A stretch of DNA of 64,000 nt from contig JAHRHZ010000095.1 of the NCBI GenBank assembly GCA_024137785.1, positions 124,001 through 188,000 on the forward strand, written 5' to 3'. The translations under genes and the position numbers were made by a program. The DNA comes from Ginglymostoma cirratum (taxonomy: Eukaryota). The notes beneath the pieces were generated by a model, which did not search any database, was not told where the DNA came from, and saw nothing but the letters and a program-made list of their open reading frames with translations. Positions 1-64,000 of this stretch are shown here, piece by piece. Each line of letters opens with the position of its first letter. The stretch's first letter is position 1.

Positions 1-469
1 AGTAAATGGTCAACATTATTCTCCGAGTTTGTTTCTGCAGGCAGTTGCTCCTTCTCTCTATATATTCCAACCCATTAAAGCAACTCCAGTCCAATTTGGT
101 CCTACAACAAACTTAAGACCATAGTCTCCAGCCACCTTTTCTAACTATTTTTGAGTGCTGCTTTTACCACAGTTTTATCTAAAGGGATTGATTTTGCAGG
201 TTCTTCCCACCATCACCTGCTTTCCTCTTTGCAGGACTTCCTGCTGCCTCCACTGGATGCCTTAAAAGTTTACATCTAAACATTTCATTTCACTCACTAC
301 AGGCTTTGAATTTATTAGTTCATGGTTTCTGCTCAGACCAACAATTAAAACGGCATGGTCAGCTAGCATCACCTAAAAGCAAAGGAAGACGATATTGATA
401 AAGGAAGCTTTATACAGTCACGGGATAAAATCTTTATTTAATCTAAGCATTTAAAAATACAATGTAAGC

Positions 470-2340
470 ATACAATGTGGTAAAGATTCGTGGGAAGTCA
501 GAGGATTGGGAAGCTTTTAAAAACTAGTAGATGATGATAAAAGCAATAAGGGAAGAGAAGATGAAATGTGAGTGTAAGCTAGATAGTAATATCAAAGAAG
601 ATTGCAAGAGCTCCTTTGGGTACCTAAGATAAAAAAGTAACAGAAAGGCAAGAATGGACATTGGACCATTGGAAACTGAGGCTGAAGAAGTGGTGATGGC
701 AAACAAAGAAATGGCAGAGGAACTGAATAGGTACTTTGCGTTAGTTTTCACTGTGGAAAGCACCAGCAGCAAAGTAGAACTGCAAGAGAGTCGGGGGCAG
801 AGGCGAGTTTAGTGGCCATCACTAAGGAAAAGTGCTGGGAAAGCTGAAAGGTCTACGTGTGGATAAATCACCAAGACCACATGGACTACACCCCAGAGTT
901 CTGAAGGAGATAGCTGGGGAGATTGTAGAGGCATTGGTGGTGATCTTTCAGAAATCACTGGAGTCGGGGAGGATCCCAGAGGACTGGGAAATAGCTAATG
1001 TAACACTTACGTTTAAGAACTGAGAGAGGCAGAAGACAGGAAATTATAGACTGATTAGCCTTATCTCGGTCATTGGTAAGATTTTAGAGTCCATTATTAA
1101 CGATGAGATTGTGGAATACTTCGAAATACATGATAAAATAGGGCTGAGTTAGCACTGCTTCATCAAGGGAAGGTCATGCCTGATAAATCTGTTAGAATTC
1201 TTTGAGGTAATGAGCAAATTGGACATAGGAGAGTCAGTGGATGTGATCTATTTGATTTCTGGAAGGCCTTTGACAAGGTGTTGCACAGGAGGCTACGAAA
1301 TAAGATAAGAAAGGGCCCATGTGTTAAGGGCAAGATACTGACATGACTGGCGGAAAACAGAGGATGGGGAATAAAGGGGCTATTTTCAGCATGACAGCTG
1401 GTGACTAGTGGGGTTCTGTAGGGGTCAGTGTTGGGACCACGACTATTCATATTATACATTAACTGTCTGGATTAAGGAATTGAGGGTGTGGATGCTAAGT
1501 TTGTAGATGAAACAAAGATAAGTGGAGGGACAGGTAGTGCGAGGAAGCAGGGAGGCTGCAGAAGAACTTGGATAGGCTAGGACAGTGGGCAAAAGTGGCA
1601 GATGGAAATACAATTTGGGAAAGTGAGAGGCTATGCAGTTTGATAGGAAGAATAGGGGCATTGACTATTTGTAAATGGGTAAAGGCTTTGGAAATCTGAA
1701 GCACAAGGGACATGAGAGTCCTAGTTCAGGATTCTCTTAAAGGTTAACATGCAAGTTCATTTTGGCAGTTGGGAAGGCAAATGCAATGTCAGCATTCTTT
1801 TCAAAAGGGCTAGAATACAAGAGCAGAAACGTACTGCAGAGGCTGTATTAGGCTCTGGTCAGACTGCATTTGGCATATTGTGAGCAGTTTTGTGCCCTGT
1901 ATCGGAGCTGGTGTTGGAGGGGATCCAGAAGAGGTTTACAAGAATGATCCCAGGGATGAAGGCTACGAGGGAGGATCTGATTGAAACTTACAGAACACTG
2001 AGAGCCTTGGATAGAGCGGATGAGAAGGTATTTCCACTAGTAGAAGAAACTGGAATTGAGGGCATAATGTTGGAGTGAAGGGATAACCCTTTCAAACTGA
2101 GATAAGGAGGACTTCTTCAGCCAGAAGGTGGTTAATTTGTGGAATTCATTGTCACAGGAGGCTGTGGAGGCCAAGTTAATGAGTGTATTTAAGACAGCAA
2201 TAGCTACGTTCTTGATTTGTAAGGAGAACAAGGATTACGGGAAGAAAGCAGGAGAATGGTGTTGAGAAACTTATCAGGTATGGTCAAATGACAGTTCAGA
2301 CTTGTTGGGCCAAATGGCCTAGTTCCGCTGCTATCTTCTA
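470..2340 (+). mobile_element. CR1-type LINE, 5'-truncated and decayed (RT region plus 3' UTR)
   Basis: Broken frames give CR1 ORF2 motifs (LKGLRVDKSPRPHGLHPRVLKE, SLESGRIPEDWEIANVT, LEGIQKRFTRMIPGM), followed by a CR1-like 3' tail. Many stops and frameshifts. Confidence 0.9.
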
Positions 2341-2736
2341 ATCTAAAAATACATTTCAAGATATTGTCAGCGTAGTTTTAATGTTGAACTCTAAGTTAAT
2401 TGCCACACGGGAGAGGAATGCGCTCAGGATCACATGACTAGTTTGGTATTGACTGTCATGTTGCTTGAAGGCAAATGCTTTAAACATTTGCATGATAAAC
2501 ACTGCTGCAGTTAACGTGACATGAGTGAAGTTTGTGCCGATGGTAAACCTATTTCCATCTCAGCAGGAAGCCATGTGTAACAAAAAAAAGTTTAAGGTTC
2601 ATGTACACACCATTCCTGTTTTCTAGATCATATTTAGAAGGAACCAGATCATGTGAACACCAGTCATTGAGATACAAGTTCATATGAAATAAAAACCGAA
2701 AGAACTAAACCAAAGAAATAAAAACTGAAAGAACCG

Positions 2737-2840
2737 AAAGTTCTGAGAAAGGGTCACTGGACCCGAAACGTTAACTCTGATTTTTTTCTTCAAAGATGCT
2801 GCCAACCTGCTGAGCTTTTCCAACAACTTTGTTTTTGCAC
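2737..2840 (+). mobile_element. Penelope-like pLTR fragment (subfamily B) with a mutated hammerhead core
   Basis: AAGTT-CTGAGAA-A-GGGTC-ACTG-GACCC-GAAAC-GTT-AACT at 2738-2776, followed by the arm sequence shared with the element at 61707-61923. Confidence 0.7.
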
Positions 2841-4129
2841 AAGTGCATATTGTTGGATATAGAGGACAAGTTATTTTCTCATCTCCCGCTTTCAAAGAAA
2901 TTCAGTGTAACGACAAGATTTGAAGAAACAATGGAAAATCTCACATGCTTTGTGTGATTACTGAAGACTATTTTGCTAATTTAGTTTTTCCACGTTTAAA
3001 ATATCTCTTTAATAGAATGAAGTATTGTGGTGTTAAACCAAGTTCTTCTGGTTCTCCTAGCAGCCGCTGCGAATGTGTTTTATGCAGTTTTTTAAAGGCT
3101 GTATGTCCTTTCATTCAGCTTCAGTCAGTACCGTTAAGTCACATCACTTTTGAAATCCTTACAAAGAATTATTTTTTGTATGTTTTTCTTCCCCTTTCTC
3201 TGACTTGTCTGATCCTGCCCTTTTCTTATTTCTGTTACAATTCAAGTATTTACTCTGAAACTGTTTTTTTAACATAACTACCATGGGGTAACATGCAGCC
3301 TGTTCTCCTTTAAGCCTTATTCATTAGCCCATCACCTGACGCAGAATGTCCAGTTCATTTCTGAAGGATGGAAGATGCAACTATGAACAAGTATTTTGAA
3401 ATTTATCTTCCTTTTGCGTTGTCACACTTCAGCCAAATTCACTTATTAGCCTGTTGTTTGACTGCCACCTTGGGCTGTCAACTTCACCTACAGGAAAGAG
3501 CTGAAGTGAGCCCCTTACAGATGGTTTGCAGCTGAGAGTTGACGTAGTGGAAATTGCAGGCACACTCCATAATCTTCCCACTGTGATGAGAGATGTGTTC
3601 AATGTTGTCAAGCACATTCCAGTTCCATTTCAAACTGATGAGACTGCAACAATGATTTCAGTGAGTGCAACCATAACATTGGAGTGAGGAAATGCATTGT
3701 GAAATTAAAACAATGCATACTGGCATTAAAGCGATTTGTACAACATTGTACGCAGCCAAGGACAGTGTATACTTGCAAAACATTCCATCATATGTTCCAT
3801 GGTCTTGCAGCATCTAAATCAGTGACTGTAGCATGGATCACGTAATTCATAGGAGTATTCAAGACTATTCCATCCAAAATTAGGTGCTTCTTTCAGATCT
3901 CAATCCCACTGGATCTGCCATTTCACTATATACTTTTTCATTCTGTTAACACATGCATGCTTTCCTTTAGCATACTGTTCCACTGCTAGTTACCTTCAAT
4001 CACATTGAACTGCGGGTCACATAAAACTGCCTTGTCATCTAAAATTTTATCTGCATTCCTAACTTGGTGTTTTCCTTTGTCCGTCCCTCATTGCGTCATA
4101 GCTATACTCTGTAAATATTTTATGGCAAC

Positions 4130-5060
4130 CTTTATTCAAAGGAAGGGTAGGACTGATCAGGGTCCAAATGTGAAACAACAGACAGTAGATGAGATGCTAA
4201 ATGAGTACTTTGACAGTGTTTTCCTCAACCAAGATATGTCTAATTTAGAATTTTAAGTAAGAAATTTAGAGAAATTGAATGGAATAGGGAGGAAATGCTT
4301 TAGAAAAGGCACAGCTACAAGTGAGAAATTAATTCATTCTAGACAAAATACATTAGGATCTAAGTTGCAAGAAAAGTAATTGGAGAGAAATTTAGGTAGA
4401 GGTGATAGAAGAACTAGTCATAACTTCTAATCCTTAATTCCAGGGAAGATAATAGGACTGAAGGTTGCAAATGTATATACTCTTTCAGGACAGAGCTGAG
4501 AGATAAACGAGTAATTAAAGATCTGAGGAAGCTTTGAGACAATAATCAGGAATAAAATTAATTGGCACTTTTGAAGAGTCTAGGAAATAAATGAAAAAGA
4601 GCACTGATTTGTTAAATGCAAGTTGTGCTCCATTGATTAATGGCGTTCTTAGTAATAGTGAGTGTTGAGGAGAATATTGTTGCTTTGTATATGGACTTTC
4701 AAAAGGCATATAGCTAAGTGCCACAAAATAGAAATTGTTCGCCAAATTGTAGATTATTGGTATAAAAGGGCCAATGGGCACATGGATGTGAAATTGCAGA
4801 ATGTGCAAAAAACATAGATATGAACAACTGTTTTTCAGAGTTAGCAGGTGACATTGGGAAACGCATTGATGTGGAGAACAAGTTGAGACTTCAGGAGGAC
4901 TGAAACATGTCTGTGAACGTACACTTCAAATTTGAAATTTGATTGCAGATTAGTGTGAAATGGTGCACTTTAATAGAGACAGTGAGGTGGGAAAATGTGA
5001 ACTAATTTTAAAAGGGATTGAGGTACTCGGACCCTGAGGGAGTACTTACTGGAAATTTTA
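4130..5060 (+). mobile_element. Old, heavily decayed CR1-type LINE fragment
   Basis: EMLNEYFDSVF motif and residual similarity, in the same order, to the CR1 at 470-2340. Confidence 0.55.
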
Positions 5061-5379
5061 AAGATGGCAGGACAAGTTGGAATTTTATTTTCAAATGGGA
5101 CCAGGTACCCCATTGTGTTCAAGGAGCAGGATTATATAGACCAGACATTGTCTTTGTGCATAGGGAAAGGATTTAAATTGATTAAACTGGATGCTGTCCC
5201 AGTGTTAGGGGCAGGGTTAGACAAACAGGGCATTGTCGCTGTGTTAAGAACAAGGCACTGCCTGAGTGTGAGCAGTGGCTTTATATACACTGTGGTCACA
5301 TCTGTGTGAAAGGAACTTGGTTAGAATACACTCCCCCTGTGTGAGAGGGGCAGCATTAAAGCAGACGCATGCCACTATT

Positions 5380-5670
5380 TTTAAGGACCAGGGTTAGATT
5401 GTCGAGAATGCTTGAATATGTTCAAGACAGATACAGATGGATTTCTGGTGTCTCGAGAAATCAGCAGATATTGGGAAGGTGAATTTGCGGCAGAAGCTCA
5501 GCCATAAAAGCATTGAATGACGGAGTAGGCTCAAGGGACTTTGTCTGTTTCTATTTCTTAATGTTTCAACTTGTAACAACAGAGCATAGCTTTAAAATTA
5601 GACCTATGCTTTTGAGGGACAATATCAGATAGCACTTCTTCACACACAAGGTAGTGGAAATCTGGATGAT
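5380..5670 (+). mobile_element. CR1 3'-end fragments
   Basis: Similar to the 3' tails of other CR1 copies in the window (ttcttcacacacaaggtagtggaaatctgg; tcagccat..ttgaatgacggagtaggctcaaggg). Confidence 0.6.
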
Positions 5671-5686
5671 TTCACACACTTCTGCA

Positions 5687-5885
5687 TCTCTCTCTCTCTC
5701 TTTCTCTCTCTCACACACACACACACACACACCCCTCCCCTTGCACATACTGCCCCCCCCACACACGCCCTCCCTTCACATGGCCCCCTGCATGTGCCCA
5801 CTCCCCACCCTCTCTCACGTGCCCACTCCCCTTATGCAGCGCCTCCCACCCGCATGCACACCCCACACTCTTTCTCCCTCTCATA
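5687..5885. repeat. (CT)n(CA)n microsatellite followed by C-rich low-complexity sequence
   Basis: Seen directly in the sequence. Confidence 0.9.
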
Positions 5886-7291
5886 GAAACGTGTGCATAT
5901 ATACACATCCTACTTGTTTATCGGAAATTAATTAAAACTGTAAAGCCTGAGAATCATTACATATTATCAGGCAAAGGTTTTCAGAGTTAAAAAACAGTGG
6001 ATTTAACTGATTGAATAGGGTTCAGAGACAGGTTCAGAGACAATGACCTATACTTGTTCCTTTGGTGAGCACTGCATCATCCTCTACTGTGTACTCTGCA
6101 AGTCACTTTCTGGATGTCTGTGCCTCAGATTCACTGGTGCATTCTGTGGCAGTCACTGGCTATACACTGCTTCTCAAAACTGTGCAACAAAGCCTGCTGC
6201 TCTGCCGTTCATTAACTGCACCCATACTCTGCAGTTCCCCCTACTTCACTGAAAGGTTTGGAGGGTTGGCTGCACAGAGCAAACACAGTTCAACTTATAG
6301 CAAAGCTGCAACTGTTCTTTGATGAGAAGCCAAAAGGATCAGCATTGGCTATATTCCAACTACTTTAATTATTGTAGATGAGCCCCATTCTTATTTTAAA
6401 CCCAAGCATCCATACTGCCCTCAAAGCATGTTCCAGTCCATGAGATTTTCTCAGTTTTTTAAAGTAGTTGTTTTAATAATGGTAGAAACTTTTCCTACAA
6501 GGTCTCTGCACTATTCACTTTTGCTAGTTCATTGGAATTGTCTGCTGCTTCGGTCTTATGTAAATGTTAACTATAGTCTGCAAGTAACCCATAACGACTA
6601 ACAACACGAGGTCAACAAAGACTATGATCCTTTCTTGTCATCATTAGTTAAATATAAACCAAAGCAATTTCAGGTAAGTCATTGCAAGCAAAGGGCAAAA
6701 GTTAAAAATTCTGAGGGGAGTGTTGGAGATGGCAGTAATAATAAAATTCACTTCCGCTGATAGTTTTAACCATCTTATCGGGATTGCCACCATACACCTT
6801 CATCAGAGTAGGATTCTTTATTGTTAGATATGTTATCAACTGGTTTCCAGTTGCACAATCACTTCTTCCCCTCTACAGTTGCTCAACTCATCAGAGGCTA
6901 CCAACCAACTAGTACCCAGCCGTCTATAATTTACTGCTTTTCTCTGAAAACTTTGCTGTCATCCCCTTAAGGAAAATGCAAAGCCAGTTAATTTTCATAC
7001 ATCAAGTGCAAGCCATCAGCTGTTGAGTTGGACCAAGACCAATTCAATCATGGGAATAAGAGAACATAAATGGCGCTGTGCATTTCACCTCTGGAACTTG
7101 CATTCAGTTCCAACCCTGAGTGATCCGATGAAAATCAGGCTTGTTGGATGTGATAAGCTTGGGCAGTCAAATGCCGTACACACATGGGAATGGGCCGTAG
7201 CAGAAAGACTGCAAGTCATTTGGTGTTAACCAGAAACCTCACTGAGCCCACAGAACAGCCATTTTAGGAAACTGAGAAATCATATGATACA

Positions 7292-7392
7292 AGATAACAA
7301 GGTGTGGAGCTGGATGAACACAGCAGGCCAAGCAGCATCGTAGGAGCAGGAAAGCTTGACGTTTCGGGCCTAGACCCTTCATCAGATTTTCT
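7292..7392 (-). mobile_element. Penelope-like pLTR half-element (subfamily A) with an intact hammerhead core on the - strand
   Basis: The reverse complement of 7358-7385 reads CTGATGA-A-GGGT-CTAG-GCCC-GAAAC-GTC. The arm matches those at 46834-46928 and 48932-49014. Confidence 0.8.
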
Positions 7393-9345
7393 CAGAGCGA
7401 GGCAAAAGAGAAATAAGGAAGCAAATGGGATGAGTTCCTACAGGATTCGAGTACTGGAACATTCCAGCACTCTGGCGGTGGCATCTGAAACTATTTATAC
7501 CAGAGTTGAGTGCTCAAGGGTGATGCTGGGTATGTGAAATGTAAAGTGTATCTTCCACACACATTCACACAAAACAAGACTCAATGATTTACATTGTTTT
7601 GATAATGTTTGTATGGTAGCGTATGAACAGTGAACGACATAAGTACCTTTGTAAAGTGGGTTTTTGTCCTTTTCTGTTATCTCCATTTGTTGGACCTTAG
7701 CTGTTTTGGTAAGTGATTTTTGGGAAGCATTTGCTCTGATTTTGAGCTGAACTGCTTTCTAAAGCAAGCCAGCAAACACAATGAGAGAAAGGCCCTGAGG
7801 GTCAGGTGTTCAGAGTAAATAAATGCTTAATGTGAAAGGAGAAACTTAAGCTATGGGATCAAAGGCTGAGATGCGCTGGAGCATGTTTGCAGAGGAGCAG
7901 TGCTCCAGGTGATCATCTCCCTTGAGACGCCTGCTTTCAGCTGGAGTGGAGAGGTCTTGACCTTTTAGCAAAATATGTATGACTGCCCCAATAACAAACA
8001 GCAAGAAGCTGCAGCACGAGACACCGGTTTTAAAATAGTAAATGCTGGACAGAGCACGGTAAGGTTTATTGGCATCTGAAGGAGAGGGAATGTAATACAA
8101 TATCAGGGAGCCCTTTATGAAAATTCACTTTGTAAAAGTGTCCAGCCTCTGTCACCACCTGAAACATTGACCATATTTCTTTTCCTACGAATGATTAATA
8201 TTTTGCAATGCATTTTTTAAAGATTACATTTCCAACTGTCATTGTTTATCTTTTGCTTCCTGGTTTATGCCTGGAGCAATCCAAATGCAAATCATTTTTC
8301 TCCCTGCGAACGAGCACTTGACTGAGTGAGGTGGCACCAGTTAACACTCGTTTTATCCTCCGAGGCCAAAGGGCTCTGTCTCAAACTGGTAAAGCTGATC
8401 AGTAGTTAGTTTGATAGGCGTTGAGTCATTGGTCATTACTGCATGACTTAGACATGCCTGAGTTCAGGATCATTGACTATGCAGCTCCCTACCACTTTGA
8501 AGGAGAAATTGCTGGTGGAATATGAATTTTAAATTGCTTTCTTGAATTTCCCAGGGGAAAAAGTTGAGTTTAACCTGCATTTCAACCAATGTTGTCACTC
8601 AAACTCTTGTGGCAAAATAGACAGAAGCTCTTGATCACTGTGTCTTTTTTCAGCCTCATGCTCCCTGACTTTGATACTTCACTTGCCCTGATTAATATTT
8701 ATGATTCCATGCAAGTCCTCCTTTTAGTTGTTTTTGAGTACCTCTTCTGACTTGCATGAGCCAGAAACACGAATAGAGGTCACTGTGGTCTCTAAACATT
8801 GGTCTCAGCTGAAGCTTCAAGATCACAAAGAACTAAAATTAACTTAAAAGAAATCAATCAGTGAGAATAACCTCCCTCACTGCCCCTAAAGTGAAGTCTT
8901 CGATCATGGAAGGATTTGTCTCAGAGTTGAGAATTATTGCATTGTATCTCCTGTGTTACTGTTTGATCTTTGTCTGGAGTATTGCTTTCCACTATGGCAG
9001 ATGCTTTGATGGTTCTTATGAATGGCACTGATTATGTATGTCACTACTCCTTTAAATCTTTTTCTGGAATTCTGACCTCAGTACTTCATGGACAGAACAC
9101 ACTTAATGAAAGTAATGGCCAATAGCCTGAGTTTGGAGTGCACTCTTGCCTGATGATAGTCCTGATGGTGGTCATCACATCAATGCTAGTTCCTACCTTT
9201 TTCATCCACATTGTTTGAAAGGCCCTGAACAATTTTGATAACTCCAACCCAGGTGGATACTGGTGTAAATTTACCACGAGATGTTTTACCAACTGTGACA
9301 ATGCTTTTGTTGTCTCCCTTAAAGTAAGAAATTGGCTCTGAAAAT

Positions 9346-9611
9346 TGTAGCATTGATGAATCCAGGAGACATTTATTAAGCTAATTATTATGCACAAACA
9401 TTACATTCATAAGCATACAAGTGTCTTAAGTAACATTAAGATTTTAGATCGCGACAAACCAGAATTAAGCAGCATGCTTCAAGTGATCCCGATATAAAAT
9501 GAAATATGTGAGGACTTTACGCCCTTGGGTCACATGCTTTGTTACAGCGATAATATTTTGATTATGTCTGTCAACTATATACTGACAAATTCACTGAGAC
9601 ACAATGTAACA
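9346..9611 (-). repeat. 3' LTR of the Gypsy relic (TG...CA ends, preceded by a PPT)
   Basis: The first ~105 bp align with 13651-13755 (gaatccagcagacatttattatagctaactattatgtacaagcattgcattca). The polypurine tract lies at 9612-9624. Confidence 0.7.
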
Positions 9612-12600
9612 TTACCCTTTTTCCGAAGATGCACACTTAATTCGAACAGATTTGCATAATTGTCTGTAACTGCATGCCAATCCGTTAATTATACAACAGG
9701 GAAAAAGTTTACAAGCCCGGTATTACAGAGATCAATATAACACTTTGGAAGTTTGACAATTTGTCCTAATCTGATGATCGTATACCCTCTTGGAGAAGTG
9801 CACTTTGTTCTCTGTTGCATTTGTTTGACAACTTGGTTATCTTGCTGTTGTTTGTTGTCTGTCAACATCATGGTATAATCCTTACTAGTGTTTTATTGTT
9901 CACTTTTTTCATAATGGATTAGTGTGCTGTAGATTAGTCTGAGCTGCCTTCTGTTCCCTCAGTGTAGGTCCGTGATCAGTAATCATTTTGGATTAACTGG
10001 GCTGGCTGAATATTTTCGAAGCCTTTGCTGGAATCCAAATATTTGGAGTTCCAACCTGCATTTTTTTCCCAGCGTATAGTTTTCGAAGTTATCCTCATCA
10101 TGTATCTGGTCCATTCTCCCCTCTGTCTGAAGAAAGGGCAAGGTCATTTATACTTGCTGTTTGGATGTAGATTGAGCTGGGATGGTAATCTTGACTCCAT
10201 TGATGTTGCACAGAGATGCAGCAGTGCAGTACGAAAACCTTGCATTGTTACTTGACAGTTAATGATCATTGATTTGATAGTATTTGCCATACTTGCTGCT
10301 AGACCATTGATCATTGATGGTGGGGTACGATATCATATGGACCACTCCCTACTTGGTGCACGTTTTGAACCAGTTTGCTAGTGTATTGCAAAGCATTGTC
10401 AGACTCTATCTGATCCACACTACCAAATAAACTGAAAATAATGCTGTTTTGTCCACAGTTGTTACGCTTGTTGTGCTGATAAGTCAGTGAGTGATGGAAA
10501 GTCTGGAGAAATAGTCTGTCACCAGGATGTAATCTTCCCCTTGATTGTGGATAGATGTGTTAACACTTCCATCCAGCAAATGGTCGGAACATTGTGTGAA
10601 TGTAGAGGCTAACTCTGCTGCTGGGGTTGATAGGTTTGGTATGGCATGGCTCAGATGTGTTGTCATTCAATATCCTGATTCATGTGCTTGCCATCTTGTA
10701 CGCTGAATACCTATGTGTCCATGAATATCTTAGAATAATACTTCAGTTACTATGCCTGATTTATCCTTAAAAATGACTTGTGTGATATAGCAAGTTGAAC
10801 TCTGTATGCCCAAAATGAACAAACCTTGTTAGATACCACTGTAATACTCATGCCATCTTTAGATAGTGATCTTTTGTGGCTCTTGTAAGTGTTCATCACC
10901 AGTTGCCAATTACAACACTTCACTTTGGCACTGGTCAAAGTATAACGCATCAACTTTGAACACAGTTTGCATTAACGTGTAGTTCAAGAGTTCACCTTAG
11001 TCTTTGTCTGGGTTGGGTAACCTGCACATGTCATATTTAATCATTCTGGTACCTGGTATCTCACTTCGAAGTTATATGCTTGGATCTGGACAAGGGGTGC
11101 ACTCATCATTGGTTTGTAGCATTTCATTTTGAATTGCTATGATCAGTTTTAATGGCAAATTTGTTGACAAATAAGTATGTGTGCAACAACATGATACCAA
11201 ATACCAAATTAATATATCGTGCTATATATTGGAATAGTTGGCTTATCTGTTGACAGGTCGTTGCACCAAAGAGAATAAGTTCTGCATCAAAAAAGACATG
11301 CGCCTGTGACTTTTTACTGTTTCTGCTTTACGAATTGTAACTTCTCTGGTTTTTGCAGTATTATAGTGAGCAACATTTGTCTAACAAAGCATTTGTTTCA
11401 CATCTCAATCTTAGCTGGATCAGGACGGATTTGATGGTTGGAATAAAAGGGCCAAAAGATATTTATCTGCCTAATGTTGCCCTTGCAGTTTGTGCTGCTA
11501 TGTGTCAAATCATATTAACACAGTGCTGGCATCAGTAAGTGAAAGTTGTGGTCATGTGCTTTCTTTGTCTTACCCATGGTTGTGATATCATCAGAATCAC
11601 AAAAACAACCAGGTATGTTCTCAATGATCCTATACTTATGCCGCTGGAATGTGTCTTGGCTGACTGAGAACTCAAGTGTTAACCATCAGAAACTCTGCCA
11701 ATCAAATGACACCCTATATGTTATAACCATTTAAGATTAAATGGACAGACCATTGTCCATGTTTCGTATCTAGACTGGAGAAGAATGTTGCTCTGGAAAA
11801 CTTAGTGTTTAATTCTTCCAGTGCTGGTGGTTTGTTTGGATGCCTTTTAAATGAATGGTTGAGGCATTTTAGATCTAAACAAACCCTTATGTTGCCATCA
11901 TTGTTTAAAACACACAGTGGAGCTACACCAATCTGTATGGTGGTAGACATTCTGAATTATACCTTTTCACTCCATCTCATTCAGTTCCACTCAAAACTTC
12001 GCTCAAATATGCATGCTGCACTTCCTTGGAGAATCAGTAAATGTGGTTGGATCATCTTCAAGATGCAGTACTGCGTTACCCTTAAAATTGTCAATCACAT
12101 CAAACTCATCTGTGTGCAGATGTTTGTGATTGCTAATTCAATCATGCCACATGTCTGTTCTGCCACATTGGTTGTGATTTGAATTTCAGGAATTGTGACT
12201 ATTTCGAGATCTGTGCATACAGGTAGTCTTGAACCACTGCTGCACTGTTGTTATCTAGTGGGTAGAGAATTTCAGGAGGCCAAGATTAGCTTGCGTTTTG
12301 GCTCTGCAATGCACAACATGGATGATCCATTATATGCTATGAGATGGTCTCTTATAGGCTATGCTGTCGAGTGCCATTTGCTGAGATAACGTGTCTTTCA
12401 GATGTGTATTGGTAATATGTTGGCACTAGCTCCTGTGTTGGGTTTGGCTGTTAGAATTCTGCCTTTCCAGGACACTTTAATGTTCATGATTGTAAAGACT
12501 CTGATCACCTTATACCGTACACATGGTGTTTGACATTAGCATCACGCAAAACTTGATCATATCTTCTGATATTTACCTTTTGCTTGGTTGACTCTAAACT

Positions 12601-13755
12601 TGATGTGTTTGTGTACCTGAACAATTTTTGTTCTGCCAGTGTTGTGCTGTTGTATCATTTTGTTAGTCAGCTGTGTTTAGTTCTGAGCTTTGGCTTGGCT
12701 TTTGAAACCAGATTTCCTGCACATGTGCCTAATGGCTTTTTATGCTACATGCTTTACAGATATCAAGAAAAGCTGATCAGCTTTTGGGTAGATTGATGTT
12801 CCCCATTTTGTAACAATTTTGTTGGTTTGATGTGTTTTGTTGACTATAGTAATAATGTTGTCTGTACTTAAAATGTATAAGTATTGACATGATGGCTTCA
12901 TACTTGTGTCCATACTCAAGTAATGTGCCAATGGTTAAGACCCTTTCTTTTGCCTAGCAGATCCTTCCGCAAGACTTTAAATAGTGTAGAGGCAATGACA
13001 AACTCAATGAGTCTCTGATAGTTCCATTTCAGAAAATTGACACTTCCTTGCGACATCATCTGACAACCTGGTCAATAGATTAGTATATCTGGAATTGTTA
13101 ATCCTAAAGTTAATTTGTATCTTGTGGTGGTCTCTGAGAACTTTCCCAATCTTTTCTGGGTTATTGTGATTGTCTGTGGAAAGAACATCTGTGTAAATTC
13201 CCTGAAAGCCCTCTTTGCAAACAGCAAGTAGGATTTTCATAGTTCTTTTCTTGGAATTATCTATTGCTTGATCTGTAAAATAGAACTGCATATACATTTG
13301 ATTAGTTGTAAATCAGTAAAGGTGTCTCTGGTTACACATCCATAATTAAGGCTAACATGTAGAGTGGAAACACTTAAAATTTTGTGTTGTACTATTATCT
13401 ATAGATCTGTATAGCTGTTTGTACATAGAAACGGATGCTAATAATGGGTGAAAAACTGTTCCTTTGCCCAAATTCTCTGTTCATTTGGTTCATAATTAGT
13501 TTTCCAAATATCTACCATGACGATATTGGAACTCTTTGACAGTGACCGCTATGCATAGCATGGTGTGAGCTTGCTTCCAGCAGGGTATTTGTAACTGACG
13601 TGGAAACGCTTATGTTATCTCCTGTAACATAAGACACTGGTCAAGGATATTGTGGTATGGAAGAATCCAGCAGACATTTATTATAGCTAACTATTATGTA
13701 CAAGCATTGCATTCACAGGCACCAAAGTTAATATTACGTTATTAGATTGCAGTCA
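9346..13755 (-). mobile_element. Decayed Ty3/Gypsy LTR retrotransposon
   Basis: On the - strand in Gypsy order: gag-like (~13000-13330), protease-like KPNTGASANILP (~12410-12450), RT NIRVCLDLKCLN..ATFFSSLD (~11750-11950), integrase ILVTDYFSR (~10500). Diverged direct repeats start at 9346 and 13651. A PPT (GGAAAAAGGGTAA) abuts TGTTACA at 9624-9605. Confidence 0.8.
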
Positions 13756-14556
13756 TAAGGCAATATATGGCATTCTGAGATCTGATTACCACTGAGGAAT
13801 ATTTTATTTGGTAATTGTTAAATGGTATTTTGAGATGGAAAGTCTTGTATGTCCAGGGGATGGAATCCCAGCACTTCAGGTGTTTTGAAGTAGGAAAACA
13901 CATATCAAATGTGCTTACTGAAATTCGTCCATTGTAAATGGATTTGCTAGGACCATTCCCGCCCTAGGTAAAGTTCAATCCTGCTGGGCATGCAGTGTGT
14001 AGACTGTAAAATGAACATGCACCATTGGAACGAAATTGAGTTCCATTGTTTAGAGTATCCCATTCCTTAGGATGTACATTGTGGATCTATCTTGGGGAAA
14101 CTCAAAAGTTGAAGAAATGCTGAGAAACTTTACAATTTTAAGGCACAATACATGAAGGAATGAGAGAAACTGACAGGATCAGTATAAGACTTTCAGACTT
14201 ATTAGATTCATTGTGCAGTTGGCTAAGAAATATTTATCAGTCATGTTTTTGCATTTCTAGATTGAACAACAGTAAGCATGAACTTACACTTGTGATAGTT
14301 TAAAACCATCACACTTACAAGGATGCCAAGAGTCAGCTTTTTAGCTTGTTATTCAGCTGTTCTGTGAAGATTTGAGCAGATGTTATCACTTTGGAGAGTT
14401 GAGGATCTTCTGAATTTTTGCCCTGAATATGTTGTGCCTCAGCAAAGAAAAGGTTGCTTTGCTATGAATAAATTGAAAGATGTAATTAAAAATCATACAC
14501 CGTTCATTCTTGGGTAACTGCACATGGATCAAGGGAAGTAGTTATGTTTCCACCAA

Positions 14557-14680
14557 TGTTGAACTGTGGAGTGCTGTGTGCCTGACCATGGCTCATTGTT
14601 GAATTGTGGAGTCCTGTGTGTGACTGTATCGGTTAATGGTAGAATTCTGTTTGTGCCTAAGCATTGCTGAATTGTAAAGT
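14557..14680. repeat. Degenerate tandem repeat (~40-bp unit, about 3 copies)
   Basis: Recurring tgttgaa(c/t)tgtggagt.ctgtgtg units. Confidence 0.6.
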
Positions 14681-14715
14681 ATCTGGAAGTTCTGCAGATG
14701 ATTTAGATGGATAAT

Positions 14716-14731
14716 CAGCGCCCCCTGCTGA
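14716..14731 (-). promoter_or_regulatory. Candidate CTCF-binding site
   Basis: The reverse complement TCAGCAGGGGGCGCTG closely matches the CTCF core CCASYAGRKGGCRS, in an otherwise AT-rich context. Confidence 0.5.
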
Positions 14732-15342
14732 ATTGTCAGTTTTCAGTTGCCTGGATGTCTCAATATGGTTTACGCATTCAGCGTACATTTGAACTTTAGA
14801 AATATTTGATGCCTTGGGCATTTACAGATTAAAGATTTGTGTGGGAATCTGGGGATTAAATAATTCTTTGGAACATGTGAACCTTATAAAATTCAAAACT
14901 GGGACAAAAGATTTGTGTGGGAATGTGCAACAATTATTTTTTAAGAAACCTCTGGTACAAACCACTGACAATAACTACGATATATTTAGTGACCTAATTA
15001 CTCAGAAACCCACCGTCACACTCAATTGCTGTTTTCCCCACATGGTGCTGTACCTCTTGTTTATATGGCATCTGATCCGATGTTTGTACCTTCATTATTG
15101 TGGTGCTAACTCTCTCATACAAAGGCGTTGTATCCTACTTTTTCACTTCTGAAGAACGTATAGCAGAGATGATCAGTGATATTTCCAGTTATTGTCCATC
15201 TTTATTATCTTTATCCAGATAGCGATCTGGAGCCTCTTAACTTTATGTAACAGTCACAAATAAGGAAGCTTCTGATCTGACAATTTTGTGGAGTAGGATG
15301 TGTTATACATATTTTCACTACTTTTGTCTTTGTCTCCTTTAG

Positions 15343-15417
15343 GCCAAGTTTGCTATTCAGAGAGGTGCCACAGCAGTGATTTTTGATGTAACAGATGATG
15401 CAAGTGCTGTGGGTCAG
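15343..15417 (+). CDS. RNF43: RNF43 coding exon (PA domain), AKFAIQRGATAVIFDVTDDASAVGQ
   Basis: 75-bp phase 0/0 exon with AG and GTAAG boundaries; matches the RNF43/ZNRF3 RGAxAVxFD motif. Confidence 0.93.
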
Positions 15418-15849
15418 GTAAGATAAGTATTCACTGCCACTGTCATTAACAGCAATCAACAGGCTGCACAACCTGGGAATAATTTGGGGAAAATATGATC
15501 TTTCGTTAAAGTTCATTTTTCTACAACTCAACAAAAGCAACTGATTGTCACCTCTCACCAGAAGTGTAATGTAAGTGCACACCTTTCCAAACATAGATCC
15601 TAGTCATCCAATTCGTTACTGAGGAGTTCCCATCACTGAACAGACGATATCTCGAATTCTTTGGGAACTTTTATTGAAACCATGTTTATTTCCAGTTGAG
15701 CATTTAATGACTTCTGTGGAGATGGACATCCACAACAAGTTTTAACAAGGTCCCAAAACCAGTCATGGGTGCAACAAATGAAGAATGTTAGTTAATTCAA
15801 GGGAAAAACATCCTGTTATTCTCCAGATTTTGGCACAGACCCTTAACAT

Positions 15850-16390
15850 TGTTCTGAACCTCCAGAACAGGGAAGACAGGATGTCACTTTATCATGGAGC
15901 CTCCCTATCTATGGAGGCATATAAATAATAATAGCAACACCATCCAGGATGAATTTTGAATTCAACCCCTTTTGATTGGCATCCTGTCCATCACATCAAA
16001 CACTCACTGGTATCACCACCATCTTGGCTACAGTGTGTACTATTTTGAAGATATGCTGCAAAATCCACCAAGATTTTACTTTCAGTAGCACCTCCCAAAT
16101 CTACAACTTGTACCAATTTCAAAGGACAAGGGCAGCAGACACAAGGGGACATCACCACTTGCAAATTCCAATCTAAGCCACACGTGATCCTGCATTGGAA
16201 ATATTTTGTGGTTCCTTCATTGTAGTTGGGTCGAAGTTCAGGACTTTCTACCTAGTAGCTGCGTGGGAATGCCTTCAGATGAACTGCAAAGGTTCAATAA
16301 AGTGGCTCACCAACTTCTCAGGGGAGTTAGGGATAGGAAAGAACTGATGCCCAAACCAGCGCTGTCCACATCCCATAAACTGAAAAAAAA
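15850..16390 (+). mobile_element. 3' fragment of a CR1/L2-group LINE family (family X)
   Basis: Shares sequence with 38640-39620 and 48085-48870 (caccatccagga..ttgattggca..; aaggacaagggcagcaga). Confidence 0.6.
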
Positions 16391-18832
16391 AAGCCTCTGT
16401 TTAATATCTGAGTAGAAGGACCATACTTATGACAAAGCAGCACTTAGTATAAATACCACTGAAGTATCACCCTAAACTATGGCCTCTGTCCAGAATGCAG
16501 ATCAAGCTTTCAACCTCCATAGACGCAAGAAGGCTATGACTGAGCATGTCTACTACAGAAGTAAAAATCCAAAAACATCAAATATTGCACTTTTGGGTCC
16601 CTTAGTTTAAGCACACACTGAACTGTACAACTGTTCACAACTTGAACACCAAACATTCAGCACTAAGACACACTCATCAGTTCAAGGGTGGATTCTGTTT
16701 TGAAGAGGCTAATTGTAAGAAAGTGGCAAATTATGCAATGGCATGAAGGAATAATGGCAAAGATCAGCTCTTTGAACATTGATATGTGGACATGTGTGAG
16801 TAAAATGCAGCTTTCTCCAATCTGTTACTTTAGCATCATGAGGGGTGGTTGGACTGAACAGGAAAATGTAAGTAGTTCAAAGAGTGTCGCATTTATATAA
16901 CCAGATGTGTGAGATAAACAGGATTAGATTTGTAGATTAGATATTGATACTAATTACAAGTTTGTGTTGTGCCAAGAATTTAAAGCTAAGAGGCATAATT
17001 CAAATTCTATAAAAATAATGTCCAACGTGGATAAATACTTGTATATTATGGAAGAACTGGCTTATTCATTTGAGCTGAGAGCCCACATACTAACTACTAT
17101 AGTTAAATCAGTGAATGGGTGGTACATGTGGTGAGAACTATTCTAAGCTTCACTAGGCATATGACTTTCATATGAGAAACTGAAGTCAATCTGACTTCAG
17201 GACTTTTGTTACACTGAGCAATCAAGTACTAACAGATGGGAAAGCAACACAAAAATCCATTTTTTAAAGGAAAAGACCATTTGGCCAAAATTATTTGTCC
17301 TGCTTTCTGAGTTCAACCAGACCTATGTTTCTGAAGAAACTTATCAAATTGTCTTAACCCCACTGAAATCATTTGCTCAATGTCCTTCTGTAGTAATGTA
17401 GTTAATTAGAGAGCACAGTGAGGAGATTTGAGGAGTTCAAACCTTGACGTTGACATTCTATAAATGTTAATAATTTGGTTACTGTTTCTGTAATTATCAA
17501 AAAGTGGGGTCAATCCCTGTTTTTATGAAAACTGAAGCCTTTACTAAAATGAACAAGTTGCTTGGACGTTTTTTTTTAAATTAATGATAGCACAGAATAA
17601 TCACGTCAAACCCAATAATAGCTTCGGATTGTAAAGCTACCACAAAGAAACTAGGGATACCATGGAAATGGAGGGACTCACCACTGGGCTTATTAAAGTG
17701 TGCTTTGAAGCTAAGATCAAGAGTATACCATGGAGGATGCAATAAATATTAACAGTGGGGAATAATGGAAACCTGTTAAAACTTTGTGACGGGAAAGAAA
17801 ACAGAAAATGTGAAGACCAACACCATAGTAGTTGATTAAGGCGATCATAAAAGATGACTGAGAACCTTGTATAAGTTGGTTGTGGATGTTTTCAATCTGT
17901 TAGAATGTAAAAGGAAAGCTAAAAGTTGATTGTGAGGGGAAATCAAAAGATTCTAAGTAGCTTATGGGATATTCAAGCTCCAACGGACCCTTCGGGTGAA
18001 CCAACTGATTGTAACATAACGGATCAAGAAATTATGGCTGATGTTCCTTCATCAGGCAATTTTCATATTAAGTCTGAAGTTGATCATGCAGATCAGGGAC
18101 ACGCATCTCTTGAATAAAGAGGTCTCGCTACGCCACCTGTTAAAGAGCATCATAGACTCTTCAGAGAGATAAGGAAGCTTACTTCAAGACTGTAGCTAAT
18201 GCTGATGCAAGTTTCATAAGTGCTGGAGCTGTTTGAGAAGAAGACTTTTCATCTAATCCTACAACTGAAAAGTTAATATGTAGTACTGGTAGTAAGGGAA
18301 ATAATTGGTCATTTAATGAGCAGTGTGGTTGAGTGTACAGTCTGGACAAGCTGTAATCAGTATTGTATTCGGCTGTGGGATTCAGATTCTCTCTCTTGCT
18401 GTCTCCACGAGTTGTGTGTTCAGTTTCATGGGGATATGCAGAGTTTACCCATAATGTTCAGTGTTAATGGAATTCTTGTAGCCTTATTGTCCTGTCTTTT
18501 TCTTTAAGAAACATAGGTAAATTCTGCCTCTCTTACTGTGAAAATGAGTCTATGCCAATTTGTAATCCATCTGTGTTTTTATATCATATTGCCCTGAATG
18601 TTGAAGCCTATTTGCATTTGTAAACACTACATTTCTTTTGTCTCCTTGCCATTGGGGTGGTGAACATTTCAAGGAGTGTAAAGCATCAAGTTGTAGACAG
18701 TCTCTGTTAATTCTGTGTTGGTAAAATTTAAATTACAAGTGAAATGCCTGTGAGTATTGCTGAATACAAGATAATTAATCAATCCTCAAATAAGACACTC
18801 CTTTACATGGCTTTTCCTCCTCCTCCTGGTAG

Positions 18833-18973
18833 CTGAAACAGAATCAAGAGGATCTTTTGCCTCGTCCAGTTATCCTGATCCAAGGCCGGGATGCTACCCA
18901 GCTGATGAAGGTCATCAACACCAACGGCGAAGCAGTGGTCAGGATTCATGTCAAGAGTGACAGACTGGGTCGG
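18833..18973 (+). CDS. RNF43: RNF43 coding exon (end of PA domain), LKQNQEDLLPRPVILIQGRDATQLMKVINTNGEAVVRIHVKSDRLGR
   Basis: 141-bp open exon with TAG/GTAAGT boundaries; PVxxIxGxDAxxLM motif of RNF43/ZNRF3. Confidence 0.93.
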
Positions 18974-21548
18974 GTAAGTGTTATGTCAGAAATACGTACC
19001 TCAAGCTCAGCTAAAGACTTGTAGGTCAAGAGGGTGTATTCTTATTAACTATGGATTTGTGTAAGATCCCAAGTCCTGTGTATGCAACCCGACACCAGCA
19101 CAGAACCACATTCAGCCTGGGGACCCACTCAGCCTTCCTGCTGTTTCATCATTTTGGCACATTGTCTAATTAGCAGTAGGTTCATAATATTCAAGTACTG
19201 ATCTGCCTACTCTTGCCTCTTCATTAATGGTTACCTACAGTATCACCTGCAAAGCATTTTCAAGTAACTTATTCAGAATTAATTTCCAACTATTTTCACA
19301 GAGATCGTAAAATTAGGCCACCAAGTGAGCAGGAGGATGTGAGGCTATTGACATAAACTGTATATAAACCTTTTGTGAAATACTTGGTTCTAAAGCCTCT
19401 AAGACAGATGTGGCTTCACCAAGCTAATTATCCCATAACTAATGTGTGGATGGATGTTTCCTGGGGTCTGTCTTTAAGACAGCCTCAAAGTAATTCCCCA
19501 TTGTATATGGTTTTCAATAGAAAGTCTAAAACATTCTAACTAAATCTGGAAGATCTAAGATTGAGGTGGGAAATGTGACTACAGGCTGTAAGCACTTTAA
19601 GATAAACAAAAACCCTTCTCTATTCATTCAACTAAGAGCATTTCCTGAAGCCTTCATTTATTCAGTCGAATAATACTGACCCTCATCAAGCCTACAATGC
19701 CATTCTCACGTAGTCAAAGCTTTATCAGGTTAAAATATTCCAAAATTGGGATAATTCAGGCAAATTATGATCCCAGCTATGTTGGTTGGATTGGATGGAC
19801 TCGCAGGTTACATGTTAAGTAGGTGGGGAAAAAACATGATTTAACGACTCATTCCCTTAACCCATCCACCATTCGTTAAACTTTGACGTATTTTTGTGTG
19901 TTTTAACCTCCTGTTGTGTGGGCTCGTTTTGGGGAAGGGAGATCACATGTGAGCCTTGAATATCTATCACTAAAAGCCAGAGCTATGGGTCAGCGTGAAA
20001 TACTTTCTTACAGGGAATTTGACATTTCTGAGATCTCTTTAAAAAATAAAATCTATAACTTTCCATGGTACGCCAGCCTGTCTCTGTAAAGATTAATCCT
20101 GATTGATGTTTTCATAAATTACCCCACAGAGACTTTTAGAAACAAAGTTTATCACTTTCCAATGAGCAATTCCACCGATTACCTTTCCTCTGCAGAAATA
20201 CATTTAATTGTCTCTATAACCATTTTATACCACCTGCCTTAATGCCCTTTCCCTCACACCTTGTTTCCCCCATTATACTTTGGGTCATTTAAGTACCTTC
20301 AGCATTCTTCCACCAGCACTCTGAAGTTCTATCCCTTAAAAACTTTGCCCGTTTGCCATCTCTTTCCCTGCTGCCCAAAAGATTGTCTTCATTCACTTCT
20401 CCTAAATCCTCTATCATGATTGCTCCCTTCCTCTTCACCACTTGTGAAACCTTGTAGAAGTATTTTTAACCTAGAATGTAAACCATTCAGCACAGTGAGT
20501 AATGTAACTGGACCAATTTTGCTAATTCCCTTTATTTGAAAAACTTTGTTTAGGTCAGCTGAAAATTCCTTTTCCAATAGAAAACAAATCCAATATCTAT
20601 AACCTGTCCTAGTATCTTAAATTGCCAATATCCAGAATCACATATGTTAACCTTCTTTTCCTTCTGAAAAGCAACAGTATTCTTCTGGTTATTGAGTGCT
20701 TTGAACTGCATGTGTCAAATGGGGCATGGGAGGGAATTGAAGGCTGGAACACAGAAGTACATACAAATTCTGACCATTGAAGACTATATCATAAATAACT
20801 GAGTTGAGGGTCACATTCCAATAAGTAGAGCTTTAGCTGCTATAAGTATGAATTGTATCCTTTTCCTTTCCTGTGATCAGCCTTCAGGCAGCTCAGTATT
20901 GGGTTGCTAACTGTTGCTACCTTCCATTATACGAGATGAGACTTGCACGCCTCAGCTACATACTACACATTTGTTTAATTTCTCTTACACAGCAATTCTA
21001 TCAAGTTGCAAATGTGTAGGTGATGGGGAGTGAGTAACAGACAGCTAGTAACTACTGGTAATTATCTTTGATAATTCTGTGACACATTCAGTCTGCAAAG
21101 TATTCTTGGAAATGGTTCCCTGACTGTGTGCCTTCTCCAGTAATGTAATGATGATTTGCTGTCATGGTTTTCTGAATTATTCCTCTGATATTTGTCATCC
21201 ACTCATCTACTAAAAAGGTGATCTGTTGTCCCATGAGAGAAAATTACAAGGGTTGTGATTCCTGTGAAAATTTCTTCAGCACTTAGTCTTGCACACCAGG
21301 TAATGTTCATTATTGTAATACTCAGAACTGAGTGTTTATACCTTTTCTCCCCACCCTCATGCACCCTCATTACTTCCTTAGAGCTTTATTTTTCAAACTG
21401 AACCCGAGATGTTTAATGCCATTTTTAAGATTTTGTTCACTTCATTAGGCCTCTTGTGCTTGTCATTTTTTAACTGAGCCAGTGTTATGCCAAATGATAG
21501 AATAACCTCTAGGTTTCAATCAGTAATCTCTCTTTCTCTCCTCTTCAG

Positions 21549-21650
21549 CCCGCCTACGATGTGGGGATCCTCATGACCCTGATTGTGGCTTTCTCAGTAG
21601 TTGTCATGATCCTGGCGGTGCGAATCAAGTGCAAGCAGAACAGGACTCGG
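21549..21650 (+). CDS. RNF43: RNF43 transmembrane exon, PAYDVGILMTLIVAFSVVVMILAVRIKCKQNRTR
   Basis: 102-bp exon with CAG/GTGAG boundaries; PxYDVxILMT resembles RNF43; hydrophobic helix followed by a basic stop-transfer segment. Confidence 0.95.
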
Positions 21651-22180
21651 GTGAGAGTAGTGCCCTCCAATTTATAGCAGTCTCAGCTGTTAGTTTTCTG
21701 TTAAACTTTAGTCCAGTCGTGTCACTTTGCTTTGGTTTGCATCAGTGAATACTTAATGTTCCTGCATTCACAACTACTCAGGATCTATGTTGTTACCATT
21801 GTGGTACTGATTCAAATTTGGGTTTTGAATTATGCCCTAATAACACTTGTGTTTTCTGAAGGGAGACAAAATACAAATCTGCCAGCCTAAGAGTTGTTTA
21901 ACTGCTTACAATGTGGCGGCAAACTCTCCAGGCTCGACGACTGCTTGGTTTTCGAAATTAAAATTTGATTCTGTTTGAGAGCAAGGTATGATAGAGACAG
22001 TTACAGAATTATTACAGAATTACAGAATCTCTGGGCTGTAAGCAGTGCTTACTGTACTAACAGCTCTGGGCTTCAGTTTCATGTTTGTCCAAGACCAATG
22101 CCATCGGGTTTGGAAAGCTGTAAAAACCCATATATTTTTTTCTATAAGCTGTTGGTACACACTGTAAATATTTCATACCC

Positions 22181-24460
22181 TGATTTGATTTGATTTATTG
22201 TAGTCACGTGTACCTCAGTACAGTGAAAAACTTTGTCTTGCCAGCAGTACAGGCAGATCATATTAAGCAAGGACATACAGATCGTAGAGTGCTGAGATAG
22301 AGTGAGGCATACAGGTTACAGGCACAGGAGGTGCACAAAGCAAGATTTAACATTATTTGAATTTAGAGAGGCCATTCATTAGTCTAATAGCAGCAGGGAA
22401 GAAGCGGTTCTTGAATCTGTTGGCGCATGTGTTCAAGCTTCTGTATCTTCTGCCTTACTGAAGAGGTTAGAAGAGAGCATTTGCCGGGGTGCAACAGGTC
22501 TTTGATGATGTTGGCAGTCTTTCTGCAGCAATGAGAAGTGTAAATGGAGTCCATGGATGGGAGATTGGATTCCATGATGGTCTGGACTGTGCACATAACC
22601 TTATGTAGTTTCTCATGCTCCTGAGCAGAGCAGTTGCCATACCAGGCCGTTATGCACCCGGACAGTATGCTTTCTATGCTGCATCTGTAGAAGTTGGTGA
22701 GGGACCTTATGGACATGTCGAATTTCCTAAGCCACCTGAGGAAGAAGAGGTGTTGTTGTGCCTTCTTGACTGTTGCCTCTACGTGCAAAGTCCAGGACAG
22801 GATGTCAGTTATTGTCACTCTGAGAAACCTGATGCTCCAACCCCCTCTCTGTTGATGTAGATAGAGGCATGTTCTCCTCCTTTCTTCCTGAAGTCAGTTA
22901 CTGACATTGAGAGAGAGGTAGTTATCATTGCACCACAACACCAAGCCCTCTATCTCCTTTCTGTATTCTGACTCATTGTTATTTGATATCCATCCTACCA
23001 CAATGGTGTCCTCAGCAAACATGTAGATGGCCATGTAGATGGCATTTGTTCGGAGTCTGTCTACACAGTCGTGGGTGTACAGGGAGTACAGCAGGGGCTG
23101 GAATACATCCTTGGGGAGGGTTCCAATATTGAGGATTATTGTGGAGGAGGTGCAGTTGTCTATCTTCACTGATTGTAGTCTGTGGGTCAGGAAGCTGAGG
23201 ATTTACTTGCAGAGGGTGGAGCCCAGACCTAGGTCTCGGAGTTTTGAGATCAGTCTGGAGGGAATTATGGTGTTGAAAGCGGAGCTGTAGTCGATGAGCA
23301 GGGGTCTGACATAGATGTCCTAGTTGTCCACATGTTCCAGGGATGAGTGCAGGGCTAGAGAAATGGCGTCCGCTCTGGACCTGTTACATTGGCAGCCTCT
23401 GAAAGCACTTGATGATAATGGAAGTCAGAGCCACTGTGCGGTAGTCATTAAGGCACATTGCATGTGCTTTCTTTGGTCCTGGGATGATGGTAGTCTTGAA
23501 CCAGGTAGGGACTTTGGCTTATAGGAGGGACAGGTTGAAGATGTCACTGAATACCTCCGCCAGCTGTTCCACACAGGATCTAAGTGCACGGCCAGGGACT
23601 CTGTCCAGTCCTGTCGCTTTCCTCGGGTTGACTCTCGGGAAGACTGATCTGATGTCTGCTGTGGTGACAGAGGGAACAGGTGCATTCGGGGCTGTCGGGA
23701 CAGGTGACACTGTGCCCCTGGCATTCTGCTTGAAGCAAGCAAAGAAAGCATTGAGCACATCAGGGAGGGATATATTTTTGTCAGCTATCTTGCTTTGCTT
23801 CATTTTGTATCCCGTTATGTTGTTTAGGCCTTGCCACAGGTGGCGGGTGTCCGGATGGTAGGTTTGGGCCTCTAACTTGGTCTGGAACTACCTCTTGGCA
23901 TCTCTGCTGGCTTTGCAGAATCATATCTGGATTTTCTGTATAGGGCTGAGTCTTCCGACTGGAATGCTGCATGCCTCATCTTCAATAGGCATTGGATTTC
24001 TGGTTCATCCAAAGTCTCCGGTTGGGAAACACTCTGATTGACATCTTTGGCACACAGTCCTCTACGCACTTGCTAATGAAGCCCGTGATGGTGGTGACGC
24101 ACTGGTCTAGGCTTTCTGCTGAGTACTTGAATACGGGTCCAGTCCACCGATTCCAACCAGTCCCGGAGAAGCTCTTCCACTGCCCTAGCCCAGCATTGTA
24201 TTACTTTCTGTGAAGGATCCTCCCGTTTCAGTTTTAGCTTATAAACTGGGAGGAGGAACACAGCACTGTGATCCGACTTTCTGAAGTGTGGACGGGGAAT
24301 GGAGTTTTGGTTGTGTAGCAGTAGTCCAGGATGTTCGGTCCTCCAGTGGGACAGGAAACGTGTTGGTAGTATTTTCACAGCACCATCTAGAGGTTGGACT
24401 GGTTAAAGTCGCCAGCCACGAAGAATAAGGTCTTGGGGAATTTGGAAGTGATAACTTGAC
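22181..24460 (-). mobile_element. Rex1/Babar-type LINE, decayed (endonuclease end, RT, 3' tail)
   Basis: - strand ORF pieces KKAQQHLFFLRWLRKF..LTNFYRCSIESILSGCITAWYGNC, PLLYSLYTHDC, KATGLDRVPGRALRSCVEQLAEVFSDIFNLSL and SDHSAVFLLP; 3' end AATAAA(TCAAA)n. Confidence 0.9.
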
Positions 24461-25098
24461 CAAGAAGGAGATGCTCCTCTTAGTTTCAGATTAAAGCATG
24501 AGATGCTTTATGGGATCTTTTCAATTCGATGCTTTAAGACTTCCTCGGAACCAAAAGACACAACAGATGATGAGCATTTAAAAAGGAACAGAGCAAGGGA
24601 ATGGAAAAGGAACCAACCACATGCACAGAAAAATAAATTGAATGGTTTTTAGCGTGCTCAGGTAGAGAATGAGAGACGGTCAAAATGATATTCAGAACGG
24701 AAAAAGGGAAGTAAGGTATGAATAAAGCATATGATGAGGCACTGGGTCTGAACAGTTAATGGAAAGGTTAAAAGGGAATTATGCAAACTGGCAAAGAGGA
24801 ACAGATTGAAGTGACCCAGGAGTGGAAGAGAAAAGTGGTTTTGCATAAAGGTTGCAGATGTGTTGTGACTGGAACATGTCCCTCACATACAACCTACTCA
24901 TTCTCCACTTACTTGACGATATAAGCATGTCCTCCCTCTAGTAACTCAAAGTAAACTGGAGGTGTAGTGAAGAGAAAAGATTGTTGAAGCCAAAGTTAAA
25001 ACTAAAAGACTGCTTATATCTCGTGGGAAGATGAGGTCAGTCATAGATTTTCTTTTCCCTTATTCAGTTTGGACCTTGAGCAAGCTTGTCATGTTTCC

Positions 25099-25385
25099 CA
25101 GGCCCTCTCCCCTCTCCCGAATCCCCTTCTCCCCTCACCCCTATCCCTGCTTCCTTCCCTCTCCCATCTCCTTCCCCCTTCACTCCCATTCCCCCTCTTC
25201 CCCCTCACCTCTGTCTCCCCTTCCCCCCAGCCCATCCCTTTCCCCTTGCCCTCCCACTCAACCCCCAGCCCCCTCTCCCTGTCCTTGCTCCCCAGCTCCC
25301 TTCCCCAACACCCTCCCTCGCCATCACCCCTTCCCCCTCTTCCCCCCCTTCCCCCTCTTCTCACTTCCTCCCTCTCCTCTCTAGC
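25099..25385. repeat. Long polypyrimidine (C/T-rich) low-complexity tract
   Basis: About 290 bp composed almost entirely of C and T; the overlapping Pro-rich and Gly/Arg-rich ORFs are compositional artefacts. Confidence 0.9.
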
Positions 25386-26114
25386 ATAAAAACCCCCATG
25401 TCCTCCTCTTCCAACTCAACTGCTCCTCTACTCAAATTGTCACCTAGCTTCAGTGTGATCCTGCAGCTAAATTTATCTGGAAATCTCTCATTCCCTTTCA
25501 TCTGTTATATCCAAAGGATGCAAAATTGAGCACATCTGTTGTACCATCAACGTAGTTAGTCATCCCTTGCTAGGTTACATCAAGTGGTATTAGAATGTCT
25601 CTCCTACAGCAAAATCACTCACTCAAAAGCAAATGACTCATTTTCTTTACTAAAGGCTGTACTGTTTATAAAGGCAATTTGTTGCAGCTAATTCTTCCAG
25701 CCCTGATAGAGTCAATAAAATTCCTCATAGTTACTGAAAGCTTTGCACGCCTGTGTCCCAGTCTTGACTTTCTAAATGTATGATGATCTTCCCCAGCCCT
25801 CAATCTCCCACATTCTCATGTGTAAATAAACACCTTTGAAAGCTGTCGGACCTGTATAATACAGGAGAGGTGATAACTCTGAATAATTTATGCTATTATA
25901 AATGAATGACTCTTGCTGATAATAATCCAAGAGTCCAAGGAGTATGGTGTTGCAGACTGGCTATTCAATTGTGTTGTGCTATTCAACTATTCAGGAGAGA
26001 ACTGTTCCAACTTCACAAATGATAGGTTGGGGTGCTCTTTGGAGGTTCAGTGTAGACTGGCTGGACCAAATGGTCTCTTTCTAGTCTATTCTCAATGTCA
26101 TCCTTTTTCAACAG

Positions 26115-26285
26115 AATTCCTTGCAGCAGCAGACTATCAATGCGATTAGCCAACTCGCCACCAGACGTTATCAATCACGGCGTCAGTCTCAGGGTCATGA
26201 GCATCAGAACAGCTTGGATTCACAGAGTAGCAATGTTTCGGAGCCAGTCTGTGCTATCTGCCTGGAGGAGTTTGCTGATGGGCAG
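26115..26285 (+). CDS. RNF43: RNF43 exon, linker and first half of RING-H2, [20 protein letters not shown]...[15 protein letters not shown]
   Basis: 171-bp exon with CAG/GTGAG boundaries; [11 protein letters not shown] and [10 protein letters not shown] are characteristic of RNF43 rather than ZNRF3. Confidence 0.97.
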
Positions 26286-26842
26286 GTGAGAAAAATCCAT
26301 AGTAGATTGAACTGGAAAGGCTGAATAACAGAAATCTTCATTGTCATAAATTGGCTTAATTTCTCATCCTGTTATCTTTCAGTGAATGTTTGTCCCCAAT
26401 TAGATTTTTGATTCTTGTTTATGTTACCATGTATTTGTATTTAAAATTTATTTGTACAATATATCGAAACATCGTGAGTTCTGGATTGTCAATGTGCAAA
26501 CTTCTACCATCTAAAAAGGATCAGATTACTAGTTTGAATTCTGGTATGAGAAGAAAGAACGGTGTTCTAGCTTGCCTTCCTAGTTTGCCTACCGGAGAGC
26601 AAGGAGATTTTGATCTGACTGGGCTTGAGTTAAAGCTACAATAAACCTTTGGTCATTAAATTCCTCTGATTTTTTTTTTAATATCACCTGTTGCATGATG
26701 CTCCAGCCTTCCTGAAGCTGATCCAGGATGTTTGGTAAAAGAATCTCACTCACAGTCCGCACTGCTCTGTTAAGTAGATGACTCTTGCTGTCCATGTGCC
26801 TTGTGTTCACCAGAATGCATTGCTTATCCTATGGTTGATTGA

Positions 26843-26974
<132 letters not shown>

Positions 26975-27729
26975 TAGTTTAGGCATTTTTGAGGAAAGCA
27001 GATGATGCTGTTGGTTTGGTAAATGGTAGGGGCAGAAATGGCTGGAATGAAACAGTCTGATGTAAATTGTAATTTACACGAAGCAGTGTCTGTGTCTCTG
27101 AAAGCAGTGACTTTGGTAGACCTAATATAAGTAGTACCTGTTTCATTCTAAGCTGTACTGAGACAGCAAGTGTGATTTTTACCTTACTAGCTGAAGTGAT
27201 ATCAGAACAGATCTGAAATCGTGCGGGCAATTTTCAAACAATTGAACTGAATAAAAATTGCTTTCCTCTCAGTCTTCAACAGCACTGTCTAATGCTGTGG
27301 TCAATGTTCACATTTGCTTCACTCTCATATAAAGCTAGAATGAATTTGGAGTAAAAGTGGCAACGTTCAAACCTCTGCTGTTGCTGCTGGTGGATTGTGA
27401 TTAAAATTACAAATGAATAAATGCTAAACAAGTCCAGTTTTACAGCTTTGGTTTGTTGCACAGCCCAATCTTTGAGAAGCCAAAGTAAATCATCTGCAAG
27501 CACATGCAGGGGTAGAATGTGTTCCAGGTCCAGCTGTAATGAAAATTGAGAGCTATGTCTAAGTTCACATGTGACTCAATGGCCTACCTTGTACTCATTG
27601 TTTTATAGACAAGTCCCATTCTGCCATAAAGCTGTAATGGCCCATGAGCTTTAGGAATGTAATTGAAGATCAAAGGAAATATTTGGCCTCAGTAGTTGCT
27701 AATGGTTCATTATTCCATTTTATTTTCAG

Positions 27730-29322
27730 AAGGTAATTCTTCAATTCCACAACAGGAAGCTCACCATCAAGCCAATCCAGCTGCTCAACTAAATCAGCGT
27801 ATCCATTTGCTGAGGCGTTACCCTGGCCATGCACACCTTCACAGGCCAAACACTGCCATTCCTTCCAGGCCTCCTCGTTTGAACAATCCCAGAACTCCAG
27901 GAATGCAAATTGCTCCCCCTGACCATTACTTTGTTACCCCAGAAGCCTATCGTGCAGGATTTAATGCCGTGAGATATGTGGCCTCAAGGCCGCAACAATC
28001 TTTAAACTTGCATAGGTGCAACTATCGTCATGCTGATGGCCAAGGAGTTTTCTACAGACACCAGAGACCCATTACTGTACGAAAAGGCCCACCATGGCCG
28101 GACCAAGTTCTTCATCACCGATGTCTGCATAAACCTCCCTGCTGGCCACAGCAACTTTCAGCATGCAATGCCCCACCATCTTCACATCATTCAAAGCCTA
28201 ACTGTGCTCCTGATCATTCACAGATCACCAGCAACCTTGACCACCACAGCTTCTCAGGGGACAGTTTTGGTATTAACTGTTCAGTGAAAAGTGGATACCT
28301 GGCAGACAGCCCAGGTAGTGATTCCAGCTCAGGTCCTTGCCACTGCTCCTCCAGTGATTCAACACTGGACTGCACAGACATCAGCAACCAGTGTACTTAT
28401 GGGAGCCAGTCAACTTTCCGCAGCTCTCTGAGCAGTGAGTATGATCCCCTTGTATACTGTGGGGTGGGTGGGGAAACTATGAAGAGTTCATCCTTTGAAG
28501 TCCAGAGACCCAGGTCCATGGACTCAGTTAATGGTCCTCTGGAAGACCATGCGTTTAGCCACACTCACTACCACCATCATCGGCACCATCACTATGGCGA
28601 TGCTGACCCAAGTCCTGAAGGAGCGCAATGTATGAACCCTGGCTGGAGCTCAGCAGAGAAGCGGGAAAACAAACAGTTGGAGGAGTTCATGAATGATAAT
28701 CTACACTGCCAGCCTGAGGCAGAGTTCAGCTGCCAATCCCAGTACACTGCTCATTCTGTCCAGTGCCCCTACATGGAGCAGCACCTATTACTTTCCCCTG
28801 GACTTTGCCTTCCTGAAACATCCCTGCAAACTATGGATGGGGAAAGGAGAAAGAGTGAGGTAGTTTGTGCCAAACCAGATAAAGTGCCTTCAGAAAATAA
28901 ATCCAATCGGACCAGCAACAGGAGGAGGCGAAGGAGGAGGAAAAGAAATTTCCAAATGGATCAGCCAGTAGTTTACTTCCATCAGGACTGTGATACTCTG
29001 GAGGACTGTAGAGTACATATTCATTATGGGAACCGTGGGAGGCAATGCCGTCTTCCAAATGTTCAGCCATCAGTGCCAATCCCTTTAATCCTTAACAATG
29101 GAGCCTCTAATGGATGGAGTTTCCCATTTTGTGAGTGTCCTAGCTCCCTCTGTCAGCAACGACTGTGTCAGGTTGGTTCTGAGCCACAGCTGGCAGAAGA
29201 GCAGTACATGAACAACAATGAGCCACGACACACATTTCAAGAGAACTATACTGAAGGATATCGTGATGGAGTACAATTACAAGACGAGTCCTTCCACTGC
29301 CATACAATCCCTAACAATCCAG
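27730..29322 (+). CDS. RNF43: RNF43 large cytoplasmic-tail exon (Ser-rich, His-rich and basic segments)
   Basis: 1593-bp open phase 1/1 exon within ORF 27696..29330. It contains [41 protein letters not shown] and [12 protein letters not shown], both conserved in RNF43. Confidence 0.95.
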
Positions 29323-29639
29323 GTAGATAAGAGTGCATGTATTCCTTTAGAAGAAAGACAGAAATATTTTTGATTTGTCAAAAATAGATTATTGTCTGTA
29401 TGACATTTTCAGCTTGTAGTTTTTTTTTCTGGAAACAGCTTTAGCAGGGTAGTGAACCACAGTAATGAGGCCATTTTGTAAAAGAGTAGTGCAGTAGTTT
29501 CCATGTGGTGTGAAGAGTCCAAGGAAAGTGTAGTAAGGGATCCCAAGGTGCTAAATGCATTGAGTGCCAGGGGCAGATTTCAGCAAACCGAATAAACATT
29601 GAAAGTATTGTCAGTGATTGACTATGGATTTTTAATACA

Positions 29640-30690
29640 ATTCAATACAGCACTGGAACAGGCCGTTCGGCTCACTAAGCCTGCGCCAATTCCTATTCCT
29701 TATTTAGACCTGCTACCTATTGCCCATATGCAGTTTCTATCCTGCTGTTTGCCTCCCTTCCACATGTCTATCAAGATATGCCTTAAACATTGCTAACATG
29801 CTGGCTTCCACCAGCTTCACTGGCAGTGCGTTCCAGACATCCACCACCCTCTGTGTAAAAAACTTTCTCCTGCACTTCTCTTCTAAACTTCTGCCCTCTT
29901 ACCTTGAACTTGTGCCCTTTTGTAGTTGCACTTTCCACTGTGGGAAAAAGCCTCTCTGACTATCAACCCTATCTGTGCCTCTCATAATTTTGTAGACCTC
30001 TATCAGGTCGCACCTCAGTCTCCATCTTTCCAGTGAAAACAATCTCAGTTTATTCCACTTCTCCACATAACTCCAGACTAAGCAATATCCTGGTAAACCT
30101 TCTCTGCACCTTCTCTAAAGCATCCACGTCCTTCTGGTATTGCGGCAACCAGAACCACACACAGTATTCCAAATGTGGCCTAACTAAAGTTTTGTACAGC
30201 TGTAACATAACTTGCTGACTTTTATATTTGCTGCTCTGGCTGATGAAGGTAAGCGTGCTGTATGACTTCACGACCCTTATCTACCAGTGTTGCCACTTTT
30301 ATGGATCTTTGGCCCTGGATGCCTAGATCCCTAAATCCTTCTATGTCTTTGCTCCTAAGGGTTCTGCCATTTATTGCATAATTTGCACCTGAATTTGATC
30401 TTCCAAAATGCATCACCACATATTTGTCCAGATTAAACTCCACCTGCCATTTTGTTGCCAAAATCTGCAATCGATCTATATCCTGCTGTATCCTTTGACA
30501 ATCCTCCACACTATCTGCAACTCTACCAATTATGGTGTCATCTGCAAACCTACTAATCAGACCACCTACATTTCCCTCCAGATCAGTTATATAGTTTACA
30601 AACGACAAAGGGCCCAGCACTGATCCCTGCAGAAGTTACTGACTTCCCTTCCAAAAAGCACCCTTCCACCACTCTCTGTCTTCTGGCATT
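29640..30690 (-). mobile_element. CR1-type LINE 3' portion
   Basis: ORF pieces LGPLSFVNYITDL..ISRFADDT and LYKTLVRPHLEYCVWFW..LEKVQRRFTR. Confidence 0.9.
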
Positions 30691-30729
30691 GATTAGAGAA
30701 ATGCATCATTTGTGTTTGGATTCTTATCC

Positions 30730-31540
30730 CTTTCAACAACGACAAGTGACAGCACCTAAGGGCGTTACCCCAGCACAGAACCTCATAGTGGGAGGGAATT
30801 CCAGAACCTCATGCTTTAGCAGAAGACAGCACGGCCATAAATGGCATGATGATTAAAAGGACAGAATTCTGTGAGCCCTTTGAAGATTGTGGGCTGAATG
30901 AGATCACGTTGTAGGTAAGGGGCCAGATCTTGAAGGAATTTGAAACCAAGGATGAGAATCTTAATGTCAAGATATCGTTGGCCAAGAACCAGTGTCAGTC
31001 AGTAAGCACTAATGCAATAGGGGTAAATGGCAATTTATTTGATTTAGGACCTGGGCAGCAGAGTTTAGAATGACTTCAACTTTGCAATGTTGTAGAATGT
31101 GGGAGACCAACCAAGAGTGCAGGGAATCATCGGGTAACAAGGGGTATCGATGAATGTTCAGATTCAAGGCTGAGAGAGACACGTGTTTAATCAGTAAGAG
31201 GGTTATGGGGAAAAGGTAGGAAAGTGGAGTTGAGGATTGTCAGATTGTCAGATCAGCAATAATTTTATTGAATGGTGGAACGTACTTGATGGGCTGAATG
31301 GCCTACTTCTACTCTTGCATCTTATGGTCTTATAACAGTCCGTCTTGTTCTGTTGAATGTGGAAATGGGTGATCGTAGTACTGATGCAAAAATTTGGTCA
31401 GATGTTCATTTTGGGGTCCAATATGACATCAAGATTGCAAACAAATTGGTTTGATGTCTGACTGTTGCTAAGGAGATAAATGGAGTGGATAGTTAGTTTG
31501 CTTAGAGATTGGAACAATGGCAATGGAATTCAGAACATAT
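30730..31540 (-). mobile_element. Old L2-like LINE fragment with a nested + strand CR1 tail (~31180-31335)
   Basis: L2-like signatures (gggagggaattccaga; ttgaaaccaaggatgagaat; ggcagcagagttt). The CR1 tail matches other copies. Confidence 0.5.
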
Positions 31541-31879
31541 TTCCGTGAGAAGCCTGAGGGAGAGATTCCTGCTGAAGTCATGTGGACATTATGCTTAGAA
31601 AGCAGCATCTTTCTAGTGTAAAAACAGAGCTTCATTTCAAGTATTTGTAAGGGAGGGATGTTTTGACATTTTAATGTATTTAATATGTAATATATTGTAC
31701 AGTTAATTATTTTGTGATCTTACTTTCTCAATTTATGCTGCTTTCCTCCATTTTAAAACGTTGAGAACATACTAAGATTTCAACAGGCATTAAGATAGTA
31801 TTAGGAGTATAGATTACAATTTTCACCTTGCATTAAACTGAATCACAGCCATGAACCAATCATCATCCGTTCTGGTGTC

Positions 31880-32100
31880 AGATCTCTGAGCTGACAAAAG
31901 ATTGGTTACGTCTTAATTAGTGGTTCATCGATCCTGCATTGTAACCGGAACTCTGGGTTTACTGTGAGCATGTTAAAGTCTAATAAATGATTAATTTTAA
32001 GATTGAGCACGAAATAAGGGCTTGATTGGAATCTGCAGTTCTTCATGTCATGAGAGTCATGCTGAGGTAAAGACACCAAAGGAGTCTAGGGAAACAAATG
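31880..32100 (+). repeat. Copy 1 of an unidentified ~220-bp direct repeat
   Basis: Aligns with 35638-35860 (ttgtaac.ggaactctgggtttactg.gagcatgttaaa ... ggtaaagacaccaaagga). Confidence 0.85.
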
Positions 32101-32744
32101 ATCTATTCTGGGCTTTGTATGCAAGCTGGTTTATTGTACTAGTCAGAAAATAGACCACTCTGTTCATGTAAGAGCACTAAATAAAATGAGTTCGAATAAA
32201 CTTGGTACTTTGTGGGCACAGGCCCAATTGGAACGAAAGGAATTACCCATTTTCAGTGCCACTTGACATTGAATTAATCCTGCTTTGATAGCACACCAAT
32301 GAGGAAGGAGTGATTTCTCAATCTGCTCAATCAGCTTTGGAAATGTAGGACAAGGTAATGTAGAAGCTGTTTTAATCTGTAGCTCATCTAAAATTATCTC
32401 ATAGGATTTTTAGGGAGCATACCTCAGTATGTGCCTTGTGCTTCAGGTGATCTGGGAAGAGTTTAAGCTGACACTACATCCTTGAAATGCAAAATGCTTA
32501 ACCTCCCCACACTAAACCCCTCATCAAATATGTAAAGGCAATTCACATCAAGTGTGTGTGACAGAAATAATTAGCTGCACCCTAACATTCGTTACACTTT
32601 CCTGTGGTATGGTATGGACAATTCTTCAAAAGTATTTAATTCCTGCAAAGCACATTGGAACTGTTCAGTGACGTGGTAGAGTGGCCATTTTAAGTGTGAT
32701 GCCAAGTCAAAAGTGCCATTGTTGGCATACATACCAGAAAGCCG

Positions 32745-33225
32745 CTGGAGAGGGTTCAGAAGACATTTACCAGGATGTTGCTGGATAGGGAAGATTTGAG
32801 TTATAAAGAAAGGCTTGGATATTTTCACTAGAGTATAGGAGGTTAAGAGGTGACCTTATAGAAGTTTATAAAATAATGAGGGTTAATGATAGATAATAAG
32901 AGATAGAGTTAATGATAGTTGTCTTTTCCGATGGGATTTCAAGACAAGGGGGCACAGTTTAAGGTGAGAGGGGAGAGATTTAAAAAAGACATTAGAGGCA
33001 AATTGTTTACACAGAGGGTGGTTCACGTGTGTCATGAATGTCCTGAGGAAGTGATGGTCGTGGGTACAGTTGCAACGTATAAAAGACATTCGGATAAGTA
33101 CATGAATAGGAAAGGTTTGAAGGGATATAGGCCAGAAGCAAGCAGGTGAGACTATTTTAGTTTGGGAATATGTTTGGCATGGACTGGTTGGACTGAAGGG
33201 TCTGTTTCCATGCTGTATGACTTAA
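32745..33225 (+). mobile_element. CR1-type LINE 3' end
   Basis: agggttcagaagacatttaccaggatgttg, RGDLIEVYKIM, and FKVRGERFKKDIRGKLFTQRVV, then the 3' tail. Confidence 0.9.
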
Positions 33226-33933
33226 TGACCACGGTGAGATAGCTTTTGCCTTCTGGAGCATTTCAATGCTGTAGTTCACCTCAGAGAACTGGTGGACATA
33301 ATGGTTACTGTTGCTACTTTCACAATATCTGCTGTGCCCTTCATGATGAAATAGGCAATTATCGGTGACTTCCAAAAATCTCATATAATGATGTCCACTT
33401 GGGAAAGTACAGAAGAGCTTGTGTGACCAGGCACTGTACTCCTGTTAATCATTGGGGATGGGGCTGGGGGCATTGGCAGGGATATGAAGACAGAAAACAA
33501 TAAATTTGTGTCCTAATATTTGTGTCAAAGATTACCTCACTGAGCTATCAATCTAATATAATTAGTAACCCCTCACACAATTATTTCTTATCCATGGGAC
33601 CCAAGTTCAAACCGATCCACACGAACAACAACATTAATAAAGCAACTCATATTAAAATGTCTCAAAGTGCTTCATGGAAGACTTATTCAACAAAATTCAA
33701 GAAAACCGCATGATGTTAGAGCAGGTGATGAAAAACGTGGTCAGGGATAGGTTTAAGGCACATTTTAAAGGAGGAGAGAGAGCTGGAAAGTGAAGATTTT
33801 TAGGTGGGGAGTTTCAGAAGTTAGAACCAACCTCGCTGAAGATATGTTCAACAATTTTAGAGCAGTGAACATCTAGTCTGCTACGGAGCATAAACTTTGA
33901 GGAACACAGAAGCCTCAGAAGTCTATGTTCCTA

Positions 33934-33995
33934 AGACTGGTTGAGTAACTCTCTTCAGTAGACTGGTTGAGTAATTCTCTTCAGTTGACTGGTTG
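33934..33995. repeat. Tandem duplication, 26-bp unit x ~2.4
   Basis: agactggttgagtaactctcttcagt / agactggttgagtaattctcttcagt / tgactggttg. Confidence 0.9.
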
Positions 33996-34710
33996 TAAGC
34001 TTCCTGCCTGTAAGAGGTCTTGGCAGCACAGGACACTTTCCACATGAAAAGGGCCCTCACCACAATATCACCCTCACAGCAAGAATATATCTAATGTAGG
34101 AAATGGAAACATGACTAGTGCTGCAGCCAGAGTAGTTTTATGTTGGGGATCTTTACTCTGGACCTAATGTGTGACTGTGTGCATCACTGGCAAGACCAGA
34201 ATTTGTTACCCATTCTGCTTGCCTTTGAGAAGGTTTTGGGAGCCTTGTTGGAACCTTGATCGCAGCAGTGCATTTTGCAAGGAAACATGAATCGTGCATT
34301 AGGAATGGAACATGAACTGTGTTACACCTGATCTGGAATAATTGATGCTAACATTCTATCATTGAAATGAATAGTTCTTTGTTCTCTAGAAATTACATAC
34401 TTCGTCTTTAGAAAATATTTGCAAAACAAAATTTCATCATTTTTGTTCTAGCATACTGATTATGCTCCATTTCAAATTGTGTAAATGTGCAGAATCAATC
34501 TTTGCTGTGTTTTAGCAAGAGGATATTTGCTCTACTGTGCAAATTTTCCTCTCTTGTTACAAGATTGTTTTTGAGATTGAGGTCAGCAACTCTTAATTCA
34601 GGATACATTATCCATGTTATTTAGAGCTTTCAATTCAGCTGAACAGAACAATTCATGTAAAGCACTGGAAGTTTTTCAAAATGCCTGATGATGTTTTTCT
34701 ATCCAAGTAG

Positions 34711-34754
34711 GTTCAGAATCAAATATGGAAGAGATCTGTGAAGAAGCTGTGTAG
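34711..34754 (+). CDS. RNF43: RNF43 terminal coding exon, (G)SESNMEEICEEAV*
   Basis: Phase-1 acceptor, 44 coding nt ending in TAG; resembles the human RNF43 C-terminus GSEEELEELCEQAV. Confidence 0.92.
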
Positions 34755-35544
34755 CTAACTGGACACAGAAAGCAAGTCTGAAGAAGCGTTATAGCTGGGA
34801 GGACAAAGGATACAGGAGTGAAGAAATGGTGAAGCCAATAGGATGAAGGGAGTAGGTGTGAAGAAACACTAAAGCTGGTGGGATAACAGGGTGAGGATAA
34901 AGAAACCAAGTAGCTGTAGAGTAATGCAGGAAGTGTCAACACGCCATGTAGCTGGTGAGTTGAGGTGTTCAGATGGCATAATAAAGTTTAATGGAAGATG
35001 GATCAACATGACAAAGAACAAATTACTTCAAAGTTTGGAATACTCAGTCCAGGAACGTGAATCTTCAGAAGCAGCTCTTCATGGTATTGGTGCTTATTAT
35101 TCATTGCCAACTATCTACTTCACCAGAGACTTGGGGGGTATCTGTATGCCTTCCATTTGATTGGAGAATTGAAGGGCTTATTGATGGGTCTATTCCAAGT
35201 TGTCTTTGTCTTCCAAAATAGCCCAAGGGAGAGCAAACTCCCAGCACTTGTGACTCAACCCTGACTATCAGATAGTAGAAGCACTTAAAGACAAATGTAG
35301 CCTTATGGGATCTTGTATTTACCAAGGTTCCTCAGTATATTTTGGGTACTTTGAATTAAGAGCAAAACTTTTTGAAGTGTTGTATTATATTTGTATAGAA
35401 AGACATTTCATTATGGTAATATGTTCTTAATATATTTATTTACTAATATATTTATCCTCTGCCAGGGTATGTAATGTAAAGTGCCTTATAAATGATCAGT
35501 GCTGTCACTAACTTGATGGTCTGACCCTATTCAGATTATGCTCA

Positions 35545-35550
35545 AATAAA
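35545..35550 (+). terminator. Candidate RNF43 polyadenylation signal (an alternative proximal AATAAA lies at 34980-34985)
   Basis: AATAAA preceded by AT-rich sequence and followed by a GT-rich stretch, ~790 nt after the stop. Confidence 0.5.
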
Positions 35551-35637
35551 TTATTTTCAATTACAGAGATGTTTGAATGATTTTGTGTGACATGATTGTA
35601 GCTATAATGCAAGACTTCACAAATAGGACTTGCATCA

Positions 35638-35860
35638 GGTCTTTGAGCTTACCAAAGATAGGTTATATCTTAGTTGTTGTTTCGTTGATGCTGCGTTGTA
35701 ACTGGAACTCTGGGTTTACTGCGAGCATGTTAAAAGTCTGATAATACATTATTTATTTTAAGAGCATATGAGAAATCAGAGCTGTATGGGAATCGCAATT
35801 CTTCATATCATGAGATAGACTTGCTGGGGTAAAGACACCAAAGGATCTAGGAAACAAATT
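35638..35860 (+). repeat. Copy 2 of the unidentified ~220-bp direct repeat
   Basis: Aligns with 31880-32100. Confidence 0.85.
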
Positions 35861-37956
35861 AAGAAATATAGAAGTTCCGGAATTTTGACCCAGTGACAGT
35901 GAAAGCTTGGCAATATAGTTCCAAGTCAGCATGAATTGTGACCTGGAGGAAGATTTGCAGCTGATGGCATTTTAGTGCAGTTGCTACTGCTCATGTTCTT
36001 GGTGGCAGAAGCCACAAGTTTGAAAGGTGCAGCTGGTTCTGGAGTACACGTTTTTGGTATCTTTGTGGCAGCGTTGTCAGCAGCCATAGTCTTAGCTATG
36101 CCCAGTATCTTCAGTTGTTTCTTCATTTCACACTGAGTGAGTTAAATTGTCTGAAACCTTAAAGCTGCAACAGTGGCAACCACAGTGAGACCAAGGTAAA
36201 TCGTCTACTAAGTGCTTCTGTCTGAGAAAGGTTCCAAATGCTTTAGTCTTTTTTGCACCAATCCTCAGCTACACTACCATTGATGTTGGGGATGTTTTTG
36301 AGCAGTCCCCTATGGTTGGTTGTTTCGTTGCTTATGACCATCTATGAATATACCAGGATTACAGAGCTTTGATCTGATGTGATCTGGGGACACTTATCTT
36401 TGTATTGTATGCAGATTCTGCTATCTAATGCACGTGTACTGCTATATTGTACTTCATCAAGTTGACGTTTTATTTTTCAGGATGCCTGCTATTGCTCTTG
36501 CCATGCTCTGACATTGAGACTGTGTCAGATCTTCGGCTTTACAGTAATGGCAAGTGACGAACGATGAAGTTAAAGATGGTGACTGAATTGTGCTGCTATT
36601 TTTCAGAAGAAAAGCACAGATTCTGGCTGAGTACATGAAGGACAAACTAGAAAGATGTATTTATTGTGTTTGATATGGAATCAGTGGTGCATTAGGAAGG
36701 TTGCCGGAGAAGAATACAGAGGACCAGACTAATGCATTGGAGACATTGGGTCAAATCTTACCAAAGCATCTGGTGGAAGTTAATTGCAGATATATTAATT
36801 GAAGCTAGGAGCTAGACTCAGTGATGGTGACCACGACAGTATTGAATTCTTCACTGATATCCTTCAGAGAAGGAAATCCGATGTCCTTCTCTGCTTTGTT
36901 ACTTGTTACTCCAGATGCACCACAATAAGCTTGATCATCAACTGAAGCCTAAAATGGCCCAGCAAGCCACCAGTTCTATGAATCAAGGACAAATAAAATC
37001 AAAAAGGAATAAAGTCAGACAGACCATTTGTCAACAGCCTGGGCGCAAAAACTGCAGACAGCTGATACTGCCAAATCCTCCTCCCTGATATCTATAGGCC
37101 TCTGCCATAATTGGTAGGTGTGCCAAAGAATAGTTGAGCACCTCCACACACAGGAGCTAAGTTTAGAAATTTAAATTTGCCGTTCCTGCCCCTCACAGCT
37201 CAGCTCCAGAGCCTGCCCTCACAGCGTGGATTCAGGGAAGGAAAGCAGCAAGCCCGGAAGGTTGACAGTAACAGAGTGGTCACGACTGTAAACCAGGGGG
37301 TTGGCAGCAAGGTAGAAAGTTGGGAGTGACAGAGGGCAGTTCCATAAAGGCACTGATCAGGTCATGCAGCCCTATGTCAGTCTGGTACAAAGCTACATAA
37401 AAACAAAACTCATGATGCTAAATGAGAAAACCATTTAATATCCAACACTAAAGCAAAGCAATGTAAAAGGTGACAACCTAAAATACTGCTGACTGTAATT
37501 GTGTTCAAGAATGTTTGTAAAGGACAATTTTTTTGTTTCTAGAATTTGAATAGTTCAGAAGGGATCAATTTCAATTTTCCTGAATAATAAGGAATATAGC
37601 TTGTGACCTGGATCCCTGAACCTGAAAGCAATACCAAGAAAGAGGAAGTTAAGACAAATGATGTGAAACTGGCAGACACACAGGAGAGCTGCAGACATGA
37701 GAGAAGAGCTAGAGGCTGAAAGCCTCGATGCAGATACAAAGAGAAAGTAGATAGACACAGAAAAAGGAACACTGAATCTGTAATGAGAAGAAGCAAATCA
37801 CTCAGATTTTTCTATTTTGGCAGACAAGGAGAGGGAGTTCTTGGTAGCAGTGTGTGAGTTGATTTAAGAACATGTACAATCTGGGAAAGCTGAAAATTTA
37901 TCTTGAAGATGCTGCTGGGTGTCTTCTTAGAAGTGGCTAAATCAAGGTTTTTTAAA

Positions 37957-38269
37957 TAGATTCATAGAATCCCTACAGTGTGGAAACAGACCCTTTGGCC
38001 CAACAAGTCCACACCAACTGTCAGAACATCCCACCTAGACTCATCCCCTATAACCCACCTAATCTACACATCCCTGAACACTAAAGGCAATTTAGCTTGG
38101 CCAATCCACCTTTAGACTGTGGGAGGAAACCGGTGCACCCAGAGGAGACCCACACAGATGTGGGGAGAATGTGCAAACTCCACACAGACAGTCACCTGAG
38201 GTTGGAATCGAACCTGGGTCTCTGGTGCTGTGAGGCAGCAGTGCTAACCACTGAGCCATCGTGCTGCCC
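37957..38269 (-). mobile_element. tRNA-derived V-SINE (HE1-like)
   Basis: A box (TGGCTCAGTGG), B box (GGTTCGATTCC), V-domain GTGTGGAGTTTGCACATTCTCCCC, and a CR1-like tail. Confidence 0.92.
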
Positions 38270-38639
38270 ATATGTTATTCCATATCTGTTGAAAGGGAGC
38301 TCTGGGAAGCAGCAGCACCAACCCGAGTGGGAGAGGTCGTCTAAGTGGGTCTTGCTGATTATAATCATACCTGTAACATTTCAGAGGTGAAAAGCTGTTG
38401 TTTGCTGAGACTTCTGACCTATCCTGAATGAATAAAGACCAGAATATTGTGGAACTGTATAGCTACCTAAGGCTATATTTGTGTGGGGGTGCTTGCGTTT
38501 GCATAAAGCGTATGTTCATTGTATTAACTATCTAAAATGAAATTTACCCTTAATTGAGATTTTATTTGCCTGTTAATTCACGTGAAATTTGCATTGCTTC
38601 TGATTCCCATTAAAGCAGAATGGGCAAAAAGTGAAAACT

Positions 38640-39620
38640 AGGTCATTTCTTCAGGGCATGTTTAATAAATGTGGTTATTTTTGTTTATGGTTCCATACTT
38701 CGATCATACCATCATGCCTAGCACCAGAAAATGGTTGTGGTTGTTGGAAGTCTGTTTATTTCAGCTGTAGTGTCCTCAATCCAATCATCCAAACTACATC
38801 ATCAGTGACCTTTCCTCCATCATTGAATGGAAATGAGAGAGTTTGCTGCTGATTGCACAATTTTCATTAGCAATTCTTCATACTGAAGTAGTCTGTGTCC
38901 AAATGCAGCTAGACCCAGACAGCCTTCAGGCTTGAGTTGACAAGTGTCAAGTAATATTCTCACCACACACGTACCATCACCAACAAAACAGAAATCTAAC
39001 CATATGCCCCTGATATTCAACAGCATTATCCCTATCAACATCCTGGGGTTACCACTGACTCTAAACTTAACTGGACTATGCATATAAATACTGTGATTTC
39101 AAGGGAGGATCAGATGCTGGAGTTTTGTGGCTAGAGCTTTGTTACCTCAACTCACCAAAGCCTGTCTACCTTTTCTGAGCTACAAATCAGGAATGGGATG
39201 AAGTATTCTCCAATTATCTAGATCAGTGTAACTCAACAACACTGAAGATGCTTGGCATCATCCAGGTCAAAGCCTGCTTGATTGGCACCCTTCACCATCT
39301 ACAAGATGCATTTTAGTAACTCACCAAGCATCCTTCAATGACACTTCCAAACCCATGGCTCTCCCACCAAAGACAACACGTTGGAATTTTGCTAACTGTA
39401 GGCTTTTGTCCAAGCCATAAATGTCCTGATTTGGAAGTATGTAGCTCTTCTTTCATTATCACTGGGTCAAAATCTTGGAACTCCCAACAAGCACTGAGGG
39501 TGTACCTACACCTAGTGGACTGGAGTCTTTCAAAAAGGCACCTCACTACCATCACTTCAAGTTTAATGTGAGATGAGCAACAAATCGATGCTGGTCTTGC
39601 CAATTAAAAATCATGAAAAA
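38640..39620 (+). mobile_element. CR1/L2-group LINE (family X), RT end plus 3' UTR, decayed
   Basis: aacatcctggggtt (NILGV), YKSGMG..YSP-like segment, and a 3' region shared with 15850-16390 and 48575-48870. Confidence 0.65.
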
Positions 39621-39764
39621 AAAGTAATGAAGTAAGGTGGAAGGTAGCTTATGCAAAGTGCATGAATAATGACATAGGCTAATTGTGTCAGATGGCCTGT
39701 TTATGTAAATTCTAAGCAAATATCCTGTAATAATTGCACTGGATTGCTTGACTAGGTAGATAAA

Positions 39765-39856
39765 AGCAAGATGCTGCACAAACTCAGCAGGTCTGGCAGC
39801 ATCCGTGGAGGGAGAAACAGAGTTAATGTTTTTGAGTTGGATAAGACTCCAGAACT
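39765..39856 (-). mobile_element. Penelope-like pLTR half-element (subfamily B), ribozyme core degenerate
   Basis: aactcagcaggtctggcagcatccgtggagggagaaacagagttaatgttt matches the left arm of 61707-61923. Confidence 0.65.
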
Positions 39857-40979
39857 AAATGGACTGGAAAATTGTACTTTTACGAGTTTATCTATGAACA
39901 GTTCAGACAATGCACAATATAGTTATAAATACATTATCATCTGGAAGATGTCTTAGTCCCTTTGTAAGGATGGACAAGAGGAAGACCAAAGAAAGGCCCA
40001 ATCTGGTCTAATATAGAAGGGTAATCAGGGACAAGTAAGTTTTCTTTTCTTTTGAAGATAAAAATGGATGGAGAGTGTTGGGTGCTTTAAATCTATCTCA
40101 CTCAAAAATGAAAAGGCATTAGATAAATGGGAAGTAAGACTATTCCATATTGAAAAGCAATCAAGTGGAAATTGGATTGAAGGAATGAAGGAAGAATTGA
40201 GGGAATAAAGGGCAATGTTTAAGGTTTGAAGGCAGTCATCAATTTTTACAAATGTTTATGTGGGATAAGGCAAGCATGATAACCTCACATTATTAGTGCA
40301 AGACAGTCTCTGTGAATTTGGTTGTTCACTTTGTGAAAACCACTTGAATGAGTGAAAAGTGTGGGGATTTCCTTGTACTTCAGAGCTGCTGAGTGCAGAG
40401 TTTAGTTCGCTGTGTCAGAAGCCTGGCAAAACAATGTATATATATATCCAAAAACTGTGTACACCAATTAGTCTAGCATTTGGATTTTAATGAAACTTCT
40501 TAAAAAGGTTAACCCTTAAATGAATGCAACAAATTCAATAGCTCTGTGACCCACTGATGTGATGTTTTTGTTTCCAGGTTTGAATCTCTCTCGCACAAAG
40601 GATTGCTTGCACATTATACCATGTGTATAGTCAGTCACAAACAAATTCAGTTCAGTCAGTGGTAAAATGTTGTCTCTGTTCTTCCATCATGATTTCAATG
40701 CCAATATTAACTGATGCAGTTTTCAGAAGTAATAGATTGAAGGATTTAATGAAAAAGCTGGTGGTGTGGTGACATTTTGATCTCTGGGATTTCTTCAATG
40801 TTCCCTAATTCTACATTCAGAAGGACTTGCATTTATTTATGTCAGGACTTTTATCGGCGGCAACAACAACATTATATTCAACTACAATATGTAACCACAT
40901 AGCTAGAATAGCTCCAATATCACCATTACCAGCTCGCTAGGGAAGGAGCGGCATCCGGCATAACTAAAAACGATAGGTC

Positions 40980-41740
40980 AACTGGATAAGTATCAAGCCA
41001 GGATTATCTCTACACCAAACAAGAGAAGCTGCAATCAATAGGTCTAAGTGATCCCACAACCAGCAGATCAGATTTAAGCTTTACACTCCGATCCAGTTAT
41101 GAATGCTGGTGGACAATTAAATGGCTCACAACTATCCTCATTCTCAAAAGATGGGATAGCTTAGCACATCAGTGCACAAGGTATAGCTGAAGCATTAGCT
41201 TTCAGTTTCAGACAGAAGCACTGCGTGAATGATCCATCTTGGTCTCCTCCTGAGGTCCCCAAGATGCCAGTCTTCAGCCAATTTGATTCACTCTACATGC
41301 TATCACAAAAGCTGTGAACCCTCACGACATTCTGACAATGATACGGAAGACTTAGACCCCAGAACCTGCCGTGCTTCTGGCCAGAACATTCCAAAAGAAG
41401 TACAACACTGGCATCTACCTATCAATGTGGAAAATTGCCCAGGTATACTCTGTCCACAAATGCAAGTCAAATCCAATCTGGCTGACGTAAGAGATTATCA
41501 ACAAAGCCATCAATTATCACTTGCTTAGCAAAAACCTGCTCACTGACGCTCAGTTTGGGTTCCATCCGGATCACTTGTCTCCTGAGCTCATTAAATCTTC
41601 ATCCACACTTCGACAAAGGAGATAACTGGTGAAGCAAGAGTGACTCCCCTTGACATCAAGGTAGTATTTGATCAAGTGCAACATCAAAAAGCCCCATCAA
41701 AATAGCTGTCAAGGGGAACTGGAAGCAACACACTGGCACA
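40980..41740 (+). mobile_element. LINE RT-region fragment (family X)
   Basis: Decayed RT motifs (WKIAQV.PVHK-like, cagtttgggttc, cttgacatcaagg..tttgat). Confidence 0.6.
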
Positions 41741-43699
41741 ATGATTTGCACAATTAGACAAATTTTGTTCTTTGAACCTGTCTCTCCAGCTGAAGAGTTT
41801 TCTTTTTTTCCCCAATATAAACTGGGTTTCCCACTTACTGCTAGATGGGTAGGGCAAAAAATTAGATCATGACTCTACTGTCTGATTTGTTGATAATGCT
41901 TTGAAATATTTAACACCATAATGTGTAAGTGAGGTAAAATGATCTTTTTAAATGATTTTATATCCAGTTAACATTTTAGAATTTCCTGTTCAGCTTGATT
42001 AAAACTGGAAGTTGGCAACCCTGTTTTAAATATAGTTTTCTTGTTCCTATTTCCCATAAATCCCAGGTAGATACATTTTTGTTAAGCAAAGGTGTCAGGA
42101 ATATAGGCCAAAGGCAGGTATATGGGTTGGGCCACAGATCAGCTATGATTTAATTGATTGAGAGAACAGACTTAAGGTGCTGAATGTCCGACTAAGCAGT
42201 TTATTGACTCTTATCCCGTGCAACTTGTTCTGGTGTTGTAATTCACGGGAGAGGCTTGGTTGCTTTGAAGTGCATAAATGTATCTTCTGGAATAGGACAG
42301 TCTTCACAGAATCACAGAATTATTACATTGCAAAAGGGATACCAGTCATCCCACTATGCCTGTACAGGTTTATTGTCTTGTCTGGCTTTATTATCTATTG
42401 TCGATTTCCTGCCTTTTCCCTTGAGCTTGGGCTCAGTCCAGGCGGTATCCATAATTCTCCATTGAACAATCTACAATAATATCACTGAAGCACCAAAGAA
42501 CACTGAGTACTCAGAGGACCATTTCCCATTCAAAAGTCAATACCTGGAAATGGGAGCAGATTAGCAAGGTAAAGAAAAACTGCAGATAAAGGGAATGTCA
42601 GCATTTAAAAGCTTTAAACCATTCATCCTTTTGGCATCTTGAAGGATTAAATGGATCTTGCCACATGTACACAATATCCAAATAGAACTGATTGCATTTT
42701 AAATGCTGAAAGATATAAGGATGCTATTCGAGTTTGGTGTGTGGGGAATCTTGTGGGCAATTCTTCCCCTCCAAGAAATACTGCTGGTACAGATTGGATT
42801 GTTATCCATAGGGCCTGTTAAGAGGAGCTTGTGGCTTTGTCCAAGTTTCCAGATTGACTCCATTTAGTTTTATTGTAGCCGAGTATTTTAGTGGCTAGTG
42901 TTTTTAAGCCATGATTTGATGCTTCATTCATGAAGCTTGAAATCTTTATAACTGTAGTCAAATTTTGGATTTTACCCTGTACCTCAACTCCGGTTCACAA
43001 GAAGAGATAGGAGACTTGCTGAATCAATCTGTATTGAAGGAGGAATGAGAAAAGATTATTGTTTGCTATTGACTTTGGAAGGAAAAATCAGGAGGGATGT
43101 AAAACAGCCATTGATTTGCCGTCACTTGTGTGTCTTAAATTGTACAAACTTGTGGAAATGAAGATGAAAAGACCAACAGCTTATGGTATAAACTGAAAAA
43201 TAAGGCAGTTGTGGAAAAACACTTAAATTTCTTTTATTTTTCAAGCAACTGTAGTGACTGATACACACTCTCCAACGTGCATTCACCTTCTGTGCAAAGA
43301 GATCTTGGAAACATTCAGGACTTTGACCAGCGGCTTTTTGAATGTTGGTCATGAATGCACATAAACTGTCTCCTTGAGGTGTAGAATTTTTTTCATGTAA
43401 AAGTGAACTCACAACTGTGATAACTGAGGAGTCTTTACCTTAGTTATCACTCTTGCAGCTATTAAATCATTTCCAGAAACTCTCATCAATCACCTTGAGA
43501 GGGGACAAACATTAACCTTAATTGGAGATAAGGTCGTGACCAGAGATCAAATCATATTCCTTATTCTGTATTTGATGGTCAAGGCAATGGATTCAAACAC
43601 ACTATCGTTTTTTGTAATGAGGGTCACAGCACTAGCCCAAGATCCTCTAAATGATTTATCACAGCCATGTCCTTCGGCTACTGCTTTCAGTACAGTCAT

Positions 43700-43930
43700 C
43701 TATTTTCAACCACTCCATCTCTATTATCACCATCCCTTCTTCCCTGACTTACTACCAACAGCCCTTTCTCTCTCTCTCTCTGGGCTTCTTCTTTGCCTAT
43801 CCATTCCTTTTCACCCCTCCTAGCTTATTTATTTTCCTTGCCGTTTCTAGTTCTGAAAAAGGGTCACTAGCTCAGAAACATTTACTCTATTTTATCTTCA
43901 CAGATACCGCCAGAATCTGCTGAGTTTCTC
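43700..43930 (+). mobile_element. Penelope-like pLTR fragment with upstream pyrimidine-rich region and a degenerate hammerhead core
   Basis: agttctgaaaaagggtcactagctcagaaacatttactct..cacagataccgccagaatctgctgagtttctc resembles 2737-2840. Confidence 0.55.
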
Positions 43931-46157
43931 TGTGTGTTTCCTTTAGCTACAGCTGGTTTCAATACATATTTCTGTAAGATTTTTTCTTTCCTATCTAGGC
44001 ATCTAATGAATATATTAAAAAGACATTTGCCAGATACAAGCTCATTCCTCCATTCAGTTTGGATCTTCCTGCAAACTTCATATTTTCTGTGAGCCTGCAG
44101 AAAGTTCCCCAGTACTTTTGATCAAGTCTCTGATAAATATGGGGAACAGTGACGCTAACACTAATTCCTGGAGGACGTCATTTATGACCAAACCTTGACA
44201 AAACAGCCAGTGTCAATATGAATGCAACCAGCTCCTTTCCAACCTGAAAACTACTTATGAATTCAACCTTTCTTAGTAGTCTATTGTTCAGCAACTGGTT
44301 GAAGATTTTTTAAAATCAAAATAGATTCAACCAGGGCTGACCACTACCAAACTAGGAAACCAAATTGTTCAAATAATTTAATTTGGTGAGACAGTGGCCA
44401 TGTTGGGACTCTAATAGCCTTTCTGTGTAGAGTTGTTGGTATCGTGGTCCTTTCCAGCAATCGGCTAACAATAAAGCATAGCCCCTATACCTTTGCACAG
44501 CCTCAAATGCATGCGATAAGAGTTAGCAACCAACACTGCCTCTTCTGACCAGGCCTATGTCCATGCCTATATCTATTTTAGCAGCAAATCTACAATGTGT
44601 TCCTTGTGACTGCTATAAAAATGTAATTGGGAACATCTGCCATATATTGATCTCAAACCAATTATTTAATGGTCTCATTTAATTTGTAATGAACCTTCCA
44701 TTTGTAAACTAAAAGGAGAATTTATTTCTTAATTAAACCTTTCAAAACACAGGGCATGTCAAAATGTATTAACAACCAATTAAGTAGTTTATGCTCCCTG
44801 TGTAGGAAACATGGTGGACAATTTATCCACAACAAGCTCCCAAAACCATTGTGACAATGATCAGTTAATCTGTTTCGGTGCTACTTGTGGGATAAGTAGG
44901 CGTTGAAATCATTAACAAAGACTATGCTGCTGCATTAAATCCTCATTTAAACTTGTGACTGTGTTCCTGAAAATTACAACTTTTGAGTTAAATGATTTTA
45001 AGAGAAGCATTGGTTCCTATGGAAAGCAATGTCATAACTGGAGTTGAGTTCTATGAGCCTTCCCTTATGAGAAAAAAGCTACAACATTATTTAAAATGTT
45101 TTGCATTACTAGCTTCCCTTGCACTGGTAAATTAAGTCATTTAATTTTTTTCATTACAAATTAAAGAAAATGATTTTCTACAATCCTTTTGCTCACTGCA
45201 AATCCTGCTGCCTGATCCCCCTAGTCTCTGCAGATCCTTCCCCTCCAATACTCTCTAACTTGTGATCTCTCCACTCCCTGACCCTCAGAATGGAGACGGA
45301 CTCAGCAGTACCTGTGATCTGCACCAGCGAGCCTTCACTCTGTCAGGTTCCAGACTGCCTGCTTGCGTTGCCACTTGTTGCTGGCTACACTGTAGTCGCT
45401 GTTGATAGCATTGTTTTGAAACACAGCCCGGTATCTTGCTGGCTGCCACCTGCTCGGTCATGTTGGAGCTTCTCCTCTTGACTAGCTGCAGGACCTTGGC
45501 CTTCCTCACTGTCCCCCTGGCCAGCTAGGCTAGGATAGGCCTCGGGCACATTTCCCAGGGAGTCAGGTATGGGAAGAGGCTGCAGATGGAACTGGATTCA
45601 AGTCAGACGAGGAGAGACCAATTTGTAAGGAAAGACAAAGGATCATTATTTTAAATTGTTCGATGTCAGAAGCTGATGCTTTTCTCAATGAAGAGTTACT
45701 TTTGGTATGGGCTGGTATCTTAGGTATCAAACACCAGTTTGTTAAACTTCAAGAAGAACTAGCTTCTGAGAGTGGGGGGTCGGGCGGAGGGTCATTACCC
45801 CCTGTCAGAGGCAGAACGTTCAGGACCACTGTGATCTCCAAGATCAGTCAGAGAGAAAGATTACCTTCCCTGCCCCCAACACCAATAACTGGATTTGTAG
45901 TGATTTCTACACTCGTCCAAGAGACTCTAGGTTATTGGATGAAGTACAATGGGTACATTGTGAATACAAAGTATCACAATTACATGAGACAGGTTGGACA
46001 GACCAGAGGGTCATTCTAGTACGTTCAAATCATTGAAGTGCCTTGATTCCTCTCTAACTGTTTCGGGGGGAAAGAAGTTCTCCTGATCCCAAGAATTGAT
46101 CCCTTTTGTGAAAGTTACAAAAATAATGATCACCAGTGAATCAGGTAGGTGGCCACG

Positions 46158-46163
46158 TTTATT
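46158..46163 (-). terminator. Candidate HPD polyadenylation signal
   Basis: TTTATT on + (AATAAA on -) about 255 nt downstream of the HPD stop. Confidence 0.55.
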
Positions 46164-46418
46164 AAATACAGTGATTTCATGCATTAAATTCAGCCATTGT
46201 CTGACAGTGAATTCTTGCACTATTTTGATTTTGTCTGATTGTGGATATGGGTGCAAGAACGATGAATTAAAAACCATGATTAGATATCGCCAGGGTTAGG
46301 TTAATGTTCTAGAGTCTGTAGGATGAAGGAAAGGCTAACGAAGACAACGAGCTCTTCACTACAGAGGATGCAGATATAGAACTTCTTATCACATTCTGTG
46401 GTTTGCTGGCCTGTTATT

Positions 46419-46547
<129 letters not shown>

Positions 46548-46612
46548 TCAGTTATGAGATATATTTGTTTGTCAAAGATGATGTTTCCGGATGCTAAAAT
46601 AAAACAACTTCT

Positions 46613-46800
46613 CATGCTGGGAACCTGCAACAAAAGCAGAAATTGCCAGAGAAACTGAGCAGGCCTGTTATCATCTGTGGAGAGAGAAACAGAATTAATG
46701 TTTCAGATGTAGTTTCCTGAAAACTGTTTGAAAGAAGGGTCATTGGACCCAAAACATTAATTCTGCTTTCTCTCCACAAAAACTGCCAGACCAGCATTCT
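46613..46800. mobile_element. Older subfamily B fold-back element, interrupted by the subfamily A element
   Basis: Inverted arms (gtggagagagaaacagaattaatgtttc / aaaacattaattctgctttctctccac) with a degenerate GGGTC-ATTG-GACCC stem II. Confidence 0.7.
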
Positions 46801-46943
46801 GAGATAAAAGGTACTGCAGATGCTGGAGAATCCGAGATAACAAGCATGGGGCTGAATGAACACAGCAGGTCAAGCAGCATCATAGGAGCAGGAAAACTTG
46901 ACGTTTCGGGCCTAAACCCTTCATCAGATTTTCTGATGAAGGG

Positions 46944-47343
46944 NNNNNNNNNNNNNNNNNNNNNNNNNNNNNNNNNNNNNNNNNNNNNNNNNNNNNNNNN
47001 NNNNNNNNNNNNNNNNNNNNNNNNNNNNNNNNNNNNNNNNNNNNNNNNNNNNNNNNNNNNNNNNNNNNNNNNNNNNNNNNNNNNNNNNNNNNNNNNNNNN
47101 NNNNNNNNNNNNNNNNNNNNNNNNNNNNNNNNNNNNNNNNNNNNNNNNNNNNNNNNNNNNNNNNNNNNNNNNNNNNNNNNNNNNNNNNNNNNNNNNNNNN
47201 NNNNNNNNNNNNNNNNNNNNNNNNNNNNNNNNNNNNNNNNNNNNNNNNNNNNNNNNNNNNNNNNNNNNNNNNNNNNNNNNNNNNNNNNNNNNNNNNNNNN
47301 NNNNNNNNNNNNNNNNNNNNNNNNNNNNNNNNNNNNNNNNNNN
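46944..47343. other. Assembly gap (400 N)
   Basis: Run of N, flanked on both sides by the same 27-mer. Confidence 1.
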
Positions 47344-47359
47344 CCCTTCATCAGATTTT

Positions 47360-47387
47360 CTGATGAAGGGTTTAGGCCCGAAACGTC
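47360..47387 (+). ncRNA. Minimal type I hammerhead ribozyme core (mirror copy on - at 46927-46900)
   Basis: CTGATGA-A-GGGT-TTAG-GCCC-GAAAC-GTC: all core nucleotides, stem II, a loop-less ACGT stem III and a GUC triplet. Stem I is weak. Confidence 0.65.
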
Positions 47388-48084
47388 AAGTTTTCCTGCT
47401 CCTATGATGCTGCTTGACCTGCTGTGTTCATCCAGCCCCATGCTTGTTATCTCAGACCAGCATTCTGTTTATGTTTCTGTTTCTAGATACACATGGCTGG
47501 ATGCCAAATGTCGTTGACCAAGGGTGAGACAGTTGACTCTGCTGAGTTTTCTGTGAATCAATTATTATTGTTTGGTCCAAGTTTTTCCACTCATTTGGTC
47601 AAGTCTTTCCATTAGTTTTATTTTGTTGGCACATTGCTTTGTTGCTTGCTTTGTTAAATCAGCTGAAAGTCACAGCCAAGTCAAATGTCTGGACATCGAT
47701 TCAAACTTCAACTTTCTTCACAACAACAGTTTAACGGGTAAAAGCACCAAGCCATAAAAGCCAGGAAGCTAAGGTTCACTCTCTGCTTTGTGGTCAGTTA
47801 CTGTTTATAGGGAGGATGCTCCAACTGCCTCTCATCTCTTGAAATCAGCTTTCCCCCTGCATCTAATCACTGCCAGTGACGCTTGCTACAAAAATGTGTG
47901 ATTGTATGGAAGGGGTCTCAGTTGATGCTCACTGTCTATGCTCACATCTGAAACATGGCCATTTTGGTATTGAAGGGGCTGTTAATAGGCTGGATTTTAT
48001 GATTTCCAGATGGAGTAAAGAGTCAGAAATGCAAGTGTTTGATTTACTTACCTCCTTCATCGCTATCTCAATACAGCTATGATT

Positions 48085-48870
48085 AGTGGTGATGGGTGGG
48101 AGGGAATATTTGTGGATGTGGTGTCAATCAAGCGGGCTGCTTTGTCTTGGATGGTGTCAAGCTTTTTGAGTGTTGTTGGAACTGCACTCATCCAGGCAAG
48201 TGCGGAGTATTCTATCACACTCCTGACTTGTGCCTTGTAGATGGTGGACAGGCTTTGGAGAGTCAGGAGCTAAGTTATTTGCTGCAGGATTCCTAACCTT
48301 TGAACTGGTCTTGTGCATGGCCAAGTAGAGGTTGCCAGGCAGTAAAGTGACCAAGTGGCATTGGGCAGAGAGCCCCTCTTTCCAATCAGGCATCAATGGC
48401 AGGGTATTAGGCTGCTGAGGTTGTGAACTGGAAGTCAGTTACAACCATAAATTTTAAATATTCCCTGTCCTCTCACTCCTTATTTCTGAAATCAGCCTAA
48501 AACAAAATTGAAAAGCCGAAATCCACTACTAGCCAAAAGCTACCACCTTCATTCGCATACCAGAAACTGCACAACCCATACTAAATACTGTGATTACAAG
48601 ACCAGGTCAAAGGTTAGGAATCCTGCAGCAAATAACTTAGCTCCTTCCAAACCAACAACCAGTTCCATCTAGAGGGACCAGAGTAGCTAGTACATGGGGG
48701 AACACCATCACCTGAAAGTTGCTCTCCAAGCCACTTACCATCCTGATTTGGAAATACTTCACCATTCCTTCAGCGTCATTTGGTCAAAATCCCAGAATTC
48801 CTTCCCTATGGGCATTACGGGTCAGTCTAAAGCAGATGGACTGCAACAGTTCAAGAAGGCAACTCACCAC
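48085..48870. mobile_element. Rearranged family X LINE 3' end (- strand piece 48085-48314, + strand piece 48575-48870)
   Basis: The - piece reads YKAQVRSVIEYSALAWMSAVPTTLKKLDTIQDKAARLI; the + piece has the preceding segment and the 3' UTR. Confidence 0.75.
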
Positions 48871-48898
48871 TGAGAGGACTTGGCCATGGTGAAGTTCT

Positions 48899-49113
48899 GG
48901 GATAGCAGGAACTGCAGATGCTGGAGAATCTGAGACAACAAGGTGTAGAGCTGGATGAACACAGCAGGCCAAGCAACATCAGAGGGGCAGGAAGGTTGAC
49001 ATTTTGGGCCTAGAAATTTCTGAAGAAGGGTCTAGGCCCGAAACGTCAGCCTTCCTGCTCCTCTGATGCTGCTTGGCCTGCTGTGTTCATCCAGCTGTGC
49101 ACCTTGTTATCTC
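48899..49113. mobile_element. Fold-back Penelope-like mini-element (subfamily A) with a hammerhead core on +
   Basis: Arms 48932-49014 and 49031-49113; 33-nt extension; 13-bp TSD ATGGTGAAGTTCT at 48886-48898 and 49114-49126; CTGAAGA-A-GGGT-CTAG-GCCC-GAAAC-GTC at 49020-49047. Confidence 0.88.
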
Positions 49114-49547
49114 ATGGTGAAGTTCTAACTGGAGCAGGGGTGGAGTGAGGATCAGTGATCAGTGACTGGGCAAAGGGTGAGCTCAAGAGAGTATTCTGGG
49201 CACTGGGACTGGGGCAATTTGGAACTGAAGAAAAGTCTATGTAGATGTTTAAGAGAAGGACTGAAATTGCAAAAGCAAACGATTGTTTAGAAATAGAGAT
49301 GACAGTCCCATTTATAAAGGTGATTAATTCCTAATGAACCTCTGCATCTTTCACTTTCATGTTTCCAAACTGGCTGGAGATGTACAGAAGCAGGAGAGTG
49401 CAATGATGAGTCCAATATCCATTGAATGCTCATTTTGACAGATAAAGAACTGTAATGTTATGTAGTAAACCATAAAATACTGGACAAAAAGCAATCCAAA
49501 AATGGCTAAAATGCGGATGGTCTTTTATAAAATCAAACAAATGGTCA

Positions 49548-49700
<153 letters not shown>

Positions 49701-50244
49701 CTATTACATTACAGACAGTGACACAAAATGAACAGCTTCCGACTTGCACACGCTCACTCTCACCACTGGCTACTATAGATAGAAGGAAATGATTTTAATT
49801 ATCCCAGATGCATCGGAGTGACTAGGTGATACTGCCCAATAGCAGACCTAGTTCACTTTGAAGGTGCTGCACTAACATACATCTGATACACTGTGCTTGG
49901 GACATAAGATCCACGGAGCAGTCTATCACAGTCTTCATTGACAACACTTCCAGCCTTCAGACATCCATGGAGCTGGAGAAGTGAAAATGAAGAAGCTGCC
50001 AATGAGCCCTGCTGGTTAATTGGATTCACAGACTACTAGTGCTATTTCATTCCCCACAAAAAGAGCAGCAATTCACCTTTTGGCTCCTTGCTGGCAAAAT
50101 GACAGCCTGATGTCTGTATTCAAACCAGTACTCTCCCAAAATAGCAAAAAATAAATGGCTTTCACATAACTCAGGCTGGCGATTGTATATAATTCTGCTC
50201 TTCTTACCTAAAGATCAATACTCTTAACATTGAGGGAGTAAGAC

Positions 50245-50730
50245 AAAGGGTCACCAGCCTGATACCTGGGATAGCTCAACTGTCCTCTGAGGAGAGATCA
50301 TAGAGACCAGGCCTGGATTCACTAACATTTATAGGAATGAGAAGTGATCTCATTGAAATATATAAAATTCTTACAGGGCTCAGCCGGGTAGATACAGGGG
50401 CGGTGTTTCCTCAGCTGGTGGTTGGGCTAGGGGTGGGGGAATGTTCTAGATTATGGGATTGTCTCTGAACAAAGGATAGGCCATTTAGAACTGAGATGCA
50501 GCGGAATTTCTTCAGTGTGGTGAATGGAATTTTCTACTCCAAGGGTCTATGAAATTTCACTCATTCAAGGCAGAGATTGATAGATCTCAAGATATTAAAG
50601 ATATCATGAGAAAAATGGCATTGAAGTAAATGATCAGCATTAAGGTAAACGAGCAGCCATGAACTTGGTGAATAGTGGAGCAGACCCAATGGACAGAATG
50701 GCCTGCTCTTGTTCCTATTCCCTATGTTAC
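50245..50730 (+). mobile_element. CR1-type LINE 3' end (a further short tail at ~50845-50930)
   Basis: MRSDLIEIYKILTGLSRVD segment and a CR1-like tail. Confidence 0.8.
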
Positions 50731-51910
50731 TATCTGATAACTCAGTGGTTGGCCTGGGGTTGCTTTATGTGGCCATAGCAATAGCAAAAGGGCGTAGTGT
50801 GCCATTTCTGTGAGGTTATCACCCTAGAAAAACAAAATGAAATTCCTCATAAATAGATTAATTTAGGATATTTGGTCGGCATGGATGAGTTGGACTGAAG
50901 GGTCTGTTTCCATGCAGTACAGCTCTGTTACGCACAATCTGCCTCTGTGCCTCCATCACCCATTGGACAAAACATTTTTTTCTGCCTTCCCCCTAACCAG
51001 ATTTCCCAGTGGATTTGTGTCTTAACAGCCAGGACTTCACTTAGATGGGTATACGTTGCCATCTGAGTGGAGCTTTGTAAAGAGGAATCATCACCCACTC
51101 AAACTGGTGTTCTACTGTTTTGGTCAATGACGATAAAGGGCTGTACAAATGGAAACAGAAATGACTTAGAAGGCTTGAGGTGCAAAATGCTCCAGGGCCA
51201 GGTTATTTATTTCTTACAGGAATTAGTGACAAATTTGAGCAGGCAGTTGCCAACGTGATTGAGATCTTGGTTAGCAATAGAAGTACAATGTCTGGCAGGT
51301 GTCAACAGCAGCTGGGCATTTCCAGAGACAGATAGTCTATACTCCCAGGCCCAGTGGCTCTCCAATGCATAATTTCTTCACCATTGAACTAGAAATCGGG
51401 ACCTCCAGGCACCAATTCAGCAATGGCATGAGGCCCAGGAAGCTTAAAATAAACATGAGTCTATTTTTATTTCTTTATGAACATTCTGGGAACACAATGA
51501 ACAGTTAAATGTAGTTAGGCCAGAAATCAATGAAATGAAACATTTAAAAGCTTTTAGAGGCAATGTCTGTTATTGTGTGAGTGAAAATTTGATGGGAATT
51601 AATATCAGTCGTGGATTTGCTCAGAAGTTGAATTTGTCCCCAAGCTACTACCGGAGAAAAAACATACATCCAGCTGGAAATAAACCATTTCCATTCATTA
51701 CTGCTGTCACTGGGATTACTTTGTGAAGATAGTTGTGCTGCATCGTTTGTGCCATTGCCTTTTTTTCTGCAATAGGCTTGTCTCCACAGAATAATATAAA
51801 CACCATTCATGACATGTACTTAACTGAGCACATCATTCCTTTTTGTGAAATTTAGTAGTCTTGTTGTTGCAATGGGAGGTGATTTCCCCATTGCTGGGTT
51901 TGCCTTGTTA

Positions 51911-52093
<183 letters not shown>

Positions 52094-53286
52094 TCAGCAG
52101 ATAAGAACAGTAATCAGTCATTCTTGAAACGACAGCTCTCTGCCCCAGAGAAGTAGCAATGTCGGCAAAAGATTGTAAGATGATAATAGAATTGTTGCAT
52201 TTTAACACGAAGACAGGGACGAGCGCTGGGAGACAGTTACACAGTTCAAAGAGCAGGATGGGTAAGGGGGGGGTGCAGACTGGCAGATCAAGGGATGGAT
52301 AACGGGGAAGGGCAATTACACTGTTTCTTGACACAATCAAATAATGTGAAAAGATAATGAGGTAAGCACTTGATAGAAATAAAAGCTTACAGGACTATAG
52401 GAATACAGTGGTGGCGTGGAATTAACTGGATATCTCTCCAGGGGGCCAGCTTGGACTGTGTGGCTCCTTCCTACTCCATAATAACTGCCTCTGTCAGATA
52501 ACTAACACCCTCTCCAGATTTACACAGGGGGAAATGGCCTGTGAGACAGGGGACCACCGTGCAAATAACAACAGGTATCCCTGTGACTGCTCTCTGTGAG
52601 AAGAATTCACTCGACGTTTAAAGTGGAGCCAAGTGATGGGAGGTCAGCAGGGCGAGTGTTTTTCCAACTGCTACCAGCAGAGGTCAATGTGTTGACTTAG
52701 ATCGTTACAAAATGCCTGCACAAAGTACAAGGGCGCCACCTGTTGCTATAGATGGGATAATACTCAGCGAAGCAGAGTGTTCTCAGGGATAGAGGTTCGG
52801 AAACCTGGTTTATACCCTTGTCCATCAGGCAGTGTAAAACTCGTGGCTGCAGGACAAATATAGCTCCTATTGTCTGAGATGCTCCCACTCCCTATAACAG
52901 GCAAGGCACGTTAGTGATTGGTAGATCCATAAGTTTCTCAATGAGACATCAGCCCTGTGATTCCGTCATTCCAGTAACAGCTTTTTGATGAGCAAATAAT
53001 ATGCATTGGACTTTCTCTAGCTGTTGACCAATGTTATGAGCCGAAGTGTAATGGAGGATTGTGAATGATGTGAAGCTGATATCTTTGAAATCATGCAGCT
53101 TTGTATGATGTATATGGGAATTGAAGAGAGTGGCATTTTAATGGTTCGTACCTATCCAGAACCAGGAGAATAAGGACCAATACACAGTGAAGTCAATCAC
53201 AAAACCTTAAATTCCTGCCTGACACAAAGGCACGTTGGATCTGTTTTAACTATATAGTAACTATCAAGGAGGACTACCTTTCATTA

Positions 53287-53460
<174 letters not shown>

Positions 53461-54996
53461 CTAGAACAAGAGAAGGTTGGAAAATGCGATAAATCAATCA
53501 ACAATTTGCCAGGCACTCTCATTTGAAACGATGTGAATGTTGTGTTTCATTGTCTGATACTGATATTCCATACTACGCTGTCTAATCGGTATTTCTATCC
53601 CTCACTGTACGTTATAAGAGGAGGTCCTGCATGGAAAGCTAGCGAGGAGAGATTTCCTCAGACCAGACACGGACAGAATGGTGCAGCCAATGCTGTTTGT
53701 GACTGTTCCTGTAAGTACCAAGCTAAACGTGACCTTGCAGCAAATAGCAGAGCTCAAGATCTGCTGTACTGATCCAGAGGGTGGATACACTTATTTCAAG
53801 GGGATATTCCAGTGGCTGCAGAAATGGATCATGGCATCTCAACAGATATAACCAAACGAATGACACTTGCTCTTGATTACTTTAATTCGATACCACAATG
53901 TAGAACGGTGCCAAAAGCACAGGTCCAATTCCTACACTGCCAGAGGTTACCATGGAGGATACTCCTTCTCAATCTCTCCCCTTGCCTGAAGTGTGGTGAC
54001 CCTCGGGTTAAACCTCTTGTTAAACTATCAGTTGGGTCTCTTTAATGAGAGAGTAGCCCTATGGTCTGCTAGGACTATGACAGTTTTACCACATGTAAAA
54101 CCCTGGCACAATGGTAAAGTCTTCCAGTGTTACGCTTGGACAAGCATCTGATGATACTTTACCTCTGGAGGTTCGATGGTGTAGCCATAATTGGAAAGAA
54201 GAGAATTCAGTGGCATCTACTACCAATGAGATACAACACCCCTTTCAGTAAATATTGTGGTTGGGGAGTGTGTATGAGTGGTAGAGCACAGAACTACTGA
54301 CTTTCTCCACCCCCCCCCCCCAAACCAATGCTGGTCTCCTTTTCCACTGAACACATAACAGCTATCGTCTCATGACTGACAACCCTTCTAGTTCGAACAG
54401 AGCAAGGGATAAAATTAACAGTACAATCAAGTGACTGATGAAAGACAAATGCCAGTTGGATAAAGAACGCAAGCAGCCTTTAAAAATGCCCATCATGTTT
54501 GCCTTTAAAATCTAAGCTCAAATGCAGATCTGACTGCCTCTGCCCCATCAGGTGTTTCTGGGCATGTTAGGCAACCAGTTCGTTGGCACTTTAGAAAATG
54601 GTACACACCCATTCATGCCTCCTCGTATATTTGGGAATGAAGCTTCTGCCTGATTTTGGAGAGAGGGTCAATTGCTCATTCCAGACCCATTTGGAAGACG
54701 GGCTGGAGTTCAAATTGAAAGGAAATCCAACAGGCCTGTTTTCTGCCTGTGATCCAAGTCCAAGAGCTAAGTAGGTGAAAATAGCTCCATGTAATTCTGA
54801 TTACAAAACCTAAAAAGCTCAGCTTTTCCATTTACTACTGTGTTTGACATTTGTTGGCATTTTCAATTCTATGTCAGTTACCACTCACAAATTGTCTCAA
54901 CTCAATTTACAGTCCCCATCTCATTTTTTCTACCCCTGTCCAGCCCATTTCCTGGTTTTAAATGTGGCCCGTCTAACTGAAAGTTGCTACTGGTTA

Positions 54997-55242
<246 letters not shown>

Positions 55243-56214
55243 TTACATCCACTGTGGATCGCAAGATTTAACATTACAGCTGATAGGAACTGTGTCTGAA
55301 GGAAGGACAAAATCTTTACTTGCAGCTTTTCCACAATCAAGCATTTGTAGAGATTAGTCTACATAGTCTTCCTCTGATGTGTAGTTTAGTATACTTTTCT
55401 CTCACTCTCTAGGTGCTGTTCCTGACTTTGTTTTATATATCCTCATGTCTTGCTGTATGCCTGTGTATTCTCCCAGTCTCCAAGAGTTCATACTGATGTG
55501 CTTTTTTTTTAACCAGAGCCCAATGTGGACTCCATGAACCAAATTGCTCCATGAGTGTGTAACCTAAAGCTTCTTACCCTCACCAGATGAAGATCATAGA
55601 TTGGATTGACTCACCATCCCCAGTTTATGATCAAGGCTGCCTCGTTCCAACCACACCGCATCCAAACCCCACCAGATACGAAGTTCACATGGTAGACACC
55701 CACTGCTCTAAATACTATAAACTCCTCCAGTAAAATATTGGGAGGATCAAAGCCATTGCCTTTGGCACTGACACAAACTTCGTGCTCTCAGGCATCAACT
55801 TCACTGACCTCTGGCCAGTGTTTCCGGTGCTCAGAGCCTGTTCACAATCTTGTACATTTCCCCTTCCCATTTGCCCCATCATTCACAGCTGTGGCTTGAA
55901 CTGCCCAGGTTCTTAGGCTCTGGGATTCCCACCCTAAACCCCTCCTGTTTTCTTGCTGTAAAACTAACATTAAACCTTATCTCTTTGACCAAAGGTTCGG
56001 TCCTATGGTCAGGCAACTCTTTTAGTTATGCTTCCGTGAAGTAATCCATTTTCTACATCAATAAATAGACTTGGTTATTGTTTACAGTGTTGCCCCGAAC
56101 TGTGTAGAGTTTGTGTTTAGATCTCTGTTTGGTGATCACAAAGAAACATGTCCCACAGCACCCTTCTGGTATGGGTATAGATATAGGTATCAATGTAACT
56201 TATCTCGTTCTTCG

Positions 56215-56570
56215 ACAGTCACTTGGGATCAATGACTTTCTTCCACTCAGGTTTTGTGGGTGCTGAGGTGGCTACATGCTCCAATTTTCAATCTGTACAT
56301 TCCAGCCCAGGTAAGACAAATGGTGTTTGAAGAGATGGTTGGGTGAGTGGCTTTTCACATATTGTTTGCACTTGGCCTCCACCTGGGCATGTCAGAGACG
56401 CTGACAATGATTGGCACCTTTTGTGGACGTTTCTTTTCTGCTTTCAAAGCCTTGATCAAGAGATTCTCACAAGTTGGAAGGAGCGTCACATTTTTCAAGG
56501 AGGCTTGAGGATGTTCTTGAAGCGTTCCCTCCAGCCTCCTGGTTGCCATAAGTTGTACCTAAATGCTAAC
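56215..56570 (-). mobile_element. RTE-clade LINE 3' fragment
   Basis: The - strand reads WQPGGWRERFKNILK(A)SLKN, similar to the RTE/BovB C-terminal motif GGQRKRFKDxLKxSLK. Confidence 0.6.
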
Positions 56571-57110
56571 ATGCAGTAATCTTCTGTAGGAAAAGAGCCT
56601 GTTTTTATTATACTGCCACAAATTTTTTCTCTATTGCTCGAGAGAAAGCAGATGTTGAAGATTCCCAACAGGAAAAAGGGTGGTAGAAGCAAATCTACAA
56701 GATTGATTTTACACCATGATAAGTTGTGGAGAAGGTAAAGAGGTATTATTTTTCTCTCAGAGGGGCATTAATCTGTGGATCTCTCTTCCCTAAAGAGCAG
56801 TGGAGTCATTGAATATTTTTAAGGTTGAATTAAATAGTTAATATCTGATGAAGAATCACCAGGCTTGAAATGTGGACTATGGGTTTCTCCTCACAGATGC
56901 TACCACACCTGCTGAGTTTGGCCAGCAATTTTTTTTTTGTTTTCTATAGCCAATTCACTGACAATGAAGTTAAAATTTATATGGGATAGACAGGCAAGTA
57001 GAGGACGGAATCAAACCACCATAATCTTATCAAATGGTAGAGCAGGCTGAGGGGATGAATAACTTGGCCTATTCCTGTGTTGTATGTTTGTATGAGAGAC
57101 TGGCTCATAC

Positions 57111-57188
57111 CATTCTACCACGGGCACCATCTCATCTTCTGGCTGGTTTCCTACGATGTGGTCAATGAAATTCAGATTGACTGAGGGC
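57111..57188 (-). CDS. HPD: HPD exon, PSVNLNFIDHIVGNQPEDEMVPVVEW (Fe-ligand His)
   Basis: 78-bp phase 2/2 exon with CAG/GTATGA boundaries; IDHIVGNQP motif. Confidence 0.97.
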
Positions 57189-57588
57189 CTGGAACACACA
57201 TACAAATATCAGCAATGTCAGCTTCAATGCAGATGACCATCATTTCATCAGGTGTGCAGTGCATAAAACACATGCGTAACTTATCTAAGTACATTACATA
57301 CAAATACCTTCCCTGAGTACAGTGCACACAACTAACAGTTGCATCATCACTGTGTTATAAAATTCCTGAAAAAATGAGGCACTGGCTGGAAAAAATGATC
57401 CCGCTCAAAGCATTAGTAGCTATTGCACCCTGTTTCATTTCAGTGTGGTAACCTCCCCTGAATTTGCGTGACCTTTCTCATATGTCCTACAGGCTGTTGG
57501 TGTGCTGCTTGCTGATGCCCCAAATCTATTGTACTAGCCTTTAAATATTTTACCAAAGTAAAAATTTCAGAATATATTGATCCACTTA

Positions 57589-57723
<135 letters not shown>

Positions 57724-58343
57724 TTAGAAACACATAGTGCTAGCTGTGACCTTGGGATTCAGAGGATTTGCTAAATTGTTAAGATTCATTGTGTGCAATC
57801 CATTCATGTCATAATGGGTTGGAGGAAAAATTGGAAGTGAATCAGGAGGTAATTATGAGATGGCACACAGCCTGTAGACCATAAGGGAAGGGAAAGGCTG
57901 TGAAGATGTGAAATTCTGTATCTTTGAATCCTGGAATTGTGAAATGAATCTATCTTTCAACATCTGGAAGTGGAAGAGTGTGTAGGACAAGGGATGTGGA
58001 GCTGCAGAGGAATAAGACATTATCAGAATGGTTGTTCTATTATAACTGAATGTAACTTTCAGATTATATTAAATAATCCAGGGATTTTAGTTGTAGACCC
58101 TACGTTTGCTGTTCATTTCCCAGTTTTGCCCCATTTGAGTTTAATGGGCCAGGTGCTTTTTAAGGACTGAAATTGCAACAGTGGGCACTGAGCAACCCCA
58201 ATGTGTTCTGGGAATGGTTTCTGACCAGTATGTCAGTGCCACTAGGTTTCAATCAAGCCTAGATTATATCGGCTCAGATCGATGTTGAGGTGGACAAACC
58301 TGCTATTGGCTGCCCACCAGTGCCTCACTCAGCATAACAGCGT

Positions 58344-58685
58344 GGGTGGCACAGTGGTCAGCACTGCTGCCTCACAATTCCAGGGACCCGAGTTCAACTC
58401 TACTCTTGGACAGCTGTCAGTGTGGAGTTTGCACATTTCCCCCGGGTCTGTGTGGGCTTCCTCCAGGTGTTCCAGCTTCGTCCCACAGTCCAAAGGTGTG
58501 CAGGTTAGGTGGCTTGGCCATACTAAATTGCCCAAAGATTGCAGACTAGGTGGGTTAGCCATGGGAGATGCCGGGTTACAGGGAGAGGGTGGGGAGGTGG
58601 GTCTGGGTGGGATGCTCTTCAGAGGGTTAGTGTGGACTTGATGGGTCAAACGGCCTGCTTCCACACCGTAGGGAGTCTATGATTA
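58344..58685 (+). mobile_element. tRNA-derived V-SINE (HE1-like)
   Basis: Same family as 37957-38269: degenerate A/B boxes, GTGTGGAGTTTGCACATTT, and the same tail. Confidence 0.9.
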
Positions 58686-58846
58686 CATAGAATCTTTGAT
58701 TTTGTTCTCACTCCATATGCCCAGCAGGATTCCCTCAATAGTCAGCAAGAATAGGAGCCACGACTGCTTTGATTCCCCTCCTCTGTCCCAGGACCGTTGA
58801 ATCAATTTGACAGCAGGATAGTGGGAACTTGTGAATATGTTTACTA

Positions 58847-59032
<186 letters not shown>

Positions 59033-60646
59033 TCAGAGCAACCGTCAGCCTATATCACCTGTAAGCAATCGATTAAAAGGGACAGATTGATGTTGTGATT
59101 GAGTTTAAGGGAAATATTGACCTCAATTATTAAGTATTGTAAACTACAGCTTCTAAAGAAAAGATAGAGAGACAAGGACAATTAGACAGAGAGATAGTGT
59201 TCTGAACATTAACCACTCTTTCAGACACTGATAGATTTGCTTTACAATTACATTTAGTATCAGGATTGTGACTTATTTTTCTTTAATAGAGAATGTTGAT
59301 GAGGGCATCTTTCACAATCTCTATGATACCAGACCCATTGAGTTGATTATTCTAAAGTTCTCAATTCTCTAACTTATACAAAACTCTGAAGATGGTATCA
59401 TGTCAAAAGTAAGTTGTAGTCACGCAGAATCTTTGCTATGATTAACCTATATTAGTTCCCCACCCTCTTAACTTCATGCTCACCTTTACATCTTTAGATA
59501 TCTTCACCACACTGTTGGCTGAAATCTCTTCCGGTGTTATATCTCCTCCAAGAGACGCCGTTCATTTAATAATGGTCTTCCTTCCTCTCACTGCTCCTTT
59601 CACCTTCCCCACAGCCTGAACCTTCAGCCTCTTGCACTCTGGGAAATCCTCCCTGAGGCTTGTGAGCTTTCCAAGACCTTTTGAATGTCCAAATGTTCTG
59701 TCATCTCTCTGAACCTTCCCCTTTCTGGCACAGTGCCAATTCTAATATACGAGTATTTGTGAAGTGTTCTGGGATATTTCTTTCCATTGAAAGCATTACA
59801 TAAATGTAAGCTTTTATAAAGAATCAAAATAATGAGGGCAACATGAGAACGCCTTCTTAGGAACATCCCAGATACGGAGCACTTAGTGATCCAGGATATA
59901 CCTTTCTCCCCCATGGGAAGGATGGATTCTTTGTGATGAATCAGCGCTGAGGTACGCAGCTGCCACTCAGAGCAGCTAACTGCAGTGTGGTGCCAGGAGG
60001 TACCTGGCTTGTAGCCAGGAAGTCAATTTTCTTGACTCCATCAGCTGAGGGGCAGTTGCAGCATCAGAAAATTGAACTGTGGACAGGCACTGGCCTTGAG
60101 CGGCACTGGCAAAGATCAAAGAGCGCACAATTGACAGCAGCTGTTTGGAGAACGATTGAGAAATAGCTGGTGTGAGGGTGATGAACTAGGTTTCTATAAT
60201 GCCCGAGCCAGAAGGAAATCATTAACCCACAGTGACTGGGAGAACAGCACATCACCGAGGAGCTGCTGGTAATGGACTCTTGGTGCATCAGATTTAGCCA
60301 AGTTCAGAAGTGCACAGAAAAGGGAGTTTTCAAACAGTGCTGTGAATTTGACAGCACTGATCCAGAAAGTCCAAAGAAGCATGCAATTAGACAAGTATTC
60401 CCCACCTTTTTTTGTAGCAAAACTTCACTGTACCTTTTAATCGTCAAAATTACAGAGCAACAACCCTTAATTCACAGAATCAAGCTCAATCCCGAAAAGG
60501 GTGACCACCAAAACAGTGATCTGCTTAAAAGGAAAATTCACCTTGCCCTCACAGTGCATGTTATACAAACCAAAGGGGGTGACAGCTGACAACCTTATGC
60601 CACTGCCCCTGTAGACACCGTGCTTCACATTCCTCCTTTTTATTCA

Positions 60647-60808
<162 letters not shown>

Positions 60809-60929
60809 TTACAGGTATGGATTAAGCTGTCTAGAAATGGAGACAGTAATGTCAAAATCGATTGAGTAGCCCAGACACAGTCCAAGGAGTACACACAGCA
60901 ACACATAGAGTCAGCAGTGCCAATCAAAG

Positions 60930-61480
60930 AAACATAGAATAGAATTGAGAGTGGTTACAGACTTCCAGACCATCCTGTCTATGCCAGCTCTGTGACAGGA
61001 GCTCACCGACTCACATATTCTATGTTTTCTCACCAGCACTTCAGAATTTTCCCCCTCATTGTCCAATTCTCTTCAGAAAGCCTTAGTTGAATCTGCCTCC
61101 ACTACAATCTCAGGCAGTTTATTCCAGATCTGAAACTACTCACTGTATAACAAAATGTTATCACCCTAAACCTTGAATCTGGATCCTTTTGCCAATGGCA
61201 TGTTTCTCCCAATCCACTCTGTCCAGACCACTCAAGGTTACATCCATCAAATCCCACTGAATCTCTTCCAATAAGAATAGCCTAAGCTTCAATAATATTC
61301 ACATTACTGTAGTTCTTCATGCTTGGAACCATTCTCCTAAATTTATTGTGCACCCTCTCTACTGCCTTCGTATGCTTCCTAAATGATGCTCAGAACAGGA
61401 CCCAATGCTTCAGTTGAGACTAAATCAGTGTTTATGTGGAACCTACGTCAAAGACATGCACAACGGTGTCGTTATAGAAC
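60930..61480 (-). mobile_element. CR1-type LINE 3' end, decayed
   Basis: Reverse complement of CR1 3' motifs (gtgcaccctctc; cctaagcttc; gaatctgcctccactaca..caggcag..ttccagatc). Confidence 0.7.
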
Positions 61481-61706
61481 ACATAGACCAAGCAGCACTG
61501 AGAGACTCCCAACAGGACAGACACAGAGCCAGTTGTTCAGACAGACCATTTTCACCAGGAGAAACATCTGTGCAAATCATCCAGTCTACCAATTTACATT
61601 AATAATGGAGAAGTGCAAGGAACACTCTAAAGTAGAGCTTCTAAATCGGAAGAGAGCCAACTTTAATGGGCCCAGAGGGAACCTAACCAGGGTAGAACTG
61701 AACCAT

Positions 61707-61923
61707 TAAAACCAAAAGAACTGCAGATGCTGTAAATCAGGAACAAAAACAAAGTTGCTGGAGAAGCTCAGCAGGTCTGGCAGCATTTGTGAAGGAAAAA
61801 ACAGAGTTAACATTTCCGGTCCGGGTTCTGAGGAAGAGTCACCAGACCTGGAAAGTTAACTCAGTTTTAGCCTTCACAGATGCTGCCAGACCTGCTGAAC
61901 TTCTCCAGCAACTTTGTTTTTGT
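61707..61923. mobile_element. Fold-back Penelope-like mini-element (subfamily B), ribozyme core degenerate
   Basis: ~70-bp inverted arms, ~35-nt extension containing ACTGCAGATGCTG, CTGAGGA at 61828-61834, and an imperfect 15-bp TSD (61692-61706 / 61924-61938). Confidence 0.8.
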
Positions 61924-62369
61924 GTTGAATTGAACCATGTCTGACAGAAAAACATTTCATTAGAACACTGGGCGATCTTCAGGGAAGAGATGGTTCAGTA
62001 AGGGAAAAGTAAGTGAACCAGAGCGAAGGTTCCATTTCTGGTGAAATGAGTTTGACCAGCCTTGCTTCTTTCTTTATATTTTCTATCTGTCTTTAGGTCA
62101 AATGGATTCTTCAAGTGAGATCCAGGTAAAATACCAGGTTGAGAAAAAAGTGGAGAGAAAGTAAGACTGTCAAAGGGAGAACATGAGAATACAATAGTCG
62201 TTAACATAAAAGAGAGCGCCAACATCTTCTCCTGGCACATACGTAGTAGTAAGAGGTGGTGTGGAGCCTGTTAGAGCGAAAGAAGGTGATGAAAGTTCAG
62301 AGGTGCAGGCCAGGGCTAGAAATTTAATCAGTGTTTTCCATCACTGTTCCCTGAGGAAGAGGATGCTGA

Positions 62370-63620
62370 AAAAAGTCAATAGAAGGGGAGATAGTAAAAG
62401 TAATGGTTATGGTAAAAATTGAAAGGCTGTGTTGAAAAGGCTGGATTTGGCTTGAGCTGATAAATCAGCTTACATCCTAGATTGTGAAAGGAATTGGAGT
62501 GGTGAGAGCCAAAGGAGTTGTCATGTTCTTCCAAGTTCCCTTTGTACAGGGGAGGTGCCCAAGGATTTGAAAGTGGTAAATGTGACTCACTTGTTCAAGG
62601 AAGTGTGGAAAAACATTGATGGCTGATCAGTGGTGAGTTGCAATGTTTCACAATCAATAATCAGCATAAAATTTAAAAGGTTTTGGAGTGATTTGAATTA
62701 ATGAATAAGAACCAGAATGGATTTGTAAAAGATACATTGTGTTTAAACTAATTGAATTTGTAAATAAAGTAACCATTGATGAAGGGATGCAATGGATACT
62801 GTCCAGATATTTCGGAAAACATTTAACAAAGTACCACATTAAAACACTGGTGCTCTTAGAACAGGGGGGTTCATGCAGCTTGGATTGAAACAAAAATTGG
62901 CTTAGAACAACAAGTTGTGGCAAATGGATGTTTCTGAGGATTGTAAATAATGAGGTTCCCCAATGGCCACGACCAGGACCTTTTTGTTGGAGCTAGAGGT
63001 ATACAAATGATTTGGACTTTGGGACGCAGAGTAAAATTTCAAAACTTGCCAATGATACATTGGAAACATGGAAAAGTGTATGAATAATACTCATTAACAG
63101 GAAATAGACCATCAGAAAGGATAGACAATTGACAGACAGTATTTAAAGCAAAACAGTGTGAGTTGGTGTATTTTTGCAGAATGGAGAGGGAGAGGCAATT
63201 CAGCTTTAATAACACAATTCTACAGAGTGTGCAGGCGCAGAAGATCTAGAATATAGATCTTTGTAAGTCACAAGATATTGTGAGAAAGGAGTTATTAGAC
63301 CATATAGGATCAGTTTGGAGTTTTTAAAAAGAGATGCTAAATACAAAAGCACAAGTTATTTTGAGCCTATATGTTTTGATAAGGCCACAACTAGAGCATC
63401 TGTTCTGGGCACCACATTTTACAAAGGATGCTAAAATCCTTGGGATGGTACACAGAAGTTTACCACAATGAGGGATTTTATCTACAAGGTTAAATTGGAG
63501 AAACTAAGGTTGTTATCCCAGCAGCACAGATAATGAAGGGAAATTAGGCAGAGATGTACAAGAATATGTCAGTTTTAAATAACATAGTCAGAGAAAAACT
63601 GTTCCCATTAACAGAAGGTA
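62370..63620 (+). mobile_element. Old CR1-type LINE, decayed RT region
   Basis: Residual motifs (VPKDLKVVNVTHLFK, SKLANDT, IRPQLE) in CR1 order. Confidence 0.7.
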
Positions 63621-64000
63621 CGAGGTATCCCAACTAACATTGTACTTCTGCAAATCATGCCCAAACATTAGCATTGTACATCCACAGGGCATACCCCAAC
63701 TCACTGATATTGTGTCAACTTGTCTATATCTGAGCTCACCAAACACTGTACTCCAGTTATTCATCACTCTCTTACTCTGGCTATAGCCCAGCCCAGAAAG
63801 CTACTGTGCCAATTCAAGCTTTTGCTCATCCCACCAATGGGATGTAACAAAAGCTGTTCCACACCTCATAGACACTCTTTGGGAATAGAATGTAACACAG
63901 CAAAACAGCAAAAGGCCCACTGTCCTGAAATCAACAGGAAGCAACATTATTTAATGGTGGGAAGTTAGAGTCCTGCTGATGACATAGCTAATATCTCATT

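Follow-up and report, generated by a model that had tools for sequence, protein, structure and literature searches.

The locus studied here raises the question of how short inverted repeats without coding capacity, carrying a hammerhead ribozyme motif, came to be inserted in a shark genome, and to which class of mobile element they belong. The window, a 64,000-nucleotide stretch of a Ginglymostoma cirratum contig (JAHRHZ010000095.1, assembly GCA_024137785.1), had been annotated from the letters alone as holding two insertions of this kind. From their sequence, these insertions, which have no ORF, very probably derive from an endonuclease-bearing Penelope-like element (PLE); a tail, an inverted pseudo-LTR (pLTR) and a pLTR stand together in them without a body. 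The design is already in print for the ends of PLEs; here it occurs without the protein-coding body. The two insertions, both of family A, have the following parts, with target-site duplication abbreviated as TSD.

Copy 1 (46801-47453):
46788..46800: left TSD, 13-bp core, up to 15 bp
46801..46833, minus strand: tail of 33 nt, the unit's 3'-most part, on the left arm only
46834..46934, minus strand: left arm, reaching beyond the hammerhead core by 7 nt on its upstream side
46900..46927, minus strand: minimal hammerhead of the left arm, core to cleavage triplet
46944..47343: assembly gap of 400 N
47359..47453, plus strand: right arm, without tail
47360..47387, plus strand: minimal hammerhead of the right arm, core to cleavage triplet
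47454..47466: right TSD, pairing with 46788..46800

Copy 2 (48899-49113):
48886..48898: left TSD, 13-bp core, up to 14 bp
48899..48931, minus strand: tail of 33 nt, on the left side only
48932..49014, minus strand: left arm, ending in loop II and without the 5' half of the hammerhead
49015..49113, plus strand: right unit, without tail
49020..49047, plus strand: minimal hammerhead, core to cleavage triplet
49114..49126: right TSD, pairing with 48886..48898

The full TSD is 15 bp in copy 1 (46787-46801/47453-47467, including two bases common to the element ends) and 14 bp in copy 2 (48885-48898/49113-49126), both without mismatches and with scores of 15 and 14, respectively, the best of 150 random position pairs having scored 8. 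The 13-bp TSDs of the first-pass annotation are thus supported, as are its 33-nt one-sided extension, found on the left side of both copies (46801-46833 and 48899-48931), and its inverted arms of ~85-95 bp, which are complementary at 94 of 95 nt in copy 1 and at 75 of 83 nt in copy 2. The fixed architecture that it proposed holds at the ends and fails at the centre: in copy 1 both arms extend to the hammerhead core, and in copy 2 the left arm ends in loop II, therefore the first 16 nt are unique to the right unit. Copy 2 is 215 bp long and free of assembly gaps, and a palindrome of 10 nt lies where its arms join.

The interval given earlier for copy 1, 46801-47453, spans the 400-N gap. A 27-nt centre flanks the gap on both sides (46917-46943 and 47344-47370), and the true length is probably 226 bp, conditional on collapsing this duplicated centre. 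The content of the gap is unseen, so the near identity of the two arms may partly reflect assembly. A pure assembly artefact was considered for copy 1 and rejected, as the gap-free copy 2 and a further fold-back at 61707 have the same plan. The outermost 7 bp of copy 1 form an inverted pair that abuts the TSDs, since the motif at the arm end recurs at the end of the tail.

Both insertions are real, and the inventory was incomplete. The window contains a third family-A arm and six places with a related family B, to one of which copy 1 itself belongs as a guest, being inserted in the right arm of an older fold-back.

7292..7392, minus strand: third family-A unit, a single arm without tail, intact hammerhead with core at 7385
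2686..2838, plus strand: family-B insertion, with a unit from 2739 that has the best-formed hammerhead
39756..39857, minus strand: family-B single arm, decayed, marginal TSD
43849..43942, plus strand: family-B single arm, decayed
46596..46800: family-B fold-back with tail, older and decayed, host of copy 1
56841..56944, plus strand: family-B single arm, decayed
61707..61923: family-B fold-back of 217 bp, tail of ~36 nt, decayed core

The nine sites of both families lie within 64 kb and make up ~1.4 kb together, with whole insertions spanning 150-226 bp. Head-to-head inverted units are found in copies 1 and 2 and at 61707, with one-sided tails of 33, 33 and ~36 nt, respectively, and throughout the window the units are arranged as inverted pairs or singles, never as head-to-tail tandem repeats. 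At 61707 the left arm ends in loop II and the right unit begins at helix I, with a 15-bp TSD (61692-61706/61924-61938, two mismatches). The insertion at 2686 opens with two inverted ~20-nt pieces that resemble the tail end, as judged by eye, and has a 12-bp TSD with one mismatch (2674-2685/2839-2850). Of nine TSD candidates, four outscore every one of the 150 random pairs and five do not: no convincing TSD was found for the single arm at 7292..7392, none for those at 43849 and 56841, and none scoring above background for the fold-back at 46596..46800. All four single arms (7292, 39756, 43849 and 56841) are tailless, and none has a clear TSD.

The hammerhead motif was searched with a descriptor taken from the metazoan PLE consensus in the Cervera supplement (core CUGANGAH, a G-C-closed stem II, GAAA, a 2-nt palindrome and a UH triplet), which matched five sites in the window and none in 200 dinucleotide shuffles. 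Four of the five family-A arms have an intact core, at 47360 (+), 46927 (-), 49020 (+) and 7385, in agreement with the cores annotated on both strands of copy 1 and on the plus strand of copy 2; the fifth motif, at 2743, belongs to the family-B unit starting at 2739, with a helix I of 4 bp and a stem II of 5 bp. Helix I, for which about 3 bp or more would be expected in this class, has just 1-3 contiguous bp in family A (three pairs at 47360, two at 49020 and one each at 46927 and 7385, against four at 2743), and a bulged alternative of 1+5 bp is predicted as possible at 46927. As in the minimal type I hammerheads of metazoan PLEs, the core is followed by an extra base before stem II and a G-C closing pair, and a 2-nt palindrome replaces helix III (PMC4209133); differences are the weak helix I of family A and the absence of sharks from the species in the accessible portion of that supplement. 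Both dispersed single minimal hammerheads and opposite-strand pairs had already been described in that source by Cervera and De la Pena in 2014 (PMC4209133).

Over nine arms, 80% of the stem cells are paired, against 13-45% for slid partners, and covariation in the hammerhead stems did not exceed that of shuffles, 125 of 500 of which scored at least as high, nor was covariation shown for an arm-tail stem. The intermolecular duplex computed for a hammerhead dimer is weak (4-6 bp, -3.1 to -5.5 kcal/mol). The Rfam check suggested earlier returned no hammerhead family among six matches at E<=5, presumably because helix III is absent, and the results, only sub-threshold miRNA hairpins, were rejected as matches to the palindromes. 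An exact pattern had no matches in prokaryotic genomes.

The earlier claim that these are ORF-less Penelope derivatives and not MITEs agrees with the presence of an inverted pLTR, a one-sided tail, a TSD and a minimal hammerhead. Like endonuclease-positive PLEs, the shark insertions have a pLTR joined head-to-head to an inverted, 5'-truncated copy, a hammerhead within the pLTR, a tail of 30-40 nt at one end and a TSD; inverted pLTR, tail and TSD are published for Penelope/Poseidon and Neptune ends (PMC8557442, PMC3846280). Unlike those elements, they have no ORF and no second direct pLTR within a total of 150-226 bp, and their TSDs of 12-15 bp compare with 8-10 bp in the rotifer examples consulted.

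No ORF for reverse transcriptase (RT) plus GIY-YIG endonuclease was found within the 150-226-bp elements, the 400-N gap of copy 1 being unseen, and Pfam gave no GIY-YIG match among 168 N-free window ORFs of at least 68 aa. One RVT_1 fragment was present among the window ORFs (30225-30635). No unit in the window extends upstream into PLE body sequence. When the arm translation was compared with longer proteins, none of seven candidates held, and a two-sequence arm profile had a single match among 1.84 billion representatives, a 103-aa whale shark gene model; for the family-B translation one of two candidates was retained, a EukProt gene model of 193 aa in which Pfam finds no domains. These searches with arm translations thus gave two short gene models, neither with an RT or endonuclease shown, and the ESM Atlas search gave no usable match. 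The motif was also absent from the 12 files searched, of 24 readable ones, of a whale shark study whose repeat summary table has no Penelope entry (PMC8455134). None of these searches recovered an autonomous PLE carrying the arms, so the assignment rests on architecture and motif, and the PLE clade cannot be assigned because there is no RT.

Among short relatives, animal non-LTR retrozymes are likewise short, non-coding, related to pLTRs and equipped with a type I hammerhead, are thought to be mobilised by PLEs, and are present in the one chondrichthyan sampled (PMC7761336; bioRxiv 10.64898/2026.07.22.740005). They occur as head-to-tail tandem repeats with a hammerhead in each unit and with circular RNAs, whereas the shark units are dispersed head-to-head pairs or single arms, tailed or tailless. 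MRC1 and other Chlamys PLEs that are putatively non-autonomous are also ORF-less and keep their 3' end but belong to a green-algal clade, have no canonical hammerheads and often form head-to-tail arrays (PMC8557442). The closest mechanistic template is PAc, the Poseidon element of Anolis carolinensis, with a hammerhead and, ~100 nt downstream of it, two 3' ends that bound a tail; it is likened here by description, not by sequence, and differs in being autonomous, with an ORF that begins at the hammerhead (Frangieh et al. 2024, PMC11167929).

The arms themselves were compared for traces of how they were copied. Five family-A arms share 83 columns, of which 21 are variable, with just two two-armed copies. 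In 11 variable columns (~6 clusters) both arms of one copy differ from both arms of the other, and no column separates left from right arms; in the gap-free copy 2, three variants are common to its two arms and absent from copies 1 and 3. Family B did not reproduce the pattern: the two arms of 61707 disagree at 8 of 75 sites, and comparing its left arm with the 2739 unit gives 7 differences in 74. The family-A co-variation could also be explained by subfamily masters, by gene conversion within the palindrome or, for copy 1, by assembly. The tailed, TSD-flanked sample is small and comprises four insertions, whose junctions all differ, and in three of them (copy 2, 61707 and 2686) the tail sits on the centrally shorter arm, therefore neither arm can simply have been copied from the other. 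Loss of central sequence subsequent to insertion could look like an early stop.

As to where the units start, the common sequence of the six family-B units extends 3-4 nt upstream of the core and then fades, with GTT upstream of the core in five of them, this strand being the one that forms helix I; the exception, at 56845, has no shared upstream bases. The starts of the same proportion, five of six, fall within a few bases of one another, and a lead worth keeping is that the 5' boundary of helix I of the hammerhead appears to mark where the units begin. All five intact motifs keep the 28-30 nt that precede the cut site.

Here it is proposed, as the best model and with somewhat better than even chances, that an uncleaved single-arm RNA was primed twice, once on each nicked strand. 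The mobile RNA would consist of one uncleaved arm with the hammerhead, ~65 nt to the arm end and a tail of 33-36 nt, and would be transcribed from the 5' edge of helix I. A PLE protein acting in trans would nick both strands ~13-15 bp apart, a stagger suggested by the TSD length; nicking of both strands has been observed in vitro for the anole PLE, in which two internal start sites bound the tail and both strands are cut and extended (PMC11167929). Both 3' ends would then prime RT, one at the tail end and the other at the arm end 33 nt upstream, with the two start sites presumably used on opposite strands in one event; head-to-head products are not among the PAc results reported in the accessible portion of that paper. 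One cDNA would usually reach the 5' end of the RNA while the other would often stop early, and the two would join head-to-head, often across a few shared bases, so that the hairpin would be rebuilt at each insertion. In single-arm RNAs the predicted cost of the hammerhead fold ranges from 0.5 kcal/mol (unit 2739) to 11 kcal/mol (left arm of copy 1), against ~36 kcal/mol in the fold-back; the predicted folds of single arms do not surpass those of shuffles in stability (z -0.1 to -1.2). The hammerhead would be an inherited part of the pLTR, with a role likelier in RNA pairing or later processing than in release of the mobile RNA; in the anole system in vitro, hammerhead mutants insert normally and the main substrate is uncut RNA (PMC11167929), and the role of minimal hammerheads in PLEs has been described as unknown (PMC7761336).

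A more specific form of this double priming is speculative and rather unlikely: that sharks have mini-PLE RNAs of their own kind, dedicated and SINE-like, which are ~135 nt long, begin exactly with helix I and pair through the palindromic helix III of the uncut ribozyme. Two such RNAs would then sit on a dimeric PLE protein and be copied from both nicks together, fold-backs with a complete tailed arm would re-seed the family by outward transcription from the centre, and the hammerhead would serve two-ended integration by dimerising the RNA; this would account for the inverted pLTR and one-sided tail of all PLEs.

The rival that survives best, possible though with a clear minority of the probability, is that the insertion chemistry was the same but involved no dedicated mini-RNA: the units would be severely 5'-truncated copies of full-length PLE transcripts, RT having stalled at the hammerhead, or at a dimer of it, after copying just the last 100-135 nt. 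Truncation at the 5' end and an inverted truncated copy are typical of PLEs, the stop points of the tailed arms vary, and most genomic minimal hammerheads are scattered single copies that have been attributed to truncated PLEs, some of them in opposite-strand pairs 100-700 bp apart (PMC4209133). Against it, no window unit runs upstream into a PLE body, and five of six family-B starts are clustered, which random truncation would not produce but a strong structural stop could.

Snap-back self-priming, by which a single cDNA would fold back at a short palindrome at its end and serve as its own template for the inverted arm, was proposed for rotifer PLEs with palindromes at inverted junctions (PMC3846280) and is improbable here. 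It also predicts within-copy co-variation, copy 1 is compatible with it, and copy 2 has the 10-nt junction palindrome; in three of the four insertions, however, each arm has sequence absent from the other (the tail versus the 5' half of the hammerhead), so that copying of arm from arm is excluded unless the centre was later deleted.

The first-pass annotation had the whole ~220-nt fold-back transcribed, released by its hammerhead and reinserted as a unit. This is now very unlikely: intact cores in four of five family-A arms, the similar lengths (226, 215 and 217 bp) and the weak cleavage of PLE minimal hammerheads as dimers would suit it, but cleavage is dispensable in the anole system (PMC11167929), the sequence upstream of the cut site is retained, the junctions differ, and the arms co-vary within copies with no side-specific columns. 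The ribozyme would moreover be buried in a hairpin predicted at -163 kcal/mol; in the predicted fold of the whole copy 2 transcript the pairing probability of stem II is 0.000, and the hammerhead fold costs ~36 kcal/mol.

The insertions are small, ORF-less, hairpin-forming and TSD-flanked like MITEs or foldback DNA transposons, and the outermost 7 bp of copy 1 are flush, but that the long arms are terminal inverted repeats around a passive or chance hammerhead-like centre is scarcely credible, given the tail of 33-36 nt between arm and TSD on one side, TSDs of 12-15 bp that exceed those of common cut-and-paste superfamilies, the single arms and unequal junctions, a ribozyme motif with 0 of 200 shuffle matches that recurs in two diverged families, and arms that co-vary within copies (0 side-specific against 11 copy-specific columns in the two two-armed family-A copies).

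The origin of inverted pLTRs and one-sided tails in PLEs is described as unresolved in PMC8557442, and these body-less insertions, small and uniform and presenting inverted pLTR, tail and hammerhead alone, offer a clean test of PLE insertion. At a density of nine sites per 64 kb, the copies in a single shark genome assembled from long reads should suffice to tell double priming from snap-back by counting. Such hairpins can coincide with assembly gaps, as in copy 1, attract false miRNA matches, enter gene models or be mislabelled as MITEs. The host locus is shark RNF43, with an exon 85% identical to that of Hemiscyllium ocellatum and 78% to that of Cetorhinus maximus.

The two hammerhead-bearing, ORF-less fold-back insertions, copy 1 (46801-47453) and copy 2 (48899-49113), lie where the first-pass annotation had located them, and the 13-bp target-site duplication (TSD) that it reported is present in both, as a perfect direct repeat of 13-15 bp in copy 1 and 13-14 bp in copy 2 (scores of 15 and 14 vs a best of 8 in 150 random position pairs). 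The 33-nt one-sided extension (tail) likewise stood, being found on the left only in both copies, next to inverted arms complementary at 94/95 nt in copy 1 and 75/83 nt in copy 2. The architecture described as fixed holds for these ends (TSD, left tail, inverted arms), but not for the centre, which varies between copies. The left arm of copy 2 ends within loop II, with 16 nt exclusive to the right unit, and copy 1 has a 400-N gap flanked on either side by an identical 27-nt centre; with this 27-nt overlap collapsed, its length is 226 bp, the gap content being unseen, and assembly may have raised the match between its arms. In the hammerhead sense, a unit consists of the ribozyme, about 65 nt, the arm end 93-95 nt past the core start, and an optional tail. 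These copies form family A with a third arm, and a related family B occurs at six places, the cross-matches between families within the window having E values of about 1e-6 to 7e-4. Further members include:

7292-7392, third family-A arm
61707-61923, family-B fold-back, 217 bp and gap-free, tail of about 36 nt, 15-bp TSD with 2 mismatches
2686-2838, family-B insertion, 12-bp TSD with 1 mismatch, only short inverted tail-end pieces on the left side
46596-46800 plus about 47467-47486, decayed family-B fold-back, older than copy 1, which is nested in its right arm

The nesting of copy 1 recalls the PLE (Penelope-like element) insertions into or next to earlier copies mentioned in PMC6765202. The TSD was above background in four of nine candidate insertions and not in the other five, and four single arms have neither a tail nor a clear TSD. 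By eye, 2686-2738 holds two tandem inverted pieces of ~20 nt like the family-B tail end; such pieces suggest repeated abortive priming. The tail end also repeats the arm-end motif, over 7 nt in copy 1 (46801-46807 / 47447-47453) and as a looser T-rich version in family B (61707-61716 / 61914-61923). Both reverse-transcription start sites appear as if they had one sequence signal in common.

The hammerhead core was confirmed intact on both strands of copy 1, at 47360(+) and 46927(-), and in copy 2, at 49020(+). A PLE hammerhead descriptor, built from the consensus in the Cervera 2014 supplement (PMC4209133), gave five sites in the window vs none in 200 dinucleotide shuffles; the Rfam models, suggested earlier as a check, gave no hammerhead match in the window scan. 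Weak Rfam miRNA matches at 61745-61920, 46675-46778 and 48964-49082 coincide with the hairpins and were discarded as false leads. Helix I in family A has just 1-3 contiguous bp, or alternatively 1+5 bp about a bulge, and neither hammerhead covariation nor the stability of single-arm folds exceeded that of shuffles. Both families have a predicted 6-bp pairing of the arm with the tail, which would close around the arm end, with no compensatory changes among the four tailed arms:

46801-46892, minus strand, predicted arm-tail pairing
48899-48991, minus strand, predicted arm-tail pairing
61707-61805, minus strand, predicted arm-tail pairing
46596-46693, minus strand, predicted arm-tail pairing

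An ATG within the core of 7290-7382 (minus) starts a stop-free 31-codon frame across the arm, as in the anole PLE, whose ORF begins at the hammerhead; the sole database match of this frame is a whale shark gene model.

The proposed tie to PLEs is correct, the inverted arms, one-sided tail, TSD and minimal hammerhead being those of published PLE ends, and the shark hairpins are this end structure minus the body. Published insertions include an inverted 5'-truncated copy beside the pseudo-LTR (pLTR) and a 30-40-bp tail at a single end (PMC8557442), and rotifer PLEs in head-to-head orientation with a 31-bp tail and TSDs of 8-10 bp (PMC3846280), shorter than the 13-15 bp of copies 1 and 2. Minimal hammerheads are described in pLTRs and also as dispersed singles and opposite-strand pairs 100-700 bp apart (PMC4209133). 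Tandem retrozymes related to pLTRs are reported from vertebrates, including one chondrichthyan, in a 2026 preprint whose search targeted tandem repeats (bioRxiv 10.64898/2026.07.22.740005). For an autonomous partner, the GIY-YIG domain was found in none of 168 window ORFs, and protein searches with arm translations gave 0/7 candidates; further such searches returned a single whale shark gene model including the arm frame and one domain-less gene model. The hairpins are real and their architecture already known, and their plentiful minimal copies make PLE end formation a countable question. No description of shark fold-back PLE derivatives was found among the papers listed by the literature searches; since Repbase, Dfam and subscription journals were outside their scope, the family may already be named somewhere.

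As to how the units move, simple snap-back, in which the inverted arm is made by cDNA copying back on itself, cannot yield a tail on the centrally shorter arm, as seen in three of four insertions, without later deletion of the centre. Four results stand against the mechanism of the first-pass annotation, a ~220-nt fold-back mobile as a whole through hammerhead self-cleavage, which is in need of revision. In the folding model, the whole copy 2 transcript has a fold of -163 kcal/mol with a stem II probability of 0.000, and a forced hammerhead fold would cost ~36 kcal/mol in this fold-back, compared with 0.5 and 11 kcal/mol for two RNAs of one arm each. All five intact motifs still carry the 28-30 nt that precede the cut site, the 21 variable columns of five family-A arms are copy-specific (11) or singletons/other (10) and never side-specific, and the junctions of the four TSD-flanked insertions are all different. 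For the anole PLE, PMC11167929 describes cutting and extension of both DNA strands, two internal reverse-transcription starts bounding the tail, a dimeric protein in the model, and normal insertion with hammerhead mutants. From the fold costs, the upstream nucleotides, the column pattern and the junctions, and by analogy with the anole element, we infer that the mobile form would be an uncut single-arm RNA, primed twice, once per nick, with the two cDNAs then joining head-to-head. This double priming resembles L1 twin priming. The sample behind it is small (four TSD-flanked insertions), the arm co-variation could also be obtained from subfamily masters, gene conversion or assembly, and the family-B arm check, with 8/75 differences within the copy at 61707-61923 vs 7/74 to another copy, is uninformative in its favour.

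In the six family-B units, common sequence continues past the core for 3-4 nt in the upstream direction (GTT in 5/6), corresponding to the helix I 5' strand, after which similarity drops off. In family A, ~7 nt upstream, able to pair in the bulged helix I, are common to three of four intact units. A fixed start at helix I, which differs from the cleavage site, suggests that the source RNA is short or that the ribozyme acts as a strong stop; with six family-B and three family-A units, it is a lead rather than a result.

The window corresponds to the shark RNF43 locus, the large exon sharing 85% identity with Hemiscyllium ocellatum and 78% with Cetorhinus maximus, with coding exons at 15319-29324 (+). 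The last exon has only a weak 14-aa match (34710-34751, E 6.7), and because of it the end of the coding sequence is placed probably 12-14 kb upstream of copies 1 and 2. Two of the other units, at 2739 and 7292, precede the first matched exon and are possibly intronic. Between copies 1 and 2 there is a 50-nt inverted repeat (48265-48314 / 48596-48645, 98%, 281 nt apart), which looks embedded in LINE sequence, presumably CR1-like. Other repeats include:

22384-24402, minus strand, broken LINE-like coding remnant with an ALKBH8_N match, which we take to be Rex1/Babar-like
30225-30635, minus strand, broken LINE-like coding remnant with an RVT_1 match
37962-38258 / 58347-58682, dispersed repeat pair, 69% identical
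31878-32099 / 35635-35859, dispersed repeat pair, 79% identical

Both dispersed pairs are probably SINE or LINE fragments.
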